A DNA stretch of 64,000 nucleotides. Origin: an uncultured Candidatus Saccharibacteria bacterium (lineage in GTDB: Bacteria > Patescibacteriota > Doudnabacteria > UBA920). The notes under the pieces were generated by a model. It did not search any database, was not told the origin of the DNA, and saw only the letters and a list, made by a program, of their open reading frames with translations. Both the position numbers and the translations under genes were made by a program. Where the stretch lies: contig CAZEKH010000003.1 of the NCBI GenBank assembly GCA_964512925.1, positions 16,772 through 80,771 of the forward strand, given 5' to 3'. Every line of letters begins with the position of its first letter. Positions within the stretch are counted from its first letter, which is position 1. Shown one piece after another: positions 1-64,000 of the stretch.

Positions 1-9
1 TTTAGACAT

Positions 10-1491
10 TTAAATTAAATCTTTCTTTTGGCTATTTTTATCTTTCATTAATGGAAATACCACGGTTTCCCTGATGGATTTGTCTGATAGTACCGCAAAA
101 AGTCTTTCAGAAATGCCAAATCCCGCGGCCGGAGGCATACCGTATTCCATTGCTTCCAGATAGTCCTCATCCAGCATCTGCGCTTCTTCATCACCGGCTT
201 CTCTGAGCTTTAGCTGTTCTTCAAAACGCAAGCGCTGGTCAAGGGGGTCGTTGAGTTCGCCAAAACCTTTTCCAAGTTCTGTGCCATAAGCGATAATTTG
301 CATCCTTTGGACGAGCTTTGGATTTTTTGGGTCCCTTTTCGCCAGAGGTTCAAGTTCAATCGGTTGATCAACTAAAAATACCGGTTTTTGTGAAGGTAGA
401 TTTTTTCTAATTTGTTTAAAGATCAGGTCAATCAGCCTGCCTCGTCCGGCAAATTTCTCGTATTTTAAATGGTTTTCATCGCAATATTTTTTCAAAACTT
501 CGTCGCTTGCTGACATTAAGTCAATGCTGGTGTGTGTTTTAAAAAGTTCTATATAACTGACTTTTTCCCAGCTTCCGGACCAGTCCACGGTTTGTTCCCG
601 CGATTTTATAACCAAAGTGCCAAAAGTATCTGAGATAATTTTTTGATACATTTTCTGCACCATCTCCATCATTTGTTCAAAAGAAGCATATGCCCAATAG
701 AATTCCATTTGGGTGTAGTCCTGCAAATGTTCCGTATCAATGCCTTCATTGCGAAAAATCCTGCCTATTTCAAAAACTTTTTCATAGCCCGCAACTAGCA
801 TTTTTTTAAGTGGCAGTTCCAGGGAAATGCGTAAATAAAAGTCCTTATCAAGCGCATTGTGGTGGGTAATAAACGGCCTGGCCTCGGCTCCGCCGGTTGC
901 CGCCTCTAAAATTGGCATATCAATGTGCAGAAAACCTTGCTGTTGCAGAAAATCTCGCATCGAATTCCAAAACGCGGCCTTTTTTATAAAAATCTCTTTT
1001 GAAGCCGGGTTTAACAAGATGTCTAAATACCTTTTGCGTAAACGAGTTTCTTCATCTTCCAGTCCAAAATGTTCGGAAGGAAGCGGCAGTAAACTTTTGG
1101 CCAATATTTTATAGCCCAAAGCTTCCAAAGTTTTTTCGCCGCTTTTGGTTAAAAAAAGTTTGCCGGAAACCTGGATGAAATCACCGATGTCTATATTTTT
1201 TAAAAAAAACTTAAAAGAGTCTTCGCCTAAACCGTCTTTTTTCAGCAAAACCTGGACACGCGAGGTCTGGTCTTCGATGTGCGCAAAAATGATTTTTCCC
1301 ATATCCCGAAAAGACCTGACTCTGCCAAGTAGTGTGATTTCGCGGTCTGTCAAAGTGTCAAAATTTTCTTGAGCCTCCAAGTTGGTGTGGGTGCGTTCGG
1401 TGACAGATGGGTATGGGTCAAAACCAGAAACTTTTAAGGTGTCTAGTTTGGCTTTTCTATTTTTTACTATGTCTTCCAGTCTTTCGGACAT
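10..1491 (-). CDS. lysS: Lysyl-tRNA synthetase, class II
   Basis: 493-aa ORF; N-terminal OB anticodon-binding region followed by a class II core with motif 2 (IFRNEGIDTEHLQDYTQMEFYWAY) and motif 3 (GFGISERL); full-length collinear with bacterial LysS. Confidence 0.93.
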   Translation of the reverse strand: MSERLEDIVKNRKAKLDTLKVSGFDPYPSVTERTHTNLEAQENFDTLTDREITLLGRVRSFRDMGKIIFAHIEDQTSRVQVLLKKDGLGEDSFKFFLKNIDIGDFIQVSGKLFLTKSGEKTLEALGYKILAKSLLPLPSEHFGLEDEETRLRKRYLDILLNPASKEIFIKKAAFWNSMRDFLQQQGFLHIDMPILEAATGGAEARPFITHHNALDKDFYLRISLELPLKKMLVAGYEKVFEIGRIFRNEGIDTEHLQDYTQMEFYWAYASFEQMMEMVQKMYQKIISDTFGTLVIKSREQTVDWSGSWEKVSYIELFKTHTSIDLMSASDEVLKKYCDENHLKYEKFAGRGRLIDLIFKQIRKNLPSQKPVFLVDQPIELEPLAKRDPKNPKLVQRMQIIAYGTELGKGFGELNDPLDQRLRFEEQLKLREAGDEEAQMLDEDYLEAMEYGMPPAAGFGISERLFAVLSDKSIRETVVFPLMKDKNSQKKDLI

Positions 1492-1530
1492 AAATTTAAT
1501 TTTATGAATAAAGGATATCCCAAGTATATC

Positions 1531-1577
1531 AAAAAACAGCTGATTTTGCCAATTTTCTGGCTAAAATGAGCTGTTTT
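1531..1577 (-). terminator. Hairpin followed by a U-run on the minus strand, downstream of greA
   Basis: Minus strand reads cagctcattttagcc..ggcaaaatcagctg followed by tttttt; stem arms seen directly. Confidence 0.45.
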
Positions 1578-1583
1578 GGATTT

Positions 1584-2045
1584 TTATTCTATACTGATAA
1601 CTTCGTAAGCCATTTCCCCTGCCGGGGTTTGTACTTTGACTTTGTCTCCTGACTTATGTCCCAAAAGCGCTGTGCCGACTGAGGATTCGTTGGAGATTTT
1701 ACCTTCTTTGGGATTGGCTTCGTTTGAGCCGACAATCGTGTATTTTTTTTCTTTGCCGGAAACTTTGACCACCACAGTACAGCCAATAGTGACAGTTGAT
1801 CCGCGAGCGTGGGTAGTGATTATCTCGGCATTTTTTACCATATCTTCTATTTCCTGGATCCGGCCCTCTATAAAAGACTGTTCTTCCCGAGCCTGGGCAT
1901 AGTCAGCATTTTCCGACAAATCCCCGTGAGCCGCGGCTTCGCGAATGCGTTCAATGACTTCCGGCCTTCTTTTGGTTACCAGATCTTTCAGCTCATCGTT
2001 AAGTTTTTTTAGCCCGTCAGCAGTCAACAGATATTTTTTTGACAT
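1584..2045 (-). CDS. greA: Transcription elongation factor GreA
   Basis: 153 aa; N-terminal coiled coil (LTADGLKKLNDELKDLV..RPEVIERIREAAAHGDLSENADY) and C-terminal FKBP-like domain; typical GreA length. Confidence 0.92.
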   Translation of the reverse strand: MSKKYLLTADGLKKLNDELKDLVTKRRPEVIERIREAAAHGDLSENADYAQAREEQSFIEGRIQEIEDMVKNAEIITTHARGSTVTIGCTVVVKVSGKEKKYTIVGSNEANPKEGKISNESSVGTALLGHKSGDKVKVQTPAGEMAYEVISIE

Positions 2046-2070
2046 AGTATAGATAGTTTACGAATACGAA

Positions 2071-2088
2071 TTCCGCCAGAAGGCGGAA
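2071..2088. repeat. GC-rich palindrome TTCCGCC-N4-GGCGGAA; a related palindrome recurs in the tRNA island
   Basis: ttccgccagaaggcggaa read directly; TCCGCC-N2-3-GGCGGA copies at 15321-15335, 15461-15475, 16134-16147 and a related 14991-15016 hairpin. Confidence 0.5.
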
Positions 2089-2161
2089 CGAGATTGCGAA
2101 AAATAAATTGCTTATAAATTGCTTGTATATATTAGGTTATATTTGTTTTTGTGTCAATATT

Positions 2162-2530
2162 TTATTTGGATTCCAACAAATCGTTTTTTGATCTAATAAT
2201 ATGAATTAATTGAGTACAAATATTTTTACAATGCTGACAGTTGTCTATATGCTTTTGAGAAAGCATAAATTCAAGTAAAGGCAAATATTTTTTTCTAGAA
2301 AGTTTACCGATTCTTCTGGCATTTACTAATACGTTAGTTTCACCTTCAAGACCTATACCATGAAAGTCATGAAATGTTGCTAGCTGTTTGTGAACTCGAT
2401 TATGATCATCTGCAGAAATTTCTTTATTTTTATCCCAAACTAACAAGTCTCCTGATAGAGGCTTTTCAGCCTCATCGTCATTGTCATTTGCAAAAGGTAA
2501 AGAAAACTGTTCTTGTGAGACCGATTTCAT
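2162..2530 (-). CDS. Hypothetical protein with a C-terminal CxxC..C cluster
   Basis: 122-aa ORF in the operon gap between gyrB and greA; acidic N-terminus and a CQHCKNIC motif; no family recognised. Confidence 0.45.
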   Translation of the reverse strand: MKSVSQEQFSLPFANDNDDEAEKPLSGDLLVWDKNKEISADDHNRVHKQLATFHDFHGIGLEGETNVLVNARRIGKLSRKKYLPLLEFMLSQKHIDNCQHCKNICTQLIHIIRSKNDLLESK

Positions 2531-2560
2531 TGAGTTTATTTATACCGAATTTTATGATAC

Positions 2561-4636
<2,076 letters not shown>

Positions 4637-4698
4637 TCAAAGTTTTAGTCTCTAAATCATAGCATATTTTGTTTAAAATTACCATTAATTAAATTCTT

Positions 4699-4726
4699 AA
4701 AAAACCTCTTAATTAAGAGGTTTTTT
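4699..4726. terminator. Bidirectional rho-independent terminator downstream of pheS
   Basis: Perfect hairpin aaaaaaCCTCTTaattAAGAGGtttttt with an A-run and a T-run flanking the stem. Confidence 0.6.
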
Positions 4727-4727
4727 A

Positions 4728-5858
4728 CTATCTTAGTTCAGCATTGTATACTCTTTTAGTTTCTTCATAAAGCTTGTTATGCAGAGGCTCTACTTCTTCG
4801 ACTTTTAGCGTCCGTTCTCTGCTCCTATATACCACCCTATATGTGTAGCTCATACGGTCTTTACCGAATTTAGCATCATTTTCAAATTTGTCCAGCAGGG
4901 TTACTTCTTCTACCAAATCGCCGCCAATTTCCCGAATCAGATCAAAATAATCGTTAGGAGTAAAAGTTTTCTCAACAATGAATGAAATATCCCTAATTAC
5001 AGGCGGGTATTTACTGACCTCTACAAATTTATGTCCGAGCACGAGCTGCTTTTTGACCCTTTCGTCATCGGACCACAGGAGCCTGATATCTGGAAGTGAC
5101 ATAGAAGCAATTGCCAAACGTTCAAGTCCAAAACCAAAAGCCCAGCCATGGTAACCTTCTAGGTCGAAATTAGAAAGCACGCTCTTTCTAGCCATACCGC
5201 AGCCAAGCATTTCAATCCACTGCCCGTTTATTTCCGCTTCCATCTCAAAAGAAGGGTCAGTATAAGGAAAATTGTGGTCGTAAAATCTAAAATTTATGTC
5301 GCCAAAAATGCTTTTTGCGATCTCACTTAAAGTATTTTTCAAATCTTCGGGTGTGATATTCGCGCTATTGTCCGGTCCTAAGTAAAGTCCGCCGAATTGA
5401 TGGAAAACATTCATATGCCTGCTGTCAACTTCGTCTTTCCTATAAACTTTTCCATAACAAACAGCGCCCACAGTTTCTTTGTTCTGGATTCTTTTTTTAA
5501 CTTCCGGATCATTTAGATAGTAATACCAAAAAACCGTGTCGTGGGTTCTAAGCAAATTTTTTTCGTCTACATAATAAGTGTCAGACTTGCTCCTCGCCGG
5601 ATGTCCTTCCGGCATATTGAAAAGGTCAAATAGAATTTCAGACGGTATAATCTCAGGAATTTCTATAACGTCAAAACCCTGCAAGCTTTTGACGTTCATA
5701 GCTCTTTTTACGATTTCAAAAAGCGGGCTCTCAGGACTGCGCGATAAGTCCGGCATATCCAAATACCGCCTGATGCGCATAGCTTCAAAATCTTTTCTAT
5801 TTTCCAGCTCCTTTTTTAACTTCTCTTCTTTAGAACGATCAATATTGATATGAGACAT
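4728..5858 (-). CDS. pheS: Phenylalanyl-tRNA synthetase alpha subunit with a fused C-terminal FDX-ACB anticodon-binding domain (mitochondrial-type single-chain architecture)
   Basis: 376 aa; class II core (FNMPEGHPARS.., HMNVFHQFGGLY, FGFGLERLAIAS) followed by ~110 aa matching the FDX-ACB fold (SKYPPVIRDISFIV...EEVTLLDKFEND..KDRMSYTYRVVYRSRERTLKVEEVEP), which in bacteria normally sits at the C-terminus of PheT. Confidence 0.88.
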   Translation of the reverse strand: MSHINIDRSKEEKLKKELENRKDFEAMRIRRYLDMPDLSRSPESPLFEIVKRAMNVKSLQGFDVIEIPEIIPSEILFDLFNMPEGHPARSKSDTYYVDEKNLLRTHDTVFWYYYLNDPEVKKRIQNKETVGAVCYGKVYRKDEVDSRHMNVFHQFGGLYLGPDNSANITPEDLKNTLSEIAKSIFGDINFRFYDHNFPYTDPSFEMEAEINGQWIEMLGCGMARKSVLSNFDLEGYHGWAFGFGLERLAIASMSLPDIRLLWSDDERVKKQLVLGHKFVEVSKYPPVIRDISFIVEKTFTPNDYFDLIREIGGDLVEEVTLLDKFENDAKFGKDRMSYTYRVVYRSRERTLKVEEVEPLHNKLYEETKRVYNAELR

Positions 5859-5957
5859 GATACTGATTTACTTATTTTAATACTAATGATACTTACTATA
5901 CGGATTTAAAATATCAGTATTATTCGTATCATCCGTACTAATTCGTATATTTGTATC

Positions 5958-6383
5958 TTATAATATCATGTTATGTTTAAACTGGCTACCAAGTTTTGAG
6001 TCGGGTTTTAAAAGCAAAATTCCCGGTTCAGCCTCTTTGGAAAGTCCGAGTTCAAAAGCGGCGCAGATCATCCCCTGGCTTTCAATACCCCGGATTTTAG
6101 CTTTTTCCAGGGTAAATGGTTCATGTGTTTCGGAGTGGATGTTTTGCGCGATCTTCGCGCCAGGTAAAGCCAGGGCAACTATGTCATTTTCTTTAAAGTT
6201 AAAGGCGCCACAAACTACTGGGTAGACTTCCCTGTCCCCCAGGCTCAATCTGATTATTCTCAATCTATCGGCATTAGGGTGTTTTTCTATGCCGGTGACT
6301 TTAGCCGCAAAAATCCCAGGAAAGGTTTGTGAATTTGTATTGTTCGCAGAAAAAAGAGAAAAGATTTGTTTAATTATATTCAT
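5958..6383 (-). CDS. Standalone tRNA-binding (tRNA_bind/Trbp111/CsaA-like) domain protein, possibly a minimal PheT remnant
   Basis: 141 aa; KVTGIEKHPNADRLRIIRLSLGD..VVCGAFNF..KIRGIESQGMICAAFELGL matches the OB-fold tRNA-binding domain found at the PheT N-terminus, MetG C-terminus and CsaA; immediately upstream of pheS in the same operon. Confidence 0.8.
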   Translation of the reverse strand: MNIIKQIFSLFSANNTNSQTFPGIFAAKVTGIEKHPNADRLRIIRLSLGDREVYPVVCGAFNFKENDIVALALPGAKIAQNIHSETHEPFTLEKAKIRGIESQGMICAAFELGLSKEAEPGILLLKPDSKLGSQFKHNMIL

Positions 6384-6424
6384 TTTATCGTTACGATATT
6401 GAATGATTGAAATTATCTAATAGA

Positions 6425-7918
6425 TCAATACTCTGTGCATTCTTCTTGGTTACACATATAACCGGTGGTGCCGGATTTGGGGTTGTCAAAAAAGGATTTT
6501 AAGGTAAAAGTATCAAATTTTTCCCCGGCTTTGTATTCGTATTCCTTTTGAGTTTTGGGATCCTTGGGCAAAGCTGAGATAAAATCCGGAACCAAAGCAG
6601 ACTGTAGTTTTCCGGTTTGCGGAAAAACAAAATCGGAAGCGCTACTGGAAGGTAAATTTTTCGCCGAGTATATGAGTAACGCAGATCTCAAAGTTTCCAA
6701 ATCCGTTCTTCTAAGATTGTCGAAAATGTCCCCTTCTTCCTGAATTTTGTCTTTTTGAGCGTCCGCAAAATGTTTTTTTATCGCTTGACTGACGCTTTCG
6801 CTGAAGAAACTTAATGTGTAATCCTTGCCGTCTTCGCTGATGTTGTATGAATAAACAAAAACTCCTTGGTTTATCGGATCTTGCGGATTGGTTGCGGTTT
6901 TTACGTATGGCTTGATCTGGGTATACATTTCTTTAAAGTCCGATGTTTTGGGAAAGGATTTGTTGTCTTCATAGAAACGAACCAGTGCTATCCCAACGGT
7001 TTTTATAACAGAGCTTCTTTGGGCGTCTCTATCTTGCTTTGACTCAACAGAGTCATCAAATCCTTCGGGAGTCGAGGTAGCGGTTTTTTTCGGCACTATG
7101 GGATATTTTGGGTCGCTAAATTCATATGTGGTCAGTAAAACATCCCCAAGGCTGTCTTGGGTCGGGCTATGGAGTCCAAACTCCTTAATTTTCCCTTTAA
7201 TTACAGATAGTTCTGCAGTGGTATATTTTTTGTCTGTAACGAGGCTGAAACTGAACAGGGTTGAATCCTTGTCCGAATATTTTGGGTTTTTAGCCGTGTG
7301 GGAGTCTAGGGGGTTTCCTGAGAAAACATTAACTTCATCGCCGTCGCTTAGTCCGTCTTTGTCTGAGTCGGGGTTATTTGGGTCAGTGGACTTTTTATAT
7401 TCTTCTAAATTAGTCAGACCGTCAAAGTCCGGATCCGCCCCATCCCCGCATAACTCTGGGTTTTTGCATAACTCGTCATTGAAATATTTTAATTGCCATT
7501 CTTTTGCAATTGCTGTTAAGGGAGTCCCAGAAGCCGTCTCTGCCGTGTTTTTTACTTTTGAATTTTGATTGAGCGGAGTGTTTAGGGTATTTTCAGATAA
7601 AAGATTTTCCGTTTCTGAGTTCGAGCCGATTTTTTGGGAAATCCACCAAACCAACGGGCTAAGTATTAAAAGTGCTATGACCAAAGCTATGTATACTTTG
7701 TAAGGTTTGAGTAAAGCCATAAATTTTTGAAAACGCGACATTTCTGCCGGGGATTGAGAAACATCACTGAGTTTTGAAGCCTCTAAATTTTTAAGACCCG
7801 AGGGGTTTTGGGGCGAAGAAGAATTGTACTTTGGCATAACATTGAAAAAAAGCGGGCCTGACGCTTGGGCGGAGGGTTCGTTTTCCGGGGGGGTTGTTGG
7901 TGTTGTTTTTTCAAACAT
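6425..7918 (-). CDS. Membrane-anchored secreted protein with thrombospondin type-3-like Ca-binding repeats
   Basis: 497 aa; one TM helix (YKVYIALVIALLILSPLVWWI) and repeated DxDxDG motifs (DGADPDFDGLTNLEEY..DPNNPDSDKDGLSDGDEVN..SDKD). Confidence 0.6.
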   Translation of the reverse strand: MFEKTTPTTPPENEPSAQASGPLFFNVMPKYNSSSPQNPSGLKNLEASKLSDVSQSPAEMSRFQKFMALLKPYKVYIALVIALLILSPLVWWISQKIGSNSETENLLSENTLNTPLNQNSKVKNTAETASGTPLTAIAKEWQLKYFNDELCKNPELCGDGADPDFDGLTNLEEYKKSTDPNNPDSDKDGLSDGDEVNVFSGNPLDSHTAKNPKYSDKDSTLFSFSLVTDKKYTTAELSVIKGKIKEFGLHSPTQDSLGDVLLTTYEFSDPKYPIVPKKTATSTPEGFDDSVESKQDRDAQRSSVIKTVGIALVRFYEDNKSFPKTSDFKEMYTQIKPYVKTATNPQDPINQGVFVYSYNISEDGKDYTLSFFSESVSQAIKKHFADAQKDKIQEEGDIFDNLRRTDLETLRSALLIYSAKNLPSSSASDFVFPQTGKLQSALVPDFISALPKDPKTQKEYEYKAGEKFDTFTLKSFFDNPKSGTTGYMCNQEECTEY

Positions 7919-7928
7919 AATTTTTGTT

Positions 7929-8306
7929 TTAAATTTTTAAACTGAGAAAAATTTCCAAACATACCGCCAGAGCTATCAGGCTTAAAGCCACCCACCAATA
8001 TAAGAGTCCTTGAGAAGATAAAAACAGCAGACTTACAAACAGGAGCGAAATGAAAAAAGATTGTCTTAAACCCGCAAAAAAGTGTTTTGAAAACACCCCT
8101 TCAAAATAGCGTTGCCTGACCATTATTTGAACTATCAGGCATAAGCCTAAAATTGCCAAAAAAATACTAAAGTATAGGCCAAAAAAAATTCCTTTTGAAG
8201 ACTTTTCCGGATCCGTAAAAGAAAGTATTGAGAACGCTGAAAAGATCGACAGTATTGTACTGATTGCGAGTAAGAATAGATTCTTTTTTGCAGACTGAAG
8301 TATCAT
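7929..8306 (-). CDS. Small integral membrane protein, hypothetical
   Basis: 125 aa with 3-4 predicted hydrophobic helices; no family recognised. Confidence 0.4.
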   Translation of the reverse strand: MILQSAKKNLFLLAISTILSIFSAFSILSFTDPEKSSKGIFFGLYFSIFLAILGLCLIVQIMVRQRYFEGVFSKHFFAGLRQSFFISLLFVSLLFLSSQGLLYWWVALSLIALAVCLEIFLSLKI

Positions 8307-8338
8307 AATTTTAGCATATTATTCTTTCAAATCCAAGT

Positions 8339-11281
8339 TCATATAAATATATCAAATTCGCATTTATGTCCTGGTATGGTTTTGTCTATCTCTTTAAAGC
8401 GGTCAAAGCGTATAGTATCAATGATGGTTTCAATTTTTTTGCCTATTTCTGTTTTCAACTCAAAAAGCTCTTCGCGTGTTGCAATCGGTATAACATCTCT
8501 TTCGTTTTCTTTTAAATACCAATATTCCATACTTTCCACCTTCTTTTTCAAAAATTCTTCAGCGGCTAACTGGTATATGTAGAGCTGGCTGATATCTTTG
8601 GAAGCCTTTTTTTCAGGTTTTTTGCCGGTTTTATAATCAATTATTTTAATCCCGTCTTTGCCTTCATCAATGCGGTCAATCTTGCCGACTAAAAAGTATT
8701 CACCGACGGGAAGTTTGAAGAATTGTTCAAGAAAACTGACTTTAGGTTTTTTTACGGCAAAATCTTCAAAAAAATATTTAAGCATATGTTTGCCTAGATC
8801 AAAGTATTGATTTTTTTGTTTTTGGTCGGCGTACCATTCATCTACCCAGTATTTTTCATAAAGTTTTTCCAAGTGCTTAAAATTTAGATCTGAAATTTCT
8901 GATTTAAGCGATCCGAACAAATCAGCCTGTTTTATAGCAGATTTTTTTTGGTGCTCTTTTAAAAATATTTCAAATGTTTTATGTATGCTGTTGCCGAAAC
9001 TGAAATGTGGACTGCCGGGCAAAGGAAGTTTTAAATAATGATGGTATTTAAATTTAAGCGGACAATCAAAAAAATCATTGATTTTAGTATATGAAAATTG
9101 CTTTGGCAACTCCGTATATTTAACCGACGCATTTTTTGTCTCAGGTTTAAAAACAACTTTACCGGTTGCTTTACTGGCTTTTTCCGAAGGAACCAGGTTG
9201 GTTTCTTCTAAAAATACTGAAGGTTTTTTACCCCTAGCCCCTCCATAGTCCTTAGCCCAGCTAAAAAATATGCCGGATTTGGCTCTAGTGATCGCCACAT
9301 AGAAAAGCCTCCGCTCTTCCTGTAGATGAAAATCCCCTTCCGGTAAAATATCTTTTATCAATTCTTTCGGCAGTTCAATGCCTTCGCTTTTTTTTCTGGT
9401 GGGAAAACGTTGGTCCACCATATTGATCACAAAAACATACTCAAATTCCAAACCTTTGGAAGAATGCACAGTTAAAACTTTTAACGCCTCGGGTCCAAGA
9501 TCGGGATCTGTTTTTATGTTTCCTTGGTCACCTGCTTCCATCCGCAGGTTTAAAAGTTTTAGGAAATGATTCAGCGATTTGTCTTCATTCTCTGATTCAA
9601 AATGTTCAATTTCTTTGTAAAATTGTTCAATATTTTCGCGGGTTTGGCTGTTTTGCAAAGTATCTTCAGATATAAGTTTTTCAATCATCAGGTCCCGAAC
9701 AATCAAAATAAACATTTCCGAAGCGGTTTTGTTTTTTTTTGTTTCAGAATGTTTTTTTATCAAAGAACTTAGGGAGGAAATTTTTTTATGCCCATCAAAG
9801 GAAATTTCAGGAATTTCAGCAAACTTGAAAAAAGCGTCGAAAAGCGGTAAGGTTTTTTTGATGGAAAATTCCACAATCCGAGCAATGTCTTCGGCCGGTA
9901 TCTCAAATTGGGGCATAGATATAACTGAATAAAACGACATATGGTCGTAAAAGCGCTCCAAGAATTTAAGATAGTTTATCAGGCTTGAAACTACCGGTTT
10001 TTTATACAGGCCGGTTGAAGCTAGAAAAATGTATGGTATATTTTTGGCTGACAAGATAGGCAAAAGTGGTTCTGCGGATGAATTTGAACGCAGTAAAATC
10101 GCAAAATCATTCCAAGTGGAGTTTTTATTTTCTTTTGAATTTTTCAGAAAAAGGATTTTATCCGCAACGGCATTTAGCTCATCTGCCAGTGTTTTTCCTT
10201 CTATAACCTCAATCAGGCCTACTCTTGAGCCTTTTTTTGGACTTTTCAGCCTTTTGTCTATGCCCAGTTTGGTTTCCAAGCGGTCAGGGTTATTGGCCTG
10301 GATAAAGTTATAAGCCAAATCAAGAATATTTTGTTCGGAACGGTAATTTTCTACCAATGTAACTTGTTTAAAATTGGGAAAGTCTTCTTTGAATTTTAAA
10401 ATGTTGGACACGGACGCGCCGCGAAATTTATAGATTGATTGGTCATCGTCGCCCACCACGCAAATATTTTTTTTATCGCCGCTTAGCAGTTTGACTAATT
10501 GATACTGCGCATAGTTGGTATCCTGAAATTCGTCAACCATCAGATATTTGAAGTGTTCTTGATAGTAGCTTAAAATTTTCGGCCTTTTTTTAAAAAGTTC
10601 CAGAGTATAGCAAATTAAATCGCCAAAATCCAAAAAGTTATTGTCCGCCAAAAGTTTTTGGTATGTATGGTAGCCTGAAGCGATTTCTTCAATTCTGGAT
10701 ATTTCAGCTTCATCAATCCCCGGTTCGGCTGTTTTTACCGACTTTGTCGGCATATCCGTATTCAGCCTTAGATTTTGGGCATAACTTAAATATTCCTGAG
10801 GCGAGATAGTTTCGTCTTTACACCTGGAAAAGTGGGTTAACAGGGCTTCTATGAACTTGTTTGGGTTGCCCATTGGGCGATAATAATCAAAATCAAATTT
10901 GTCAAAATTTTGTTTGACAAAAACCCAAGCCGAGATGTCGTTTAAAAGTTTAAAGTCGTCCGGCAAGCCGATTTCCAAAGCATGATTTTTTAAAATTCTT
11001 TCGCAAAAACTGTGAAAGGTGGAAATCCAGGAATCGTAGTAGCCCAGCTCCATAAGAATATCTGCTCTTTCCTGCATCTCCCCGGCAGCTTTTTCAGTAA
11101 ATGTTAAAGCCAGTATCTGTTCCGGTTTCGCCAGCTTTTGTTCCACCAAGTATGCTATGCGCCTAGTTATAACCGTAGTCTTCCCAGTTCCCGCCCCAGC
11201 CACTATCAAAAGCGACCCGTTTGTATGGATGACAGCCTGTTTTTGTTCGGTATTTAAATTTTCTAAAAGTTTCTGCCCCAT
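8339..11281 (-). CDS. UvrD/PcrA-family SF1 helicase fused to a C-terminal PD-(D/E)xK (RecB/Cas4-like) nuclease domain
   Basis: 980 aa; Walker A AGAGTGKT, UvrD motifs (LVDEFQDTN, VVGDDDQSIYKFRGA, TVHSSKGLEFEYVF); C-terminal ~230 aa with GKIDRID and IIDYKTGKK nuclease motifs. Confidence 0.85.
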   Translation of the reverse strand: MGQKLLENLNTEQKQAVIHTNGSLLIVAGAGTGKTTVITRRIAYLVEQKLAKPEQILALTFTEKAAGEMQERADILMELGYYDSWISTFHSFCERILKNHALEIGLPDDFKLLNDISAWVFVKQNFDKFDFDYYRPMGNPNKFIEALLTHFSRCKDETISPQEYLSYAQNLRLNTDMPTKSVKTAEPGIDEAEISRIEEIASGYHTYQKLLADNNFLDFGDLICYTLELFKKRPKILSYYQEHFKYLMVDEFQDTNYAQYQLVKLLSGDKKNICVVGDDDQSIYKFRGASVSNILKFKEDFPNFKQVTLVENYRSEQNILDLAYNFIQANNPDRLETKLGIDKRLKSPKKGSRVGLIEVIEGKTLADELNAVADKILFLKNSKENKNSTWNDFAILLRSNSSAEPLLPILSAKNIPYIFLASTGLYKKPVVSSLINYLKFLERFYDHMSFYSVISMPQFEIPAEDIARIVEFSIKKTLPLFDAFFKFAEIPEISFDGHKKISSLSSLIKKHSETKKNKTASEMFILIVRDLMIEKLISEDTLQNSQTRENIEQFYKEIEHFESENEDKSLNHFLKLLNLRMEAGDQGNIKTDPDLGPEALKVLTVHSSKGLEFEYVFVINMVDQRFPTRKKSEGIELPKELIKDILPEGDFHLQEERRLFYVAITRAKSGIFFSWAKDYGGARGKKPSVFLEETNLVPSEKASKATGKVVFKPETKNASVKYTELPKQFSYTKINDFFDCPLKFKYHHYLKLPLPGSPHFSFGNSIHKTFEIFLKEHQKKSAIKQADLFGSLKSEISDLNFKHLEKLYEKYWVDEWYADQKQKNQYFDLGKHMLKYFFEDFAVKKPKVSFLEQFFKLPVGEYFLVGKIDRIDEGKDGIKIIDYKTGKKPEKKASKDISQLYIYQLAAEEFLKKKVESMEYWYLKENERDVIPIATREELFELKTEIGKKIETIIDTIRFDRFKEIDKTIPGHKCEFDIFI

Positions 11282-11468
11282 TTTTTCTTTACGTTCAAAA
11301 TTTTTTTTAAATTTATTTTACTTCTACCAGATCTTATAGTTACAAAAAATATTTTGTGTTTAAAAGCTGAATTATTCTGCCGATCGGAAGTTTAAAAAAC
11401 ATTAAATATGAAACATTAAAATTAGTCGCTGTTCAACCTGGATCTTTGCGCCGAACCTTAAATTTTTC

Positions 11469-11747
11469 TTAATGTTTTTCTGGGAAATCAGTATTTATTT
11501 CCGAGGCTTTAAATATATTTTGATTTAAACCATAAACAAATGTACGACGACTATTGGAAATTATAATAATTTTTCCTTCTCGTAGTAAAGCTTGTAGAGC
11601 ATTGTGGATTGTACTACGTGATAAACCGGTTATGTTTTCTAACATAACTCTTGTCAATCCTTGATTGTTTCTTTTAAAAATATCAAATATTGTATCTCTT
11701 GGAGTTCGTTCATTAAAAAAAATTTCAGGAATTATTCTTTCTCCCAT
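11469..11747 (-). CDS. Small winged-helix DNA-binding protein (start moved to an internal Met to remove overlap with the PIN gene)
   Basis: ORF 11469-11843; region GLTRVMLENITGLSRSTIHNALQALLREGKIIII resembles HTH plus wing; the listed N-terminus overlaps the PIN gene by 92 nt, so an internal Met start is assumed. Confidence 0.4.
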   Translation of the reverse strand: MGERIIPEIFFNERTPRDTIFDIFKRNNQGLTRVMLENITGLSRSTIHNALQALLREGKIIIISNSRRTFVYGLNQNIFKASEINTDFPEKH

Positions 11748-11751
11748 AAAA

Positions 11752-12198
11752 TTATTTGTTATTTGAAATAAAACTTGTCCACTGTTTCCAAAGATCCATG
11801 CCTTCGTCTTTGTAGCCGCTCCAGAACTGGATGGGGGTAACAATTTTTACGCGCTGGTATTCTTCCAGCTCCAAAAGAGCTCTGTCTGACGTTATGAGAA
11901 AATCAGCTTTTGCCTCAACCGCGCTTTCCAAAATTTTGTTGTCCTCTGGGTCTGATACAATCCGAATCTGCCTGCGGTTTACTACCCAATTTACCTGGGA
12001 AAAAAATTCCGAAAGTTTTTTTTCGTATTCCGGATTGTCTATCAGCTGGGAAACTATGAGCTTGTTTTCTTGCAGGGTTTGCCTATTGGCGTAAGCTTCT
12101 ATACCACCTGAGACCACTTCGTCAATGATCCGTTTTTCATACGAATAGTCGTCTTTAAAGCCGTTTATCAAGACGTTTGTGTCTAAAACAATTTTCAT
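11752..12198 (-). CDS. PIN-domain (VapC-like) putative toxin ribonuclease
   Basis: 148 aa; MKIVLDTNVLIN..KADFLITSDRALLE carries the PIN acidic residues; 4-nt overlap with the upstream small gene. Confidence 0.75.
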   Translation of the reverse strand: MKIVLDTNVLINGFKDDYSYEKRIIDEVVSGGIEAYANRQTLQENKLIVSQLIDNPEYEKKLSEFFSQVNWVVNRRQIRIVSDPEDNKILESAVEAKADFLITSDRALLELEEYQRVKIVTPIQFWSGYKDEGMDLWKQWTSFISNNK

Positions 12199-12404
12199 TT
12201 TGTTAAAATATAGTGTTGATCTGCGCCAGTTGGTTCTTTAACGATTTTTAGATAACCTTTTTCTGCCAGGGATATGAGAAGTGAAACAGAGTCTGATCCT
12301 ATTGGTGTATAGTACGTTTCTTGATTTGGTTGCAAATCAAGCCCCGCTAAAAATTCAGCTTCTACGCTTGATAAACTTTCCTGCGAAATTTTTTCTTGCG
12401 GCAT
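12195..12404 (-). CDS. Small wHTH-like protein, candidate antitoxin partner of the PIN gene
   Basis: 69 aa; ATGA-type 4-nt overlap with the PIN gene start; C-terminal SLLISLAEKGYLKIV..HYILT looks like a winged helix. Confidence 0.4.
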   Translation of the reverse strand: MPQEKISQESLSSVEAEFLAGLDLQPNQETYYTPIGSDSVSLLISLAEKGYLKIVKEPTGADQHYILTK

Positions 12405-12405
12405 A

Positions 12406-12915
12406 TTATTTTCTAATCGGCATTAAGTACTTTTTTGGATTTTCATCCAAATCTATAAAAAAGTCTGTAAGCTCTTTTATTTTATGTGAACAGGATTTGC
12501 CAAACGCCAGAGTTTCAGTAAACTGACCGGTCATTTGTAAGTATTCTAAAAGCGGGACATAGTCCCCGTCGCCGGAAGCTAGAACCACCACATCAAGCTT
12601 GTTCATCATTTTAACTATATCCATCGCAATGCCCACATCCCAGTCCCCTTTTTGGTGCCCGCCGGCAAAAGTTTGGAGTTCCTTTACTTTGACCTCGAAG
12701 CCGGCTTTCTGCAAAGCGTCAAAAAAATTTTGTTCCTCGGGCATATCTGCTTTCACCACATAAGCTATGGCGCGTATAAGTCTTCTGCCGGCCACAGCCG
12801 CGTTTAAAACCTCGTTAAACTTCACCCTGGCGTTGTAGATGTTTCTGGCAGAATAGTACAAGTTCTGCACATCGACAAACACGCCTACTCTTTGGTCCGG
12901 ATTTCGTATTGGCAT
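12406..12915 (-). CDS. NYN/LabA-like (DUF88) domain protein, predicted RNase fold
   Basis: 169 aa; VGVFVDVQNLYY, GDWDVGIAMD and VLASGDGDY are the conserved acidic motifs of the LabA/NYN family. Confidence 0.85.
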   Translation of the reverse strand: MPIRNPDQRVGVFVDVQNLYYSARNIYNARVKFNEVLNAAVAGRRLIRAIAYVVKADMPEEQNFFDALQKAGFEVKVKELQTFAGGHQKGDWDVGIAMDIVKMMNKLDVVVLASGDGDYVPLLEYLQMTGQFTETLAFGKSCSHKIKELTDFFIDLDENPKKYLMPIRK

Positions 12916-12930
12916 AAAAAAAGTTTAGAT

Positions 12931-13245
12931 TTATAAAATAGTTACTTTAAATTTTTTTTCTGGCAAAATTTCAAGAGTTAATCTGCCAGCTTTTTGTAAA
13001 TTTTCTAAGTGTGTAAGTACTAAATCCGAATATTTTTCACGTACATCAACAAGACCGCAAATTTCTTCAAGTGTATAAACTTTATTTGCAAGACTTATTA
13101 AAAGGAATTTTTTTATACGCCCATCTGCTTCGCGTTTAAATCTTTTTTCAGAAAGTTCTTGTCTAATTTCTTTTGGTAAAGATAAAAATTGGTCAGCTGC
13201 ACTTACAACTTTTAGATACATTTTTTCCGGATTTATATTTGGCAT
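12931..13245 (-). CDS. Hypothetical small protein with a wHTH-like C-terminus
   Basis: 104 aa; tightly packed between rmuC and the NYN gene; YTLEEICGLVDVREKYSDLVLTHLENLQKAGRLTLE looks like a winged helix. Confidence 0.4.
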   Translation of the reverse strand: MPNINPEKMYLKVVSAADQFLSLPKEIRQELSEKRFKREADGRIKKFLLISLANKVYTLEEICGLVDVREKYSDLVLTHLENLQKAGRLTLEILPEKKFKVTIL

Positions 13246-13246
13246 A

Positions 13247-14263
13247 TTATTGAACTAATTTTTTTTGATCAATAACCTCTGTCTCCATCTTTAAATGCGC
13301 TGCATTGGTTATGCTGTGTTGGAGTTTTGAATAGTCATTGGTTACCGTGCTCATAGTGTTGTTGGCATTGACAATGTGCTTGCCCAAAACTTCCAGGTTG
13401 CGGCCGAATTTTTCTGACTCCTGTTTGATGCCAGTGATCATTGCCAGGATTTGCTGCGCCATTTTGTTGATTTCTTGGCCGCGCAAAGAAACTACTATGT
13501 TTTGGAGGTAAATAAACAAACTGTTTGGAGAAACCGGCATCACTCTTTTTCCCCTGGCATAGATCATCACCTCTTCATCAATGATAATTTCCTGGTAAAT
13601 GCCTTCAGACGGGACATACATAAGAGAAAAGTCAAAAGTTCCTTCTTGGGGTAAAATATATTTTTTATGAATTTCATCAATTCGTTTTTTTACATCTTTT
13701 AAAAACGCTTTGCGCAAAACTTCGGCCGATTCGTCACTTTTAGCTTCTTTCATCAGTCTGAAATTTTCCATACTGAATTTGGAGTCGATCGGGAGTATAT
13801 TTTCACCGACTCTTATGATCGAATCCACAGTCTCACCATTTTTAAATTTATATTGCATCTGGTAGCCGCCCTGAGGTAGGATTTGGGCGAGCATATTTTC
13901 CAGCATTTCCTCGCCGAAGTTGCCACGCATTTTTGGGCTAGCCAAAGTCTCGGTCAGTCTTTTGATGTCAGGGCCTATTTGAGACATCTGCCCCAGTTCT
14001 TTACCCAGGGCGCCGATGTATTTAGCCGCGTTGTCCAGCCTTTCATTGATAGCTTTTTGAGTTTCGTCCAGGGTTTTTTGCATCCCTTCCCGGGTGGACT
14101 CGGTTGACTGCTTCATTTCGCGCATCCATTCCATCATAATCTTTTGAGCTTGGTCTTCCTGGGGCTTTTCCAGACTTTTTTTCAGATTAAGTAAGAAAAA
14201 TACCAAAGCGGCAAAACCAAGAAATATTATTGTGGAAAAAATGTATAAGTAAGTAGAATTCAT
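13247..14263 (-). CDS. rmuC: DNA recombination protein RmuC family (membrane-anchored predicted nuclease)
   Basis: 338 aa; N-terminal TM, coiled coil, then RmuC core (NILPIDSKFSMENF, KKYILPQEGTFDFSLMYVPSEGIYQEI, RVMPVSPNSLFIYLQNIV). Confidence 0.82.
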   Translation of the reverse strand: MNSTYLYIFSTIIFLGFAALVFFLLNLKKSLEKPQEDQAQKIMMEWMREMKQSTESTREGMQKTLDETQKAINERLDNAAKYIGALGKELGQMSQIGPDIKRLTETLASPKMRGNFGEEMLENMLAQILPQGGYQMQYKFKNGETVDSIIRVGENILPIDSKFSMENFRLMKEAKSDESAEVLRKAFLKDVKKRIDEIHKKYILPQEGTFDFSLMYVPSEGIYQEIIIDEEVMIYARGKRVMPVSPNSLFIYLQNIVVSLRGQEINKMAQQILAMITGIKQESEKFGRNLEVLGKHIVNANNTMSTVTNDYSKLQHSITNAAHLKMETEVIDQKKLVQ

Positions 14264-14312
14264 ATCAAAATTATAACAGATTTAGGGTTTTTTAGGAAAA
14301 TTCACCTAAGTC

Positions 14313-14346
14313 TTGACAATTATCACTCTCGGGTGTAGAGTGATAA
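14313..14346 (+). promoter_or_regulatory. hsp20 promoter (-35 TTGACA, 17-bp spacer, -10 TAGAGT) overlapped by a CIRCE-like inverted repeat TTATCACTC-N9-GAGTGATAA
   Basis: Read directly: ttgaca at 14313-14318; inverted repeat 14320-14346 with a 9-bp spacer differs from the HrcA CIRCE consensus TTAGCACTC-N9-GAGTGCTAA at one symmetric position per arm. Confidence 0.6.
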
Positions 14347-14471
14347 TATAAAAAGAATTAACGCCCGATTGGCATCCTGCGTTTAGAGGGGGGAAAAGTA
14401 GCGCAAAGTTTTCGCGAAGTCTATCCCTCCTTTAGCCACAGAGAGCCAATATCGGGCAAGAAAGGAAATGT

Positions 14472-14879
14472 ATGGTAAATTTAGTGCCAAGTTCTTTCTT
14501 TAATTTTCCTAGAGTTCCTTCACTCTGGGATGAAGACGAGGATTTTTGGAGTATGTCCTCTACCCCCTCAGGGTTGACTGTTTCCGAGGATGAAAAGAAT
14601 GTATATATAGAAGCCCAGGTTCCGGGCATTGATCCAGACAAGGTGGAAGTTACTTATGACAAAGGTGTGTTGTGGGTCAGGGGTCAAGAGGAACAGGAAG
14701 AAAAACAAAAGAAGTTTTATAGGAAAGCGGCTTCTTCGTTCTCCTACCGCGTTGCGGTTCCAGGAGATGTAGATGAAAATCAGGAGCCAACAGCCACCCA
14801 CAAAAACGGAGTTATGCGTATAACCTTTCACAAACGCCCTGAAATCCAGCCAAAGAAAATTACGGTCAGGAAAGAGTAA
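14472..14879 (+). CDS. Hsp20/alpha-crystallin family small heat shock protein
   Basis: 135 aa; alpha-crystallin domain (DEKNVYIEAQVPGIDPDKVEVTYDKGVLWVRGQ....FSYRVAVPGDVD..ATHKNGVMRITFHK). Confidence 0.9.
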   Translation: MVNLVPSSFFNFPRVPSLWDEDEDFWSMSSTPSGLTVSEDEKNVYIEAQVPGIDPDKVEVTYDKGVLWVRGQEEQEEKQKKFYRKAASSFSYRVAVPGDVDENQEPTATHKNGVMRITFHKRPEIQPKKITVRKE

Positions 14880-14887
14880 AAAACTTT

Positions 14888-14916
14888 AAAACCCAGGATA
14901 AATTCTGGGTTTTAAT
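14888..14916 (+). terminator. Rho-independent terminator downstream of hsp20
   Basis: aaaACCCAGgataaattCTGGGTtttaat; stem plus T-rich tail read directly. Confidence 0.55.
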
Positions 14917-14923
14917 AAACTTC

Positions 14924-15047
14924 CTCGTCCCTTTACTATTCTACAGAAAGAAATTGCCCCACTTTTTTGCAAAGTGAGGCACTTTCTTTATGGCGGACTT
15001 CAGCGGACTTCCGCCAGAGGCGAATAAACATCTCGTCCCTTTACTAT
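14924..15047. repeat. Short element bounded by 16-bp direct repeats (ctcgtccctttactat at 14924-14939 and 15032-15047), containing a hairpin and a palindromic tRNA-3'-end-like motif
   Basis: Direct repeats read directly; internal hairpin gccccacttttttgcaaagtgaggc (14956-14980); palindrome tggcggacttcagcggacttccgcca (14991-15016) whose arms equal the tRNA-Asp 3' end AGTCCGCCA. Confidence 0.5.
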
Positions 15048-15093
15048 CAAGCAATAATAAAATACCTAAGCACTAAGCCAAGGTATTTTATTA

Positions 15094-15170
15094 TGGCGGA
15101 CTGAACGGGACTCGAACCCGCGACCTCTCCCGTGACAGGGGAGCGCTCTAACCAACTGAGCTACCAGTCC
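15094..15170 (-). tRNA. tRNA-Asp (anticodon GTC), CCA encoded
   Basis: Minus strand GGACTGGTAGCTCAGTTGGTTAGAGCGCTCCCCTGTCACGGGAGAGGTCGCGGGTTCGAGTCCCGTTCAGTCCGCCA folds as a canonical cloverleaf: 7-bp acceptor, D-stem GCTC/GAGC, anticodon loop CUGUCAC, T-loop TTCGAGT. Confidence 0.9.
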
Positions 15171-15290
15171 GTATTTATTTTTAATGGCTGTGCCATGAAC
15201 TTGAGCAAGCTATATACAGCCCTGAACTACTCACCATAAATGTCTCTAGTATAGGGCATAAACTATCCTAAAAGATTTGCGAATAGTTTA

Positions 15291-15335
15291 TGGTGCCGGG
15301 AAAGGGAATTGCACCCCTGATCCGCCTATGGCGGA
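15291..15335 (-). pseudogene. Decayed tRNA fragment (T-arm plus acceptor 3' strand and CCA) fused to a TCCGCC-TAT-GGCGGA palindrome
   Basis: Minus strand ..CAGGGGTGCAATTCCCTTTCCCGGCACCA has a T-arm and CCA end but no complementary 5' acceptor strand; it shares the unusual T-loop TGCAATT with the tRNA-Met at 15370-15446. Confidence 0.45.
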
Positions 15336-15369
15336 CTTATGTACCCCGCTAAAAGAATTGTTTTCTTTT

Positions 15370-15446
15370 TGGTAGCGGAGAGTGGAATTGCACCACTGAC
15401 CTTGGGCTTATGAGTCCCACGCTCTAACTAACTGAGCTACTCCGCC
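15370..15446 (-). tRNA. tRNA-Met (anticodon CAT), elongator type or possibly tRNA-Ile2; unusual T-loop
   Basis: Minus strand GGCGGAGTAGCTCAGTTAGTTAGAGCGTGGGACTCATAAGCCCAAGGTCAGTGGTGCAATTCCACTCTCCGCTACCA; acceptor with G1-U72, D-stem GCTC/GAGC, anticodon loop CUCAUAA, T-stem AGTGG/CCACT; T-loop TGCAATT has G at position 55. Confidence 0.78.
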
Positions 15447-15475
15447 AAAAAATTTACTAATCCGCCTCTGGCGGA

Positions 15476-15513
15476 CTATGAGTCCCACGCTCTAACTAAC
15501 TGAGCTACTCCGG
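15476..15513 (-). pseudogene. Partial duplicate of the tRNA-Met 5' half (acceptor 5' strand to anticodon loop), preceded by a TCCGCC-TCT-GGCGGA palindrome at 15461-15475
   Basis: ctatgagtcccacgctctaactaactgagctactccgg nearly identical to 15400-15446 of the intact tRNA-Met but lacks the 3' half. Confidence 0.5.
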
Positions 15514-15532
15514 CTCTCATAAAATAACTAAC

Positions 15533-15568
15533 AAAAAACCTGCGGACAGCAGGAAAAGGCTGTCACAA
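15533..15568 (-). terminator. Rho-independent terminator downstream of tRNA-fMet
   Basis: Minus strand ..gacagccttttCCTGCtgtccGCAGGtttttt: stem CCTGC/GCAGG followed by a T6 run. Confidence 0.5.
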
Positions 15569-15575
15569 TAATTTT

Positions 15576-15879
15576 TGGTTGCGGGACCCGGACTCGAACC
15601 GGGAATCTCAAGGTTATGCATACCACTACAATTTTCATTGCTTTGCTTGGCAAATTTGTGGTCTGGACTTTATCTTCACCATAGCTTTTTGCTTTAGGTG
15701 TCTGCCATTAAGTCTCTACGCCTTTCCCAAAAATATTTTGGGACTTGGTTCGGGATTACCATTTTACAGGCTTCCCCGAATTTGACAGAATTCACGGCTA
15801 AATTTCTTATGCCGCAGCCCATTGCGAGATTAAAATCTCTAACTCGAGCCTTGCGAGATGCCAATTTCTCTATCCCGCG
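15576..15879 (-). tRNA. Initiator tRNA-fMet (anticodon CAT) interrupted by a 228-nt group I intron between positions 33 and 34
   Basis: 5' exon (minus, 15879-15847) CGCGGGATAGAGAAATTGGCATCTCGCAAGGCT; 3' exon (15618-15576) CATAACCTTGAGATTCCCGGTTCGAGTCCGGGTCCCGCAACCA. The spliced product has a perfect cloverleaf with a C1xA72 mismatch and an A11:U24 pair (bacterial initiator determinants), anticodon loop CUCAUAA, T-loop TTCGAGT and CCA. Confidence 0.8.
15619..15846 (-). ncRNA. Group I self-splicing intron in the tRNA-fMet anticodon loop
   Basis: Intron follows exon U33 and ends in a terminal G (..GUGGUAUG). Recognisable conserved elements in canonical order: P-like AAUUCGGGGAAGCC, Q-like AAUCCCGAAC, R-like GUAGAGACUUAA, S-like AAGAUAAAGUCC; P7 pairing GACUU/AAGUC. 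No ORF inside. Confidence 0.7.
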
Positions 15880-16117
15880 ATACAGCAATTTTTAGGTATT
15901 GCCTACCTGCGCCAGTCTTAAAATATTTTTCCCTGATCTTAGCTTCTTTTAAAGTTTTAAATTCTTCAAAATAAACCAATTTCCAAGGACCTTTATTTCT
16001 AGTGTAGGAAGGAAAATCAATATTAGTATTATGTTGTTCCAGTCGTTTTATAACATTAGAGGATACCCCTTTGTATAGTAAACCTTGTGGATTTTGAATT
16101 ACATAAGCAGTAAACAT
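15839..16117 (-). CDS. Small GIY-YIG nuclease superfamily protein (YhbQ/UPF0213-like), read-through C-terminus overlaps the tRNA-fMet 5' exon
   Basis: 92 aa; AYVIQNPQGLLYKGVSSNVIKRLEQHN...WKLVYFEEF..EAKIREKYFKTGAGRQYL matches the GIY-YIG catalytic core; the last ~13 codons lie over tRNA-fMet positions 1-33. Confidence 0.72.
   Translation of the reverse strand: MFTAYVIQNPQGLLYKGVSSNVIKRLEQHNTNIDFPSYTRNKGPWKLVYFEEFKTLKEAKIREKYFKTGAGRQYLKIAVSRDREIGISQGSS
15855..15882. repeat. 28-bp direct repeat copy 1 (tRNA-fMet positions 1-25 plus 3 nt of 5' flank)
   Basis: gagatgccaatttctctatcccgcgata; identical copy at 16148-16175 on the other side of the GIY-YIG gene. Confidence 0.8.
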
Positions 16118-16147
16118 AATTTAAAAATTACGATCCGCCATGGCGGA

Positions 16148-16175
16148 GAGATGCCAATTTCTCTATCCCGCGATA
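16148..16175. repeat. 28-bp direct repeat copy 2: orphan duplicate of the tRNA-fMet 5' end (acceptor plus D-arm), abutting the palindrome tccgccatggcgga (16134-16147)
   Basis: Exact 28/28 match to 15855-15882, read directly. Confidence 0.8.
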
Positions 16176-16221
16176 TTTTTCTCACCTCAATAATTATACA
16201 GTATTATTAATTTTTTTGCAA

Positions 16222-16256
16222 CATAAAACCACTTCAGTTTTGGAAGTGGTTTTATG
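16222..16256. other. Long perfect hairpin (14-bp stem)
   Basis: cataaaaccacttcagttttggaagtggttttatg; T-run precedes rather than follows the stem, so not a canonical terminator. Confidence 0.4.
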
Positions 16257-16290
16257 TTCTCGCGTATAGCGGGAAAGTGCAAAGCGAAGC

Positions 16291-16365
16291 TTAGCGCTTC
16301 TTTTTCTTGGCGCCGCCTTTTTTCTTGGCGACTTTCTTCTTTGCAGTTTTTTTCTTGGTAGCCAT
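16291..16365 (-). CDS. Possible 24-aa lysine-rich peptide MATKKKTAKKKVAKKKGGAKKKKR
   Basis: ATG preceded by AGGGAGA (spacing ~12 nt) and an in-frame upstream stop; 14 of 24 residues Lys. Below the ORF-track size cutoff. In an AT-rich genome it could be spurious. Confidence 0.25.
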   Translation of the reverse strand: MATKKKTAKKKVAKKKGGAKKKKR

Positions 16366-16523
16366 TTTGGGCTAGTCTCCCTGGAGTCTTAACTGAATTT
16401 TGGCTAAGCTCCATTAATTTTCTACAGCTCGGATATAAATTCCGAAGGAGTAGCTGATTTAGATTTTTCTTTTGCTCTGATTTATTTTCGTTTCTGTAAA
16501 GAAATATTATATTGCAGCTTTCT

Positions 16524-17252
16524 TTATATATTGTAAGAACTTTTGAAATGTTTGTCAAGCAAATTTTTGTCAACCAAAATATTTTTTAACAATAATTTAT
16601 TTTTTTTTGATTTTAGTTTTTCAATTTCCTCTGCTATTTTATTTTTACTAATATATTTTTGTAACAAATCAAAACTATTTTTTATTTGTAAAAATGCCGT
16701 AGGATCTAAATTTAAACCCAGTTCCAAACTCAACCTTAGAGCCCTAAGCATCCGTAAAGGGTCTTGCAATATCCTATTTTTTGGATTTCCTACAAACTTA
16801 ATTGTTTTATTTTTTATATCTTTAACCCCGCCGTAAAAGTCCAGAATTTTTTGGTTTTTTGGGCTGAAATATAAGGAATTTATAGTAAAATCCCGCCGGC
16901 TTGAATCTGTTTTTGCGGATGTAACGAATTTTATTTGAGGAAACCTACTGCCTGTATAGGTTTCCGATCTAAATGTGGCAATTGCGGCTGTAAGTTTTTC
17001 AGATAGAGCCACTATTACCCCGAAATTTTTATAACCTGAATTAAAATTAATAAAATATTTTTTCAAAATAAAAGCAACCTCTTCCGGGGTTGCGGATGTA
17101 GCTATATCAATGTCCTTTGCGGTTTTTAAAAGAAGAAAATCCCTGGTTGTGCCACCGACAAAGTAGGTCTCAGGAAAGTTTTCCACAAGCGCCGAATAAA
17201 TATTGAAGCCGAATTTTTCCAGTTTTGTTTTTGGTTTGAAAGAAAATTTCAT
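16524..17252 (-). CDS. Minimal tRNA nucleotidyltransferase (CCA-adding enzyme family, head/neck domains only)
   Basis: 242 aa; Pol-beta NTase motifs GGTTRDFLL..DIDIAT, RRDFTINSLY, DPLRMLRALRL. Much shorter than the ~400-aa bacterial CCA enzymes. Confidence 0.78.
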   Translation of the reverse strand: MKFSFKPKTKLEKFGFNIYSALVENFPETYFVGGTTRDFLLLKTAKDIDIATSATPEEVAFILKKYFINFNSGYKNFGVIVALSEKLTAAIATFRSETYTGSRFPQIKFVTSAKTDSSRRDFTINSLYFSPKNQKILDFYGGVKDIKNKTIKFVGNPKNRILQDPLRMLRALRLSLELGLNLDPTAFLQIKNSFDLLQKYISKNKIAEEIEKLKSKKNKLLLKNILVDKNLLDKHFKSSYNI

Positions 17253-17332
17253 ATATCAAATATACGGATGAAGAGAAATATATGAATAATATTTATTACA
17301 ATCCGAAATTTGTTTAATCTGTAAATTTGATA

Positions 17333-17785
17333 TTATTGTTTAAATACGCCTTCCCCTGTCAGAGGATTTTTTCGGTGGCTGTGTTTTTTTGCAAAATTCA
17401 ATCTGGAAAGCGATTTTTCTAAAGCAGCTGCTACTTTAGCGTACTCAGCATCATTGGTTTTTACTTCGGAAATGGCCTTCTGAGCTCTTTGTTTGGCATT
17501 TTCAGCTCTTTGCGCGTCCAGTTCATAAAAATGTTCAGCCGCATCGGCCAGAACTATAACCTCAGAGTTAGTTTTGACTTGGACAAACCCGCCTGACACG
17601 TGGATAAAAAAGTCATCAGCGCCGGTTTTAGCGTGAAGTTCGCCTGGAACTAAATTGGCAACCAAAGGTTCGTGGTTTGGCAGAATGGTTATTTGTCCCA
17701 AGCTTGTCGGACAGCTTAAAGAAGCCAGTTCTTGGGAAAGCACGGTGCGTTCGGGGGTAACTAGTTTGAAAGTTATAAAGTTCAT
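17333..17785 (-). CDS. atpC: F1 ATP synthase epsilon subunit
   Basis: 150 aa; N-terminal beta-sandwich (FKLVTPERTVLSQELASLSCPTSLGQITILPNHEPLVANL) and C-terminal helices; last gene of the atp operon. Confidence 0.88.
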   Translation of the reverse strand: MNFITFKLVTPERTVLSQELASLSCPTSLGQITILPNHEPLVANLVPGELHAKTGADDFFIHVSGGFVQVKTNSEVIVLADAAEHFYELDAQRAENAKQRAQKAISEVKTNDAEYAKVAAALEKSLSRLNFAKKHSHRKNPLTGEGVFKQ

Positions 17786-17830
17786 AAAGTCTATTGCTCT
17801 ACTAAATACTAAATTAACTAAAGTACTAAA

Positions 17831-18220
17831 CTACAAATTTACAAGCCTTTTAAATTTAACACCTGAATTTGTAAAATTTGCTAAAATACCAAGCTTGATT
17901 TTAGAAGCTTTTAAATAATCGTTAACTTGTTTGATATTTTTTAAACCAAAATTTTCGTTCTTTTTTATCTCAAGTATTATTTGAGCTCCAGCAATTTGTA
18001 TCAGGAAATCTAAATAGTATATACCAATGTATTTTTCTTCATAGTATATTTTTATTGGAACTTGTTCTTTGAACTCAACACCTGCATTTTTCAAACCGAC
18101 TGCAACAGCTTTTTGGTAATGCTTTTCAAGCAAATTTCCTCCAAGTTCCTTATAGACATTATACAAAATGCCAACTATTCTGTAACATTCATCTTTATAA
18201 ACTAAATCCACTTTATTCAT
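17831..18220 (-). CDS. GxxExxY family protein inserted between atpD and atpC
   Basis: 129 aa; YRIVGILYNVYKELGGNLLEKHYQKAVAVGLKNAGVEF matches the invariant GxxExxY motif and the length (~125 aa) of that family. Confidence 0.7.
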   Translation of the reverse strand: MNKVDLVYKDECYRIVGILYNVYKELGGNLLEKHYQKAVAVGLKNAGVEFKEQVPIKIYYEEKYIGIYYLDFLIQIAGAQIILEIKKNENFGLKNIKQVNDYLKASKIKLGILANFTNSGVKFKRLVNL

Positions 18221-18256
18221 TTTAGTATTTTAGCGGTTTTAGTATTTAGTAGAAGG

Positions 18257-19696
<1,440 letters not shown>

Positions 19697-19757
19697 TTAA
19701 TAAAATTATTTAAAATTATAAATTTACTAAAAATTGAAAATTTAAAATTATAAAATT

Positions 19758-20708
19758 TTATTCGAGCGCTATTCTGCCTGCTGTAATTTCAGCGAGTTCA
19801 GTAGTGATTTTGCCTTGCCTCAACTGGTTGAAGGTTAATGTTAAGTCGGATATTAGGTCGCCGGCGGCTTCGGTTGCGTTCTTCATCATCACCATTCTAG
19901 CGGAGTGTTCTGAAGCGTCTGACTCCAGTATGGCTTCGTAAACTTGGCTTTCTAGTATTCTGGGAAGCAAGTGTTCTAAAACTTGTTCGGGCGTTGGTTC
20001 AAAAGCATATTCCAGATAGCCTCCCTCCCCAATGCTTGGTGAGGGCTGGGGAGAGGTTTGATGATTTAAAAATGGAAGTAGTTGCTTTATCATTGGCTTT
20101 TGAGCCAGGGTTGAAACAAAATGGTTATAGACTAAATAAATGCTTTTATATTGACCGGTTAAGTAAACTTGAGTTATGTTTTGAACTAAAGGATAAACTT
20201 CTTCAGCTGAAATTGTTCTTTCCGGTTTGGGAAAGTCAGCAATCATATTTTTTCCCATCCGAGCCATAGCTTGCGATGCTTTTTTTCCGAATGTGATAAT
20301 TTCAAAACTCATTGTTTTAGTTTTGAAATTATCATCCTGAGCGGATGCGCTGGCAAGCGGAGAAGCCGAAGGATCCCTTTGCTCTAACTCTTTTAGCTTG
20401 TTCACCAAATTTGTATTTAAACTCCCTACCAGACCTTTATTAGAGCTTATAACAACAACGCCGATTTTATTTTGACTGCCTTTTGTTTCCATTTTCTGCT
20501 CAGAGTTTAAAAGTGGATGGCTCATAGATTCAATCCCCCCCAAATCCTCTATAAGTTCCCAAGCTAAAGAAGCGTATGTTCTACTGTTTAAAGCCGCTTG
20601 CTGGCTCTTGCGCATTTTCGCGGCCGAAACCATCTGCATAGCTTTGGTTATCTTCCGCGTGCTGGAAACGCTTTTTATTCGGTTTTTCAGTTCCTTGATT
20701 CCGGGCAT
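19758..20708 (-). CDS. atpG: F1 ATP synthase gamma subunit
   Basis: 316 aa; N-terminal IKELKNRIKSVSSTRKITKAMQMVSAAKMRKSQ and C-terminal helix ..ITTELAEITAG. Confidence 0.93.
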   Translation of the reverse strand: MPGIKELKNRIKSVSSTRKITKAMQMVSAAKMRKSQQAALNSRTYASLAWELIEDLGGIESMSHPLLNSEQKMETKGSQNKIGVVVISSNKGLVGSLNTNLVNKLKELEQRDPSASPLASASAQDDNFKTKTMSFEIITFGKKASQAMARMGKNMIADFPKPERTISAEEVYPLVQNITQVYLTGQYKSIYLVYNHFVSTLAQKPMIKQLLPFLNHQTSPQPSPSIGEGGYLEYAFEPTPEQVLEHLLPRILESQVYEAILESDASEHSARMVMMKNATEAAGDLISDLTLTFNQLRQGKITTELAEITAGRIALE

Positions 20709-20759
20709 GTGTTTGTATCTTGTATTATGTATTTAGCTTAATACTAAATACATAATACT

Positions 20760-22262
20760 TTATACTATCTGATTGCTTTCTAAGAAATTCTTAATCGCTT
20801 CTTTAAGCTTGTTTTCTGTGTCTTCTTTCAGTTCTTTCTGTTCACGGATTGCGTCCAGCACTTCTTTACCTTGAACCTTCATATACTGGTGGAACTGTTT
20901 TTCTATAATTTGCATTTTTTCCGCGGGCAACTGGTTAAAGTAACCGTTGTTTACGGCATATAAAATAGTTACCTGTTCTTCCAAGGAGAGCGGGCTGTAT
21001 TGGGGCTGTTTTAGAATTTCATTCATTCGTCTGCCTAGTTCCAGGGTTTGTTTGGTTGTTTCGTCCAAATCCGAACCGAACTGGGCAAAGGCTTCTAGCT
21101 CTCGGAATTGAGCAAGCTGAAGTTTGAGCTTGCCAGCGACTTTTTTCATAGCTTTGGTTTGAGCCGAGGAGCCTACGCGCGAAACTGAAATACCGACGTT
21201 TAAAGCCGGCCTTACGCCTTTGTAAAAAAGATCAGATTCCAGGAAGATTTGACCGTCTGTGATGGAGATAACATTGGTGGGAATGTATGCCGAAACATCG
21301 CCTGCTTGCGTTTCTATGATTGGTAATGCTGTAAGTGACCCGCCACCATAGTCTTCGTTAAGTTTGGCGGCTCGCTCTAAAAGGCGGGAATGTAAATAAA
21401 ATACATCACCTGGGTATGCTTCCCTGCCGGGCGGCCTTCTAAGAAGTAAAGAAATTTCACGGTATGCCACGGCTTGTTTGGACAGGTCGTCGTACACAAC
21501 AAGCACATCTTTACCCTGGTCCATAAAATATTCACCCATAGCGCAGCCAGCGTATGGAGCTATATAAGAAAGAGCGGCTGGTTCTGAAGCTGAAGCTGAA
21601 ACCACTATTGTGTAGTCCATTGCGCCATTTTTTTCAAGTTCAGCGACAATTTTTGCAATCTTTGATTCTTTTTGACCAATGGCAACATAAATACAAATCA
21701 TATTTTGCCCCTTTTGGTTTATGATTGTATCAACTGCTACTGCGGTTTTTCCAGTTTGACGGTCGCCGATTATAAGTTCCCTTTGGCCTCTTCCGATAGG
21801 TATGAGGGCATCAATTGCTTTAATGCCCGTTTGTACGGGTTCTTTTACCGATTTGCGGGTAATGACGCCAGGCGCAATTTTTTCTACCGGGTAGTATTTT
21901 GAAGATTTAATGTCGCCTTTGCCATCTTTTGGTTGTCCCAAGGCTGAAACAGTCCTGCCTATCAGTCCTTCACCTACCGGTACTGATAAAATTTTTCCAG
22001 TTGCCCGGACAGTATCGCCAACTTTTATTTTTGAATAATCCCCAAGAACAATACTCCCAATCAAATTTTCTTCCAAGTTTAGGGCTACGCCTGAGATCCC
22101 GTTAAAATCCAGCATCTCCATACTGGAAACCTGGGTTAGTCCGGATACGCGCGCAACGCCGTCAGCTACTTCCAAAACCGTTCCGACTTTTTCAACTTCA
22201 GCTTTGGGTTGGAATTCTAAAATTTTGTTTTTTAACTGCGTAACCAGATTTGTATTGGGCAT
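20760..22262 (-). CDS. atpA: F1 ATP synthase alpha subunit
   Basis: 500 aa; Walker [10 protein letters not shown], conserved alpha core. Confidence 0.97.
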
Positions 22263-22365
22263 ATGTCAGTTTTTTAAACCCCCACCCCTTTATAAGCGGA
22301 GTAGAATGTCAAAAGTTAATAAAATATTATTTTTTTCTATTTAATATAACGCTATCCAAACTAAA

Positions 22366-22854
22366 CTAATTTTCTAAAATTTTGAAATAATAACTAGTGT
22401 CGCCGTATATTGTATAAGATGTTTTGTCAAAATCATTTTTTTCACCATAAAATTCTGCATTTTTTCCTACATAGATTGACAAATTTGGCTCATTTTCGTC
22501 AAGACCAATAATACTACCTCTGGGCGCGTCCAACCGATTTGGGGGTAAGCCGCCTATTGTTAAAATAATTTGTTTTCCTGAAAGTTCAACAATAAAATTT
22601 CCGTCATAAGGCAATTCGTTTTTTATATTGGTAATTTTTCCTGAAAATTTGATTTTACTAGTCTGCGCGAAATCAGAATTTACTGAAGTTGGAGTAATGG
22701 TGATGGAAGGTGCTGGGTTCGGCTGAACAATATCTTTTTTAATAGCATTTAAATTTTGAGGGTCGCAAGCAGCTGCAATAAGGACAATGCTGCATATAAC
22801 CAAAAAAAATTTGCTTGCGTATTTTGTTATTTTTTGTGATGGATTTTGTCGCAT
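22366..22854 (-). CDS. Small secreted/lipoprotein-like protein inserted between atpA and atpH
   Basis: 162 aa; signal-like FFLVICSIVLIAAAC then a hydrophilic domain; no family recognised. Confidence 0.45.
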   Translation of the reverse strand: MRQNPSQKITKYASKFFLVICSIVLIAAACDPQNLNAIKKDIVQPNPAPSITITPTSVNSDFAQTSKIKFSGKITNIKNELPYDGNFIVELSGKQIILTIGGLPPNRLDAPRGSIIGLDENEPNLSIYVGKNAEFYGEKNDFDKTSYTIYGDTSYYFKILEN

Positions 22855-22856
22855 AT

Positions 22857-23243
22857 TTATTGTTTTAATTCCTGGTTCAAATTATCAAGCTGGGTTTTTA
22901 TACTTCCGTCTATCAAGGTGTCGTCTACCCGTACTACAACTCCGCCGATTATATCTTCTTTGATCTTAGAGCTGTACTGGGGTTTGCCTTGGATGACGGA
23001 ATTTAAACCCTCAAGTATTTTTGTGTTGCGCTCTGCGGCAAAAGTTGCTTTTACATCTTTTACCCCTTTTTCCAAATTTTGAAGCGCCAAATACTCAGCT
23101 TCAATTTGTTCAACCTTGTTTAAATCCCCATTCTGCGAAAGAATTGTTACCAGGTTATCTAAAACCTTGTCCTGGTCCTTTGGGTTTGTTTCTTGAATGC
23201 TCTCGTAGAGAGCTTGCGCGTATTGTTTTGCAGATGTCTTCAT
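22857..23243 (-). CDS. atpH: F1 ATP synthase delta (OSCP) subunit, short form
   Basis: 128 aa; YAQALYES N-terminus and C-terminal IGGVVVRVDDTLIDGSIKTQLDNL typical of delta; 4-nt overlap with atpF. Confidence 0.78.
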   Translation of the reverse strand: MKTSAKQYAQALYESIQETNPKDQDKVLDNLVTILSQNGDLNKVEQIEAEYLALQNLEKGVKDVKATFAAERNTKILEGLNSVIQGKPQYSSKIKEDIIGGVVVRVDDTLIDGSIKTQLDNLNQELKQ

Positions 23244-23806
23244 TGTTTGTTGTGGCTAATTTCCTCAACGGTTTTTTTGATCAGTTCAATATCGTGCTTG
23301 TCGTCAAGTTTTTTCTTTAAAACTTTTTCAGTCGCCATTGTTACCATATCCGCAACTTCAGATTTTATCTCCGCCAGGGATTGTTTTTGGTCAGACTCAA
23401 TTTGAGCTCTCGCCTGACTGATATATTTATCCTGTTCTTCCTTGGTCTTTTTTAAAACCATATCTTTTGCTGTCAAAGCATCTTGCTCGGCTTTGGTTAA
23501 AATCTCTGAAGCTTTCTGTCTGGCTTGCTTTACTTCTTCGGCTTTCCAAAGTTCAAATTCAGTTTTTTGTTTTTCCACATCCTCAGCGTCTTTCAGCGCT
23601 TGTTCTATTTTTTGAGATCTTTCAGCAAGCTTTAAAGATATGGGTTTAAACACAAACCGGTTTAAAATATAAAAAATTATCCCAAAGTTAATTAACTGGG
23701 CTAAAAATAGTTTCCAGTTCAAACCTAAAGTTGAAACCAAACTTGTTTCTTGCTCAATGTTTGCCGCAGTTTCCGCAGCTTTTGCAATATGTATAAATTC
23801 AATCAT
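23240..23806 (-). CDS. atpF: Fo ATP synthase subunit b (start set to an internal Met; ORF track extends to 23926 and would overlap atpE)
   Basis: TM helix LAQLINFGIIFYILNRFVFKPI then long charged coiled coil; the extended N-terminus in the ORF track overlaps atpE, so the MIEFIH start is assumed. Confidence 0.78.
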   Translation of the reverse strand: MIEFIHIAKAAETAANIEQETSLVSTLGLNWKLFLAQLINFGIIFYILNRFVFKPISLKLAERSQKIEQALKDAEDVEKQKTEFELWKAEEVKQARQKASEILTKAEQDALTAKDMVLKKTKEEQDKYISQARAQIESDQKQSLAEIKSEVADMVTMATEKVLKKKLDDKHDIELIKKTVEEISHNKQ

Positions 23807-23876
23807 TTTTTTAAAAATTAATTTCCAGCTATCTCCACGTGCAAATAAGCATATGGAGATAAGTTGAAATTGATTC

Positions 23877-24143
<267 letters not shown>

Positions 24144-24182
24144 TTAAAGTCTGAACTAAACCTTAATTATTTATAAATAAAT

Positions 24183-25052
24183 TTAATGCGCCTCTGAACC
24201 GTGAGGTTCTAGGGTAGCCATATTCAGGTAAACTAAAGTTAACATTGAAAAAACCACAGCTTGTATAAGTCCAACAATTATTTCCAAACCCATAAACGGA
24301 AGTGGGAGAAAAAATGCGAGTAATGAAGCTAGTACAGTAAGCAGAACTTCGCCGGCAAAAATATTGCCGTAGAGCCTGAGGGACAAGGAAACCATTTTTG
24401 CTATTTCGGAAAATACCTCAATTATGCCGACAAAAAATTCTATGACTGCCACTAAAATTTTAACTGGGTTAAAAGATATTATGGCCTTAAACAAATCCTT
24501 CAGTTTGATAAATTTGTTAACATATCGGAAAAAACCTATAGCCGCAATGCCAAAAAAATGTGAACCCATTACCGCTATAACCGCCATTGACAATGTCATA
24601 TTTAAATCCGAGTTGGCAGGCCTTAAAAAAGGAAAAATATGAAAATTTTCTGAAAATCCCGAACAATATTTGTAAGCAACAAATACTTGGTTGTGATGGT
24701 CAAAACACCTGGCAATGGAGCCGGTCCCCGGCATTAAACCCATCCAGTTTGAAACAACTATAAAGAGAAAAAATGTTCCGACAATGGGCAGGAATTTATA
24801 GCTTCTTTTTCTGTCCCCTGTCACTTGATCAAAATATCCTAGCATAAATTCTAACAGTCCTTCGGCAAAATTTAGAATTCCTTTTGGTACAGAAAGACCT
24901 TGATAATATTTTTTTACACCTCTTTGAACAAAAATTGCAAAAATCAAAAAAAACACCAAGGCAATGCTTGAATTGATGTGCGAATTGGTAACTGGAAATG
25001 AGCCAATATTGAACATTGTTTCCGCGGCTAGCGGAGGCAAGGCTACGATCAT
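24183..25052 (-). CDS. atpB: Fo ATP synthase subunit a
   Basis: 289 aa polytopic; conserved LSLRLYGNIFAGEVLL (essential Arg helix). Confidence 0.9.
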   Translation of the reverse strand: MIVALPPLAAETMFNIGSFPVTNSHINSSIALVFFLIFAIFVQRGVKKYYQGLSVPKGILNFAEGLLEFMLGYFDQVTGDRKRSYKFLPIVGTFFLFIVVSNWMGLMPGTGSIARCFDHHNQVFVAYKYCSGFSENFHIFPFLRPANSDLNMTLSMAVIAVMGSHFFGIAAIGFFRYVNKFIKLKDLFKAIISFNPVKILVAVIEFFVGIIEVFSEIAKMVSLSLRLYGNIFAGEVLLTVLASLLAFFLPLPFMGLEIIVGLIQAVVFSMLTLVYLNMATLEPHGSEAH

Positions 25053-25390
25053 TTTTTTATGAGTTCTTTAAGTTTTTTAATCTGCTTATAAATCCCCATA
25101 CTGCTGATGGTTATTGCAAGAACTAAACCCAAAACAACAAAATACTTGGTTTGATATCTGTTGTCCAACCATTTGCCGATATAAACCAAAACTATCAAAG
25201 GAAGCGCGATAATAAGGCCAAAATCAGTGGCAGCGCTGAACATTGACATCGCATTTATGATTTTTTTGCTTTTCGGCACCAGCTTGCTGGCATCTTTAGC
25301 TTCCCGAAGCTCTTTTTGCTCTTTATGCAGTTGATCTAAAGAGACTCTGCCCGGCACTAAATATTCATCATTTGGTTCTTTATCAGACAT
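25049..25390 (-). CDS. AtpZ/AtpI-like small membrane protein at the head of the atp operon
   Basis: 113 aa, two TM helices (GLIIALPLIVLVYIG.., VVLGLVLAITISSMGIY); position and topology typical of ATPase_gene1 proteins; 4-nt overlap with atpB. Confidence 0.55.
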   Translation of the reverse strand: MSDKEPNDEYLVPGRVSLDQLHKEQKELREAKDASKLVPKSKKIINAMSMFSAATDFGLIIALPLIVLVYIGKWLDNRYQTKYFVVLGLVLAITISSMGIYKQIKKLKELIKK

Positions 25391-25434
25391 AAAATTTTAT
25401 TTTTGACATTAAAATGTCCCAAAAAACATCTTAA

Positions 25435-25463
25435 ATATAACAATTTCTGCTTATTTGTGTCAA
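25435..25463 (-). promoter_or_regulatory. Candidate sigma70-type promoter for the atp operon (-35 TTGACA, 17-bp spacer, -10 TTATAT)
   Basis: Minus strand cTTGACAcaaataagcagaaattgTTATATttaag about 40 nt upstream of the atpZ start. Confidence 0.4.
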
Positions 25464-25506
25464 GACTCTAAGACATTGACTGAAATAATAAATTATGTTA
25501 TTGGCG

Positions 25507-25538
25507 CCATTGCTCCCCGCCTGCCTACCGCCTGGAGC
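25507..25538. repeat. 32-bp direct repeat A (copy 1) ending in a tRNA-Thr 3'-end-like tggagc
   Basis: ccattgctccccgcctgcctaccgcctggagc; 31/32 match to 25641-25672, which overlaps the true tRNA-Thr 3' end. Confidence 0.7.
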
Positions 25539-25593
25539 TCCGACGTAAAGTCGGAGTAAACCGGCGATCGGAAACGGGTTTATTCAGCACCTT

Positions 25594-25642
25594 TGGAGCC
25601 GACGATCGGAGTTGAACCGATAACCTATGGTTTACGATACCA
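25594..25642 (-). pseudogene. Diverged partial copy of the tRNA-Thr 3' half (CCA, acceptor, T-arm, anticodon stem-loop)
   Basis: tggagccgacgatcggagttgaaccgataacctatggtttacgatacc parallels the genuine 3' half tggagccgaaagtgggacttgaacccacaacctgcggtttacgatacc. Confidence 0.55.
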
Positions 25643-25672
25643 TTGCTCCCCGCCTGCCTATCGCCTGGAGCC
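25641..25672. repeat. 32-bp direct repeat A (copy 2), overlapping the 3' end of tRNA-Thr
   Basis: ccattgctccccgcctgcctatcgcctggagc. Confidence 0.7.
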
Positions 25673-25742
25673 GAAAGTGGGACTTGAACCCACAACCTGC
25701 GGTTTACGATACCGCTGCTCTACCAATTGAGCTATTTCGGCG
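25667..25742 (-). tRNA. tRNA-Thr (anticodon CGT), CCA encoded
   Basis: Minus strand GCCGAAATAGCTCAATTGGTAGAGCAGCGGTATCGTAAACCGCAGGTTGTGGGTTCAAGTCCCACTTTCGGCTCCA; perfect 7-bp acceptor, D-stem GCTC/GAGC, anticodon stem GCGGT/ACCGC, loop AUCGUAA, T-loop TTCAAGT. Confidence 0.9.
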
Positions 25743-25770
25743 CTAGGCGACTGGCGGGCTGGTGCCTAAT

Positions 25771-25815
25771 CCCGACGCACTTTAGGGGTCGGGACCCCGA
25801 CCTAGTGTCGGGGTT
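25771..25815. other. Two tandem GC-rich hairpins sharing a CCCGAC/GTCGGG stem core, between murI and tRNA-Thr
   Basis: tcccgacgcactttaggggtcggga and ccccgacctagtgtcgggg read directly; no U-tract. Confidence 0.4.
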
Positions 25816-25845
25816 GAGCTACGTCGGCTTATATAAGCTGAGGTA

Positions 25846-26646
25846 TCAGATTTTTATTTGTCTAAAATCAATTTTTTTGCCAAATAAAAATTTTGCTACT
25901 GCTTCAAAATTTTTACCTTTTTTTGTTACGCAGAAATCTTTGTTGCCACCCCTGCCCAATGTTTTAGAAATTTCTTTGTGCTTTTGCAGATACTGCCCAA
26001 GTTTTTTTGGAATTATTTCGTCCTGCGAAATAATTTTTACACTACTGCCTGCAAATTTGCGAGCAGATTTTTTTAACAGCGCATAATGAGTACAACCAAA
26101 AATAATCGCTTTAACTTTTTTGTTTTTTAGCGATTCTGTATAGTATTTTATAGCACTTTCAGCTTTAAGTAAAGAATTATTTTCAATCAAATCAACCAGC
26201 TCAGGAGCCGCGAGTTCATATATTTTGGGGTTTGAAGTTAGTTTTTCCAATTCTTTTTTATACTTATGAGACTGTACTGTACTTTTGGTGGCGATGACCC
26301 CAATTGAGTCTATTTTTTTGTTTTGAGCTATTTCTTCAAGAGTTGGGATAATGACCCCCAAAATTCTCCGATCCGGGTATTTATTTAATAAATAATTTTG
26401 CTGAACTTCCCTTAAGGCCCAAGCAGTGGATGTATTACAAGCGATAATGACCAATGAACAATTTTGTTTAAACAAAAAATCAACAGCTTTTCGCGTTCGG
26501 GTTTTTATTACGCCGGGAGACTTTTCCCCATAAGGCAGAAAAGCCGTGTCGCCCAGATATGCATAGTTAAACCAAGGAAATTTTTTGAAAATTGCCTTAG
26601 TGATTACAAGTCCCCCAAGCCCAGAGTCAAAAATACCAATTTTCAT
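25846..26646 (-). CDS. murI: Glutamate racemase
   Basis: 266 aa; MKIGIFDSGLGGL, VIIACNTSTA, GCTHYALL motifs of Asp/Glu racemase. Confidence 0.92.
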   Translation of the reverse strand: MKIGIFDSGLGGLVITKAIFKKFPWFNYAYLGDTAFLPYGEKSPGVIKTRTRKAVDFLFKQNCSLVIIACNTSTAWALREVQQNYLLNKYPDRRILGVIIPTLEEIAQNKKIDSIGVIATKSTVQSHKYKKELEKLTSNPKIYELAAPELVDLIENNSLLKAESAIKYYTESLKNKKVKAIIFGCTHYALLKKSARKFAGSSVKIISQDEIIPKKLGQYLQKHKEISKTLGRGGNKDFCVTKKGKNFEAVAKFLFGKKIDFRQIKI

Positions 26647-28730
26647 TATTGTATTCCTGCTTCAGTTAACACCCTTTTTCCAGCAGAATACCCGCCAATT
26701 TCAGCGCCTAAACAGAAAGAAAATTCGTATTTGCTCGCGTTGATTTTTTTGTAAATATATTTATTATCTTCTTCGCTACAAGTCCCGTCTGCTGGGGTTG
26801 GGCTTTCTGGCAAAATTCCTAGGTAGTTGGGGATAAAATTTTGAGGCATTCCATCTTGGCTATCTGGATATTTGTTGTAGTCATTAAAATACAACTCTAA
26901 AGCAGATGCAAATTGCCTTGCATCAGCAAGTCTTTTCGCGTCTCTGGATTTAGATCGCGCTAAGTTTAGGCTTTCAATAATATCAAAAGCATTTTCCGGA
27001 GCTGTTAGCTCTTGCGTTTTTCCAAAATCAAAATATTCAGACTCAATGGACAAAACCCCATCAAATTTAAGTTCCGAGACAATTTTTTTAATATTATCTT
27101 CCATTGAAGTATCTGTGATAAAATCGGGATTTACGCACTGTTCAGGAGTTCCTGGGCAAACTATATTCTCAATTCCTGCCGAACTTAGTTTTAAAACACC
27201 GGCTTTGTAGCCACCAGTATCAGCTCCCAGACAAAAAGTCATTTCATAATCACTATAAACTGTTTTCCCATTTAAACCCTTTAATTTTTGACCCTTTGGA
27301 GTGTACCAATAGTTATTAAAGTACTCAGTACATTGACCGGAAGTTTTTGGAGCTGTGGGAAAAATGCCTATATATAATGGACTTATGTCCACTGGCTTTC
27401 CGTTTTCCCCCGCAGGATAACCTTGGTTGTCGTTAAAATATAATTCGTATGCGGAAGCTAACTGTCTTACATCAGCCAGCCTTTTTGCGTCAGAATTTGT
27501 AAAATCATTTTCTGATGTTCGACTTGCTACCTCAGTAAGGGAAACCAAAGAAGGGAAATTACTCTCAAATTTTACTTTGTATAACCTACCGTCTTTAACC
27601 CCAACCCAAGTTTCCATTGTTTTTACTTCCATTTTATCAACCAGGGCATTTACGGCGGTTTTGATCTGCTGTACATCGCTTTCTTTTACAACTTCGCCTG
27701 AATCCTTGACAGCGCCACTGATTTTTTCAACGTATTTAGTGAAAGCATCCTTAATCCCCTGTTTATCCAGGGAATTTTTTAAGTGTAAAACTGATTGTTT
27801 CCCGATTTTTTCATTACCCAGACTTTTTTCAAGTTTAACAAAAGTGGAGTCAGACCAAATCTTGCTTAATTCTTCTTTTAGTGAGCTGTTTAAAATTGCG
27901 TTTACTTGTTTTGCACCCTTAGGTGAAGTAAGCATTTCTTTTTCGAGCTCATCAAAATCTATTTTCAACCATTCGGTTTTTCCCTCGGTATTTGCAATTC
28001 CCGCCAAAGCCGAGAAAATTGGGTTTTCACCGATATTGAAATATAAAACTTTTCCCAAGAAAAAATATTTAAAGGAAGTTGAAAAACTGCTATTGCCGCT
28101 GCCGGCTGTATATTTAACCACTGACGAAGACTTTGGATTTTGGCTGTCTGTGGTATCAACATAGTATTGTCCGTCAAAATCTAAAAAAACGTTGGAAAAA
28201 TTAAACAAAAGACCTGAAGTTGAGCTGGCGCTCGAAATACCGTTATCTTTGTAACTTATCTTAAATTTGTTGGAATAGACTGAGTCAAGCGGAGTTTGTT
28301 TATATTTATTCCAAATTTTTTGAGGCGACCCATAAATTACCGAATCTAAAAGTCCGAAAAAGTAAGCGGCTGCGCCTGTTGAAAGAAAAAAGACAAGCAA
28401 TATAAATAAAAGAATTTTGTTTATATTCCGACCTGTGTTTGCCGGGGCTTTGTAAGTTTGCCCTACTGTTGTTTGGGATGAAAGATTGCTTGAAACTTTT
28501 ATTTCTGCAGCGTTAGGGGTTCTGGCAGGGTTTTTCAAAGAAGTTTGTTCTAATTTCAGATCTTCATCTTTATTTGTAGCCGGCTTATGTTCATCCGCAA
28601 ACGCGTGTTTGACAGCCTCCTCTATTTCCACGCCCTCCCAGCCCTCGGTAATGAGGTTTTGTTTTATCTCAGCGGTGGTTAAACCGTGTTTGTGGGCTTC
28701 TACAACATAATTTACCAGATCTTTATTCAT
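26646..28730 (-). CDS. Membrane-anchored protein with two C-terminal type IV pilin-like (pseudopilin globular) domains
   Basis: 694 aa; one TM (ILLFILLVFFLSTGAAAYFF); two repeats resembling the post-helix region of CPR type IV pilins (DAKRLADVRQLASAYELYFNDNQGYP...FCLGADTGGY and DAKRLADARQFASALELYFNDYNKYP...FCLGAEIGGY). Confidence 0.55.
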   Translation of the reverse strand: MNKDLVNYVVEAHKHGLTTAEIKQNLITEGWEGVEIEEAVKHAFADEHKPATNKDEDLKLEQTSLKNPARTPNAAEIKVSSNLSSQTTVGQTYKAPANTGRNINKILLFILLVFFLSTGAAAYFFGLLDSVIYGSPQKIWNKYKQTPLDSVYSNKFKISYKDNGISSASSTSGLLFNFSNVFLDFDGQYYVDTTDSQNPKSSSVVKYTAGSGNSSFSTSFKYFFLGKVLYFNIGENPIFSALAGIANTEGKTEWLKIDFDELEKEMLTSPKGAKQVNAILNSSLKEELSKIWSDSTFVKLEKSLGNEKIGKQSVLHLKNSLDKQGIKDAFTKYVEKISGAVKDSGEVVKESDVQQIKTAVNALVDKMEVKTMETWVGVKDGRLYKVKFESNFPSLVSLTEVASRTSENDFTNSDAKRLADVRQLASAYELYFNDNQGYPAGENGKPVDISPLYIGIFPTAPKTSGQCTEYFNNYWYTPKGQKLKGLNGKTVYSDYEMTFCLGADTGGYKAGVLKLSSAGIENIVCPGTPEQCVNPDFITDTSMEDNIKKIVSELKFDGVLSIESEYFDFGKTQELTAPENAFDIIESLNLARSKSRDAKRLADARQFASALELYFNDYNKYPDSQDGMPQNFIPNYLGILPESPTPADGTCSEEDNKYIYKKINASKYEFSFCLGAEIGGYSAGKRVLTEAGIQ

Positions 28731-28738
28731 AAAATTAT

Positions 28739-29602
28739 TTATATTATTTTAAATAATGTGACTTTAATCTCGCTTTTTTGATTTTTTATCCAGGTATCAA
28801 AATTATTTGATTTGAGCATAATGATTTTTATGTCAAATAAATTATTTTCCGAGGTTTTTTTTGCATCTTCAAGTTTTACCAAAAAAGCTCCATTTCTGGA
28901 AAATACAGTTTGAATTTCTCCGGTGTTAAGATTGGCTAGCGTGTCCAAAACTTCAGGATACAAGTTTTCAATTCTAACTTCGCCCAAGTCTCCAAAAAAA
29001 ATTTTTGAAGCATCATCTTGGCTAAAATCAGCGGCTAACAGTTGAAATGATGCCCCCTCCTTAATTTTATTGTATATCATCTCAGCTTCTTTGTAAGACT
29101 CAGGGTTTGTTGTGGGAGACTGAAAAAATTTAATTTTTATTCTATCTTCCAAAATTCTTGGAAGAAAAATATTTTTTAAAAAAACTTTTTTTTCCAAACC
29201 GGATTTTTTTTCCGCGAATTCCAAGGCTTTTATTTCCTCACCGTTCAGCTGATTTAATATCCGGTCGAGCTCTGCTTCATATTCAGTATCGCTGGGAATC
29301 GCGTTGACTTTTTCCGCTATCTGCCATAATTTGAGATCATTGACACTGGAGTTTTCAGCCGCAGAATAAATATCCTTGCCGCTTATGCCCAAGATTTTGG
29401 CGAAACTGGAAATGCTTTTATATTTTTGGATTGCTGATTTGCTAGTCAGATTTTTTTCCCCCACCTTACCGATCGGGAGGGGAAAATTTTCCAGAAAAAA
29501 GTCTTTTATTTTACCGTTTGGGAAAAAAACTATGGCGCAAGCAGTAGTCAATCCAATGAATAAAATCAGAGAAAGGATTTTAAAAAATTTGATTTTTTTC
29601 AT
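28739..29602 (-). CDS. Parvulin-type peptidyl-prolyl cis-trans isomerase (PrsA/SurA-like), secreted
   Basis: 287 aa; signal/TM then C-terminal rotamase domain (ASFQLLAADFSQDDASKIFFGDLGEV..GEIQTVFSRNGAFLVKL). Confidence 0.68.
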   Translation of the reverse strand: MKKIKFFKILSLILFIGLTTACAIVFFPNGKIKDFFLENFPLPIGKVGEKNLTSKSAIQKYKSISSFAKILGISGKDIYSAAENSSVNDLKLWQIAEKVNAIPSDTEYEAELDRILNQLNGEEIKALEFAEKKSGLEKKVFLKNIFLPRILEDRIKIKFFQSPTTNPESYKEAEMIYNKIKEGASFQLLAADFSQDDASKIFFGDLGEVRIENLYPEVLDTLANLNTGEIQTVFSRNGAFLVKLEDAKKTSENNLFDIKIIMLKSNNFDTWIKNQKSEIKVTLFKII

Positions 29603-29616
29603 TTGCTATCGGAATT

Positions 29617-30042
29617 TTAGGGGTAAAAATACTTTCTCCATTTCGTAAAATTGCTTTGGCTGTTTTTTTCGGCCGAAACCGCATTTTCAGGTTGATTATT
29701 TTCGGCAAAAAAATATACTTCCTCGCCATCTTGCTTAAAACCCATCTGCCCTTTGGCGAGCCTATCTTTATAGTCAATTGAATTAAAATACTTAATCGAG
29801 TTAAATAACTGGGAATTTTTTTTCTCCATAGCGTCAGTTTGCTCGGAGATTTTTTCTTTTTCTAGAAAAATGGCTTTTTTGTTTAAAAATTGCTTATATT
29901 GAGAAAAGCCTAAAAAACCCGCAAAAAAAATTAAACCTGTAAGTGAAACTGCGAAAACCCAGTCAAAGTTTCGTTTTTTTATTTTTTTTGCCGATATAAT
30001 CATATAATCAGTCTTCCGTAGAGGAGTTTGTTTGGTAGCCAA
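29617..30042 (-). CDS. Septum formation initiator (FtsB/DivIC-like) protein
   Basis: 141 aa; TM (WVFAVSLTGLIFFAGFLGF), coiled coil, and a YKDRLAKGQMGFKQDGEEVYFF motif similar to the FtsB/DivIC C-terminus. Confidence 0.55.
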   Translation of the reverse strand: MATKQTPLRKTDYMIISAKKIKKRNFDWVFAVSLTGLIFFAGFLGFSQYKQFLNKKAIFLEKEKISEQTDAMEKKNSQLFNSIKYFNSIDYKDRLAKGQMGFKQDGEEVYFFAENNQPENAVSAEKNSQSNFTKWRKYFYP

Positions 30043-30589
30043 TTTTTTTTTGGATGTCCGGTAAACTCTCTTTGGTTATGTAAGGATTTTGCCCGGTAAT
30101 TTCGTTATGGATTTTCCATAAATAATCCTTGGTTTTAGCCGGCCTGGAAATTTTGGAAAAAACAAGAGGTTCGGTTAATCCGACAATTTGAACATAGATA
30201 TCGCCGTAATTAAATATCGCTGGAAATATGCCTTTGGTTTCAAAAGAAATATTTAATATTCTATCAAGCGGAGTTTCTATTACCCGCTTGTGAACTGTAT
30301 TGTAGAATTGGAGATTGATTAGTCTTTTGTCGGTTAAAATATATGAATTGAGCCTCCATAGCATATAGCGGTGAAAAAAATAAAATATACAAAGCAATGT
30401 CCAAATCCAAAGTCCTTGGCTGAATTTTTCACTCAAACCGTAATTTGAAAGAAAACGCCAGGGAACTAAAATACCGAGAAAAACCAAAAAAACATACTTA
30501 AACAACACAATTTTTGTTTGCCTGTATACTTTGATTATCTTTTCATTTTCTTGAATTTCCGCTTTAAACATATAGTTTTTAGAGAGCAA
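30008..30589 (-). CDS. Membrane protein with a bacterial PH (bPH_2/YdbT-like) domain
   Basis: 193 aa; two TM helices then YILTDKRLINLQFYN..LDRILNISFE.. resembling the bPH fold. Confidence 0.5.
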   Translation of the reverse strand: MLSKNYMFKAEIQENEKIIKVYRQTKIVLFKYVFLVFLGILVPWRFLSNYGLSEKFSQGLWIWTLLCIFYFFHRYMLWRLNSYILTDKRLINLQFYNTVHKRVIETPLDRILNISFETKGIFPAIFNYGDIYVQIVGLTEPLVFSKISRPAKTKDYLWKIHNEITGQNPYITKESLPDIQKKIGYQTNSSTED

Positions 30590-30703
30590 AGCCTAAGCCA
30601 AAAGTGGTAATAACCATACTTAATATAATTATTATCGCCACAAAATACATTATGCGGTTTATTAGTTTTCTATTTTGAAACATCGCCAGGTATAAGATTA
30701 AAT

Positions 30704-31324
30704 TTAATTACATTTTAAAGCGCTCAGGCAGGCGGCTTTTTGATCAGCGGGAGCTTGGTCGCAGGCTTGGCATTGGAGCGTTTTTGTATCCATTGTTCCG
30801 GCTGACCCGGCGCCGGGCAGTGTTTGGGTTACTGAAGATAAATCTTTAAATTCAATATTTTTAGGCAACTCAAAAATTGACCTGTCTTCGTCCCACTCTT
30901 CGCAGGAGTAATCAATTTTTTGCTCAGCATCGGTTTGCCCTTTTTGAGTGTTTGAATTTTGATCTTTTGCATTTACTTCGGCTTTAAAACCCATATTACT
31001 TTGGTCAGTCCAGCTATACATAAAGTCGCCGTCTATCAGCATATTTGATTTTATATTTTTTCCTTCTACTTTTGTATTAAAAGAGCTTGCTAATTTTCCT
31101 TTTGAAGAATATATAGTCCCTTGAGTTTCTGAGCCCTGGGACATAAATTTGGCTTCGCATTTTAAGTTTTTTCCCAACATTGCCAACTCTTTAAAGCTTT
31201 TTTGACCCTTTTCCGACTGTTTTGTTTCGGTTTTTTCATAATTTGTCTTAACAGTTGTTTTGTTTCCGCAACTTGCTCCAAGCAGGAGTATGCCAGCTAA
31301 AACCAGCAAAAGTTTATTTTTCAT
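30704..31324 (-). CDS. Lipoprotein, hypothetical, Cys-rich C-terminus
   Basis: 206 aa; signal plus lipobox LLGASC; C-terminal CQACDQAPADQKAACLSALKCN. Confidence 0.55.
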   Translation of the reverse strand: MKNKLLLVLAGILLLGASCGNKTTVKTNYEKTETKQSEKGQKSFKELAMLGKNLKCEAKFMSQGSETQGTIYSSKGKLASSFNTKVEGKNIKSNMLIDGDFMYSWTDQSNMGFKAEVNAKDQNSNTQKGQTDAEQKIDYSCEEWDEDRSIFELPKNIEFKDLSSVTQTLPGAGSAGTMDTKTLQCQACDQAPADQKAACLSALKCN

Positions 31325-31424
31325 AAGTTTGATCCTTAATTTATTACGAATTTATTATACCATAATTATAAATAAATAAAAAACCCTTTACAGAAGATGT
31401 AAAAGGTTTTAAAAAGTCGCCTAT

Positions 31425-31742
31425 TTAAAAGTTCATTGGCGGGTATTTATCAGTAAGCCCCATCATATAAGCGCTAACCCGGGTATTCCATCTGGTATAA
31501 CCGACCACAAAGTTAAAAAGCGTTTTGGGATATTTACCTGTAAAGAGGACGGCAAATTGTGCAATCACCCAAGCAAGCAGACCTACAAATCCCAAAAAGT
31601 ACAAAATAACCAAGTGAGGCAGTAAAATTAAGAGCCTTGGGAGGAAAAATAATATAGTTGCCAAAGCCAAAAGCCTCGAGGACTTTTCCGGATATTGAAC
31701 TTCGACAGTTACCGGATACTGTTCAACCGACTGTGTTTGCAA
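31425..31742 (-). CDS. Small membrane protein (DUF4389-like)
   Basis: 105 aa; two hydrophobic helices and a conserved-looking YPPMNF tail. Confidence 0.45.
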   Translation of the reverse strand: MQTQSVEQYPVTVEVQYPEKSSRLLALATILFFLPRLLILLPHLVILYFLGFVGLLAWVIAQFAVLFTGKYPKTLFNFVVGYTRWNTRVSAYMMGLTDKYPPMNF

Positions 31743-31786
31743 GTTTTGTTCTATAATATTTTATTAAAAAATTAATATTTTAATAT

Positions 31787-33574
31787 TTATTTCTTTAAAA
31801 CAGCTAAAAACGCCTCTTGGGGAATTTCCACTTTCCCTATTTGCTTCATCCGTTTTTTACCCTTTTTTTGTTTGTTCAAAAGTTTCATCTTACGCGTAAC
31901 ATCGCCGCCATATAAGTAGCCTGTCACATCTTTCCTTAGCGCTGAAATGGTTTCTCTTGCAACCACCTTGCCGCCTATGGCTGCTTGGATGGCGATTTCA
32001 AACTGGTGGCGCGGAATGAGTTTTTTAAGGTTCTCCACCAGTTCTTTGCCTTCCTGGTGCGCGCTTATGCGGTGCATTATGGCTGACAAAGCCTCAACTT
32101 TTTCTCCTGCCACTAAAATATCCACCTTGACCAAATCCCCCACCCGTTCTTCTATAAACTCATAGTTCAAAGACGCGTAGCCTGCGGAAACTGATTTCAA
32201 TTTATCGTAAAAATCAATAATAATATTGGCCAAAGGCATTTCAAAACTCATATCAACCCTCTCTTGGCCCAAATATTTTATTTCTTTTGAAACCGCTCTT
32301 CTTTGGGTCGCAATTTCCATTATGGGTCCGATGTGTGATGCCGGGGTTAAAATATTGACTGCCATCCAGGGTTCGTAAATATGTTTTATTACGCTCGGGT
32401 CTGGAAATTCCGAAGGATTGTGGATGTAAAAATTTTCCCCGTTGGTTTTTTCAATTTTATAAGCGACTGAAGGCGCGGTTAAAACCAGGTCCAGATCGTA
32501 TTCGCGGGACAACCTTTCCTGAACAATATCCATATGCAGTAAACCCAAAAAGCCGGTTCTAAAGCCAAAACCGATAGAAGGGATATTTATAGGCTCAAAT
32601 TCCAAAGCCGCGTCTGAAAGTTTCAACTTGTCCATCGCGTCGCGCAAAACCGGGTAATCATCGCCTGAAACCGGAAAAATAGTGGCATAAACCATAGGCT
32701 TAACTTGCTTGTAACCAGGTAATATTTCAACGGAATTTTTTGCAGACAAAAGCGTGACAGTATCTCCCACGCGGGCTTTGGACACGTCGCGCAGTCCGGT
32801 TACAATATAGCCAACTTCCCCGGTTTTAATCTCGTCGCAAGGATCAAATTTTGGCTTGAAATATCCAACTTCAAGGCTTTCAGCTTCGGTTTTACTGCCA
32901 ATGGTATAAATTTTCTGACGGTTCTTTAATTCACCATCAATTGCCCTGACAAAAACAACCACTCCTCTGTGTATATCATACAGGGAGTCAAATATCAGTC
33001 CGCGGAAAGGCTTCTGGGGACTTCCTTTTGGCGAAGGGAGTCTTTCTATTACGGCTTTTAAAATATTCTCCACTCCCTCGCCGGTTTTACCAGAAGCATA
33101 AAGAATTTCTTCATCTTTAAAACCAAAGGCGGCCTTGAGTTCATCCGCGGTTTTTTTGCGATCAGAATTCGGCAAGTCAATTTTATTAACTACTGGGATC
33201 AAAACCAAATCGTGTTCCATTGCCAGATAAACATTGGCTAGAGTTTGAGCTTCTATGCCTTGGGTTGAGTCAACAACTAAAATCGCGCCTTCGCAGCAGG
33301 CCAATGACCTTGAAACTTCATAGGTGAAATCCACATGTCCTGGCGTATCAATCAGGTTGAGGATATAGGGCGTAGAATTTAGCGTGTAGTTCATCCGCAC
33401 TGGTTGCAGTTTGATGGTTATGCCTCGTTCCCGCTCCAAATCCATCTGATCTAAAAGCTGGGATTTCATCTCCCGAAGGGAGACAGTTTTTGTAACTTCC
33501 AAAAGTCGATCCGCCAGCGTGGATTTACCGTGGTCAATATGGGCAATAATGCAAAAATTTCTTATGTTATTCAT
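31787..33574 (-). CDS. lepA: Elongation factor 4 (LepA)
   Basis: 595 aa; G-domain NFCIIAHIDHGKSTLADRLL, DTPGHVDF, C-terminal LepA-specific domain. Confidence 0.97.
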   Translation of the reverse strand: MNNIRNFCIIAHIDHGKSTLADRLLEVTKTVSLREMKSQLLDQMDLERERGITIKLQPVRMNYTLNSTPYILNLIDTPGHVDFTYEVSRSLACCEGAILVVDSTQGIEAQTLANVYLAMEHDLVLIPVVNKIDLPNSDRKKTADELKAAFGFKDEEILYASGKTGEGVENILKAVIERLPSPKGSPQKPFRGLIFDSLYDIHRGVVVFVRAIDGELKNRQKIYTIGSKTEAESLEVGYFKPKFDPCDEIKTGEVGYIVTGLRDVSKARVGDTVTLLSAKNSVEILPGYKQVKPMVYATIFPVSGDDYPVLRDAMDKLKLSDAALEFEPINIPSIGFGFRTGFLGLLHMDIVQERLSREYDLDLVLTAPSVAYKIEKTNGENFYIHNPSEFPDPSVIKHIYEPWMAVNILTPASHIGPIMEIATQRRAVSKEIKYLGQERVDMSFEMPLANIIIDFYDKLKSVSAGYASLNYEFIEERVGDLVKVDILVAGEKVEALSAIMHRISAHQEGKELVENLKKLIPRHQFEIAIQAAIGGKVVARETISALRKDVTGYLYGGDVTRKMKLLNKQKKGKKRMKQIGKVEIPQEAFLAVLKK

Positions 33575-35162
33575 TTTTCTTCAACATTCTCCAAATTTCT
33601 TCCGCCTCGCGTAATTTTAGCTTAATTGCCACAAAAATGAAAGCCGCAATCCCGACCGCGCTTGAGGTGATGGATTGGAACAAAATTCCTGTTGCGGTTT
33701 GCGTATCCACCAAAGGCCCGATAATTTTTAGGGATAAATATGAAACTTCAGCCAAAATGAAGCTGGCGCAAATAATTTTTAGAGCGGAGCTTAAAATTTT
33801 TGCATTAAAAACTTTAAAATGAACGTCGGAAAAACCTTTCAGCCTTTGGCGGAGCAAAAAAAATAAAACCGTAAATCCGCTGATGCTGGCAATGGTAAAC
33901 GCCGCGGCTAAACCCGGTAGAGCAAAGGCATAAATTTTCGTAAAAACATAAGCGCAACAAATATTTATGGCAATAGCTATAGAGTTTGCAAAGACCGGAA
34001 TCTTAGTATTTTGCGTGGCATAAAAAGCTCTGGCAAATAAAGGCATTACTCCCTGTGAAAAGAGGCTAAAACAGAAAATGCCCAGCGCTGTAAAAGTTAA
34101 GCGGGTGTCATTCCAATCAAATTCTCCCCTGCCAAAACCGAGTCTTACAACATATGAGCGCATCAAAAACAGTAAAACGGAAATAGGAATTAAAAAAAAT
34201 AAAACTTTAATAGTGGAATCCTCCAGGGTTTTAAAAAATGCCGGAAAATTTCTTTCTGCGTAGTATTGGGACAAGGCAGGAAAAGCCGCAACAGAAACGG
34301 AATATCCAAAAATACCCAAAGGCACAGCAGCCAAGTCAAGGGCTAAATTGAATATTGAGATTGTGCCCGAAGTTAGAGTTGAGCCGACAATGGTTGCTAT
34401 TATTAAACTTACATTAGCCAGATCTATGCCGAAAATCCTAGGTAAAAACAGAAGAAAAATTTTTTTTAGAGCTGTCTCCTTAAACAGGATTATGGCTTGA
34501 TATTTATAGCCTAAACTTATGACCTGGGGTATTTGGGCGGCAATATGAAGAAGTGATCCCAAAATAACCCCTAACCCCCAGCCTAAAAATCCAAATTTTG
34601 GGAAAAGGTATAGAAATCCAAAAATAATCCCCAGATTATATAAGATGGGAGACAAGCTTGCGGCAAGAAACTTTTTTTGCGAATTCAAAATAGAGCTGAG
34701 TATGCTGGAAATGGTAAAAAGTACAGGTGTTATGAGCAGGAGCCTTGTTAAAAATACTGTACTCCAAAATTTTTCGCCATAAAATCCCGGCGTCAGCATT
34801 TTTACCAGTTCAGGAGCAAAAATGGCCAGGCTGCCGCAGATTACCACCATAACAGCAACTGCGCAATTCATTACAGAGTTGGCAATTTTATAGGCGTTTT
34901 TGGAATTTTTTTTAAATTCATCAACAAAAACCGGTATAAAGGAAACGGATAAAGTTCCCAAAATCATTAAATTAAAAACCAGATCGGGAATCCGAAAGGC
35001 GGCATAATAAATATCCAATTTGTCCCCTGGACCTAATAGAGAGGCAAATAACGCGCTTCTGACAAAGCCCGTCAGCCTGGAAAAAATGGTAAAAAAGCCG
35101 ATTAGAGCCGCAGCTTTTCCCACAGAAAAATTTTTTTCAAGATTTTTTAAAGTATTTATCAT
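33567..35162 (-). CDS. murJ: Lipid II flippase MurJ (MviN family)
   Basis: 531 aa, ~14 TM; MOP-superfamily pattern; 8-nt overlap with lepA. Confidence 0.88.
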   Translation of the reverse strand: MINTLKNLEKNFSVGKAAALIGFFTIFSRLTGFVRSALFASLLGPGDKLDIYYAAFRIPDLVFNLMILGTLSVSFIPVFVDEFKKNSKNAYKIANSVMNCAVAVMVVICGSLAIFAPELVKMLTPGFYGEKFWSTVFLTRLLLITPVLFTISSILSSILNSQKKFLAASLSPILYNLGIIFGFLYLFPKFGFLGWGLGVILGSLLHIAAQIPQVISLGYKYQAIILFKETALKKIFLLFLPRIFGIDLANVSLIIATIVGSTLTSGTISIFNLALDLAAVPLGIFGYSVSVAAFPALSQYYAERNFPAFFKTLEDSTIKVLFFLIPISVLLFLMRSYVVRLGFGRGEFDWNDTRLTFTALGIFCFSLFSQGVMPLFARAFYATQNTKIPVFANSIAIAINICCAYVFTKIYAFALPGLAAAFTIASISGFTVLFFLLRQRLKGFSDVHFKVFNAKILSSALKIICASFILAEVSYLSLKIIGPLVDTQTATGILFQSITSSAVGIAAFIFVAIKLKLREAEEIWRMLKKNE

Positions 35163-37306
35163 TTACTTGAAAATATTATGCCGAAAAATTTGTCAGATTC
35201 TTCTTCTGTTTCAAACGACAAGAAACTTGAATCCAATTTTTGCGGTTTAAAATTCATCCATTCTATGGTTTTACCTGGAAATTTAACCGCGTATGACAAC
35301 GTTTGTTTTTGAGCTCCCGGCTGTTTTTGCCATAACAGAGTAAAACGGTCTGTTAAAGCAAGTTTAAACGGCAGTTTGTATTTAATGTTTATAGATTTGC
35401 TCTCGCCACCTTTAAGATTCATCCAGTTTCCAAAATACGTCTTGTTCGCTTCTTTGCCGATCAGAGTGCCGGTTAAAACATCCTTAACCGCGGATTTTTC
35501 CCAAGCCAGAATGTCGCTGTCCGATTTAAAGGCATTGTCGCGGGGCATCTCTCCGATATTTTTATAGTCAAAGCCGGAAATTGATATTAATTCCGAATTT
35601 TCAGGGACAAAAACCCGTATAAACGATAAATTAAACGCGTATTCCAAGTTCGGCAGGTTATTTTTTCTTGTTATTTTTAAATTGTTTACTATACTTCCGT
35701 CTTCTAAAAATTCCGTTTCAAGTTCTAAGTTTTGCGCGATATGGAGATCGGTTTTTGTTCCGCCTAAATTCGCCGTCGCAACGCCTAAAAAATCCCTGTC
35801 AGTGGTATGAACAGAACCATCCCACCCGAATTCTTTAAAAGTATTTTGCATTTGTTGGTTTGGGCTGTAAAACATAATTTGTTTGCCAGCCGTTTGCTTC
35901 TGATAACTTTCTAGCGCCAGAAGCTTTTCAGAAACACTCAGAGTTGATATTTTTTCCAGCAAAATGGGAAATAAATCCGCTAGGATTTGTTTTGGAAGGT
36001 TTTCAGCCTTGTCTTGGCTTAAGGTTGATTGGGCTTCAATTTGTTCGGAAAAATTTTCTGCGTCTATATCCACATTTTGAGACCTAATACTAACAGTTCC
36101 GGTCAAATTTAAAAGGTCTTTTACCAATTCCGGAGTCATTGCGATTAAAAGATCCGGTGTTTCGTTACCTTCTTTCTCGTAAAATGAAATGGCTTTTTTA
36201 GCATTCGAGGGAAAATCAAAAAACCAGTTGCTATCACGCAAAAACCAACGGTTGTTAACGTTATATAAGGGGTGGGGAGGAAAAATTTCTTCAGTTAACT
36301 GGCCGTCCAAATCATAAATACTGCTGATTTTCTGCTGTTTGATTTGACCGTCTTCAATTAAAAATTTTCCATATGTCCCGATAAACCCGCCTCCGGGCCT
36401 GAGTTCGTTGTTATTTAAAAACAAAATCAATATATGTTTTTTACCGGTTAGGATCTGCCTGGTCAATCCAAACAACAAATTCAGGTTTTTAAAATCCTCA
36501 GAGGCTTGCGCGGTTATAAATTTTACTTTTAAAAACAGGTCTTGTTGGTTTTTGGGCAAAAAACCAACATTGACCTTGGACAGACTTAAGTCAGCCGCAA
36601 TGAAATACGCTTGAATTTTTTGAAAGGAAGGTTCTATTTTCGCAAATATTTCAGGGAGAGTCGGTTCCGAATACACGCCGCCGGGCGTAACTTTTATTTT
36701 AGAAATTTGTTCTAAAATTTGCGAACTTTCATAACCGGCCCCGGCCAAGGTTTTTGACGCATAAAGCAGATTTTCAGCCGTTTTTGATTGCGGTGTTAAA
36801 TCAAAAATTTTTTTTGAATCTTTAGAGGCTTGTTTTAAATCATTTTCAGCGCTGGAAAAAGTTTGAACAGCTTTGTAAAAACTTTTTTGGGCATTTACAG
36901 AATCTAAATTTGAAAGGTTTTTGCCTGCTATGCTTGTCTGGCTGATACCTAGTACGGCTTTTTCCTTAAGTCTATCTTTTACCGACAACCCATATGCGGC
37001 TAATCCGAAAAACTTCAAAGCGCCCAGGAGGGCAAAAGAAACTAGAATAAACAAACTAAAATTTGCCACAAATTTTAGTTTAAAAAATTCTTTGCTCCGT
37101 AGTCTTGCTGAATGTAAAAATCTGCGTCTTTCCCAATCCAAAAATTTAACCGTGCCGATAAACAGGTTTAAAACCATCAGGCCGAAAAAATAGCAAAGGT
37201 TAAAAATCGGTTTCCAAAAAAACGCAAAGCCGGACCCAGCTTTTAAATGGCTTGGTTTATAAAGCCCTTTTTTAAAATATAATCTGGTAATTTTTTTGTT
37301 GCTCAT
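35159..37306 (-). CDS. Large membrane-anchored hypothetical protein (DUF4012-like extracytoplasmic domain); start moved to the internal MSNKKI to give a 4-nt overlap with ftsW
   Basis: ORF 35159-37462; TM helices near the N-terminus, ~600-aa extracytoplasmic region (..RPGGGFIGTYGKFLIEDGQI..); occupies the dcw-cluster slot where murG often sits. Confidence 0.55.
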   Translation of the reverse strand: MSNKKITRLYFKKGLYKPSHLKAGSGFAFFWKPIFNLCYFFGLMVLNLFIGTVKFLDWERRRFLHSARLRSKEFFKLKFVANFSLFILVSFALLGALKFFGLAAYGLSVKDRLKEKAVLGISQTSIAGKNLSNLDSVNAQKSFYKAVQTFSSAENDLKQASKDSKKIFDLTPQSKTAENLLYASKTLAGAGYESSQILEQISKIKVTPGGVYSEPTLPEIFAKIEPSFQKIQAYFIAADLSLSKVNVGFLPKNQQDLFLKVKFITAQASEDFKNLNLLFGLTRQILTGKKHILILFLNNNELRPGGGFIGTYGKFLIEDGQIKQQKISSIYDLDGQLTEEIFPPHPLYNVNNRWFLRDSNWFFDFPSNAKKAISFYEKEGNETPDLLIAMTPELVKDLLNLTGTVSIRSQNVDIDAENFSEQIEAQSTLSQDKAENLPKQILADLFPILLEKISTLSVSEKLLALESYQKQTAGKQIMFYSPNQQMQNTFKEFGWDGSVHTTDRDFLGVATANLGGTKTDLHIAQNLELETEFLEDGSIVNNLKITRKNNLPNLEYAFNLSFIRVFVPENSELISISGFDYKNIGEMPRDNAFKSDSDILAWEKSAVKDVLTGTLIGKEANKTYFGNWMNLKGGESKSINIKYKLPFKLALTDRFTLLWQKQPGAQKQTLSYAVKFPGKTIEWMNFKPQKLDSSFLSFETEEESDKFFGIIFSSK

Positions 37307-38418
37307 TTGGAATTTTTCGCAATACTCATAATTATACCCGCCGCAAACATATTCATTATTAGCGCTGAACTTCCATAGCTGAAAAAAGGCAGAGGAATGC
37401 CCGTTAGCGGCACCAGTCTGAGCATAGCTGCTATATTGATTATAACTTGTATTGCAATCCAAGACATAATTCCAAATGCCAGCATTTTTCCAAAGCGGTC
37501 TTTTGCCGATTTCGCTATACTCGCCATACTTAAGATAAAAGCCGTATATAAAGCTAAAATGCCAGATGATCTTAAAAAACCCAACTCTTCGGCCGTAACC
37601 GCAAAAATTGAATCATTCATCACTTCGGGCAGATAATTGTGTTTCTGCCTTGAAAGCCCATATCCATAACCCCAAAATTTCCCTGATCCGACAGCCAACA
37701 TTGCTTGGTTGATGTGATAGCTGATGCCTTTTGGATCATCCTGAGGGTTTAAAAATGCGTTGATTCTGTTTGCGCGATAGGGTTCAAAATGCACAAAACC
37801 AGCCAGAAATACAATACTAGTCAAAGCAGACCAAAAAAAATATTTCCAACTTATACCTGCGGTAAAAAGCATAGAGGCGGCAATACCTCCTAAAACCAGA
37901 GCGCTGCCCAAGTCAGGCTGCCAAAGGATTAAAAAACAAAGCAACCCCGTAACAACAATCGGCGGGAGCAAGCCAAAATAAAAATCATTGATTCGGCTTT
38001 CTTTTTTTTCTGCCCAGGAAGCCAAATAAAATATCAAAGCTATTTTTGCAAGTTCTGAAGGCTGAAAAGTAAAAATACCCAAATTCAGCCAGCGCGTTGC
38101 GCCACCGGAACTGATACCCAAGCTGGAAATTTTGACAGCTAGAAGTGAAAGCAGGGCTACCACCACCACCAACCCGAGGTATTTATGCCAAAGTCTGTAT
38201 GGCACTTTCCAGCCGAGAAAAAAAGCCATTAAGCCTAAAATTAAGCCGAATGTAAACTGATGGATAATATAATAGGTTGTGGTGCCTGCCACCCGGTAAG
38301 AGTCAACGGTTGACGCGGAATATAGCGAAACAAAACCGATTGCTAAAAGTCCCGCCAGGGTAATTATAAATCCCCAGCTATTTTTTAACCCCGGGTTTGT
38401 GAGCGAATTTTTTTGCAT
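37303..38418 (-). CDS. ftsW: Peptidoglycan glycosyltransferase FtsW/RodA (SEDS family)
   Basis: 371 aa polytopic; conserved SEDS motifs (QPSELAKIALIFYLASW, QPDLGSALVL, GSGKFWGYGYGLSRQKHNYLPE). Confidence 0.9.
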   Translation of the reverse strand: MQKNSLTNPGLKNSWGFIITLAGLLAIGFVSLYSASTVDSYRVAGTTTYYIIHQFTFGLILGLMAFFLGWKVPYRLWHKYLGLVVVVALLSLLAVKISSLGISSGGATRWLNLGIFTFQPSELAKIALIFYLASWAEKKESRINDFYFGLLPPIVVTGLLCFLILWQPDLGSALVLGGIAASMLFTAGISWKYFFWSALTSIVFLAGFVHFEPYRANRINAFLNPQDDPKGISYHINQAMLAVGSGKFWGYGYGLSRQKHNYLPEVMNDSIFAVTAEELGFLRSSGILALYTAFILSMASIAKSAKDRFGKMLAFGIMSWIAIQVIINIAAMLRLVPLTGIPLPFFSYGSSALIMNMFAAGIIMSIAKNSK

Positions 38419-39793
38419 ATTTTATAAATTGTTCTCCGCGGTCCTTGTAATTTTTAAACATTCCAAATGACGCGCACGCCGGACTTAGAAGCACAACATC
38501 GCCGCGGACCGCCACATTTTTTATTTGCTTGAAAACATCTGACATTGTTGAGGCGCCTTCTTGCAGATTTAAGCTGTTTTTAAACCGGTTAATTTCCGTT
38601 TTGATTTTTTTAGCTTCTTGGCCGATCAGTATTATGGACTTGATATAAGGCGATTCTGAAACGGTTTTTGCCAACATTGAAAAGTCGGAATCTTTAACTG
38701 AGCCGCCTAAAATCAGTATTATGGGCTTAGAAAAACAGGAGATGGCGGCAATGGCTGATTCAGGAACAGTTGAGAAAGAATCATTATAAAACAATATTCC
38801 CTGCTTTTTTGCTACGAGCTGCATTCTGTGCTTTAAGCCGCGGAAGTTTTTAACAGATTTTGCGATAGCTTTTTTTTCACAGCCGGCCGCCAAAGCGGCA
38901 GCTGAGGCTGCCATAATATTTTCCAAATTATATTCCCCTATGAGCCCAACTTCGTTTCTGTTAACTAATTCAATATCTTTTACTTTATTTGATTTGTATA
39001 TGATAGAATCTTTGCTCAAAAAAATATTGTTATTAAAATAATTTTTACTTCCAAAAAAAATTTTGCTAGCTTTTGTAAGCGTGTGAAAGCCAAGCGAATT
39101 TTTATTGTCTGAATTTACAATGCAAAAATCATTTTTTTTCTGAAACCTGACAATATTACTTTTAGCATTTAGATATTCGGAAAAAGTCTTGTGATAGTTT
39201 AAATGTTCAGGCGCGAGCATTAAAACAACCGCAATGTGCGGGCTTTTATGCAAATCCGCAAGTTGATAGCTGGATAGTTCATAAACTACCCAATCATCCG
39301 GTTTTAATTTATTCAAAATTTTAAATGGTGAAATTCCTCCAATATTACCGGTTATGTAGATATTGTTTTTTTTGAATTTTTTACTTGACTTTAAAATCTT
39401 ATAGATTAATGTGGCTGTTGTGCCCTTGCCTTTTGTGCCTGTTACGCCGATTATTTTACACGGACATAAGTCAAAAAAAAATTTTGTTTGGCTGGAAAAT
39501 ACCAAACCTTTGCGGGCTGCGGATTTCAGAGCTGGATCATTTAAGTTAATACCAGGTGATCGGAAAGCCAGATCAAATCCAGGAAGTTCAAGAAAAGCAT
39601 CTATACCAAAAATGAAATTTAAGCGCAAAGATTTGACCGCGTTTTTTTCAGGGGTTGAAAATTCGCTCCATGGTCTTTGGTCAAAAAGCACGGGTTTAAG
39701 CCCGTGCTGCAACAAATATCGGGCTGTTTCCATTCCTTCTTTTCCGGCCCCTAAAACCGCTATAAGTTTGTTTTGCAAGGCTGTAAAATTCAT
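38378..39793 (-). CDS. murD: UDP-N-acetylmuramoylalanine--D-glutamate ligase
   Basis: 471 aa; Rossmann N-terminus IAVLGAGKEG, Mur ligase P-loop GVTGTKGKGTT, C-terminal domain. Confidence 0.9.
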   Translation of the reverse strand: MNFTALQNKLIAVLGAGKEGMETARYLLQHGLKPVLFDQRPWSEFSTPEKNAVKSLRLNFIFGIDAFLELPGFDLAFRSPGINLNDPALKSAARKGLVFSSQTKFFFDLCPCKIIGVTGTKGKGTTATLIYKILKSSKKFKKNNIYITGNIGGISPFKILNKLKPDDWVVYELSSYQLADLHKSPHIAVVLMLAPEHLNYHKTFSEYLNAKSNIVRFQKKNDFCIVNSDNKNSLGFHTLTKASKIFFGSKNYFNNNIFLSKDSIIYKSNKVKDIELVNRNEVGLIGEYNLENIMAASAAALAAGCEKKAIAKSVKNFRGLKHRMQLVAKKQGILFYNDSFSTVPESAIAAISCFSKPIILILGGSVKDSDFSMLAKTVSESPYIKSIILIGQEAKKIKTEINRFKNSLNLQEGASTMSDVFKQIKNVAVRGDVVLLSPACASFGMFKNYKDRGEQFIKYAKKFAHKPGVKK

Positions 39794-41361
39794 ATTTTTT
39801 TTGTAAGAAAATGCCCGTGTAGTTTTGTTTGCCGTTGTCCTTGAAATATAGCCGGTTCTCCATTAACAAACACATATTCAATCCCCTTTCCGGTTTTGTA
39901 GGGGTTTTTGTAGTCCGACAAATCTTTCATATTTTGGGGCTCAAAGATGACCAAATCCGCAAAAAAACCAGGTTTGATCTGACCGCGTTTTTTCAGGCCG
40001 ATTTTTTTTGCCGGCGCTGATGTTAATTTTTTAATAGCGGTATGCAAGTTGAATTTGCTTTCTGAAACCAGCTCAAAAAATTTATATACTGCGCCGAAAC
40101 ATCTTGGGTGGACCAGTTTGTTTTTTTCTGAATTCTTTTCGGAAAATCCCGCCCCGTCCGAAGCGATTATAGACAGTGGGTGAAAAATAAAGTTTTTAAC
40201 TTGTTCGGAATTTAAATTCTTGTCAAATACCATTATTTCCGTGCCGCCATTTTCTAATATATGCAAAAGAGCTTGTTCTGAAGAACACTCCAGATTTTTT
40301 GCAATCATTGAAATTGTTTTTCCGGCAAAATGAAAATCCGAGGAGGTTGAAGCGACAAACAAGGAAGGAATGTCGGATTCGGAGTTGTTTAGATAACTAA
40401 GTATTTTGTTTTTTTGGACCGGATCGGAAAAATGCTTAAGCATTAAAGTTCGACCCCCCTCAATCGCCCATTTAGGAAGGTATGAATAAAGGACTTGCCA
40501 GACTGTGTCATAAGGATACGCGTCAAATGACACATTTATACCCCGATGATGGGAAGTTTCCAGTTTTTGAACAACCTCGTCAAATTTATGCCAATTCTTT
40601 TTTCCGCGAATTTTTAAATGGGAAATTTTAAGATTTACTTCTGTGGTTCTGGCAATGTTTAAAGCTTCTTCCAGAGCCTCTATTATTTCCTCGGATTCGT
40701 TTCTCAGGTGGATGGAAAACATTCCCGAATATTCTTTAACGATTTTGGCCAATTCGTATAATTCTATTTCCGATATGCTTATTTCGTGTGAATATGACAA
40801 CCCGGAAGACAAGCCAAAAGAGCCGGCGGACAAACTTTCTTTAAGTTTTTCTTTTAAAATATTTAATTCATCCTGCTCTAACCCCCTGATACTATCCCCT
40901 ACAATCCCCCTCCTTAGGGTTGAATACCCGGTTAAGCTGCCTATATTGCAACCGAACTTGCGCTTTTGCAGCACGCTTGCGAATTCGGCGAAGCTTTGCC
41001 AATTAATATTCAAACCTTGCAAGTTGTGCCATTTTTGGATAGATAAAATAGCATCAGGGCTAAGCAAAGGAGCCAGGCTGGCGCCGCAATTCCCCAAGAT
41101 GGCGGTGGTAAAACCCTGGCTGACCATACCATCCAAATCAGGATTGTCAAAGATTTGCCAATATACATCGCTATGATTTTGCAGGTCAACGAATCCGGGA
41201 CAAAGGGCTTTACCAGTCGCGTCAATAGTAGTTAATGCATCTTTTGGCAAATTTTTGCCGATTGCCACAATCTGATCGCCCTCGCAGGCAACGTCAAAAC
41301 TTTCCCCGTTTATTTCATCGCCGTCGTATAGGTTTGCGTTTTTAATAAGCAATGAGTACAT
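39790..41361 (-). CDS. Amidohydrolase-3 family protein (N-acyl-D-amino-acid deacylase-like) embedded in the dcw cluster
   Basis: 523 aa; N-terminal beta-sandwich IKNANLYDG..QIVAIGKNLP..IDATGKALCPGFVDLQNHSD metal-binding HxH-type start, TIM-barrel core. Confidence 0.75.
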   Translation of the reverse strand: MYSLLIKNANLYDGDEINGESFDVACEGDQIVAIGKNLPKDALTTIDATGKALCPGFVDLQNHSDVYWQIFDNPDLDGMVSQGFTTAILGNCGASLAPLLSPDAILSIQKWHNLQGLNINWQSFAEFASVLQKRKFGCNIGSLTGYSTLRRGIVGDSIRGLEQDELNILKEKLKESLSAGSFGLSSGLSYSHEISISEIELYELAKIVKEYSGMFSIHLRNESEEIIEALEEALNIARTTEVNLKISHLKIRGKKNWHKFDEVVQKLETSHHRGINVSFDAYPYDTVWQVLYSYLPKWAIEGGRTLMLKHFSDPVQKNKILSYLNNSESDIPSLFVASTSSDFHFAGKTISMIAKNLECSSEQALLHILENGGTEIMVFDKNLNSEQVKNFIFHPLSIIASDGAGFSEKNSEKNKLVHPRCFGAVYKFFELVSESKFNLHTAIKKLTSAPAKKIGLKKRGQIKPGFFADLVIFEPQNMKDLSDYKNPYKTGKGIEYVFVNGEPAIFQGQRQTKLHGHFLTKKI

Positions 41362-41372
41362 AGTTTATGTTT

Positions 41373-42416
41373 TTAGGATATAAAGTGAATAATAACTCCC
41401 ACAATACTGGTCACAGTCGCGATAATCCAAAACCGCATAGTAATTTTAGATTCCTGCCAGCCCAATGCTTGAAAATGATGGTGTATGGGGCTTGCCAAGA
41501 ATATTTTTTTTCCCAGATATTTTTTTGAAAAAATTTGTAATATTGTTGATAAGCTTTCTAAAAAAAATATTGACCCGATCAACGGAATAAGCAGAGGCTC
41601 GTTGGTTAAAAAAGCCACAATAGCTAAAAGAACTCCCATACCCATTGAACCAGTATCTCCCATAAAAAACCTCGCCGGATGAACATTAAACCATAAAAAA
41701 GCCAAAAGGCTGCCGGATATTACCCCAAGCAATGAAGCTAGCTCAGTTTTTCCTTCTGTCAGGGCTATGAGTCCATAACCAAAAAAAGCCAAAAGCAGAG
41801 TTCCGCCCGCAAGCCCGTCAAGCCCGTCAGTTTGATTGACCGCAAAACCCGTAGCAATCACAACAAATATAAAAAATGGTATAAACCATAACCCGATGTC
41901 TAAATTACCGGAATCCATAAACGGGATATTGACTGAAGAAAAACCAAGTTTAAAATAAAACCACCAGGCCCCGATCGTCGCAACTGCGGCATAGAGCCAA
42001 AATTTATGGCGAAAACGCAAACCTCTTTTGTTAAAACCTTTTTTTTTCGCGTCCAGCCAGTCATCTAAAAGTCCGACCAAAGAAGCTCCAAAAAATGCGC
42101 CTAAGGGTAGTAAAGTCTCCTTTCTTGAAACGAAATTTAGCTGATTAAATTCTTCAATACCTAAAACTTTAGAACAAAACCAGAATAATCCGGCAAAAAA
42201 AATAGTGGTTCCCCAGATTAAAATTCCTCCCATTGTTGGGGTCCCTTCCTTGGATTTATGTAATGCGGAAAAAATTGGGGTATCGCCAGAATTTCTAATT
42301 TGTTTGCCCAGGCCTTTCTTAAAAAGGAAATTTTCCAAGATCGGGGTAAAAAACAAAGCAGAAATAAACGACAAAGATGTTAAAATAAATATTTTTGTCA
42401 ATTGATCTGAAATCAT
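41373..42416 (-). CDS. mraY: Phospho-N-acetylmuramoyl-pentapeptide transferase
   Basis: 347 aa polytopic; conserved DDWLD.., NQTDGLDGLAGG, FMGDTGS, IHHHFQ motifs. Confidence 0.93.
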   Translation of the reverse strand: MISDQLTKIFILTSLSFISALFFTPILENFLFKKGLGKQIRNSGDTPIFSALHKSKEGTPTMGGILIWGTTIFFAGLFWFCSKVLGIEEFNQLNFVSRKETLLPLGAFFGASLVGLLDDWLDAKKKGFNKRGLRFRHKFWLYAAVATIGAWWFYFKLGFSSVNIPFMDSGNLDIGLWFIPFFIFVVIATGFAVNQTDGLDGLAGGTLLLAFFGYGLIALTEGKTELASLLGVISGSLLAFLWFNVHPARFFMGDTGSMGMGVLLAIVAFLTNEPLLIPLIGSIFFLESLSTILQIFSKKYLGKKIFLASPIHHHFQALGWQESKITMRFWIIATVTSIVGVIIHFIS

Positions 42417-42443
42417 AATGTAATTATACCATAAAATTGAGAA

Positions 42444-43370
42444 TTAAAAAACTTGCTTTTTCAATTCTTTGATAGTAAAAATCACATCGGATTCGCGGTC
42501 CGGGCTGTTTAGAATAATAACTACCACAGGTTGATTTGATAGCATAAACCTGCAGATTATATTTTCTCCCGAGCCCGGCGTTTTGCCAGTTTTGATAGAC
42601 TGGATTTCGGGATTAGAATTTATCAGTGTATTACTGGCAAATATTTTGTGTTTTTCTTTCGTGACTGAAACAAACTCATAGGTTTTGAATTTTGCCAGAT
42701 TCCTGAAAGCGGAAAGTTTCTGGGTTTTTTCCGTTAAAATTTTTAGGTCCCAGGCGGTGGAAAAATTTTCAGCTGAGTCAAAACCGACCGGATTGCTAAA
42801 ATGGCTATTTTCCATCCCGATATCGTAAGCTGTTTTATTCATTAAATCAGTAAATTTGTGTTTTTTTTCTTGCGAAACATAATTTGCCAGAGCTAATGCA
42901 GCGTCATTGGCGGAACCAACAACCATTGACGAAAATAGATCTGAAATTTTAATCTGCTCTCCCGGCTTTAAACCCAAAATCGGTTTCACATTCAAAGTAT
43001 CTTCGATTAAAATTTGCTTTTGACTGTTTAAATCCGCTTCTGTATAAACAACCAGACCTGTTAAAAGTTTAGTAAGACTTCCGATTTGAAGTTTTTTACT
43101 GGAATTTTTTTCAAAAATAACAGTGCCGGAATTTTCCAAATATATAAGAGCGCTTTCAGCTTTTATCTTTGAAAAATCCGAGGATGTTTCTGTATTTATT
43201 CCCAAAATTTTTGTTTTTTTCAACATTTCGCTTCCGCGAAGCTGTACACTTGCCCGCCTTTCAATAGGTAGCGCCTCTGATTTGGCATTGTTTGAAATTG
43301 TAAAGATATGAATAAAAAATGCAATCCCGAATAAATATGTTATGAGCAATTTTGTTTTTATTTCTTTCAT
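42444..43370 (-). CDS. dacA: D-alanyl-D-alanine carboxypeptidase (S11, PBP5/6-like)
   Basis: 308 aa; signal/TM, SxxK (GSLTKLLT), SxN (SANDAA) and KTG (KTGKTPGSG). Confidence 0.85.
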   Translation of the reverse strand: MKEIKTKLLITYLFGIAFFIHIFTISNNAKSEALPIERRASVQLRGSEMLKKTKILGINTETSSDFSKIKAESALIYLENSGTVIFEKNSSKKLQIGSLTKLLTGLVVYTEADLNSQKQILIEDTLNVKPILGLKPGEQIKISDLFSSMVVGSANDAALALANYVSQEKKHKFTDLMNKTAYDIGMENSHFSNPVGFDSAENFSTAWDLKILTEKTQKLSAFRNLAKFKTYEFVSVTKEKHKIFASNTLINSNPEIQSIKTGKTPGSGENIICRFMLSNQPVVVIILNSPDRESDVIFTIKELKKQVF

Positions 43371-43404
43371 ATCTTCCTAATAGTATAGCTTAGAAAAAGT
43401 TGGA

Positions 43405-43433
43405 TTGACAAAATTTTGTGTTGTGGATATCAT
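43405..43433 (+). promoter_or_regulatory. trxA promoter (-35 TTGACA, 17-bp spacer, -10 TATCAT)
   Basis: ttgacaaaattttgtgttgtggatatcat read directly; the ORF-track start at 43405 coincides with the -35 box, so the real start codon must be downstream. Confidence 0.5.
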
Positions 43434-43473
43434 TTATATATGTTTATTAAATAATATGAAAAGCATAACAAAT

Positions 43474-43794
43474 ATGAGCGAAATTATACTGTCTGAAAAG
43501 ACCTTTGAGCAAGAAGTTTTAAAGTCAAATGAACTGGTGATGGTAGATTTTTGGGCAATTTGGTGCGGACCTTGTAAAGCCCTTAGCCCTATCGTTTCCG
43601 AGCTGGCTTCAGAGTATGAAAAAAAAATTAAGGTGGGTAAGGTCAATGTTGATGAAAACAATAATTTAGCTATGCAATACGGAGTAATGAGTATTCCCAC
43701 ATTGAAATTTTTCAAAAATGGTAAAGTTGTAGGAGAAATGATAGGCGCCGCGCCAAAACAAGCGATTGTGGATGAAATAAACAAACATCTCTAA
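43474..43794 (+). CDS. trxA: Thioredoxin
   Basis: WCGPCK active site; MSEIILSEKTFEQEVLKSNELVMVDFWAIWCGPCK; start taken at MSEII (ORF track 43405 is the promoter). Confidence 0.9.
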   Translation: MSEIILSEKTFEQEVLKSNELVMVDFWAIWCGPCKALSPIVSELASEYEKKIKVGKVNVDENNNLAMQYGVMSIPTLKFFKNGKVVGEMIGAAPKQAIVDEINKHL

Positions 43795-43814
43795 AAATTT
43801 CGGTTTTTATAACA

Positions 43815-43849
43815 AAAAACCACGCCATAAGCTTGAGGCAGTGGTTTTT
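43815..43849. terminator. Bidirectional terminator between trxA (+) and the ATPase gene (-)
   Basis: aaaaaCCACGCCataagcttgaGGCAGTGGttttt; stem with one bulge, flanked by an A-run and a T-run. Confidence 0.5.
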
Positions 43850-43883
43850 GTTTGTTTTAAATCACAATGTTTGAAGCCGTAAA

Positions 43884-45638
43884 TTAAAACTTGCGGCTTT
43901 CTCCTGGCTTTAGAACAATTTGAGGGGTTTTTTGTTTTTCGGCAGGCACGGATTTTTCCGTGGTTTCAAAATCATCGCTAGCAATTTTATCCGGTTCGGA
44001 AATTTTTTGTTTTTGCAATTTTAACACTGATTCCCAAATTGGGTGCTGGGGTTTTTTTTGATGTTCGTTTTTGGTTTGGTTTGGCTTTTTATGTCGATCA
44101 TTTCGCTCGTTCTTTGACCATTTATTTTCACTTGATTCTTTTTTCGGGAGGTTTTTCGAATTATTGATGAAATTGCGCGTATCACTCAAAACTGGCTTGT
44201 TTAAAGCAGTTTTCACCAAAGTGTTTTCACTTTCCGGTTTTTTAACAATAACTTCAGAATCCAAATATTTGCCATTGTCAGTTGTTTCTGGTTCTAATTC
44301 GGAATCTTGAGACATTATATTTGCGCTATCTTGGTGAAATTCCGCGCCCATCCATTTGGAAATTTTCTCTTCAACTAAAGAAACTGAGTTACTGTACCTT
44401 TCTCTGGAAACTTTTATGACTTTTTCCGCATTACCCGTAAAATAGTCGGGGCTAGCGGGTATGGTGATGGCTGAAAAAGGTTCGCTGGCAACTCCGTTAA
44501 TCATTAATTTTAAAATTATATTGTATTTAGGCAGGTTTACCATATCGTTCGGGGTAAAAATCGGATCAAATTCAGTTTCAAGGTATTCCGCATCAGCCGC
44601 GCCGATTCTAAACAGAACTATGGTTCCCACGTTGCCGAAAATCGCATCCCTGACTTTAGTGCTTTTTTCCTGCTCCAGCTGGGCAATATACTGGTGGCCT
44701 ACGATCAAATTAAGCCTGTATTTTCTCGCCTCGCTCAATATTGTGGCAAAACTTTCCGTGGCAAAATTTTGAAACTCGTCTACATATAAATAAAAATCTT
44801 TTCTGTCTTCCTCGGCTATATCCGTCCTGGACATCGCAGCTAGTTGCAGTTTAGTTACAATCATAGCGCCAAGCAAGGCGCTGTTGTCTTCACCGACTTT
44901 TCCTTTGGATAAATCCATTATCAAAATTTTGCGGTTATCCATTATATCCCTCAAATCTATGGTGCTCTTGGGCTGACCTACGATGTTTCTAACAATTCCG
45001 GAAGATAAAAATTGTCCGACTTTATTTTGGATAGGCGCAATGGCTTCGGTGCGGTACTTTTCGTTATAATTGGCAAATTCATCTGTCCAAAAGGCGCGCA
45101 CCATCGGGTCTTTGATGTTGTCAACGATTTTTTTCCGATACTTTTTGTCGACATACATCCTGGTAATACCGAGCAAAGTGTTGCCAGGACTTTCCAGCAA
45201 GGCCAAGATTGTATTGTTTAAAATATATTCCATTCTGGCTGACCAGACATTTGACCAAATTTTGGTAAATACGCCCATAAGTCCGGAAGCGACTAAATGT
45301 TTGTATTTTGTATCCACAGCTTCCAAAATGTTGAAGGCTATCGGGTAATCCAAGTCAGCAGGGTTAAAATACACCACATCGTTAATCCTAGATGGAGGCA
45401 CAGAGTTTAAAATTCTTTGGATGGAATCCCCGTGCGGGTCTAAAAAAGCGATTCCGTGACCGTTGCGAATATCTTGAATAGCCATACTTTCCATCATTGA
45501 GGTTTTTCCCATCCCAGTTTTACCGATCAAGTACATATGACGTCTGCGGTCATCGGCTTTGATGCCAAAAGGCACTTCTTTGTTTCGGAAGTTGGTTTTA
45601 GCAAAAATAGTTATGGGTTCTTTTTTGGTTTCGTTCAT
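43884..45638 (-). CDS. VirD4/TraD/TraG-like (type IV coupling-protein-like) P-loop ATPase lacking its own TM segment; Lys/Glu-rich low-complexity C-terminal tail
   Basis: 584 aa; Walker A LIGKTGMGKTS, FLDPHGDS, Walker B FYLYVDEFQNF, then ARKYRLNLIVGHQYIAQL resembling the TraG-D_C/TrwB C-terminal region; last ~150 aa low complexity. Confidence 0.65.
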   Translation of the reverse strand: MNETKKEPITIFAKTNFRNKEVPFGIKADDRRRHMYLIGKTGMGKTSMMESMAIQDIRNGHGIAFLDPHGDSIQRILNSVPPSRINDVVYFNPADLDYPIAFNILEAVDTKYKHLVASGLMGVFTKIWSNVWSARMEYILNNTILALLESPGNTLLGITRMYVDKKYRKKIVDNIKDPMVRAFWTDEFANYNEKYRTEAIAPIQNKVGQFLSSGIVRNIVGQPKSTIDLRDIMDNRKILIMDLSKGKVGEDNSALLGAMIVTKLQLAAMSRTDIAEEDRKDFYLYVDEFQNFATESFATILSEARKYRLNLIVGHQYIAQLEQEKSTKVRDAIFGNVGTIVLFRIGAADAEYLETEFDPIFTPNDMVNLPKYNIILKLMINGVASEPFSAITIPASPDYFTGNAEKVIKVSRERYSNSVSLVEEKISKWMGAEFHQDSANIMSQDSELEPETTDNGKYLDSEVIVKKPESENTLVKTALNKPVLSDTRNFINNSKNLPKKESSENKWSKNERNDRHKKPNQTKNEHQKKPQHPIWESVLKLQKQKISEPDKIASDDFETTEKSVPAEKQKTPQIVLKPGESRKF

Positions 45639-45644
45639 AAAAAT

Positions 45645-46976
45645 CTAGTCTTCAGCTATCGGCAAATCCACCGGTGGCTGATATTTTTTACTTTCTGTTT
45701 TTTCTATAGCTGTTGCTACAGTAGCATCTTTTGCGGTTATTGGAAAATGGTAGAGAGTCGCCAGTTCTTCGGTGTTAAATATTTGCCCGCCTATACCAAT
45801 TAAAAAATCCCTGTCTTTATAACCTTTAAACATCTTTCTTTTTCTTTGCTTTAAAACATATTCCAGGTAAGGTCCTTCAAAATCTTTTGAAAACATATAA
45901 TCAACACCAGTCCAATGTTTTGTATCAGGTTTTAATTTGTTAGTCATCGCGCTACCCAAATTTCTAAATGCCCCAAAAAACATATTTCTTTTAGTCGGGT
46001 CATACTGGGCTTTGGGCGCGATATAAAGGATTCGAATTTTTGTTTTATATCCGGGTTTGCCAATTTTGCTTTCAATCAAACCAACCCGTGTTTTTTGTGT
46101 GTCAGTCAAACTCATCCAGTCATTTTTTTGGCTTTTTTCGGACGCTTCCCCGTGTCCGTGGCCTCCGCCGAGCAGGCTGTCTTTAAAACTAAAATTTGCC
46201 GCTTTATTTATTGGCGACATTAAAACATCGGAAAACTTCACATCGTGGGGAACATCTTCGCCTATCATTTTCTTTACTATCATTTCCCCTCTTGGCTTCC
46301 ATTCGTCATCATCAACCGGCCTGATAAGCAGTTGAATGCCAACAAATTCGTGCTCTTTGACTTTCATCAAAGATTCAAACAGATTGGACAAAGGATCAAT
46401 AACTGTTTCTTCAGCAGCTTGATGCTCAAAGTCTTTATATGTTTTAAGAGGTATTACCTCATCGTCGACGACTTTCAGTTCGGTGCCAAAAATTTCAACA
46501 TCGGAATTTTCCGGATCATAGCTGAAATTTTTCATATAATCTTCAATTTCTGTAATTTCAGCTTGCGGGTATTGGGAGTAAAAAGCGGCTTCCACCAAAT
46601 CTCTCATTTTTTTTGGTATCCTTAAAACAAAAGATACCTTGCCGCCTAAACTGATAAGTTCAAGACTGTACCAGAGCTGGCTTTGGCCTTCCACGTAGAT
46701 GTCAGCAAAAGTTTTACCGCCGTGCAGCGCGTGCATTTGACCAAATACGGTTTCAACAGCCAAGGTGCTGGCTAAATTGATTTTTGGAACTTTTATCTGT
46801 AAAAACTCCCACTCCTGCTGATGAATATACTGGTGCATAATTTCGTGCTTATAACTGAAGTACAGCATATAAATGACGCCTGCCACAAAAATCAGCCATC
46901 CATACCAATCAAAAAAGACTGTCCAAAAAATTTTGAACAATTCGCCAAACTCTGGAAATATTTGCGTAAAATCCAT
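45645..46976 (-). CDS. Membrane-anchored hypothetical protein, immediately upstream of the coupling-protein-like ATPase
   Basis: 443 aa; single N-terminal TM (WLIFVAGVIYMLYF) and a large soluble domain containing GGGHGHGE; 6-nt gap to the ATPase gene. Confidence 0.5.
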   Translation of the reverse strand: MDFTQIFPEFGELFKIFWTVFFDWYGWLIFVAGVIYMLYFSYKHEIMHQYIHQQEWEFLQIKVPKINLASTLAVETVFGQMHALHGGKTFADIYVEGQSQLWYSLELISLGGKVSFVLRIPKKMRDLVEAAFYSQYPQAEITEIEDYMKNFSYDPENSDVEIFGTELKVVDDEVIPLKTYKDFEHQAAEETVIDPLSNLFESLMKVKEHEFVGIQLLIRPVDDDEWKPRGEMIVKKMIGEDVPHDVKFSDVLMSPINKAANFSFKDSLLGGGHGHGEASEKSQKNDWMSLTDTQKTRVGLIESKIGKPGYKTKIRILYIAPKAQYDPTKRNMFFGAFRNLGSAMTNKLKPDTKHWTGVDYMFSKDFEGPYLEYVLKQRKRKMFKGYKDRDFLIGIGGQIFNTEELATLYHFPITAKDATVATAIEKTESKKYQPPVDLPIAED

Positions 46977-47015
46977 TTTAATTTTATTTCAAAATCGCTT
47001 TAAAAGCCCAGCCTT

Positions 47016-48104
47016 TTAGACTGCTTGAAAAGTATAGGAATTTTTCCCTACTTTTTTAAACAAAGCTTTATTGGACAATCCGACCAAGATTGTATTTTTC
47101 TTGACCATTCTTTTTTTCATAACTTCCGAAATAATTTGGTCTTTTTCCATAGGTTTTCCGGCTTTTTTTAAAACTTCAATAATTACATCCGCAACAACGC
47201 CAGGCTTAAAACCCCACTCTGAAAGAGCATATATGCCTCTGCCTATCAAAATAAATCTTGAATCTTTTATCAGTTCGTTATGCACGGTTTCTTTGTAAGC
47301 CACTCTCTCGTCAAATTTGGCTTCGTTAATCATATCCGTGATTTTAGAGTAATGTTCCGGCTGTTTGTGATATTTCATAACCAAAAAAGCTTTATCGCCC
47401 ACATCTTTTGGACGAATTTCTTTCCAGGATTTAATCCCCCAGTGCCCGTAAACATTTTTTTCTATTTCAATCGCCAAATGCAAAAAATTTAAAAGCACTT
47501 TATCCGGCAACTTTTCTTGGTGTTCCAAATAAAATTCGGTTTTTTTGAAATGTTCTAAAAATTCTTCGGATTTTAATGGTTGGTTGTTTTGGCTTAAAAT
47601 ATTTTTTCCAGTTTCAACAGCTTTATGTAAAATATTTTCATCAAACAATACCGCAACCCAGCTTTTTTTATAATTTTGATTGATAAAATACTCCAATTCC
47701 TCAACAAGATGAAGTAAAAAAATAATTGAATTTTTTTCAACCTCATCTTTTAAATTCAAATGCAAAAACAGATTTTCTTCAGCGATAATTCTGCCGTGCT
47801 CGTTGATGATATTGAGCAAAAAATCTTTTGTAGCGTTGAATGAGGCTACTTTAGAGCTGTTTTTACGCAAGTTTTTTATAATATCTTTTTCTATCTGCCT
47901 TACTCTTTCGCGGGTCAGATTGTGTTGTTTTCCGATTGCTGCTAAAGTAATAATTTTGTTTCCCGCCAAGCCATACCTATTTTGCAATATTTGTTTTTCC
48001 CGATCTTTTAGCAAATCTAAAACATCCCTCACAATTTCCGAGGGCTTAAATTGTTTCAATGTTTCAGTATTTTTTGTGCTGATAATCGCGTCTAAAATTC
48101 CCAT
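47016..48104 (-). CDS. Sigma-70 region 4-like HTH domain protein with a C-terminal HARE-HTH-like domain
   Basis: 362 aa; N-terminal KDREKQILQNRYGLAGNKIITLAAIGKQHNLTRERVRQIEKDIIKNLRK resembles RpoD region 4; C-terminal ..HYSKITDMINEAKFDERVAYKETVHNELIKDSRFILIGRGIYALSEW is wHTH-like. Confidence 0.55.
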   Translation of the reverse strand: MGILDAIISTKNTETLKQFKPSEIVRDVLDLLKDREKQILQNRYGLAGNKIITLAAIGKQHNLTRERVRQIEKDIIKNLRKNSSKVASFNATKDFLLNIINEHGRIIAEENLFLHLNLKDEVEKNSIIFLLHLVEELEYFINQNYKKSWVAVLFDENILHKAVETGKNILSQNNQPLKSEEFLEHFKKTEFYLEHQEKLPDKVLLNFLHLAIEIEKNVYGHWGIKSWKEIRPKDVGDKAFLVMKYHKQPEHYSKITDMINEAKFDERVAYKETVHNELIKDSRFILIGRGIYALSEWGFKPGVVADVIIEVLKKAGKPMEKDQIISEVMKKRMVKKNTILVGLSNKALFKKVGKNSYTFQAV

Positions 48105-48186
48105 ATACTATTTAGTAAAATCAATTTCTCACAGTATAGCATAAAGATTATTTATTGTCAATTTATGGTATAATCAATAAATATTT

Positions 48187-48214
48187 AAAATCCCTCTTGT
48201 ATAAGAGGGATTTT
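48187..48214. terminator. Rho-independent terminator downstream of secF
   Basis: aaaaTCCCTCTTgtatAAGAGGGAtttt perfect hairpin. Confidence 0.6.
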
Positions 48215-48224
48215 AAAAACAATT

Positions 48225-49109
48225 TTACTTTTTCAATTTCTGAAACAAAACCAATATGGGGCTAGCTATGAATATTGAAGAGTAAGTTCCAACAATAACA
48301 CCTATAAATAAGGCTAAAACAAAGTAACGGATAGTTTCGCCTCCGAAAAGCAACAGGGATAAAAGTACAAACAGCACGGTCAAACTGGTATTTAATGACC
48401 TGACTATAGTTTGCGCAATACTATGATTAACTACCCAACTCATATTTTGACCAGCGAAAACCCTCAAATTTTCGCGAATTCGGTCAAATACAACAATGGT
48501 ATCGTGAACAGAAAATCCTAAAACAGTCAGAATGGCAGTGACAAACAAACTATCAACCTCTACCCCTTTAAAATGACCTAACAAAGAAAAAACTCCGAGT
48601 ACAAAAAGCAGATCGTGAAGAAGAGCTATGACTGCAGCCCAGCCAAACTGCCAAGAAGTAACAGGCTTAGTTACCCGTCTAAAGGCATATGCTAAATATA
48701 AAATAATACCCAATGAAACCAAACCCAGCTGATATCCAGCTTTGGTTTTTAGTTCTTTTCCAACCGTCGGGCCAATAGATTCAAATTGAATTTCAGAAAA
48801 CTGCCCGACTGATTGTCTGATGTCGGAAAAAATTTGATCAATCTGGCTTTTGTTTAAAACTTCGGTTTTAAGGATCAGGCCGTTGTTTTGGGCGGATTGC
48901 AACTGGTATGGGGTTTTCAAAGACTTTTCAATAGCGGTTTTAACCGAAGAAATATCATAGGATTTTTCTAATTTTATTTCGGTAAGGGTACCGCCTTTAA
49001 AGTCAATCCCCAATTTTAAACCAAATATGGCAAGAGAAATTATTCCAAACAGAAGTATTGTTCCTGAAATCAAAAACCAAAATTTGTAATACTTTAAAAT
49101 ATTTAACAT
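48225..49109 (-). CDS. secF: Protein translocase subunit SecF
   Basis: 294 aa, 6 TM, SecD/SecF family pattern. Confidence 0.92.
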   Translation of the reverse strand: MLNILKYYKFWFLISGTILLFGIISLAIFGLKLGIDFKGGTLTEIKLEKSYDISSVKTAIEKSLKTPYQLQSAQNNGLILKTEVLNKSQIDQIFSDIRQSVGQFSEIQFESIGPTVGKELKTKAGYQLGLVSLGIILYLAYAFRRVTKPVTSWQFGWAAVIALLHDLLFVLGVFSLLGHFKGVEVDSLFVTAILTVLGFSVHDTIVVFDRIRENLRVFAGQNMSWVVNHSIAQTIVRSLNTSLTVLFVLLSLLLFGGETIRYFVLALFIGVIVGTYSSIFIASPILVLFQKLKK

Positions 49110-49114
49110 AAAAA

Positions 49115-50590
49115 TTATTTAGAGTTTTTTAATTTTGAAACCCCGTACAGCCACGGATGCCGTAGCATATCGCTGCCTAAAAATAACCTTAAAAAAGTTC
49201 TGGTTACCGTTATAGCTGTAAACATTGAAATCAAGATACCGATGGCTAAGGTTATGGAAAATCCTTTAATGCTAGGACTGCCGAAATAATACAATATGGC
49301 GGTTGTTATCAAGCTTGAAACGTTACTGTCACGGATAGACAGCCAAGCTCTTTGGAATCCGTCGTCCAAGGATTTTTCAATATTTTTTCCAGCACGGATT
49401 TCTTCTTTTACCCTTTCAAAAATCAATATATTGGCATCAACAGCCATACCTATTGAAAGAATGAACCCGGCTATGCCAGCCAAAGTTAAAGTTACGGGGG
49501 ACAACGCTCCTACTAGCATTAAAAGTATATAACTGACTAAAGACATCAGTCCAAACCACGGATTTACTGTTAAACCCAAAAGGAAAAATGCTCCGACTAA
49601 TGCAACAGCTGTAAAAGAAATGCCGATTTTAAAGACAGCAATTGAAATAAGAGCATAGATAAGGAGGGCTGCCACGGCTAAAAGTCCAGGCAAACGGTAG
49701 TAACTAACCATAAATATGGCGATTAAAATAAGTCCAATAAGTCCGGCTAAAAGCGATTTTTGAATGGATTCTTTTCCCAAAGTTGCCCCGACATTTTGTT
49801 GGGAAAGAAGGTTAATCGGAACCGGTAACGCTCCGCTGTTTAGTCTCGTTGCCATAAGTTTGGCCTGATCAACAGTGAAATTTCCTGACACGATTGCCAC
49901 CCCATCAGTTATTGCAGTTTGTACGGTAGGGGCGCTAACCATCTGTCCGTCTAAAAAAATTGCTACCTGCTTGCCCACATTTGCCTGAGTTATTTCAGCA
50001 AATAAATTTTTTCCGTCTTCGTTAAATTCCAGCCTGACTACAGGCTCGCCCATTCCAACACCGCTGTTAAAATCCACCGAGGCTTTTTTTAACTGGGTAC
50101 CTGAAAGTCCTGTTACTTGCCAGGCCTCGTTTGCGTCTATGGTTACATTGCCATTTTTGTCTGGAACGGCTTGCTGTAATGCCTGGCTTTCGGTTTTAAA
50201 TTCTAAACGCGGTGTTTGCCCGATTTGCTCAATTGCTTCGTCAATATTTTTAATTCCGGGAAGCTCTATTACTATCCTGTCTTGACCAGAAACCGCCACC
50301 TGCGGTTCGGCCACTCCAAAGCTATTAACCCGCCTTTCAATCACGTCACGAATGGCATTTAGAGCATCTGCCCGATCTTCCGGTTTAATGTCTTTAAAAT
50401 CAGCCTGATAAACCAAATGCGATCCGCCTTGCAAGTCTAAGCCAAGTTTAATGCTGAATTCTTTAACATAATTGATTTTCAGCTTTTTTAAGCTGATTTT
50501 TGAACCTTTTGGGTAAACTATCCAAGCCGCGGACATAGCCAATACCAGGATGGCTAGAAAAGAAAGCAGGAGTTTATTTTTTGATGTCAT
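49115..50590 (-). CDS. secD: Protein translocase subunit SecD
   Basis: 491 aa; N-terminal TM, large periplasmic domain, C-terminal 5 TM; adjacent to secF. Confidence 0.92.
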   Translation of the reverse strand: MTSKNKLLLSFLAILVLAMSAAWIVYPKGSKISLKKLKINYVKEFSIKLGLDLQGGSHLVYQADFKDIKPEDRADALNAIRDVIERRVNSFGVAEPQVAVSGQDRIVIELPGIKNIDEAIEQIGQTPRLEFKTESQALQQAVPDKNGNVTIDANEAWQVTGLSGTQLKKASVDFNSGVGMGEPVVRLEFNEDGKNLFAEITQANVGKQVAIFLDGQMVSAPTVQTAITDGVAIVSGNFTVDQAKLMATRLNSGALPVPINLLSQQNVGATLGKESIQKSLLAGLIGLILIAIFMVSYYRLPGLLAVAALLIYALISIAVFKIGISFTAVALVGAFFLLGLTVNPWFGLMSLVSYILLMLVGALSPVTLTLAGIAGFILSIGMAVDANILIFERVKEEIRAGKNIEKSLDDGFQRAWLSIRDSNVSSLITTAILYYFGSPSIKGFSITLAIGILISMFTAITVTRTFLRLFLGSDMLRHPWLYGVSKLKNSK

Positions 50591-50682
50591 GAGTTTATTG
50601 AAAGATTACTTAAATTTTGGTTAAATAAAAAAATTGAGAAGGTCAAAATCCTAACAATTATACTTCAAGTATAAAATATTGT

Positions 50683-53229
50683 CTAATCCCGCATATTCAT
50701 ACCAAACCAACTCTGAAGGTTTTTCGATTCTGCCGTTTTCCAGACAGAGTTTGAGCGGATTTTTTCTAAAACTTGGCTTAAAGTTCTTTGTGCGGCTTTG
50801 ATAGGATGTTTTTTAAAAAACTTTTCAATCTCCTCAGCCTTGTCCTCGGCAGCGAAACTTGAGCTGGCTGACAGCATTCTGGCAACCAAACCTAAACCAG
50901 CGTCATAGCGTCGGGTAAAAAAACCGTAGTTTTTGACAAAAAAATTCCAGGCTAAATCCCGTCCAAACGGTTTTTGAAAAATCCATGCCACAATAAAAAT
51001 GCTATCTTGCGGCTTTACATCTTTGGATATTGCGAAACGCAAAGTTTGCTTAACAAGCTTGGGGTCGGCGAAATTTGCCAGGGCCCTTGCAATCCTTTCT
51101 TTTTCTTCAGCCATTGGCTCCGATATGTACAAAGAGATAAATTTTTTATATAATTTTACATTTCCATATCTGGTGGCAATATTATAAACTGCTGACCTCA
51201 CATCAATAGAAATTTTGTGTTTTTGATCCACGAGCTTTTTCGCGATTTTTATAGTTTCACTGTGGCCTGCATTGCCTAGCATTTGCAAAACCAATCCCCT
51301 GAGCATTTTTTGGCTTTCAGGTTCCTTGGTTTTTTCTTTAAAGCCTAATTTTTTTGCTATAGGTAAATATAAATCAACAATAAACTTATTTAGCTCCGTT
51401 ATAAATTTTTCGCCATAAAAAATAGACCCTAGTTTAGAAAGACTTCCGGAAATTTCTTCCCAAACCGCCAGCTCAGTTTCTTGCCTGTATGCCTGAACAA
51501 AATTTAAAAACTGAACTGTTGGCAGCTGTCCGCTTTCAGCAAAGGCAAAAGCATCTCGGATCAGACCCAAGCGGTCTTCAGGGGGAATTTTTTTTGTTTT
51601 AACCAATGGTATAAACAAGCTTAACATCTGAGCTGGATAATCCGTTCTAAAAAGGGAGGTTTCCCCTGGGTTAAACTTTTTAATACCTTTGGATTTTGGA
51701 ATAAAAATTTCTTTGGTACTAAACAAATATTTTTTGCCGTTAAAATTTACCGGAATGCTCCAAGCCTGTTTTGACTTCAGATTTTTTCTACTAAGCCTGC
51801 TGGAAAAAAATCTCGCCTGAACTAGTTTTAAGCCTTTTGGTTTTTCTACTACTTGAACATACGGATAACCCGGCAGTTTGGTCCAAGAATCCATTATTTT
51901 TCGGATCGGTTTTTTGGATACTTTTTCTAAAGACTCCCACAAATCTTCGGTAATTGTATTTTTATAAGAATGTTTTTTCAAATAATGCCTTAGCCCATCC
52001 CTGAAATTTTTTGCCCCTACATATTCTGCTATCATCCTAATAACAACAGAGCCTTTGGCATAAGATATGGAATCAAAAATTTCACTTATCTCGTGCGGAT
52101 GATTGACTGGGACTTCTATCGGATGTGTGGTATTTAAAGCGTCTAAATTTAAAGCCAAAGCAAAACGGCCGGAAACATACTGAGTCCAGATTTTCCACTC
52201 AGGAAACATATGATTAACGCACAAATACTCCATATATGAAGCAAAACCTTCGTTCAGCCAAAGATGCGTCCACCATTTCATAGTAACTAGGTTTCCAAAC
52301 CACTGGTGAGCCAACTCGTGAGCCACAACAATAGCCACCCATTGTTTAGTGTCCGCGGAAGAGTTTTCTTTATCAACCAACAAAGCGGTTTCCCTGTATG
52401 TGACAGCGCCCCAGTTTTCCATAGCCGCAGAAGCAAAGTCTGGCAGAGCAATCAGGTCTAAGACCGGCAACGGATAGTGAATGTCAAAATAGTTTTCATA
52501 AAATTCCAGAGCTTTAATGGCGCAGTGTAAGGCAAATTTACCCTGGTCCTTTTTCCCAGGGGTGGTAAAAATCCTAACTACTATCCCCCTCTTGGTCTGG
52601 GCTTGTATAAACTCAAAATTTCCAACTATAAAGGCTGCCAAATATGTTGACATCTTTGGGGTTTGAGCGAACTTTATAAGCTTATATCCGGCTCCGTGTT
52701 CAGGCACTTCTGAAATTTGTTCTTCAATGGTATTGGAAATTGCCACGCTGCCCGGCGGAGTGATAATGGAAATATCAAAAACCGCTTTAGCCTCAGGTTC
52801 GTCAAAGCATGGGAAAGCCCTTCTAGCGTCCGTTGCTTCAAACTGGGTGGTTGCTAAAAATTTTTCTTTGCCGTTGTGCTTATAACTGCTTCTGTAAAAC
52901 CCCCTCATCTGGTCATTGAGTATTCCTTTAAATTTTAAACTTAACTCAGCCTTGCCTTTAGGCAGTTTCTTTTTAAAAATAAAGGTTATTGTTTCTGATT
53001 TTATATTGGGTATTTGTTTAGAAATTCGAAATTCGAAATTCGAAATTTTAATTTTTACGTTAGAAATATCCAATTCTTTTGCATGAAGAGTAATCTGTGT
53101 AGTAGATTTTTTTAGTTCTAAGAAAATGGTTTCTTCGCCTTCAAAAACAAACTTTTCCAAATCCGGCTTAACCAAAATTTGGTATCTTTCAGGCACTATA
53201 TATTTTGGCAATAAAACTTTATTTTTCAT
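50683..53229 (-). CDS. pepN: Aminopeptidase N (M1 family)
   Basis: 848 aa; GAMEN (AAMENWGA), HELAHQWFGN...E zinc motif, ERAP1-like C-terminal domain. Confidence 0.92.
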   Translation of the reverse strand: MKNKVLLPKYIVPERYQILVKPDLEKFVFEGEETIFLELKKSTTQITLHAKELDISNVKIKISNFEFRISKQIPNIKSETITFIFKKKLPKGKAELSLKFKGILNDQMRGFYRSSYKHNGKEKFLATTQFEATDARRAFPCFDEPEAKAVFDISIITPPGSVAISNTIEEQISEVPEHGAGYKLIKFAQTPKMSTYLAAFIVGNFEFIQAQTKRGIVVRIFTTPGKKDQGKFALHCAIKALEFYENYFDIHYPLPVLDLIALPDFASAAMENWGAVTYRETALLVDKENSSADTKQWVAIVVAHELAHQWFGNLVTMKWWTHLWLNEGFASYMEYLCVNHMFPEWKIWTQYVSGRFALALNLDALNTTHPIEVPVNHPHEISEIFDSISYAKGSVVIRMIAEYVGAKNFRDGLRHYLKKHSYKNTITEDLWESLEKVSKKPIRKIMDSWTKLPGYPYVQVVEKPKGLKLVQARFFSSRLSRKNLKSKQAWSIPVNFNGKKYLFSTKEIFIPKSKGIKKFNPGETSLFRTDYPAQMLSLFIPLVKTKKIPPEDRLGLIRDAFAFAESGQLPTVQFLNFVQAYRQETELAVWEEISGSLSKLGSIFYGEKFITELNKFIVDLYLPIAKKLGFKEKTKEPESQKMLRGLVLQMLGNAGHSETIKIAKKLVDQKHKISIDVRSAVYNIATRYGNVKLYKKFISLYISEPMAEEKERIARALANFADPKLVKQTLRFAISKDVKPQDSIFIVAWIFQKPFGRDLAWNFFVKNYGFFTRRYDAGLGLVARMLSASSSFAAEDKAEEIEKFFKKHPIKAAQRTLSQVLEKIRSNSVWKTAESKNLQSWFGMNMRD
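53020..53046. repeat. (GAAATTC) x3.8 heptanucleotide tandem repeat inside pepN
   Basis: gaaattcgaaattcgaaattcgaaatt read directly; encodes ..NFEFRISNFE.. Confidence 0.7.
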
Positions 53230-54209
53230 GAAACTGCTCTTTTAAGTTTATCAAGTATCGTACTGCCAAACCCTCCAGCTGGGGGTTTTGGCGCTATTAT
53301 TATATCAAGCTTTTTTGTGTCTAAGTAACGCAAGCCTTTGTATAAATTTTTTGCCAGCTGTTTTGTATTGTTAAAGTCTCCCCAATTAAAGACTTCCGCT
53401 GATTTTGGATATAAAGTCTGCCAATTTTTTGGTAACATAATGCCAATTTTCTTTTTTTTATTCTTGTTTATTTTTTTCTGCAAATCCTTGGGTGTGCCCT
53501 CGCAGGTTACAAGCTTGGTTTTGGGAGAATAATGTTTTTTGAAAGCTCCGGGCGAAGCTTTTTTTGAAGCATTTTTCGTAAGCAATACTTTTCCTAAAAG
53601 TTTTTCTAGCTGTTCTTGTGTTACGCCACCCTGCCTAAGAATAGTTGGCGTTTTGGTTGTTAAATCCAAAACAGTGGATTCAACACCCACAGCTGAGTCG
53701 CCGCCATCCAGTATCAGCTCAATTCTGCCGTTTAAATCCTCTAAAACGTGATTGGCTGAGGTTGGACTGGGTCTGGAAAAAAGGTTGGCACTAGGGGCGG
53801 CAATAGGAGTTTTTGAGGCTTTTATCAGATCTAAGGCAATCTTGTTGCTTGGCATTCGTATAACCACAGTATCAAGTCCGGCAGTTACCACTTTCGGAAT
53901 TTTTGCAGATTTATATAATCTCAATGACAAAGGTCCTGGCCAAAATTTTTCAATAAGTTTATAAGCAACATTGGGAACATTTTTTGTTAGCATTTCCAAA
54001 TCTTTTTTGTCGGCAATATGCACTAAAATAGGATCCCAAAACGGCCTCTTTTTTACCAGAAATATTTTCTTTACCGCTCTTGGGTTTAAAGCGTCTGCGC
54101 CTAAACCATAAACTGTTTCAGTGGGAAATGCTACAAGACCGCCGGCTTGTATGATGCCGGCGGCTTTGTGAATAGACTCTTTTGAAGCTTTTAGAACTTT
54201 AGTTTGCAT
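53226..54209 (-). CDS. tsaC: L-threonylcarbamoyladenylate synthase (TsaC/Sua5, long form with Sua5 C-terminal domain)
   Basis: 327 aa; YrdC core GGLVAFPTETVYGLGADA, then Sua5 domain. Confidence 0.88.
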   Translation of the reverse strand: MQTKVLKASKESIHKAAGIIQAGGLVAFPTETVYGLGADALNPRAVKKIFLVKKRPFWDPILVHIADKKDLEMLTKNVPNVAYKLIEKFWPGPLSLRLYKSAKIPKVVTAGLDTVVIRMPSNKIALDLIKASKTPIAAPSANLFSRPSPTSANHVLEDLNGRIELILDGGDSAVGVESTVLDLTTKTPTILRQGGVTQEQLEKLLGKVLLTKNASKKASPGAFKKHYSPKTKLVTCEGTPKDLQKKINKNKKKKIGIMLPKNWQTLYPKSAEVFNWGDFNNTKQLAKNLYKGLRYLDTKKLDIIIAPKPPAGGFGSTILDKLKRAVS

Positions 54210-54489
54210 TCTCTTGTATGGTTTCAGCTTTTTCCGTTTCCTCTGGCTTTTTTGCTGCTTCCAGCTTTTTTATCTCTTCATTGATCTTTTCTCCAAACTC
54301 TTTGGAGGCATCTTCGTCAACTAAAGCCTTAGCCAAGTCTTCGGCCTTAAGGTTCATCAGCCTGCCTAAAGCCAAAAACTGCCCAGCCAAAGAATATAGC
54401 CTTCTTTCCAAAAGCTGTTGGTTCATCATTATGTCATACATCATTTTCTCGGTTTTAGTCGGCTCTTTTTTCAAAAAATCTTTTCCCAT
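54199..54489 (-). CDS. Hypothetical coiled-coil protein
   Basis: 96 aa, charged/helical; 11-nt overlap with tsaC start. Confidence 0.35.
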   Translation of the reverse strand: MGKDFLKKEPTKTEKMMYDIMMNQQLLERRLYSLAGQFLALGRLMNLKAEDLAKALVDEDASKEFGEKINEEIKKLEAAKKPEETEKAETIQENAN

Positions 54490-54552
54490 ATTTTTCCTTT
54501 TTCAATACTTGCATACTTGTAGGTATTTCGGTATTGCGTAAATAATTTTTAG

Positions 54553-54789
54553 TTATGCTATATATTTAAATCTCGGACCTATATAACCGTTTTTATCCAT
54601 CTCTTCTAAAAACATTGGAAGCGGACGGACCCAAAGTTTTCCCTCGTGATCATAAACTACAAACTCTTCTGTCGGATTTTCCGTGTGCCTGGCAACACCC
54701 AAAACTTTTACGCTGTGACCTTTAAAGTGCATATAACTCCCAAGCTTTAGGTTTTGCGCTTTTTCAGATAGCGGATCATTGTTATTCAT
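54553..54789 (-). CDS. DUF1653 domain protein
   Basis: 78 aa; YMHFKGHSVKVLGVARHTE..FVVYDHEGKLWVRPLPMFLE..GYIGPRFKY pattern. Confidence 0.6.
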   Translation of the reverse strand: MNNNDPLSEKAQNLKLGSYMHFKGHSVKVLGVARHTENPTEEFVVYDHEGKLWVRPLPMFLEEMDKNGYIGPRFKYIA

Positions 54790-55201
54790 AATACTTCTCC
54801 CCGGTTTTTATGGATTCTAAAGCTAATATTACTGGAAAAAAGAGTTCGCCTGGAAGATTGTTTAAGTCATACCAGCCCAAGCCTTCCTTTTTGTCCGGCT
54901 CAGCATTTTTCAACTCGCCTGAAATAATATCACCTGTAAAAACAGTATCCAAATAACATTGCTGATCATAAAGTTTAAAAGCGGAGTATAAAAATTTGAG
55001 GTTTCCGGCTTCAATTCCTAACTCTTCCCTTGCTTCCCTGATAGCTGCTTGTTTAGGAGTTTCACCTATCTCAATATGTCCTCCGCAAGAACCCCAAGTA
55101 TTTTTGCCCAGCTCGCTCTTTCTTTTTGCCAGCAAAATTTTATTGTCTTTGATGAAAATTATACCGGTTGATAATTTTGGCAATTGCAGATTGTTTTGCA
55201 T
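54782..55201 (-). CDS. NUDIX hydrolase
   Basis: 139 aa; Nudix box GGHIEIGETPKQAAIREAREELGIE. Confidence 0.85.
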   Translation of the reverse strand: MQNNLQLPKLSTGIIFIKDNKILLAKRKSELGKNTWGSCGGHIEIGETPKQAAIREAREELGIEAGNLKFLYSAFKLYDQQCYLDTVFTGDIISGELKNAEPDKKEGLGWYDLNNLPGELFFPVILALESIKTGEKYYE

Positions 55202-55227
55202 AAGATGATTCTAAACTGAAATAAAAC

Positions 55228-55938
55228 CTAGTCTTTTATTAAATCTTTACTATATCCCACAGCGACCAATTTTTCATAAGCTTCCGATACATCGGTCGGA
55301 ATAGTTTGACCTATTTGAAAACCTTTTTCAGGATATAATTTGATTCGCTGCAGATCCCCAACCATTGCATTTATGGTGGTTTCAATCGTTATTTGGCCGT
55401 TACAATAATCTTCAAAAGGAATTTGCGGGGAAGTTACAATACATTCTATTTGTGGCCAAATTTTTTTAAAAGTAGCATAAGTCCGTCTCTCCATATACGG
55501 CTTTTGCACTACAATCACTTTTTTTAAATTTATCCCATTCTTTTCCAACAGCTCTTTTGTGAATAAAATATTTTCTCCGGTGTTTGTTGATTTATTTTCA
55601 ACAATAATCTTGTTTTCTGGCACGCCCATTTTAATTGCGATATCAGCAAACATTTCCGCTTCCGATTTTGGCCAAATTCCCAAAGTTAATCTGCCAAAAC
55701 CGCCAGAAAAAACTAAAAGTGGGGCAAAACCTGCTAAAAACAACTCCGCACCCCGCTCAGCCACCCTGGTATCATTGCTTCCCAACACAATTATGCAATC
55801 AGCAGGTAAAAGCTTGTGATTTAAATGATGATAATCCCAAACTTTCTTTGCCCATCTTTTTATTTCAATCAAATGAGCTAAATTATTTTCCATGGCACTT
55901 CTTATATTTTTTCCCGCTGCCACACGGGCAGGGATCAT
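55228..55938 (-). CDS. DUF218/YdcF (SanA/ElyC-family) protein
   Basis: 236 aa; CIIVLGSND..LLVFSGGFG..GENILFTKELL pattern; N-terminus overlaps the secA 3' end, true start probably an internal Met. Confidence 0.72.
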   Translation of the reverse strand: MIPARVAAGKNIRSAMENNLAHLIEIKRWAKKVWDYHHLNHKLLPADCIIVLGSNDTRVAERGAELFLAGFAPLLVFSGGFGRLTLGIWPKSEAEMFADIAIKMGVPENKIIVENKSTNTGENILFTKELLEKNGINLKKVIVVQKPYMERRTYATFKKIWPQIECIVTSPQIPFEDYCNGQITIETTINAMVGDLQRIKLYPEKGFQIGQTIPTDVSEAYEKLVAVGYSKDLIKD

Positions 55939-58585
55939 TTCGGCCAGGGCTTTCTGATTTACTGATTATCTGTTTGCCTGATTTACTCACCTGCTCATTG
56001 GTTACCATTTTTATAGGTTGCGGCTCTTCTGCTCTGGGCTGGACATTGATTTTAAATATAGTATAAACCATTTGCTTGTTGATTTCAGCAATCATCCTTT
56101 GGAACATTGAAAAGCCTTCTTTTTTGTATTCCACCAAAGGATCGCGCTGTCCGTAGCCGCGAAGACGCACGGAATCGCGCAAATGATCCATGGTATCCAG
56201 ATGCTCCATCCAAAGTTCGTCTAAAGACTGGAGCGCGACAAAACGCATAGCTCCGTCAAAGACCGACGCGCCCATTTCTTTTTCCTTTTTCTCAAAAGCT
56301 TCCACAGCAGATTTATAAATGGCGTCAGCCGAGGCAAACTCGGAATCAGCTGCGTTTTCCATAGCTTGCTCAATATTTTTCCTCAAGTTTTCAGGAATCG
56401 GAAAAATGGCAGCTGCCTGCTTAGCCAAATCCGAAGCGTTTGGATTTTCTGAAGAAAGAAAATACATTTTAACCAAAGCATCAATTTCTTCTCTAAGAAT
56501 GCTTAAAAATTCCTGCTTTAGAGCATTTTCATCGCCGGCTTTAAGTTCAACTCCGGGCAAATATTTGCGTCTGCGTTTGTAGATGACATTGCGTTGGTGG
56601 TTTAAAACATCGTCAAATTCCAGCACGTGCTTTCTGGTGTCAAAATTCAGACCCTCAATTTTTTTCTGCGCCTGCTCAATGCTTTTTGACACCATACCCG
56701 CTTCTATGGGCTGGTCTTCGGGCATATTGAAAACATCCATCATTTTTTTCATCCGGTCGCCGCCAAAAAGCCTCATCAAATCGTCTTCCATCGAAACAAA
56801 AAACTGGGTAGAACCCGGGTCGCCCTGCCTGCCGCTTCGGCCGCGTAGCTGGTTGTCTATGCGCCTGGACTCGTGCCGTTCACTGCCTATGACATGAAGA
56901 CCTCCGGCCTTGCGCACTATTTCAGCTTCGTCTGGGTCAACAGGATTTCCGCCTAAAAGTATATCCACGCCGCGTCCGGCAATGTTGGTAGCCAAAGTAA
57001 CCGCTCCCGGTCGCCCAGCTTGGGCAATTATCTGAGCTTCTCGTTCGTGATTTTTAGCGTTTAGAGTTTCAAAAGGCACTCCGGTTTTTTTTAAAAACTC
57101 AGCCAAAATCTCGTTTTTAGCAATGCTTACAGTACCAAGCAAAACTGGCTGCCGGTTTTGATACCTCTGTTTTACTTCCTGTGCTATGGCTTGAAACTTG
57201 GCTTTTTCGGTTTTGTAAACCAGATCCGACCCATCTTTTCTAACAAGAGGTTTGTTGGTTGGTATGACCTCGACTTGCAACTTGTAAATTTTGAAAAATT
57301 CTTCTTCTTCGGTTAAAGCAGTGCCTGTCATACCGGATAAATAAGCATATAATCGAAACAAATTTTGAAAAGTGATGGTTGCCAGAGTTTTGCTTTCAGC
57401 CTGAATTTTTACTCCTTCTTTGGCTTCTATGGCCTGGTGAAGTCCCTGGCTGTACCTCCTGCCAAACATCATCCTTCCCGTAAATTCGTCGACAATAACA
57501 ATCTCCCCTTCTTTGGCAACGTAGTCGCGGTCTTTTTTATATAGAGTTTTTGCTCTCAGAGCCTGTTCAATATGGTGAATAGTAGCCACTCCTTTGGAGG
57601 TATCATAAATATTTGGGACTTTTAAAAGTTCTTCGATTTTACCTATTCCATCATCTGTTAAATTTACGCTTTTATGCTTTTCATCGATAACAAAATGCTT
57701 TGTTTCTTCCAAGTGTTCTACCAATTTGGCAAAATCATAATATTTTTGTGTAGGCTCTGCGTCTGGAGCGGAAATTATAAGAGGAGTTCTGGCTTCATCT
57801 ATCAAAATTGAGTCCACTTCATCCACGATGGCAAAAAACAAATCGCGTTGGGACATTTGAGAAAAATGCTGCGCCATATTGTCGCGTAGGTAATCAAAAC
57901 CAAACTCATTGTTGGTGCCGTAAGTAATATCGGCAGAATAAGCCTCTTTTCGGCTGATCGGCCTCATATGCTTAACATCCATAACTAGCCCCTGGGTTTG
58001 CTTTTCTAACTCGGCAATTTCCGCGTCTTCAGGCTGGTAAGCCGGATCATAGAAAAAAGACGCTTCGTGCTGGATAGAAGAGGTTGTCAGTCCCAGATAG
58101 TGAAAAATTTTTCCCATTTGGCTCGCCTGCCATCTTGCCAAATAATCATTTACGGTGACTAAATGAGCGCCTTTGCCCGCCAATGCGTATAGAACTAAAG
58201 GTAAAGTTGCCGTAAGGGTTTTACCTTCCCCTGTTTTCATTTCAGCAATTCTATTTTCAGCCAAGGCAAAACCTCCTGCAAGCTGGACTTCATAATGAAA
58301 CTGACCTATGGTTCGGCTTGCCGCTTCTCTGGTTAAAGCAAAAACCCTCGGGGCTTTTTTAAAAAGAGTTTTTGAAAATTCCTGTTTTTTTTCAAACTCG
58401 TCACCCTGCAAACTTTCGAAGAATTCAGAAAAATACTTTCTAATTTCAGAAATCTCATTTTTTATCTGATCTTCGGTAAATGATTTAATTTCCGCCGAAT
58501 ATGAATTTGTTTCTTGTATTAAATCTTTATATTTTTCTAATGGCGATCTTTTTTTGAACAAATTGGCAAAAATATTCATATGCAA
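55883..58585 (-). CDS. secA: Preprotein translocase ATPase SecA
   Basis: 900 aa; DEAD-like motor, PPXD, C-terminal zinc finger CPCGSGKKYKKCHG. Confidence 0.97.
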   Translation of the reverse strand: MHMNIFANLFKKRSPLEKYKDLIQETNSYSAEIKSFTEDQIKNEISEIRKYFSEFFESLQGDEFEKKQEFSKTLFKKAPRVFALTREAASRTIGQFHYEVQLAGGFALAENRIAEMKTGEGKTLTATLPLVLYALAGKGAHLVTVNDYLARWQASQMGKIFHYLGLTTSSIQHEASFFYDPAYQPEDAEIAELEKQTQGLVMDVKHMRPISRKEAYSADITYGTNNEFGFDYLRDNMAQHFSQMSQRDLFFAIVDEVDSILIDEARTPLIISAPDAEPTQKYYDFAKLVEHLEETKHFVIDEKHKSVNLTDDGIGKIEELLKVPNIYDTSKGVATIHHIEQALRAKTLYKKDRDYVAKEGEIVIVDEFTGRMMFGRRYSQGLHQAIEAKEGVKIQAESKTLATITFQNLFRLYAYLSGMTGTALTEEEEFFKIYKLQVEVIPTNKPLVRKDGSDLVYKTEKAKFQAIAQEVKQRYQNRQPVLLGTVSIAKNEILAEFLKKTGVPFETLNAKNHEREAQIIAQAGRPGAVTLATNIAGRGVDILLGGNPVDPDEAEIVRKAGGLHVIGSERHESRRIDNQLRGRSGRQGDPGSTQFFVSMEDDLMRLFGGDRMKKMMDVFNMPEDQPIEAGMVSKSIEQAQKKIEGLNFDTRKHVLEFDDVLNHQRNVIYKRRRKYLPGVELKAGDENALKQEFLSILREEIDALVKMYFLSSENPNASDLAKQAAAIFPIPENLRKNIEQAMENAADSEFASADAIYKSAVEAFEKKEKEMGASVFDGAMRFVALQSLDELWMEHLDTMDHLRDSVRLRGYGQRDPLVEYKKEGFSMFQRMIAEINKQMVYTIFKINVQPRAEEPQPIKMVTNEQVSKSGKQIISKSESPGRNDPCPCGSGKKYKKCHGK

Positions 58586-58603
58586 AATATATCAATAAAA
58601 TAG

Positions 58604-61600
58604 CTACTTGATAATTCTCGGATCATTTTTTACCATAATTGGTAAAACCGGTCCTTTTTTAATGGCTGAAATATCGGTTTGATTGGCTTTAACAATAGGC
58701 AAGTTTGTTGTTTGCCTATTACTGTTTAATACTTCTAAAGAAGGTGCCGGTATGTATCCTTCCGGATGAAAATAATAAACGCTTTTTCCTATTCTTACCC
58801 AGCTTCCCCAAGGATGTTCCGTCCTGGGAGAAATAAAACCATAAACTTCGGGTAACTTATAACCGGTCAAGTCAGCTTTGATTACATTTTTTAAAGAGTA
58901 TCCCAGACCAGAAAATATAGAAAAGGAAGGAAATGGTATTTTACTGTTTTCATAAATATAATAAACAGTTTTGTTTTGAATAGCTAAAGATCCGGTTGGC
59001 AAGTATATGGACGGTTTAGGATTATAATTCACCGGATCGGCTTTTGTCTCAACAAGCCTGGCAAAAATCTCCATTTTTGTGAATTTACCCGGATTGTCAT
59101 TTATGATTTTAATATCGTTTTTAACCGTGCTTTGGTACGCTAACAGACTGTTTAGACTGTCAAAAGGGTATAACCCTTCAATTTTTACCAAATAAACAGT
59201 GGGATATCCGGAAAATTTCAAAACCTCGCCTTCTCTGCTGTTAAATGGCAATACTATTAAACTTAAATTTGGATTATTGCTGTTTACAGGCGGATTATTT
59301 TCCTCTGGGGCAGGGGTGGGAGTTGGAGTAGTACTTATGATTTGCGGATTAGAAGTTGGTGTTGGGGTGGGAGTTAGAGTATTAGGAACACCGCTACCAC
59401 CAGAAGAAACCTGGGTTGGAGTTGGTGTTGAATTGTTTTCCGGGGTCGGGGTAGGTGAAGCGGTGGGCGTTGGGGTTGGAGTTGGTGTAGGTGTTACAGA
59501 GGGTTCAGATAAATTCATCTGGTTATTTTCATAAGCAATTCCAAGCTGGCTGGACACGACTGAATTTAGTGAATTTAAATATTCAACTTTATAGTAAGCA
59601 ATTCGAAGGGGTATCAAAGGCAAATAAATTGTACAAGAAGTTGCGCAACTTGCATTTGCATACGAATCAGAATTTTCAAAAAAATACGTTTTATATGTGG
59701 CAGTGGAAGTTGCGGTCGCTACGCAAGATTCCCTTCTACCGTAACAAAAATAATCCGTTGGGCTTCCGTTTTCAACATAACCAAATTTTACCCTTGCCTG
59801 CGTGATGCCCATACCTGTTGGCGCTGTTAGGCTTAAGGCTGCCGGAATAAATGTTTTTCTGTCAATTCCGTCAGCTGTATAAGCAGGCGGATTTTTTATC
59901 ATCCAAATATCAGTCCTCTGCCCATTACCCCAGGTAATACCGGACATAAGCCAAGATCCGTCCGGGATCGGGGTTGCGTTAGAGTATGTGTCTGCCCAAT
60001 TGTATTTTTCCAATTTTTGTGTTAGGTGAACAGGCGAAGACGACCCTGAAGAAGCATAATATTTTGCAATGCCCAAAGAAGCGGCGGGCATAGAAAAGAA
60101 GCACGGCTTGGTGTAATCATAAGACCAACCGCAGTAACCGTCCAAGTAAAGCCCCGGCGCGTTAAAATATACGTCTCCAGCCGATGATCCGGCATAACAT
60201 TCACCAGCCTGATAAACATAACAAAATTTCCAATTGTCAGAATCAGCTGAGGTTATAGAAGAGTTGTATCCGCTAATATCTCCGAGTAATTTGCGACCGG
60301 CAAAAAACACCTGGGGCAAAGTTTTGTAACTTGTCGGAGTGGTTTTGTTTGCCGAGGCTATTTTATATAAATTGCCTGAAATTTGAGTAACGCCGCTTTG
60401 TGTCCACAAACCCCAATCCCCGCCTGATTGTCCGGCCAAGGGGGTTCCATCAAAATAAAAATTAGCTTCTTCGCCAGTGGCATTTACCTGCCTCCAAGAT
60501 GGATGGGTTTGGATATATTGCCCGGCCAGGCTGGTATTGTTTACATCTATCCTGTCAAAACCATAAACTCCGCGTTGAAGCGTGCTGGAAACCGCTGCTA
60601 AAGTTGTTGTTGACCAATTCGGCCATATATCATTTCTAAACGTGTTATATACGCCGTCATATGAGGACATAATAACACCTAAACTAATATCGCCGTGCTG
60701 CGCGGATTGAAGCGTTCTAAATGGCAGCATATTGTCTCCGTGCAAATCATCTCCTTTCCACGCAACATAACCGGCTCCTGTGCACGACTGACATGCCATT
60801 TCAATCTGCCATGTCCCAGAGAATGAGCGTTTTCCAAATGGATGCCAGGGATAATCCAAAGTTGCGGAATGATATTTTTTATAATCCCTTAAAATTACCC
60901 ATTGGTTTCCGCCTAACGATTTGACAAACAATATGCCTTCCTTGGTTCCCCCGCTGTCTGCCGCCTGAGCCTGGTCGCCAACCTGGATATCCATTGTGGG
61001 CGTGGTTGCAGCTGAATTTAGCTGGACTTTTGAAGCATCCCAAGTGCAATCTAAAAGATTTGAGCTTTCCCATGAATTCGGGTTTGCTTTACAAGGCTCT
61101 CCCTGAACAGTGATTGTCGCGCAGTTAGAGCCAGTAGCTCCATCATCCTTATAAACCTGATCTATATCCGAAGGGCAAGTTTCTGTATAAGTGTTAGACA
61201 TTGTGGAAGTGCCGGTTGAACCCACCTGAGTAACGCCGACTTTGTAAGTATCGCCCTGCAAATCTTTGGAAACCCAAAAATTGTATTGATCATTGCCTGC
61301 ATTTTGAAAAGTGTGTGCACCCGACCACCTATGAGGAGCTTTTGAAAAACTGTCAGAGCCTGAAGTTAAAAGACCGGTTGCGGCATTGACAGCGATTAAA
61401 TACGAAGGGTAATCTTGCCCCGCCCAACAACCTACATATATATAAGTTCCTTGCTGAGAGTATGAGCAATAAGGATATCTTGCTGTGTCATAACCATTTG
61501 GATCATTCGCTTCAGCCTGCTGCCAAAGACCTGTTCCTGACGAAGGCTTTGTTAATCTAACTATAGTTTTATATAGCATTGAACCGTCAGAGGTAGTTGA

Positions 61601-63304
61601 AGTCTGATAATTTCCTGTGTAAGTGATTTCCGTAAGGCTAGGGCCATATCCATTTTCAGATGCTTCTCCTACATAACATAAAAACTTGTTCGGATTGGTC
61701 GGATGAAACATCAAATTTGCCCCACAGTCTCCTACTGCTGTCTGGTCAATAGTTGTTGTTGGTGAGAAATAATTAAAAGGAACTTGTATAAAACCCAAAT
61801 ACACGCTTCTTTCCAAAGAAGGTATCCATTCAAAAACCTGACTATTTTTCTTGCACATATAGGCAGTCACCCCTAAATTCGGGTCAGTAAACGAATTGGT
61901 ATTACAGGGAAAATACGAACCATTTGCAGGAGTTTGAAATTGGTCAGAAGCAGCATATCGCATTTTAACTCCATCAACACTCAAAGTGTCTGAAGCGGCG
62001 CTACTTTTTCGAATTAACAGTCCTGTGTTGTTTGCTAAATATGAAGCGCCTGTCTGAGTGCCGGCAGATGAAGACAAAGTCAAAGATTTATTGTGATTAT
62101 AGGAGCTGATAGTATATTCGACTCCGCCAATAGTAATTTTCGTTCCCGCTGTCCAAACCGGGGGAAATGTGTTTCCAGAAATCCAGGTTACAGAAGTGCC
62201 TGAAGTATTTACAGTTCCGGTTTTTGTAGCCAAATCTGGTCTACCTGGGGGGTTTGGAAATCCAACGCCTTTCCAGCCATTTAGCATTGGGGTAGCAAAA
62301 TTGGAAGGAAAAGTTGTTGTTGAGGCTGAGCTGCCAACCGTAATGGATTTCCAGGCGGTTGAACAGGAAATTCCATTAACCGAAATGCAAATTTGAGCAT
62401 TTTGATCATCTGGATTATATGCTTTGATCTGAACTTCAATATCATCTAAAGATTTGCCGATAGTTGTCCATTTTGAATCATTTTGGCAATTACTGTTTGG
62501 GCAAATGGTATCAAATCTTACAAATAAAGGAGAAGTTGTGGATGTTACTGTGGCGTACGAACCATCTATTAAATTTCCATTTGAATCAGAAGACCAGCCG
62601 CCGTTTGGCGCATATGCTACAAGCGAGCTGGTAGCAGTAGTGGTACTTACACCGTAAGTTTGGGGGCGAGTAAAAGGCACCAGTTTCACTCCGGTGTGAG
62701 GGTCATAAAAACTGAAAGATGAGGAGGAAAAATCAATTGTAGGGAAAGCATAATTATCCGGCGCGTTGGAATCATATATTTGCGGCTCGCCGAAATCCGA
62801 CGGTTGCAAGGTATCCGTAGTAAAAGTTCCTGTAGAAATATCTCCGTCGCAATTTATGCGAAAATAGTGCAGAGTATTGTTTTGTAAAGCCCTGGAATAA
62901 TAATTCCCATCGACTCCGGCCTCAGCCTTCCTTTTTCCGATTACAATCATTCTTGACGTGGAGGTGGCCAAACTGGTATCTCTTAAGATATCTATATTTG
63001 AATTGGAAAACAAAGATCCGTTTACATCATTGACGACTGGGGTGTATGAAGAACTTTCACTGACCTCCAAAGTACAGGCTGTTAAATCATCAGTTTCATA
63101 ACTGAGCACGGCCTGAGTGGGCGTGGTTAAAGATACGGTAATAGAACTGTTTAAGCCCAAAATTTGGCCGATTTTGCGACCAATTTGAGTTTCCGAAACC
63201 AGAATTGCGGAACAAGAAACCGCCCCAAATATAAAAATCGCCATTAAAATGATAAAATAATGGTGATTTTTATTATTCAGATAAATTTTGAGCTGATTTA
63301 GCAT
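58604..63304 (-). CDS. Giant (1566 aa) secreted/surface protein with an N-terminal signal-anchor, a large Ser/Thr/Gly/Asn/Tyr/Trp-rich beta-type ectodomain, a Pro-Thr linker and a C-terminal domain
   Basis: Single uninterrupted ORF; N-terminal hydrophobic segment FIILMAIFIFGAVSCSA; PTPTPTPTPTASPTPTPENNSTPTPT...TPTPTPAPEENNPP linker; no family recognised. Confidence 0.7.
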   Translation of the reverse strand: MLNQLKIYLNNKNHHYFIILMAIFIFGAVSCSAILVSETQIGRKIGQILGLNSSITVSLTTPTQAVLSYETDDLTACTLEVSESSSYTPVVNDVNGSLFSNSNIDILRDTSLATSTSRMIVIGKRKAEAGVDGNYYSRALQNNTLHYFRINCDGDISTGTFTTDTLQPSDFGEPQIYDSNAPDNYAFPTIDFSSSSFSFYDPHTGVKLVPFTRPQTYGVSTTTATSSLVAYAPNGGWSSDSNGNLIDGSYATVTSTTSPLFVRFDTICPNSNCQNDSKWTTIGKSLDDIEVQIKAYNPDDQNAQICISVNGISCSTAWKSITVGSSASTTTFPSNFATPMLNGWKGVGFPNPPGRPDLATKTGTVNTSGTSVTWISGNTFPPVWTAGTKITIGGVEYTISSYNHNKSLTLSSSAGTQTGASYLANNTGLLIRKSSAASDTLSVDGVKMRYAASDQFQTPANGSYFPCNTNSFTDPNLGVTAYMCKKNSQVFEWIPSLERSVYLGFIQVPFNYFSPTTTIDQTAVGDCGANLMFHPTNPNKFLCYVGEASENGYGPSLTEITYTGNYQTSTTSDGSMLYKTIVRLTKPSSGTGLWQQAEANDPNGYDTARYPYCSYSQQGTYIYVGCWAGQDYPSYLIAVNAATGLLTSGSDSFSKAPHRWSGAHTFQNAGNDQYNFWVSKDLQGDTYKVGVTQVGSTGTSTMSNTYTETCPSDIDQVYKDDGATGSNCATITVQGEPCKANPNSWESSNLLDCTWDASKVQLNSAATTPTMDIQVGDQAQAADSGGTKEGILFVKSLGGNQWVILRDYKKYHSATLDYPWHPFGKRSFSGTWQIEMACQSCTGAGYVAWKGDDLHGDNMLPFRTLQSAQHGDISLGVIMSSYDGVYNTFRNDIWPNWSTTTLAAVSSTLQRGVYGFDRIDVNNTSLAGQYIQTHPSWRQVNATGEEANFYFDGTPLAGQSGGDWGLWTQSGVTQISGNLYKIASANKTTPTSYKTLPQVFFAGRKLLGDISGYNSSITSADSDNWKFCYVYQAGECYAGSSAGDVYFNAPGLYLDGYCGWSYDYTKPCFFSMPAASLGIAKYYASSGSSSPVHLTQKLEKYNWADTYSNATPIPDGSWLMSGITWGNGQRTDIWMIKNPPAYTADGIDRKTFIPAALSLTAPTGMGITQARVKFGYVENGSPTDYFCYGRRESCVATATSTATYKTYFFENSDSYANASCATSCTIYLPLIPLRIAYYKVEYLNSLNSVVSSQLGIAYENNQMNLSEPSVTPTPTPTPTPTASPTPTPENNSTPTPTQVSSGGSGVPNTLTPTPTPTSNPQIISTTPTPTPAPEENNPPVNSNNPNLSLIVLPFNSREGEVLKFSGYPTVYLVKIEGLYPFDSLNSLLAYQSTVKNDIKIINDNPGKFTKMEIFARLVETKADPVNYNPKPSIYLPTGSLAIQNKTVYYIYENSKIPFPSFSIFSGLGYSLKNVIKADLTGYKLPEVYGFISPRTEHPWGSWVRIGKSVYYFHPEGYIPAPSLEVLNSNRQTTNLPIVKANQTDISAIKKGPVLPIMVKNDPRIIK
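59270..59500. repeat. Low-complexity GGTGTTGG/GGAGTTGG-type nucleotide repeats encoding the Pro-Thr linker of the giant protein
   Basis: Reiterated ggggtgggagttggagt..gttggtgttggggtgggagtt..ggggttggagttggtgtaggtgtt read directly; coding, not a CRISPR array. Confidence 0.75.
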
Positions 63305-63364
63305 TTGCGAAAAATTTCTAAAATATTATCTCATAAATTTAAAAGCTTGTCAATTTTAAAATCG

Positions 63365-63682
63365 CTACTTACCTCTTCTTTTAAGTGAAATTTTCTTGTC
63401 TTTATTTTTTGCTAGTTGCTCCTTAATTTTTAAGATTGCCGAGTCTAAAGCTGTATAAAAATCCGGCCCCCAAGAATCCGCATAATAACCTCTTGGCTGT
63501 AAGTCTATTTCTGCCCGATGAACTAGCCCACTTTGGTGTTTTTTTGACACTTCAAGCTCTACGCGCACTTTGTCTTCACTTTTCAAAAACTTTTGTATAG
63601 TGCTGATTTTATCTTCTATAAACTCCCTGATTGGCGGTGTTAATGTTGTATTGGTAGCTTTGATTGTTATTGGATTTTTCAT
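63365..63682 (-). CDS. hpf: Ribosome hibernation promoting factor (HPF/RaiA, short form)
   Basis: 105 aa; ITIKATNTTLTPPIREFIEDKISTIQKFL..VRVELEVSKKHQSGLVHRAEI typical HPF fold sequence. Confidence 0.88.
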   Translation of the reverse strand: MKNPITIKATNTTLTPPIREFIEDKISTIQKFLKSEDKVRVELEVSKKHQSGLVHRAEIDLQPRGYYADSWGPDFYTALDSAILKIKEQLAKNKDKKISLKRRGK

Positions 63683-63719
63683 ACTGTAAAAATTAATTAT
63701 TAATAATATTATAACATAG

Positions 63720-64000
63720 TCATAGTTTTGTTTTGTCTATGCCGAGAAACTCCGGTTCTATCTGAAGTTTTATACCGGTTTGGTTAAAAACAGACTCAAT
63801 AACCAACTTGGCTAAATTTAATACATCTGAGCTTGAAGCCTGCCCAGTGCTGTTGATTATAACCAAAGGCTGGTTGGAATTTATCTTTGCTCCTCCAGAT
63901 TTTAGGTTTTTTAGTCCGCAAATTTCTATCAAATACGCGGAAGGAATTTTTACGATTCGTTCTTCACGAAAAATTTTTGATTCCAAATCATCAGCTTTCG
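63720..64000 (-). CDS. murB: UDP-N-acetylenolpyruvoylglucosamine reductase, C-terminal part (gene runs off the window edge)
   Basis: C-terminal MurB domain (ERIVKIPSAYLIEICGLKNLKSGGAKINSNQPLVIINSTGQASSSDVLNLAKLVIESV); the ORF is open to the end of the window. Confidence 0.8.
   Translation of the reverse strand, partial: KADDLESKIFREERIVKIPSAYLIEICGLKNLKSGGAKINSNQPLVIINSTGQASSSDVLNLAKLVIESVFNQTGIKLQIEPEFLGIDKTKL

What the first reader, a model, noticed from the sequence alone, without database searches (positions are those of the whole stretch)
4728..6383. Mitochondrial-style PheRS: pheS carries the FDX-ACB anticodon-binding domain and the only PheT-like gene nearby is a 141-aa standalone tRNA-binding domain
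Bacterial PheRS is normally an (alpha-beta)2 enzyme with a ~800-aa PheT that ends in the FDX-ACB domain. Here the FDX-ACB domain (KYPPVIRDISFIV...TLLDKFEND...YTYRVVYRS..TLKVEEV) is fused to the C-terminus of the catalytic alpha subunit, the architecture of monomeric mitochondrial PheRS. The adjacent upstream gene encodes only an OB-fold tRNA_bind domain (the PheT N-terminal module). If no full pheT exists in the genome, this is a minimised, probably monomeric bacterial PheRS with a trans-acting tRNA-binding helper. That is an uncommon and evolutionarily informative arrangement, since it would lack the PheT editing domain.
Basis: partly seen in the sequence, partly recalled or inferred. Interest (0 to 1): 0.7.

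Follow-up and report, generated by a model that had tools for sequence, protein, structure and literature searches.

The report
Single-chain, mitochondrial-type PheRS in Patescibacteria

Summary
ORF 4728-5858(-) is a PheS catalytic core joined to a complete FDX-ACB anticodon-binding domain. ORF 5958-6383(-) is a free-standing copy of the PheT B2 (tRNA_bind) domain.

The arrangement is not rare. It is the standard PheRS gene of a large part of Patescibacteria: thousands of protein clusters and at least 178 species genomes.

By sequence and by predicted fold, the closest solved structure is human mitochondrial PheRS. In a core-only tree all fused enzymes form one clade (100% bootstrap). It splits into a bacterial branch and a branch of organellar, huge-phage and giant-virus enzymes.

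The window's subfamily lacks the otherwise universal Glu/Asp that binds the amino group of Phe (Gly156) and has Asp107 instead. A sister subfamily keeps the usual pattern and occupies the identical genomic slot in close relatives, so the two appear interchangeable.

In three low-GC contigs the same slot upstream of gyrB holds an ordinary pheS-pheT pair. No PheT editing or B5 domain was found in the window or in about 1.8 Mb around fused genes elsewhere. Genome-wide absence of pheT could not be tested.

The 141-aa gene is a neighbour only in a Doudnabacteria-like subset, so it is at most an optional helper.

The parts
4728..5858 (-). Gene for the single-chain PheRS (376 aa plus stop): PheS-type class II core fused to FDX-ACB. 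This is the 'type G' subfamily.
   Evidence: Pfam and NCBIfam matches. More than 6000 homologues, and the top 120 all carry both domains. AF2 model with pLDDT 83.7. Best fold match is 3cmq.
5730..5858 (-). Residues 1-43: a short N-terminal helical stub in place of the about 90-aa coiled-coil of bacterial PheS.
   Evidence: No Phe_tRNA-synt_N match, whereas the unfused PheS of L177 has one. The model shows helices at 9-19 and 24-34.
5046..5729 (-). Residues 44-271: the catalytic core. Conserved: Arg140 (motif 2), His153, Gln154, Ala240 and Arg247 (motif 3). Subfamily signature: Asp107 (HDT), Gly156 (FHQxG) and Tyr199 (FPYT).
   Evidence: Alignment with canonical, organellar and viral PheRS. The signature is present in about 200 of 200 sequences of this subfamily.
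5016..5045 (-). Residues 272-281: the hinge or linker between the core and the anticodon-binding domain.
   Evidence: The only segment with pLDDT below 50 is 274-281. The flanking sequence 'PDIRLLWS.D.R' is shared with human mitochondrial PheRS.
4731..5015 (-). Residues 282-376: the FDX-ACB (B8-type) anticodon-binding domain.
   Evidence: Pfam match 1-94/94. It is 42% identical to organellar FDX-ACB domains and 26% identical to E. coli PheT B8.
5859..5957 (-). 99-bp AT-rich spacer between the two genes.
   Evidence: No terminator-like site. Only weak promoter-like matches, at the level expected by chance.
5958..6383 (-). Gene for a 141-aa free-standing PheT-B2-like OB-fold (tRNA_bind, residues 27-133).
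   Evidence: A family of about 1400 proteins of 123-173 aa. It lies immediately upstream of the fused PheRS in 23 of 80 genomes. It is also found upstream of type D enzymes.
2561..4603 (-). gyrB, the conserved downstream neighbour that defines the genomic slot.
   Evidence: Pfam. It is adjacent in 71 of 80 genome loci. In the metagenome sample it is adjacent to 22 type G and 27 type D loci. pheS-pheT lies before gyrB in L177, L195 and L247.

Best explanation
The 376-aa protein is the cell's housekeeping phenylalanyl-tRNA synthetase, and it works as a single chain without a beta subunit, as mitochondrial PheRS does. The class II core (residues 44-271) forms Phe-AMP and transfers Phe to A76 of tRNA-Phe. 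The C-terminal FDX-ACB domain (282-376) swings on a flexible hinge (272-281) and reads the GAA anticodon. With no B3/4 domain there is no hydrolysis of Tyr-tRNA-Phe, so accuracy depends on the synthetic site alone.

In this subfamily the carboxylate that normally holds the alpha-amino group of Phe has been lost at position 156 (Gly). It appears to have been replaced by Asp107 on a neighbouring element.

The fused gene stands where a pheS-pheT pair stands in three low-GC contigs. The simplest origin is therefore a deletion that joined pheS to the last domain of pheT.

The 141-aa B2-like protein is a lineage-restricted accessory that probably binds tRNA in trans. It is not an obligatory subunit.

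Shown here: the architecture, the distribution, the relationships and the synteny. Inferred: monomeric activity, Phe specificity, loss of pheT from the whole genome, the role of Asp107 and the role of the B2 protein.
For: Architecture and fold.

Single origin of all fused enzymes, from the catalytic core alone with 11 unfused PheS as outgroups: 100% bootstrap.

Constraint: identity to the window's enzyme stays at 69-79% while the neighbouring GyrB falls to 53%; medians 71% and 56%.

Catalytic residues and the specificity residue Ala240 are conserved.

Asp covaries between positions 156 and 107: G+HDT against D+HTT.

Type D and type G occupy the identical slot uvrD-orf125-orf497-B2-PheRS-gyrB-greA in genomes whose GyrB is 82% identical. 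Both types lie next to gyrB across the radiation. This argues for one interchangeable PheRS per genome.

PheT search: 97 metagenome loci with a fused gene have no PheT, while 16 loci with an unfused PheS are all followed directly by PheT. This also shows that PheT is easily detected. A PheT HMM found no B3/4, B5 or B6/7 in 1.06 Mb.

In L177, L195 and L247 the order is pheS, pheT (without B2), gyrB, which is the same slot.
Against: The window covers 64 kb of a 146.6-kb contig.

Gly156 removes a residue that is Glu or Asp in all 104 other PheRS sequences compared, so altered substrate handling cannot be excluded.

The protein scores below the curated cut-offs of TIGR00469 (217 against 258), TIGR00468 (161 against 237) and SrmL (212 against 300).

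NCBI curates a related 'PheS-related mystery ligase', which shows that fused PheS-like proteins with unknown roles exist.

Mukai et al. 2017 (PMC5370408) report that many CPR bacteria do have a PheRS beta subunit.

The taxonomic identity of L177, L195 and L247 is inferred from low GC content and the B2-less PheT. It is not shown.
Confidence: 0.72

Rival explanations
1. The fused protein is an accessory PheS-like ligase, comparable to NCBI's 'mystery ligase' SrmL or to the fused gene in an Oligoflexia MAG. On this view an ordinary pheS-pheT pair elsewhere in the genome does the housekeeping job.
For: SrmL (NF051887) matches almost the full length at 212 bits. A fused homologue occurs in an Oligoflexia MAG, from a group expected to carry ordinary PheST. 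Gly156 removes a canonical substrate-binding residue. Whole genomes were not examined.
Against: The protein scores below the SrmL cut-off of 300, as do all 20 relatives tested. It is near-universal, occupies a fixed slot, and is more conserved than GyrB. That slot holds pheS-pheT in three low-GC contigs. Type D, which has the canonical Asp, is interchangeable with type G at the same locus. No second PheS-like ORF and no PheT were found in about 1.8 Mb around fused genes. Genomes of 0.6-1.2 Mb rarely keep spare synthetases (inference).
Confidence: 0.12
2. The fused chain is not self-sufficient. It needs a partner: either the 141-aa B2 protein as an obligatory subunit, or a reduced beta-like protein encoded elsewhere.
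For: The B2 gene is tightly linked, on the same strand 99 bp upstream, in the window and in 23 of 80 genomes, and it accompanies both type G and type D. Alpha subunits of canonical PheRS are inactive alone (established knowledge).
Against: 57 of 80 genomes have no B2 gene within 6 kb. Human mitochondrial PheRS, the closest structure, is active as a monomer (established knowledge; PMC3275996). The B2 domain is dispensable for aminoacylation in E. coli (Roy and Ibba 2006, as cited in PMC5370408). No beta-like core (tRNA_synthFbeta or B5) was found near any fused gene.
Confidence: 0.12
3. The open reading frame is an assembly chimera, or a decaying pheS-pheT remnant with no function.
For: None beyond the fact that the source is a metagenome-assembled genome.
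Against: The same intact architecture, at 365-400 aa, occurs in thousands of independent assemblies with about 80% mean column identity.
Confidence: 0.01

Closest known systems
Mitochondrial/organellar single-chain PheRS (human FARS2, PDB 3CMQ/3TUP; yeast Msf1; TIGR00469; 'PheRS-M' of AARS Online)
   Same: One chain made of a PheS-type core, a hinge and an FDX-ACB domain. There is no coiled-coil, no beta subunit and no editing domain. About 50% identity over residues 168-371, including the linker. It is the best fold match. The two share a single origin in the core-only tree.
   Different: The host is a bacterium. The protein is shorter (376 aa) and lacks the insertion after motif 2. It falls in a separate bacterial clade (96.5% bootstrap), sister to the organellar and viral clade (99%). 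It scores below the TIGR00469 cut-off. It has Gly156/Asp107 in place of the canonical Glu. In some lineages a B2-like gene lies upstream.
Canonical bacterial (alpha-beta)2 PheRS (PheS TIGR00468 plus PheT TIGR00472), including the B2-less PheT of some CPR bacteria (Mukai et al. 2017, PMC5370408)
   Same: The same catalytic core and the same motifs (35% identity to E. coli PheS). The same type of anticodon-binding domain. The same genomic slot before gyrB as pheS-pheT in L177, L195 and L247.
   Different: No Phe_tRNA-synt_N, B1, B3/4, B5 or B6/7 domains. FDX-ACB is on the alpha chain. No pheT follows the gene.
SrmL, 'PheS-related mystery ligase' (NCBIfam NF051887)
   Same: Full-length similarity at 212 bits. 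The match spans model positions 21-345 of 349 and query residues 50-366, so SrmL apparently has the same two-domain build.
   Different: The score is below the curated cut-off of 300. No member of SrmL proper was recovered among the relatives tested. No literature on SrmL was found.
Free-standing PheT-B2/EMAP-like tRNA-binding proteins (YtpR NF045760, TapR NF045867, Trbp111/CsaA/YgjH)
   Same: The 141-aa protein is a lone OB-fold of the tRNA_bind family encoded beside a synthetase gene, as TapR is beside tyrS.
   Different: It scores below the cut-offs of YtpR (80 against 100) and TapR (44 against 120), and only 21 bits on the YgjH-type model. It is closest to the B2 domain of PheT itself.
Single-chain PheRS of huge phages and giant viruses
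   Same: The same two-domain chain at 337-360 aa. These sequences pass the TIGR00469 cut-off.
   Different: They group with the eukaryotic organellar clade, not with the Patescibacteria clade. They keep the canonical Glu/Asp and the FPF motif.

Membership tests
Mitochondrial-type single-chain PheRS (TIGR00469 / PheRS-M) | PheS-type class II core with motifs 2 and 3 and the Phe-pocket Ala | tested here: met
   tRNA-synt_2d at E 4e-52. Arg140, His153, Gln154, Ala240 and Arg247 are conserved.
Mitochondrial-type single-chain PheRS (TIGR00469 / PheRS-M) | FDX-ACB domain on the same chain, C-terminal, joined by a hinge | tested here: met
   PF03147 matched 1-94/94. The low-pLDDT hinge is 274-281. 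The alignment with 3cmq runs contiguously through the linker.
Mitochondrial-type single-chain PheRS (TIGR00469 / PheRS-M) | Score at or above the curated cut-off of the family model | tested here: not met
   217.1 bits against a cut-off of 258.35. The sister-subfamily (type D) representative P0241 and the viral forms do pass it.
Mitochondrial-type single-chain PheRS (TIGR00469 / PheRS-M) | Falls inside the organellar clade | tested here: not met
   It belongs to a bacterial clade (96.5% bootstrap) that is sister to the eukaryotic-plus-viral clade (99%). All fused enzymes together form one clade (100%).
Mitochondrial-type single-chain PheRS (TIGR00469 / PheRS-M) | Active as a monomer without a beta subunit; no editing | not testable with these tools
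   There is no editing domain in the chain or nearby. Activity and oligomeric state need biochemistry.
Canonical bacterial PheS (TIGR00468) | Curated cut-off, N-terminal coiled-coil, and pheT immediately downstream | tested here: not met
   161.5 bits against 237.45. No PF02912 match. The downstream gene is gyrB. Unfused PheS in the control loci meet all three criteria.
SrmL PheS-related ligase (NF051887) | Curated cut-off of 300 bits | tested here: not met
   212.4 bits.
PheT / PheRS beta subunit (TIGR00472), tested on the 141-aa protein | B3/4, B5, beta core and B8 domains; cut-off 402 bits | tested here: not met
   Only model positions 40-152 (the B2 domain) are matched, at 104 bits.
tRNA_bind OB-fold (PF01588), tested on the 141-aa protein | Pfam gathering score | tested here: met
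   60.7 bits against 27.
CsaA/YgjH/Trbp111-type tRNA-binding proteins, tested on the 141-aa protein | Best match to those models or structures | tested here: not met
   PRK10089 scores 21 bits against a cut-off of 150. No CsaA or Trbp111 chain appears among the PDB hits at E <= 1e-3; the top hits are PheT B2 domains.

The most novel reading that the evidence does not exclude
Single-chain PheRS was not invented in eukaryotes. On this reading it arose once in bacteria, by deletion of pheT up to its last domain. The three low-GC contigs, probably Patescibacteria, that still carry pheS-pheT before gyrB would preserve the ancestral state. The enzymes of mitochondria, plastids, huge phages and giant viruses would then descend from that same fusion. 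A whole bacterial radiation would live without PheRS proofreading and would exchange two active-site versions of the enzyme (Asp156 or Asp107) at one locus.
Probability: 0.35. Interest if true: 0.75.

Novelty: new variant of a known kind. Interest (0 to 1): 0.6.

Why it matters
Reviews and databases describe three forms of PheRS and place the monomeric form only in organelles (PMC3275996, PMC11580382, PMC4494062). Here the same form is the ordinary enzyme of a very large bacterial group, and it also occurs in huge phages and giant viruses.

This bears on three questions.
- Where mitochondrial PheRS came from.
- How cells tolerate the lack of Tyr-tRNA-Phe editing.
- How genomes are annotated. 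NCBI names these proteins 'hypothetical protein' and IMG names the 141-aa protein 'PheRS beta chain'. Both the pheS and pheT models are then missed or mis-scored, which affects marker-based completeness estimates.

The swap of the amino-group-binding carboxylate between positions 156 and 107 is a small, testable case of active-site rewiring in an essential enzyme.

Tried and rejected
- Source contig. The exact fused protein (P0001) was not on record. The B2 protein was found only on 2-3 kb Logan contigs. The contig could therefore not be extended beyond the window.
- Literature. Searches for PheRS with Patescibacteria, CPR or Parcubacteria, and for SrmL, PheRS-M, FDX-ACB and monomeric PheRS, found no description of a bacterial single-chain PheRS. 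One search failed on syntax.
- P0386 was followed as a possible unfused PheS from a CPR bacterium. Its contig is only 1.5 kb at 48% GC, and its partial downstream PheT N-terminus looked Clostridia-like by eye, so it was used only as an outgroup.
- IMG/VR scans with the window protein and with P0257 alone found nothing, because the patterns were exact 8-mers. An alignment query did work.
- Type D first looked like a co-resident paralogue, because most large type D contigs place it before cca. This was rejected after L149 and L219 showed type D in the window's exact slot, and after both types were found next to gyrB.
- The metagenome pattern scan was meant to reveal contigs that carry two fused genes. 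None did, but the scan stopped at 120 rows, so this has little weight.
- A sister relationship between the low-GC unfused PheS and the fused clade was tested and not supported (42.5% bootstrap).

Full report
**What is there.** The window is low-GC (about 39%) with nearly all genes on the minus strand. ORF 4728-5858(-) encodes 376 aa. Residues 44-271 match the PheS class II core (tRNA-synt_2d, E 4e-52). Residues 282-376 match the whole FDX-ACB model (1-94/94, E 3.8e-22). There is no Phe_tRNA-synt_N coiled-coil. ORF 5958-6383(-), 99 bp upstream on the same strand, encodes 141 aa with a tRNA_bind OB-fold. Its best NCBIfam match is positions 40-152 of pheT_bact, the B2 domain, at 104 bits. YtpR scores 80 bits, TapR 44 and the YgjH-type model 21. 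Its best solved relatives are the B2 domains of four PheT structures, and no CsaA or Trbp111 chain is hit.

**How common it is.** The protein search returned more than 6000 hits. The top 120 are all 365-400 aa, all carry both domains and are 72-79% identical to the query. Named sources include Doudna-, Giovannoni- and Yanofskybacteria and Paceibacterota. NCBI calls them 'hypothetical protein' and IMG calls them 'PheRS alpha chain'. A scan of one genome per species found at least 178 genomes with a relative. In the best 80, every record with an informative title but one is Patescibacteria; the exception (L045) is titled Verrucomicrobiia. The arrangement is therefore the norm of a large radiation and not an oddity. 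Only one PheS-like ORF occurs per locus. The enzyme is unusually constrained: its identity to the window's protein stays at 69-79% while the adjacent GyrB falls from 87% to 53% (medians 71% and 56%).

**Relation to known PheRS.**
- Against the PDB, human mitochondrial PheRS is the best hit (208 bits). Residues 168-371 are about 50% identical in one contiguous alignment through motif 3, the linker and FDX-ACB. E. coli PheS scores 114 bits.
- The AF2 model (pLDDT 83.7, with the only disordered stretch at the hinge, 274-281) is most similar to 3cmq (E 1e-31 over 386 columns).
- The core alone is only slightly closer to organellar enzymes than to E. coli PheS (152 against 126 bits). The FDX-ACB domain is much closer to them (42% against 26% identity).
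- In the library of 50% representatives, most of the top 150 relatives, and about 70% of those complete enough to judge (73 of 103), carry both domains; most others are fragments or lack a recognisable FDX-ACB.
- A neighbour-joining tree of the catalytic core only (214 columns, 11 unfused PheS as outgroups, 200 bootstraps) gave these supports: all fused enzymes 100%; a bacterial clade 96.5%; a clade of eukaryotic organellar plus viral enzymes 99% (earlier version).
- The bacterial clade contains the Patescibacteria sequences, an Oligoflexia MAG, and a group whose loci do not translate with table 11.
- The eukaryotic members were identified by name as locust, choanoflagellate, fungi, Euglena, amphioxus and fern.
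- The 337-360-aa members lie on contigs of 160-540 kb with phage hallmarks and on giant-virus MAGs.
- The fusion thus appears to have one origin. Neither branch is nested in the other in this sample.

**A changed active site, and two interchangeable versions.**
- The window's subfamily ('type G') has Gly156. All 104 other sequences in that alignment (unfused outgroups, organellar, viral and other bacterial fused forms) have Glu or Asp there.
- From established knowledge, this position is Glu-alpha-220 of the T. thermophilus enzyme, a ligand of the alpha-amino group of Phe.
- Type G also has HDT instead of HTS/HTT (Asp107), and FPYT instead of FPFT. These residues are present in about 200 of 200 sequences of the subfamily.
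- A sister subfamily ('type D'; 53-65% identical, median 57%; also from Paceibacterota, Minisyncoccia, Lipton- and Yanofskybacteria) has Asp156 with Thr107. The acidic residue therefore covaries between the two positions. I read this as a relocation of the carboxylate. This is an inference, because the model coordinates could not be inspected.
- The two types are not co-resident paralogues as far as can be seen. Metagenome contigs L149 and L219 have the window's exact gene order (uvrD-like, orf125, orf497, B2, PheRS, gyrB, greA) and a GyrB 82% identical to the window's, yet they carry type D enzymes only 60-62% identical.
- In a sample of 120 metagenome stretches, 22 type G and 27 type D genes lie next to gyrB.

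**Is there a PheT?**
- In the window, and in 80 genome loci of about 13 kb each, E. coli PheT matches only the B2-like proteins and the FDX-ACB ends of the fused genes.
- A DNA-pattern scan of metagenome contigs for the shared motif GWAFGFGL[DE]RLA returned 120 stretches (745 kb). This set supplied a control. All 16 loci with an unfused PheS have PheT directly downstream (E down to 1e-144). None of 97 loci with a fused gene has one.
- A PheT HMM built from E. coli PheT plus ten of these sequences found only B2 (26 hits) and B8 (86 hits) in 1.06 Mb around fused genes. It found nothing for B3/4, B5 or the beta core.
- In three low-GC contigs (L177, L195, L247) the order is pheS, pheT, gyrB on one strand. 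This is the slot the fused gene occupies here. For L177 and L195, Pfam confirms that pheT has B3_4, B5, beta core and FDX-ACB but no B2; for L177 it also confirms that PheS has its coiled-coil. For L247 the same PheT extent is inferred from its alignment to E. coli PheT.
- This B2-less PheT is the architecture Mukai et al. report for CPR bacteria (PMC5370408).
- Together these results favour in-situ replacement of pheS-pheT by one fused gene.
- Two limits remain. No whole genome could be searched, and the taxonomy of those three contigs is inferred.

**The 141-aa protein.** It belongs to a family of about 1400 proteins of 123-173 aa. It lies directly upstream of the fused gene in 23 of 80 genomes, mostly Doudnabacteria-like. 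In the metagenome sample it accompanies both type G and type D. The other 57 genomes have no copy within 6 kb. B2 is dispensable for aminoacylation in E. coli and contributes to tRNA binding and editing (Roy and Ibba 2006, cited in PMC5370408). CPR bacteria also fuse B2 to TyrRS and LysRS. I therefore regard it as a mobile tRNA-binding module that may raise tRNA affinity in trans, and not as a subunit.

**Mechanism proposed.** A single chain activates Phe and charges tRNA-Phe. The FDX-ACB domain rotates on the hinge to reach the anticodon, as in the closed (3CMQ) and open (3TUP) states of the human enzyme (established knowledge). There is no post-transfer editing.

**Rivals.** Three alternatives are considered: an accessory ligase alongside an undetected PheST; an obligatory partner; and an artefact. 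I rate them at 0.12, 0.12 and 0.01.

**Novelty.** No paper in the searchable library describes a bacterial single-chain PheRS. Reviews and phylogenies treat the monomeric type as organellar. I class this as a new variant of a known kind.

Noticed in passing
window 15590-15890 (-): A group I intron (Rfam RF00028, 64 bits, 15648-15867) appears to interrupt a tRNA. The flanks read as a 5' half, GCGGGATAGAG...GCAAGGCT, and a 3' half, CATAACCTTGAG...GGTTCGAGTCCGGGTCCCGCAACCA. This looks like a tRNA with a CAU anticodon. ARAGORN did not call it.
   Followed up: partly
window 25594-25741 (-): Two abutting tRNA-Thr(CGU) calls overlap by 3 nt. One is strong (72 bits) and one weak (32 bits). This may be a decayed tandem copy.
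   Followed up: no
L089, L090, L091-L133: Single-chain PheRS of 337-360 aa that passes the mitochondrial model's cut-off is encoded on huge-phage-like contigs (160-540 kb) and on giant-virus MAGs. 43 IMG/VR contigs carry it. These sequences group with eukaryotic organellar PheRS.
   Followed up: partly
L086, L087: The fused PheRS P0251 (456 aa) lies on contigs whose gene does not translate to the protein with table 11. This suggests a recoded lineage (code 25 or 4, Gracilibacteria- or Absconditabacteria-like) that also uses the single-chain enzyme.
   Followed up: no
L084: An Oligoflexia MAG (GCA_019694465.1) encodes a 414-aa fused PheS+FDX-ACB annotated as hypothetical. Its best NCBIfam match is SrmL, below the cut-off. 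It may be an accessory copy in a non-CPR bacterium.
   Followed up: no
window 16187-17252 (-): The CCA-adding-type nucleotidyltransferase (PolyA_pol head) is split into two overlapping ORFs of 242 and 128 aa, against 485 aa in relatives. This could be a frameshift, an assembly error or a genuinely split gene.
   Followed up: no
window 17831-18220 (-): A PD-(D/E)XK_3 nuclease-family ORF lies inside the F-type ATP synthase operon, between the beta and epsilon subunit genes.
   Followed up: no
window 4728-5858 and L001-L080: Identity of the fused PheRS is almost flat (69-79%) across genomes whose GyrB ranges from 87% to 53%. Close relatives can carry either type G or type D in the same slot. This suggests gene replacement by transfer within the radiation.
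   Followed up: partly
window 43884-45638 (-): A TrwB/VirD4-like coupling-protein ATPase lies among the cell-envelope genes.
   Followed up: no
window 6425-8306 (-): A 497-aa protein and a 125-aa membrane-like protein, neither with a Pfam match, are conserved upstream of the B2 gene in the Doudnabacteria-like clade.
   Followed up: no

Follow-up and report, generated by a model that had tools for sequence, protein, structure and literature searches.

A probable ORF-less IC3-type group I intron at position 33/34 of the initiator tRNA gene in a Doudnabacteria-like member of the Patescibacteria

The group I intron of cyanobacterial tRNA-fMet genes spreads through a PD-(D/E)XK homing endonuclease, I-Ssp6803I. 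The intron has been known for a long time (Paquin 1997; Bonocora & Shub 2001, as cited in PMC3984707), and its position between nucleotides 33 and 34 is the classical site in tRNA-fMet, with cases from Cyanobacteriota and Bacteroidota in Table S5 of PMC13011429. Group I introns in the tRNA genes of Patescibacteria were surveyed by Nakagawa et al. 2026 (PMC13011429), who report mostly endonuclease-less introns in genes missed by annotation. By their account the usual location is 35/36 of tRNA-Asn/Asp and the class is IA, Microgenomatia contribute two or three cases listed as 'Met (CAU) 33/34', and none of the tRNA introns in 95 complete Patescibacteria genomes is of IC type. Compact, ORF-less IC3 introns with GAAA loops at L2 and L9, which serve as model ribozymes, are located in the anticodon loops of Azoarcus tRNA-Ile (36/37) and Anabaena tRNA-Leu (34/35). 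The IC3 introns of phage tRNA genes (IMG/VR contigs L132-L163) occur on viral contigs, mostly in tRNA-Leu(UAA) at 34/35, and one of them (L158) splits a tRNA-fMet-like gene at 33/34.

Here we describe an interrupted initiator tRNA gene in a 64-kb stretch of DNA, the whole of which was analysed and is called the window. An earlier note, made from the sequence alone, had read the locus as a tRNA-fMet gene split by a group I intron in a CPR-like host. GyrB agrees with the host assignment, sharing 82-88% identity with proteins that carry the names 'Candidatus Doudnabacteria' or 'Patescibacteria group bacterium'. The taxon was taken from the names of GyrB homologues because a scan of genome contigs with the CCA-adding enzyme (16524-17252) was uninformative, giving a single distant match (L002, 37% identity) that provided neither taxon nor synteny. 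We consider it highly probable that this Doudnabacteria-like initiator tRNA gene carries an ORF-less IC3 intron at 33/34 and gives rise to a mature tRNA by self-splicing, and we infer that the intron is catalytically active in vivo. The features whose coordinates follow are all on the (-) strand.

The 5' exon (15847..15879, 33 nt) comprises tRNA nucleotides 1-33 and ends in U33. The 3' exon (15576..15618, 43 nt) comprises nucleotides 34-76, from the anticodon CAU to CCA. The exons are separated by 228 nt (15619..15846) and not by 268 nt, as had been stated, and the last intron base (15619) is the omega-G. The register of the 5' exon is that of intron-less homologues reading ...GCAAGGCT directly before CATAACC. 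A pattern made from the 3' exon retrieved 120 homologous metagenomic tRNA genes, 117 of which are uninterrupted and read ...AGGC(U/C)|CAUAACC. The predicted junction GGCU|CAUAACC matches these 117 homologues, with a 1-nt C/C ambiguity settled by the U(-1) and omega-G rules. The proposal that the intron starts after U33 and ends in G is sound. ARAGORN with introns allowed recovered the correct limits of the gene and an intron length of 228 nt, but it placed the intron at position 37 and called a tRNA-Ser(cga). Position 33/34 is preferred on the strength of the group I rules and of the homologues that lack an intron. The default ARAGORN run and the Rfam tRNA model both missed the gene, here and in four relatives, as the earlier note had anticipated for automated callers.

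The joined exons form a 76-nt cloverleaf that ARAGORN calls tRNA-Met(CAT). The spliced tRNA has a C1xA72 mismatch, a T-loop UUCGAGU, discriminator A73 and an encoded CCA, and its D stem is made of G10-C25, A11-U24, G12-C23 and A13-U22. Both C1xA72 and A11:U24 are thus present, and the exons do assemble into an initiator-type tRNA(CAU). Calling it a textbook initiator goes too far for the anticodon stem, in which A29:U41, G30:C40 and G31:C39 supply two of the three canonical initiator G:C pairs (29-31:39-41). The same two-G:C stem is found in 117/117 intron-less homologues, and it is therefore the normal state of the lineage.

The intron matches the Rfam Intron_gpI model (RF00028) at 15648..15867 with 64.1 bits (E 5.9e-14), above the gathering score of 50 bits. 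Its RNAfold energy is -63.7 kcal/mol, with z = -4.0. In an alignment of 11 family sequences, the 61 pairs from P1 to P10, including the P7 pseudoknot, are paired in 94% of cells, compared with 32-41% when the partners are slid. Compensatory changes occur at 24 pairs, and values as high as these were reached in 0 of 500 shuffles. P9a was excluded from this pair count because MAFFT shifts the P9a of the window by one column. The proportion of paired cells is 94.8% in P3, 90.2% in P4-P5, 100% in both P6 and P7, and 98.2% in P8. The covariance search and the P1-P9 fold that the earlier note had put forward as checks thus both support a group I intron with a paired P3-P7 core. Its four core strings, given there as P-, Q-, R- and S-like elements, correspond to the 5' and 3' strands of P4 and the 5' and 3' strands of P7.

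At the 5' splice site, the internal guide 5'-AUG|GGCU-3' (15816..15822) is predicted to pair GGCU with G30-U33 as P1, setting a U33.G pair at the splice site, and AUG with C34-A35-U36 as P10. The P1 pairs U.G, C-G and G-C are each present in 11/11 family sequences, and the P10 pairs in 11/11 (G-C), 8/11 (U-A) and 9/11 (A-U). The omega-G is invariant and the U33.G28 wobble is present in all 11. The minimum-free-energy fold extends P1 by a hairpin GAGAU-UUUA-AUCUC (15826..15839), which is the position of the endonuclease ORF in relatives; the same place in L021, judged by eye, reads GAGAU[..447-nt ORF..]AUCUC. P2 (15794..15815) has a 2x2 internal loop and ends in the GAAA tetraloop L2 (15803..15806), and 9/9 of its pairs are compensatory across the family. 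In the Rfam alignment, the P and Q elements lie in P4-P5-P4' (15749..15780). P4 does not vary across the 11 family sequences, and P5 is reduced to about three pairs (G.U, C-G, C-G) and a loop. The P6/P6a hairpin (15721..15748) has compensatory changes in 5/5 P6a pairs.

The P3 5' strand (15783..15789) pairs with a 3' strand at 15701..15707, which follows the P7 5' strand GACUU (15710..15714) and J7/3 in the segment 15701..15714. The family alignment places P8 (15677..15700, CCUAAA...UAUGG), J8/7 and the P7 3' strand AAGUC (15666..15670) in the segment 15666..15700. The GACUU/AAGUC pairing named in the earlier note is kept in 11/11 sequences, and one P7 pair covaries, the fifth, which is compensatory (U-A, G-C, A-U). 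The P8 of the window intron resembles the 11-nt tetraloop receptor of the Azoarcus IC3 intron. Across the family, L2 loop type and P8 sequence covary, GAAA occurring with a CCUAA-type P8 and GCAA with a CCC:GGG helix. P9 is a three-way element (15622..15662), whose three helices in the minimum-free-energy fold are P9 (ACCAC/GUGGU), hairpin P9a and hairpin P9b (CAAU-GAAA-AUUG), with 3/4 P9b pairs covarying in the 11-sequence alignment. The statement that the intron has no internal homing-endonuclease ORF is also confirmed. Four of the five listed ORFs over the locus, each of at least 40 aa, gave no Pfam match, and tblastn with the L021 ORF found no endonuclease remnant in the window.

The steps of splicing would be those of standard group I chemistry. 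In the precursor, the GGCU part of the guide would pair with exon nucleotides G30-U33 and set U33.G at the 5' splice site, where an exogenous guanosine bound in P7 would attack after U33. The AUG part would then pair with C34-A35-U36, and the terminal G (15619) would enter the G-site. Attack by the U33 3'-OH would join U33 to C34 and restore the anticodon loop CUCAUAA. The fold is probably held by docking of the L2 GAAA loop into the 11-nt-receptor-like P8, together with the GAAA loop of P9b.

The closest intron to that of the window is in L092 (blastn, 75% over 217 nt, E 3e-35). It is followed by four cyanobacterial and two Bacteroidota introns labelled 'fMet 33/34, IC3' in Table S5 of PMC13011429 (blastn E 1e-17 to 1e-25), to which the core identity is 65-71%. 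The subgroup label IC3 is given to the window intron because of its homology to these labelled introns, and the sequence similarity indicates that it belongs to the classical, cyanobacterial-type IC3 lineage of tRNA-fMet 33/34. The host gene, the 33/34 site and the P1-P9 architecture are like those of the Synechocystis PCC 6803 type, the aligned core is 67-71% identical to that of the cyanobacterial introns, and the guide AUGGGCU is that of the Gloeobacter tRNA-fMet intron. The CPR relatives resemble the cyanobacterial intron further in having the same endonuclease family in the same P1 loop. The differences are the host, which is a member of the Patescibacteria and not a cyanobacterium, the lack of an ORF in an intron of 228 nt with a reduced P5, whereas ORF-less cyanobacterial copies are longer (244-267 nt), the receptor-like P8 CCUAAA/UAUGG in place of CCCUAACG/CGAGGG, and an exon anticodon stem CAAGG/CCUUG in place of xCGGG/CCCGx.

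The Azoarcus and Anabaena introns are like that of the window in compactness, IC3 type, location in the anticodon loop, L2/L9 GAAA loops and the lack of an ORF. The Azoarcus P8 is of the same receptor type (CCUAAG/UAUGG). The window intron differs from both in host tRNA and site, in its P1 guide and in its three-way P9. The P3-P8 core of the phage introns is up to 84% identical to that of the window over 134 nt, and they share the short P5 (GCCUGUGAAAUGGU versus GCCUGUAAAAUGGU) and a CCUAAA...UAUGG-type P8. They have no P1 extension, and their P2 and P9 are unlike those of the window. The introns of Nakagawa et al. are from the same phylum, but the window intron is of IC3 type and lies in an initiator tRNA gene of a Doudnabacteria-like host. 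It is neither at 35/36 nor in tRNA-Asn/Asp, the marks of the IA-type introns, and blastn aligns it with the Asp 35/36 intron over 41 nt of P4-P5 and nowhere else; blastn against two Microgenomatia Met 33/34 introns gave no match. A length of 228 nt is small but not close to the lower limit of the class, as had been supposed, because tRNA introns of 196-214 nt appear in Tables S3 and S5 of PMC13011429 and we count about 196 nt in a related intron carried by a phage.

In three of the 120 genes found with the 3' exon, position 33/34 is likewise occupied by an intron (L011, 223 nt; L021, 640 nt; L092, 647 nt), and all three introns score above the Rfam cut-off. The ORF of L021 and L092 matches the I-Ssp6803I structure PDB 2OST (E 1e-51) and Pfam PF11645 (E 6e-45). 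NCBIfam gave no match for the L021 endonuclease, and NCBI already names relatives of the family's endonuclease 'group I intron-associated PD-(D/E)XK endonuclease [Patescibacteria group bacterium]'. Orthologous relatives are either intron-less or have an intron of 640-652 nt with an endonuclease of the I-Ssp6803I type in the P1 loop, where L021, L092, L128 and L130 carry the ORF that is absent from the window's intron. Further endonuclease-bearing copies lie downstream of cca in Patescibacteria MAGs, and there are about 1,200 endonuclease homologues overall, a few of which were checked for location inside introns. In the window the gene order is atpA-G-D-C, cca, tRNA-fMet, tRNA-Met and tRNA-Asp, with rmuC-NYN farther downstream, and the loci of intron-bearing relatives share this order wholly or partly, according to the extent of the contig. 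The three states of the locus (empty, intron with endonuclease, intron alone) fit the usual cycle of intron gain, endonuclease loss and intron loss. The window intron may have lost its ORF or may not yet have gained one.

The intron could be a splicing-dead relic in a tRNA pseudogene, with the functional initiator tRNA elsewhere in the genome, of which 64 kb were examined. The minimal P5, the internal loop in P2, the missing endonuclease ORF and surroundings rich in tRNA fragments with a cassette insertion would suit such a relic. We judge it improbable, since the core helices, the splice-site U.G, the omega-G and the P1/P10 guide are all intact. Compared with the nearest relatives, L2 and P8 have also changed in concert, which points to folding having stayed under selection. 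Between the exons and the closest homologue without an intron (L027) there are 3 differences, two of which form a compensatory D-stem pair. The split gene is the sole complete tRNA-fMet of the tRNA cluster in the window, and at 16 loci from the 3'-exon scan the fMet-Met-Asp cluster carries the sole tRNA-fMet on the fetched stretch.

Still less likely is an interrupted elongator tRNA-Met or a tRNA-Ile2 with a lysidine-modified CAU anticodon, a reading that could draw on the incomplete set of initiator-typical G:C pairs and on the Patescibacteria 'Met (CAU) 33/34' and Bacillota_B Ile2 33/34 cases in PMC13011429. It conflicts with C1xA72 and A11:U24, and the spliced tRNA is 71% identical to E. 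coli tRNA-fMet vs 58% to each of the E. coli elongator Met and Ile2 tRNAs. Moreover, in the window and in all syntenic relatives alike, the initiator gene is followed at 130 nt by another tRNA(CAU) gene, which is of elongator type and has a paired 1:72. The Microgenomatia 'Met' tRNAs as given in PMC13011429 are elongator-like, with U1:A72 and U11:A24, and their introns are unrelated. The window comes from a metagenome-derived assembly, in which an intron might be a chimera or a contaminant. Such an artefact is scarcely credible here, because both junctions obey the rules for group I introns and yield a perfect tRNA on joining, and because homologous introns interrupt this gene at an identical nucleotide, within a shared gene order, in independent assemblies of other samples. 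Identical GyrB and GIY-YIG proteins also occur in NCBI and Logan assemblies, on contigs of up to 146,576 nt.

A self-splicing intron in the initiator tRNA gene remains our preferred reading, and its novelty is modest. The earlier note was right that tRNA-fMet introns are classically cyanobacterial, and it overstated the novelty of a CPR case, given that 33/34 is a textbook site for a long-known intron type and that PMC13011429 covers Patescibacteria introns. The finding adds the classical IC3 tRNA-fMet intron to the Patescibacteria record, extending that survey, whose 95 complete genomes yielded only introns of other types. General understanding of group I introns is unchanged. Default tRNA callers overlook the initiator tRNA both in this genome and in its relatives, and as a result the apparent counts of 'missing essential genes' in CPR genomes are inflated. 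The three-state locus also offers a neat natural illustration of the homing cycle, in an organism whose genome is very small.

A second inserted element, a cassette directly 5' of the tRNA (15839..16175), consists of a repeat copy, a hairpin and a GIY-YIG ORF. Repeat copy 1 (16175..16148) is 28 nt long, TAT followed by tRNA nucleotides 1-25, and forms a perfect direct repeat with copy 2 (15882..15855), which is partly the real 5' exon. The hairpin TCCGCCATGGCGGA (16147..16134) precedes the ORF (16117..15839), which matches PF01541 (E 1.8e-12) and had no match in NCBIfam. The ORF reads through copy 2 into the intron, where a TAG 8 nt from the boundary ends it. Its frame has no stop of its own, ending at the anticodon-loop TAA in intron-less relatives and at the intron-supplied TAG here. 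L123 and L126 show this cassette arrangement too, next to a tRNA-fMet gene that has no intron. A strictly intron-associated endonuclease was rejected because the cassette flanks intron-less tRNA-fMet genes (L123, L126, L078 and L013) and a tRNA-Val gene (L127). On a speculative and rather unlikely reading, the intron is part of a nested set of selfish elements at the initiator-tRNA gene. A single transcript would then be subject to competition among translation of the nuclease, cleavage by RNase P and splicing. The GIY-YIG protein, of about 80 aa, might act as a free-standing homing nuclease with tRNA genes as its targets, and the ORF-less intron could either shield the gene from this nuclease or depend on it for mobilisation in trans ('collaborative homing').

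The transcription signals were found by consensus scans. A terminator-like hairpin, CCUGC-UGUCC-GCAGG followed by U6, lies 23 nt 3' of the tRNA (15539..15553). A promoter-like TTGCAA-17-TATAAT with 10/12 matches (16193..16221) lies 5' of the whole unit, and it precedes the duplicated tRNA 5' fragment and not the intact gene. The cassette thus rearranges the locus and sits between the intact tRNA gene and the only promoter-like site, a point that weighs against the preferred reading. In L126, a similar TTGCAT...TATAAT precedes the tRNA 5' fragment.

The initiator tRNA gene of the window lies on the minus strand and is interrupted by a group I intron. Its 5' exon (15879..15847) reads CGCGGGAUAGAGAAAUUGGCAUCUCGCAAGGCU and its 3' exon (15618..15576) reads CAUAACCUUGAGAUUCCCGGUUCGAGUCCGGGUCCCGCAACCA. 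The intervening 228 nt begin with CGAG and end in GGUAUG. ARAGORN folds the joined exons into a 76-nt tRNA-Met(CAT) cloverleaf with C1 opposite A72, a D stem of G10-C25, A11-U24, G12-C23 and A13-U22, the T-loop UUCGAGU and a 3' end of A73-CCA. The C1xA72 mismatch, the A11:U24 pair, the CAU anticodon and the CCA end described in the earlier note are all found in this cloverleaf, but its anticodon stem has two G:C pairs instead of the canonical three, and the exons are 228 nt apart, not 268 nt. The covariance-model search proposed there confirmed the split gene with a single Rfam Intron_gpI match in the entire window, at 15648..15867 (-), scoring 64.1 bits (E 5.9e-14) against a gathering score of 50. 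As anticipated, automated callers overlook the gene: neither ARAGORN in its default mode nor Rfam's tRNA model makes a call at the locus. When introns are allowed, ARAGORN recovers the correct gene bounds and the 228-nt intron, but it misplaces the intron and miscalls the anticodon.

Intron-less homologues define the splice junction. A metagenome collection searched with a 3' exon pattern, its T stem left free, yielded 120 loci. In 117 of these, the rest of an initiator-type tRNA lies directly 5' of CAUAACC, uninterrupted, and the preceding bases are AGGCU (108 loci), AGGCC (8) or AGGUC (1, locus L037). On sequence comparison, their exon junction is the same as that predicted for the window. 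The tRNA of L027, an intron-less locus, differs from the window's spliced product at three positions, two of which make up a compensatory change in the D stem, C13:G22 replacing A13:U22. Both the intron and the 3' exon begin with C, and the deletion could be drawn one base rightward; the 33/34 boundary was chosen because, by group I rules, U precedes the 5' splice site and G ends the intron. Eight initiator-type genes (L026, L058, L070, L083, L090, L105, L119 and L120) carry C33 (AAGGCC|CAUAACC) in place of U33, which is nearly universal in tRNA. Such exons would be unusable by a 33/34 group I intron because U is needed at -1.

The fold was assessed on a family alignment of 11 introns: four CPR-type sequences, including the window's, and seven from Table S5 of PMC13011429, a 2026 study surveying Patescibacteria tRNA group I introns; there, six of the seven are labelled 'fMet 33/34', one 'Ile2 33/34' and all 'IC3'. 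A hand-drawn structure of 61 pairs comprises P1, P2, P3, P4, P5, P6, P6a, P7 (pseudoknot), P8, P9, P9b and P10. Standard pairs occupy 94.0% of cells, falling to 32-41% when partners are slid by 1-3 columns. Compensatory changes occur at 24 of the 61 pairs, and 0/500 shuffles match the observed pairing and covariation values. The window intron forms every helix, save two mismatches within P2 and a shortened P5 (G.U, C-G and C-G only). The guide 5'-AUG|GGCU-3' is conserved across the alignment; its GGCU part base-pairs to G30-U33 of the exon, all 11 sequences having U33.G at the splice site, and its AUG part to C34-A35-U36. P8 covaries with the L2 tetraloop, GAAA going with a CCUAA-type receptor and GCAA with a CCC:GGG helix. 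The window has the former combination and its nearest relatives the latter, a concerted change that argues for folding that would still be under selection. The intron alone folds to -63.7 kcal/mol (z = -4.0), and this minimum-free-energy structure contains P2-P6, P8 and P9. A 19-nt stretch at 15822-15840 (P1 extension and guide, UAGAGAUUUUAAUCUCGCAAUGGGCU) resembles 15851-15869 (D arm and 5' anticodon stem, UAGAGAAAUUGGCAUCUCGCAAGGCU) with 79% identity, and L021, an intron-bearing relative, shows the same tendency. The resemblance could be chance or a remnant of exon-derived sequence.

Three of the 120 loci carry an intron at the identical nucleotide: L011 (223 nt), L021 (640 nt) and L092 (647 nt), with Intron_gpI scores of 76.4, 54.4 and 62.6 bits, all above the cut-off. 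In blastn searches, the L092 intron is nearest to that of the window (75% over 217 nt, E 3e-35), followed, at E 1e-17 to 1e-25, by fMet IC3 introns from Cyanobacteriota and Bacteroidota. The window intron gave no blastn match to the two 'Met (CAU) 33/34' introns reported from Microgenomatia within Patescibacteria, and its match to the Asp 35/36 intron spans just 41 nt. In L021 and L092, the loop that closes the P1 extension houses an ORF of 149 aa, whose 3' end overlaps the guide and P2 and whose stop codon lies within J2/3. The ORF matches PF11645 (PD-(D/E)XK; E 6e-45) and PDB 2OST (E 1e-51). The 2OST protein is I-Ssp6803I, which is encoded by the tRNA-fMet intron of Synechocystis. By-eye translation of the ORF printed in the cyanobacterial rows of Table S5 (PMC13011429) gives almost the same protein. 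The window has GAGAU-UUUA-AUCUC where L021 has GAGAU-[ORF]-AUCUC, and a search of the window for an ORF remnant found none, in keeping with the earlier description of an intron lacking an internal homing endonuclease. At E <= 1e-10, the endonuclease family numbers 1,220 members. Its closest named matches carry the titles 'endonuclease' and 'group I intron-associated PD-(D/E)XK endonuclease [Patescibacteria group bacterium]', and remoter ones belong to Nitrospirota, Armatimonadota, Bacteroidota and Poribacteria. At the two loci examined, L128 (GCA_036266555.1) and L130/L131, the introns are 645 and 652 nt long and lie at 33/34, downstream of cca, in split tRNA genes likewise missed by ARAGORN.

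A core pattern search identified 32 IMG/VR viral contigs, where most of the IC3 introns interrupt phage tRNA-Leu genes; one contig, L158, has a tRNA-fMet-like gene interrupted at 33/34. The phage introns have their short P5 and their P8 in common with the window intron, and their P3-P8 core is at most 84% identical to it over 134 nt. Whereas P1, P2 and P9 of the window match L092, its P5 and P8 (15677-15771) are unlike those of L092 and L021, the nearest CPR relatives, and match viral contigs L132, L153 and L160. The window intron may be a mosaic, or may reflect convergence on a compact, AT-rich form.

The best explanation, judged from sequence, is a putatively self-splicing IC3 intron without an ORF, belonging to the tRNA-fMet 33/34 lineage, and the earlier interpretation is supported overall. 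The intron was probably left behind by, or is awaiting, an I-Ssp6803I-type endonuclease. We infer that it would be active in vivo from its intact core, from the joint change of L2 and P8, and from the tRNA cluster, in which no other complete tRNA-fMet was found. The 33/34 site in tRNA-fMet is common and previously described, according to PMC13011429. The same paper counts 22 intron-containing tRNA genes in 95 complete Patescibacteria genomes, chiefly tRNA-Asn/Asp at 35/36, and classes none of the Patescibacteria tRNA introns as IC. Collaborative homing is described in PMC3984707, which cites the original cyanobacterial studies. The window therefore represents a new host lineage for a known family, a small correction to a recent generalisation and no new kind of element. 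Its 228 nt are compact, not extreme or near the lower size limit as had been suggested, since the tables of PMC13011429 list tRNA introns of 196-214 nt.

A second element lies directly upstream, in a cassette at 15839-16175 (-). Two perfect copies of a 28-nt direct repeat, TAT plus tRNA-fMet nt 1-25 (16175..16148 and 15882..15855), bracket the hairpin TCCGCCATGGCGGA (16147..16134) and, following it, a GIY-YIG ORF (16117..15839; PF01541, E 1.8e-12). Homology of this ORF to relatives stops at the start of the real tRNA; the frame lacks its own stop and continues through the 5' exon until it meets a TAG 8 nt into the intron. In L123, L126 and L013, the frame ends ...SQGS* at an anticodon-loop TAA. 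The cassette of L123, with this repeat, hairpin and ORF, precedes a tRNA-fMet gene that lacks an intron. L126, a syntenic variant, likewise carries the cassette upstream of an intron-less tRNA-fMet; L027, the closest syntenic relative, has no space for it. The sole promoter-like site is upstream of the duplicated tRNA fragment. Small GIY-YIG homologues also occur immediately 3' of tRNA-fMet (L078/L080, L013) and tRNA-Val(GAC) (L127). After the ORF, L013 has a second, partial copy of tRNA-fMet, together with perfect repeats of 30 and 15 nt, and L078 has a tandem degenerate tRNA-Met copy. The unit looks like a small mobile cassette targeting tRNA genes. The nearest precedent known to us is SegB, the free-standing GIY-YIG homing nuclease located within the tRNA cluster of phage T4.

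In relatives the tRNA cluster is a simple fMet-Met-Asp array; that of the window is unusually scarred. Four copies of the palindrome TCCGCC-N2-4-GGCGGA are present (2072-2087, 15321-15335, 15461-15475 and 16134-16147), whereas the expectation from 100 shuffles is zero. Three of them lie within the cluster, each beside a tRNA fragment and followed by a T-rich tail, and two of these score as terminator-like in a consensus scan. Two hairpin copies flank the elongator tRNA-Met (15446..15370) together with the halves of another tRNA(CAU), all on the minus strand. The 5' half (15515..15477, GCCGGAG...CUCAUAG) lies upstream and is followed by a hairpin and T-run; the 3' half (15320..15291, UCAGGGGUGCAAUUCCCUUUCCCGGCACCA), ending in CCA, lies downstream after a hairpin. 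Their acceptor strands are complementary at 6/7 positions, and 21-nt direct repeats delimit the insert. The region 15287-15515 (-) resembles an older tRNA gene interrupted by an insert that bears a replacement copy. L126 has a similar pseudo-tRNA-Met with a hairpin. At 25594-25741 (-), two tRNA-Thr(CGU) calls stand back to back; the downstream one, at 31.9 bits against 71.9 upstream and abutting without a spacer, is therefore another degenerate duplicate.

GyrB (2561-4603) is 82-88% identical to proteins of 'Candidatus Doudnabacteria bacterium' and 'Patescibacteria group bacterium', which NCBI places under Candidatus Doudnaibacteriota. The gene order atpA-atpG-atpD-atpC, cca, tRNA-fMet, tRNA-Met, tRNA-Asp, with rmuC-NYN further downstream, is common, whole or in part depending on contig extent, to many metagenomic loci. 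In 10 syntenic loci, AtpD is 71-92% identical to the window's; in eight, among them the closest (L027, 92%), tRNA-fMet lacks an intron, and in two (L092, L021) it has an intron with endonuclease, compared with the window's intron without one. A PD-(D/E)XK ORF (PF13366; 17831-18220, minus) between atpD and atpC is present at the same site in L115 and L092 and absent from L021 and others, and is therefore a sporadic insertion within the ATP synthase operon. The CCA-adding enzyme gene (16187-17252, minus) appears as two overlapping ORFs in different frames: one of 242 aa with a PolyA_pol head domain (16524-17252), and one of 128 aa (16187-16573) that matches nothing in Pfam and, by tblastn, nothing in relatives. 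A frameshift may account for this, or the C-terminal part may be divergent. Elsewhere, a VirD4/TraD-like coupling-protein homologue with weak NCBIfam matches (43884-45638, minus) lies among large ORFs without a family match (35159-37462, 26646-28730 and 58604-63304); the gene and its neighbours may form a type IV secretion or conjugation-like region.

Follow-up and report, generated by a model that had tools for sequence, protein, structure and literature searches.

Integrase-dependent islands and prophages insert into tRNA genes, so that part of the tRNA becomes directly repeated and one copy stays intact, and they typically duplicate the tRNA 3' end. In collaborative homing, as reported for the cyanophage psbA gene, a free-standing endonuclease gene is said to adjoin an ORF-less intron that disrupts the target site of the endonuclease. 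Slx1, a eukaryotic repair enzyme and not a mobile gene, cuts branched and stem-loop DNA, carries a C-terminal zinc-finger domain and needs Slx4. The closest known system to the one described here is SegB from phage T4, a free-standing GIY-YIG homing endonuclease encoded in the tRNA gene cluster of the phage (PMC2330249). SegB cleaves within tRNA genes, where it recognises a T-arm motif, GGTTCRANTCC, present in many of them, and spreads its own gene along with the neighbouring tRNA genes; its recognition site is 27 bp long, so that the catalytic domain must be supplemented by DNA-binding parts (PMC2330249). Uncut sites remain in the T4 genome, and tightly controlled expression has been suggested as a possible protection (PMC2330249). 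In CPR bacteria, GIY-YIG ORFs are sparsely found in non-intron insertions of rRNA genes, and the authors did not consider them to be spread by homing (PMC11270868). These ORFs resemble the case presented here in their bacterial group, in their location in stable-RNA genes and in the non-intron nature of the insertions, but they concern rRNA instead of tRNA, and neither gene duplication nor palindromes are described for them (PMC11270868).

The locus analysed here lies in a 64,000-nt stretch of a contig from an uncultured Candidatus Saccharibacteria bacterium, which we define as the window. It shares with SegB the GIY-YIG domain and the position of the gene amid tRNA genes. However, SegB is a phage protein, which we take to be much larger than 92 aa, whereas the window protein is chromosomal, 92 aa long and similar to UPF0213 and Slx1. 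Likewise, neither duplication of the target tRNA nor palindromes are reported for SegB, whereas the window cassette includes an intact and a vestigial tRNA copy and a GC palindrome. What we define as the cassette is a gene with a copy of the host tRNA on either side, one copy being intact and the other vestigial, usually truncated and palindrome-bearing. We interpret this region, with a probability of about 65%, as a minimal selfish cassette residing in a tRNA transcription unit, consisting of a stand-alone UPF0213/Slx1-like GIY-YIG gene of some 80 codons that is expressed by tRNA read-through.

Every feature of the locus is on the minus strand, in the order promoter, vestigial tRNA-fMet (nt 1-25, palindrome, decayed nt 33-48), ORF and intact intron-containing tRNA-fMet. 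A scan identified a promoter-like site, TTGCAA-17-TATAAT (16193-16221, 10 of 12 matches), as the sole good promoter on the minus strand ahead of the cassette and the tRNA-fMet, and the related locus L007 has TTGCAT-17-TATAAT at the equivalent position. Then comes the 28-mer GAGATGCCAATTTCTCTATCCCGCGATA which, as the original prediction stated, occurs exactly twice. Copy B (16148-16175) is composed of a TAT flank and tRNA-fMet nt 1-25 and starts the vestigial copy; copy A (15855-15882) is composed of TAT and nt 1-25 of the functional tRNA-fMet. The two copies bracket the ORF (15839-16117, 92 aa plus stop), and 100 shuffles gave 0 matches to the 28-mer with 3 mismatches allowed. The same organism was assembled independently three times (L001-L003), each time with both copies and with 100% identity to the window, and therefore an assembly artefact is ruled out as the source of the repeats. 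A distance of 293 nt separates the repeats, and the GIY-YIG ORF is the only gene between them. An att duplication left by an integrase, or a tRNA island, was rejected, as no tyrosine or serine recombinase lies between the repeats and the unit measures 293 bp; also in contrast to integrase islands, it is the 5' part of the tRNA that is repeated here, and either end across the family. A cassette-free allele of the locus would read promoter-28-mer-GCAAGGCT.

The intact tRNA-fMet is split by a group I intron (15619-15846; Rfam RF00028, 64 bits) that interrupts the anticodon loop at the U33/C34 junction and lacks an ORF. The 5' exon (15847-15879, nt 1-33, ending in U33) was delimited by alignment to the intronless tRNA-fMet genes of L093 and L004, and the 3' exon (15576-15618, nt 34-76) encodes the CCA. 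A terminator-like hairpin with a T run follows (15539-15553), and it is kept in L093, L004 and L092. Once joined, the exons form a tRNA of 76 nt, in agreement with the intronless tRNA-fMet genes found in relatives, even though ARAGORN did not call the tRNA-fMet of the window because of the intron. The ORF had been predicted to read through the tRNA exon, and it does so along all 33 nt of the 5' exon, to end at a TAG located 5 nt into the intron; thus, the overlap between ORF (16117-15839) and intron (15846-15619) is limited to the last 8 nt of the ORF, stop codon included. A homing endonuclease encoded by the intron is ruled out, since the ORF precedes the intron and the ORFs of relatives occur without any intron, the latter being absent from the tRNA-fMet of L004, L007, L092 and L093.

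The upstream tRNA copy was originally described as the 28-mer duplicate fused to a palindrome. Copy B does directly abut the palindrome, here named PAL-1 (TCCGCCATGGCGGA, 16134-16147), but the duplicated segment is longer, about 48 nt, since decayed tRNA nt 33-48 resume past the palindrome (16118-16133; TCGTAATTTTTAAATT versus TCATAACCTTGAGATT, 11 of 16 identical). Because the tRNA sequence resumes in this way, the palindrome replaces nt 26-32 (GCAAGGC) inside the vestigial copy and is not an insertion boundary. Terminal inverted repeats of the cassette are ruled out as well, given the tRNA-derived sequence on both sides of the palindrome.

A truncated tRNA 5' end followed by a hairpin and a T run might alternatively be read as a regulatory leader, acting as an attenuator for the tRNA-fMet or the ORF, and the scan does rate both of the PAL-1 copies followed by a T run in the window (16147-16134 and 15478-15458) as terminator-like. 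However, the T run is not conserved, with the palindrome lacking it in L004, L007, L008, L009 and most other loci, for which reason its role as an intrinsic terminator was rejected in spite of the hairpin-T-run pattern of the window. Moreover, in half of the loci the ORF comes before the palindrome, and the only promoter candidate is upstream of the hairpin, which must be transcribed through if this is the sole initiator tRNA gene. We regard such a leader as extremely improbable.

The predicted 92-aa protein matches the Pfam GIY-YIG domain (PF01541) along residues 4-68, with 47.8 bits against a cut-off of 22.6 and an E value of 1.8e-12. Residues Y5, Y15, G17, R25, H29, N30 and E63 are invariant in 6 homologues, and they include the catalytic set Tyr5, Tyr15, Arg25, His29 and Glu63, which presumably corresponds to Y6, Y17, R27, H31 and E75 of I-TevI. 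The AF2 model (pLDDT 85.5) has the three-stranded sheet with flanking helices that characterises the GIY-YIG fold (E2-8, E14-19, H22-31, E46-53, H56-66, H69-85). The catalytic domain comprises residues 1-79, whereas residues 80-92, whose codons lie in the 5' exon of the tRNA and at the very start of the intron, are modelled as a disordered tail with pLDDT below 50. A DNA-binding domain beside the catalytic one, as expected for the Seg type, is absent, the 92 aa holding one Pfam domain.

As initially proposed, the protein resembles the UPF0213 family: it clusters with UPF0213 and Slx1, away from the I-TevI/Seg type. It is a single-domain protein of the 80-110 aa class, like the UPF0213/YhbQ proteins (COG2827) that provide its nearest solved sequences, BH0048 (1zg2, E 6.5e-4) and EF2693 (1ywl, E 4.9e-3), although these matches are weak, with 27-32% identity. 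No NCBIfam or PHROGs model matches it. Regarding its fold, the best matches of the model are 1zg2, Slx1 (6seh and 7cq3) and 1ywl, and the catalytic domain superposes on that of Slx1 at 1.9 A over 71 columns. This modelled likeness suggests that the protein may cut branched or hairpin DNA rather than a long sequence. Our literature search found no report tying UPF0213/YhbQ proteins to tRNA genes or to mobility.

If the cassette is mobile, relatives with an empty site should exist, and this prediction was borne out. In the relatives L092 and L093 the GIY-YIG gene is absent and the tRNA-fMet occurs once, without interruption; L093, which among those found is the closest relative, retains the same TAT flank and downstream terminator, and the tRNA of L092 is identical to that of L004, which is occupied. 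The cassette is located at the same site in L004 and L007, and in L091 the gene is downstream of the same tRNA-fMet, so that the locus is polymorphic for presence and absence among relatives. Within the same population, no cassette-free variant was found among contigs with an identical neighbouring CCA-enzyme gene. At synonymous sites, the window and L004 have diverged to saturation, and therefore the cassette may be long resident. Comparing the window, L004 and L007, pN is 0.19-0.30 against a saturated pS of about 0.75, revealing purifying selection.

To place this cassette in a wider context, a family survey covered 80 genome loci from six or more phyla; the protein family itself is large, with 2,533 homologue clusters at 50% identity retrieved by a single-sequence search. 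A same-strand tRNA gene lies within 130 nt of the homologue in 67 of the 80 loci, involving 14 tRNA species, and all 87 tRNAs in these 80 loci are on the strand of the ORF. In 33 loci the ORF precedes the intact tRNA and in 34 it follows it, and in 53 of the 80 a partial copy of the same tRNA is present on the other side of the ORF, usually with a GC palindrome that is rare outside vestigial tRNA copies. The repeat period across loci is 290-390 nt. The repeats often extend a short way into the native flank, by 3 nt in the window and by 4 nt in L004; the extension reaches up to 17-26 nt in certain other single-copy loci and is longer in tandem arrays. Both polarities are found with the same tRNA-Arg(CCT) and the same palindrome (L049 versus L053), several loci contain tandem arrays or ORF-less remnants, and a genome may hold several unrelated copies, such as L011 and L036 in one MAG or the two of L026. 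Cross-phylum proteins that are closer to each other show no sign of a stable tRNA specificity, as they share the tRNA species no more often. Among pairs with at least 55% identity, the same-tRNA frequency is 0.32 overall and 0.10 for cross-phylum pairs, against a baseline of 0.07-0.09; it rises solely in within-phylum pairs, leaving the idea of one tRNA species per nuclease clade across phyla unsupported. Searches of viral contigs gave 2 matches in 2.9 million, and the phage and plasmid collections gave distant matches only; homologues are very rare on these elements, and therefore no transfer vehicle is evident.

Some of these features would also be expected from a domesticated or housekeeping small nuclease co-transcribed with tRNAs, where the partial tRNA copies would be by-products of tandem duplication or slippage. 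Strong purifying selection, the same site in three diverged genomes, the tight packing with a same-strand tRNA in all loci, the rarity on phages and plasmids, and the clustering with UPF0213 proteins, usually treated as chromosomal, agree with this explanation. However, a housekeeping gene fits poorly with a nuclease gene that close relatives carry, lack or have on the opposite side of an identical tRNA-fMet, with its association to so many tRNA species and its unrelated copies per genome, or with the arrays and ORF-less remnants, and we regard this explanation as quite unlikely. In addition, since 67 of 80 homologues are beside a tRNA and 53 of 80 have a partial copy of it, the UPF0213 'housekeeping' label fails to refute mobility.

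The tRNA-Met and tRNA-Thr genes of the window, the former also on the minus strand, bear on the same question. An ORF-less cassette remnant (15461-15514) consists of vestigial tRNA-Met nt 1-38 (15514-15476) and PAL-1 (TCCGCCAGAGGCGGA, 15475-15461), followed by a T-rich spacer and an intact tRNA-Met (15446-15370); in L015, an intact GIY-YIG ORF occupies the place equivalent to the remnant, and PAL-1 is at the same tRNA position. Downstream of the intact gene lies another vestigial tRNA-Met (15291-15349), which runs from GCGGGGTA..CATAAG through PAL-1 TCCGCCATAGGCGGA and the T arm to the acceptor 3' strand ..TCCCGGCACCA. Here, TCCGCCATAGGCGGA (15335-15321) stands in place of CCCAAGG; this site is unplugged in L093 (AAGCCCAAGGTC) and plugged in L007. 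The outer vestigial halves of tRNA-Met in the window pair with each other, and so do those of tRNA-Thr, and they differ from the intact inner tRNAs by compensatory changes in the acceptor stem: C2-G71 in the outer halves versus G2-C71 for Met, and C6-G67/G7-C66 versus A6-T67/A7-T66 for Thr. The tRNA-fMet is unlike these two, its copies being identical. Judged from sequence rather than from a cross, the differences between the intact tRNA-Met and tRNA-Thr and their vestigial halves would be consistent with imported alleles. Both these compensatory differences and the plugging of a dead copy by a conserved palindrome, unexpected for a fixed host gene, speak against the housekeeping explanation. 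The second 'tRNA-Thr' called in the window would be a false tRNA call, and some assemblies end inside the tRNA-Met repeat.

The palindromes themselves behave as a conserved hairpin belonging to the cassette. In the loci examined, 34 copies of PAL-1 are found in the 23 kb near the ORFs and 17 in the other 209 kb, and nearly all of these 17 distant copies are also within pseudo-tRNA copies. L004 has PAL-1 at the same position as the window, with the same arms and the loop AC, and the conserved hairpin measures 14-15 nt. Inserts delimited purely by the flanking tRNA matches are palindromic. No Rfam family is known for the palindromes. Speculatively, the arms of PAL-1 may be linked to tRNA acceptor-stem sequences, the local tRNA-Met alleles having GGCGGA and GCCGGA at their 5' ends.

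This behaviour raises the possibility that the mobile unit is primarily the GC palindrome, which the GIY-YIG nuclease would mobilise or recognise, in a manner comparable to REP/RAYT; palindromes would enter tRNA loops, and the duplicated tRNA and the ORF would be repair remains or a rescue copy. PAL-2 (CCCGCC..GGCGGG, 20-65 nt) fits this idea, as it forms pure insertions at defined tRNA positions, namely the D loop between G18/G19, the T loop between C56/R57 and the anticodon loop; however, PAL-1 replaces 3-17 nt of the tRNA without a clean insertion, and it occurs almost only inside pseudo-tRNA copies within the loci examined. Similarly, the palindrome type tracks the protein clade more than the host phylum or the tRNA species, whereas types such as CCTGCCTGCCGGCAGGCAGG are found with proteins of both major clades. 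Symmetric double changes affect 5 of 6 stem pairs, in a set partly chosen for being palindromic. Further points in favour are the PAL-1 arms, which the window and L004 keep at an identical site despite saturated synonymous sites, the arrays of palindrome-bearing pseudo-tRNAs without an intervening ORF, and the fact that Slx1, the nearest structural relative of known activity, is a hairpin or branch cutter. A true REP/RAYT element is not found here, since there is no HUH (Y1) transposase and the sole associated ORF is GIY-YIG, which would make it a palindrome-nuclease association of another enzyme class. Overall, we regard a palindrome-first origin as rather unlikely.

More tentatively than the minimal cassette, and on the less probable side, we propose a mobile system in two parts, the Slx1-like mini-nuclease and a GC hairpin cognate to it, that would overwrite tRNA genes. 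Such a system would enter a resident tRNA gene, or the DNA beside it, through tRNA homology alone, bring a replacement allele, and plug the redundant resident copy with the hairpin recognised by the nuclease. The locus also has some likeness to collaborative homing, as a nuclease gene lies beside a small insertion in a conserved target and the palindrome could be the insertion that disrupts the site; however, the psbA intron splices out, whereas the palindrome shows no sign of removal and an intact second gene copy supplies the function.

Returning to the minimal selfish cassette, the ORF would lack a promoter of its own and be read through from the tRNA promoter, with tRNA processing then fixing one end of its mRNA; in the window, the RNase P cut at the tRNA 5' end would strip the stop codon from the message. 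To spread, the nuclease would break tRNA genes, either at conserved motifs in the manner of T4 SegB or at DNA structures in the manner of Slx1, and the break would be repaired from the cassette-bearing copy. The tRNA sequence on both sides of the cassette would serve as the two homology arms, so that the tRNA gene alone gives both of them, and transfer would be possible between genomes otherwise sharing nothing, perhaps bringing along a foreign tRNA allele. Conversely, recombination between the flanking repeats would remove exactly the cassette and leave an ordinary tRNA gene behind, which would account for the scar-free empty sites.

The selfish, tRNA-targeting nature suggested by the original prediction is therefore supported by the empty sites and by the mobility signatures of the homologues, nuclease-driven mobility being what these comparative patterns point to. 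Several considerations weigh against it, among them the lack of a stable tRNA specificity across phyla, the rarity of homologues on phages and plasmids and the failure to find a cassette-free variant in the same population. The catalytic domain comes without a DNA-binding module, making sequence-specific targeting not obvious. The intact neighbouring tRNA has the same sequence as any target and should be cuttable, a problem that SegB shares. Finally, the location of the cassette at one shared site in L004, L007 and the window, with saturated synonymous divergence and strong purifying selection, also fits a gene useful to the host that has long been inherited vertically, the empty sites being losses.

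In the literature covered, which included few subscription journals, neither tRNA-flanked UPF0213-type cassettes nor their palindromes were found described. The cassette in the window is one member of a widespread, apparently selfish family located beside bacterial tRNA genes. If this is true, it would give a biological role to a very common and uncharacterised family of small bacterial proteins, and would represent a compact cross-species route in which a selfish gene uses two tRNA pieces as homology arms and the tRNA promoter for its expression. It would also explain why the tRNA clusters of CPR and Bacteroidota genomes contain pseudo-tRNA fragments, yield false tRNA calls and break contigs, and it would suggest that tRNA alleles are horizontally replaced by such cassettes. 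The two-part mobile system, if true, would constitute an unrecognised class of bacterial selfish elements, a driver of horizontal tRNA replacement, and the first function for the UPF0213 family, with the conserved 14-15-nt hairpin as a concrete candidate substrate for the enzyme.

The 28-mer GAGATGCCAATTTCTCTATCCCGCGATA, made up of a TAT flank and the first 25 nt of tRNA-fMet, occurs exactly twice in the window (15855-15882 and 16148-16175), where no chance match is expected even with three mismatches. Both copies are present, at 100% identity to the window, in three independent assemblies of the same organism (L001-L003), which excludes an assembly artefact. All features of the cassette and of the tRNA-fMet gene lie on the minus strand. 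In this direction, a promoter-like TTGCAA-17-TATAAT found by a promoter scan (16221-16193) is followed by the upstream vestige, consisting of the TAT flank and tRNA nt 1-25 (16175-16148), by the palindrome TCCGCCATGGCGGA in the place of tRNA nt 26-32 (16147-16134), and by 16 nt representing a decayed copy of tRNA nt 33-48 (11/16 identical). The 92-aa GIY-YIG ORF comes next, with an ATG start (16117-15839; Pfam GIY-YIG, E 1.8e-12), and its last 41 nt overlap the genuine tRNA-fMet gene, which comprises a 5' exon (15879-15847), a 228-nt group I intron between U33 and C34 (15846-15619; Rfam RF00028, 64 bits), and a 3' exon (15618-15576) with a terminator behind it. The original prediction of a 28-mer duplicated around a GIY-YIG ORF that overlaps the tRNA exon is thus correct by coordinates. 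The upstream copy does abut a palindrome, but instead of being a 28-nt stub joined to a palindrome at the junction, it belongs to a vestigial tRNA 5' segment about 48 nt long. An integrase att site was excluded as an explanation of the cassette, and so was an intron-encoded ORF, since the GIY-YIG ORF lies upstream of the intron and the ORFs of relatives adjoin intronless tRNA-fMet genes.

A word-indexed protein search provided five homologues, whose contigs were compared. L004, L005 and L006, with a protein 72% identical, share the architecture of the window. Their repeat is exact over 27 nt, and the palindrome TCCGCCACGGCGGA occupies the corresponding tRNA position and is followed by TCATAACC, the anticodon loop; after it come the ORF and a tRNA-fMet that has no intron. 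In the Saccharibacteria MAG L007 (60% identical), the order is promoter, diverged tRNA-fMet 5' half up to the anticodon, ORF, and intronless tRNA-fMet, and the vestige carries TCCGCCTAGGCGGA in its D loop instead of a palindrome at the L004 position. Metagenomes searched with the 25-nt tRNA 5' end as the query provided the decisive loci. L093, the closest relative found, combines the TAT flank and downstream terminator of the window with a single uninterrupted tRNA-fMet, with neither nuclease gene nor intron; L092 lacks the nuclease gene and matches L004 in its tRNA, its ACGT flank and its upstream lysine-rich ORF; and in L091 the nuclease gene lies on the downstream side of the tRNA. Set against the window, L004 and L007, these loci establish that the cassette is polymorphic in presence and position around one tRNA gene, and the comparison with related genomes that the original prediction called for has therefore yielded empty alleles. 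The bases just 5' of the tRNA are TAT or ACGT depending on the lineage and, within a genome, are identical in both repeat copies and in the matching empty site, so the duplication takes in native flank.

The group I intron (15619-15846) is ORF-less and missing from every relative examined (L004, L007, L091, L092, L093), which makes it the second mobile insertion, independent of the cassette, in one tRNA-fMet gene; because it interrupts the gene, ARAGORN misses this tRNA. Upstream of tRNA-fMet, a 24-codon lysine-rich ORF (MATKKKTAKKKVAKKKGGAKKKKR; 16365-16291, minus strand) has its own terminator. Similar ORFs at the same position in L007, L091 and L092 make it probably a genuine gene for a small basic protein.

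Residues Y5, Y15, R25, H29, N30 and E63 of the nuclease are invariant, and its AlphaFold model (pLDDT 85.5) has a GIY-YIG fold with a disordered tRNA-encoded tail (residues 84-92). Among solved structures, those closest in sequence and fold are the UPF0213 proteins BH0048 and EF2693, as the predicted UPF0213 resemblance would have it, and the Slx1 nuclease domain, which superposes on the model at 1.9 A over 71 columns. A full-library search returned 2,533 clusters (50% identity) at E 0.001 or better, with lengths mostly of 80-120 aa. Synonymous divergence between the window and L004 has reached saturation (pS 0.75; pN 0.19), and the protein is under purifying selection. Long residence at one site under such selection would also be expected of a domesticated tRNA-operon nuclease with incidental duplications, an explanation we consider distinctly improbable. 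Our preferred reading, a selfish cassette that targets tRNA genes, has weak points of its own: the 92-aa protein has no DNA-binding domain, and no transfer vehicle is evident: viral contigs, phages and plasmids contain almost no homologues.

The link to tRNA genes holds across the family. One genome per species was scanned with an alignment of the six proteins; at least 530 loci were confirmed, of which the best 80 were analysed. The hosts of these 80 include Patescibacteria (Sacchari-, Peregrini-, Gracili-, Doudna-, Curtiss-, and Uhrbacteria), Bacteroidota, Acidobacteriota, Dehalococcoidia, Ignavibacteriota, and others. Within this best-scoring set, a tRNA gene lies within 130 nt of the ORF in 67/80 loci, all 87 of 87 tRNA genes share the strand of the ORF, and 14 tRNA species are represented, the intact tRNA being downstream in 33 loci and upstream in 34. 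A partial copy of the same tRNA is found on the other side of the ORF in 53 of the 80, corresponding to the tRNA 5' part if the intact gene is downstream and to the 3' part if it is upstream. The repeat period is 290-390 nt, and the ORF either starts 2-20 nt past the tRNA 3' end or stops within the 5' part of the tRNA; for members of the tRNA-fMet clade, the stop is the TAA of the anticodon loop CAUAA, shifted in the window by the intron. L053 and L012 carry a full-length second tRNA copy, and tRNA-Arg(CCT) occurs in both polarities with the same insert (L049 vs L053), indicating a general form tRNA copy-ORF-tRNA copy in which either copy may decay. Tandem arrays and ORF-less remnants are frequent. 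Cross-phylum protein pairs give no sign of a stable tRNA specificity, a further weak point of the mobile-cassette reading.

The inserts within the vestigial copies, delimited solely by stretches on either side that match the intact tRNA colinearly, fall into two classes. PAL-1 (14-15 nt, TCCGCC-N2-3-GGCGGA) takes the place of 3-17 nt of tRNA, often one whole arm, and has the symmetric variants TCCGGC/GCCGGA, TCAGCC/GGCTGA, TTCGCC/GGCGAA, GTCGCC/GGCGAC and TCTGCC/GGCAGA. PAL-2 (20-65 nt; ends CCCGCC..GGCGGG or CCTGCC..GGCAGG) inserts cleanly, in most cases at G18/G19, C56/R57 or the anticodon loop; in some inserts a CCCGCC..GGCGGG element is nested within the loop of another (L036 1418-1482; L081 ~1840-1917), so that the whole reaches up to ~65-70 nt in a vestigial D loop. 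There are 34 PAL-1 copies in the 23 kb flanking the ORFs vs 17 in the other 209 kb, nearly all of these 17 also within pseudo-tRNA copies. Symmetric double changes affect 5/6 stem pairs, in a set partly chosen for being palindromic, and spacer length ranges from 2 to 4 nt (aligned vestigial copies have 2 or 3, and the single 4-nt case lies at 2072-2087), a variation more in keeping with a hairpin than with a fixed dimer-binding site. That 4-nt case (TCCGCCAGAAGGCGGA) is a fourth PAL-1, intergenic, with no recognisable tRNA-like surroundings, and the sole copy of the window outside the tRNA cluster. In the Bacteroidales MAG L021 (438-575), four consecutive PAL-1 hairpins, spaced by ~40 nt with short related sequences between them, lie ~180 nt downstream of a GIY-YIG ORF, with no intact tRNA called nearby. 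No Rfam family matches the palindromes, and we give an attenuator hardly any credence. Despite the synonymous saturation, the window and L004 have an identical 25-nt vestige and PAL-1 arms conserved at one position, whereas the sequence that follows the palindrome has decayed; the palindrome therefore behaves as a selected component of the cassette. Palindrome type tracks the protein clade more than host or tRNA, though not strictly. A two-component element, in which the hairpin is the moving part and the nuclease its partner, is an unlikely alternative.

Other tRNA genes of the window carry comparable remnants. The tRNA-Met lies between a vestigial 5' half and a vestigial 3' copy, each palindrome-plugged and ORF-less, whereas L015 has an intact ORF at the corresponding place. 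All three short-read assemblies L001-L003 end within the 36-nt repeat of tRNA-Met (window ~15477-15483), so in practice vestigial tRNA copies fragment contigs at tRNA clusters. About 70 nt downstream of tRNA-Asp (14988-15024, minus strand), the one-mismatch palindrome TTCGCCTCTGGCGGA precedes two copies of the last bases of this tRNA, AGTCCGC.. and then AGTCCGCCATAA, the latter including 3 nt of native flank. Here, too, a cassette appears to have left a decayed scar, in which case all three tRNAs of the cluster carry one. Further on (25507-25828, minus strand), in a region with no nuclease ORF, an intact tRNA-Thr(CGT) (25741-25666) sits in the D loop of an older tRNA-Thr. The 5' piece GCCGACGTAGCTCAA (25828-25814) and the 3' piece (25648-25594) of the older gene still pair as a perfect acceptor stem, differing from the inner stem by two compensatory pairs, and this fragment is the second "tRNA-Thr" of ARAGORN and Rfam (31.9 bits). 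The inner gene is flanked by GC hairpins with CCCGCC/GGCGGG-type ends, and the junction GGCG[A/G]TAGGCAGGCGGGGAGCAATGG is repeated at 25540-25507. For both tRNA-Met and tRNA-Thr, the outer vestigial halves are mutually complementary, and their compensatory acceptor-stem differences from the inner intact tRNA are consistent with an import of foreign DNA. A second small nuclease gene with presence/absence polymorphism lies inside a conserved operon: a 129-aa PD-(D/E)XK ORF (17831-18220, minus strand; PF13366, E 1.4e-26) separates atpD from atpC, which are adjacent in L007, with a 95-nt gap and without this ORF.

According to the mode of action we propose, the ORF would be read through from the tRNA promoter, the promoter scan having found no good alternative between 16193 and the tRNA, and tRNA processing would fix one end of its mRNA. 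The nuclease would stimulate recombination at tRNA genes, with the flanking tRNA segments acting as portable homology arms, which would make the cassette copyable into any genome that has this tRNA or one like it. Recombination between the repeats would delete it precisely; in the window, deletion between the two 28-mers would restore the L093 arrangement. The closest precedent is SegB of phage T4, a GIY-YIG enzyme encoded in a tRNA cluster; it recognises the T-arm motif that many tRNA genes share, and its own gene spreads together with the tRNA genes next to it (PMC2330249). The T4 genome retains SegB-cleavable sites, for which tight expression control was proposed as one possible protection (PMC2330249), and this somewhat weakens the objection that the intact tRNA copy should here be a target.

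GIY-YIG ORFs have been described in non-intron insertions of CPR rRNA genes (PMC11270868). The full-text literature searched, mostly outside the subscription journals, contained no description of tRNA-sandwiched UPF0213-type GIY-YIG genes or of these palindromes. We file the cassette with the free-standing homing-type endonuclease genes, to whose known members it adds three features: the enzyme is reduced to its catalytic domain, the target tRNA gene comes duplicated within the element, and the dead copy is plugged by a conserved hairpin.
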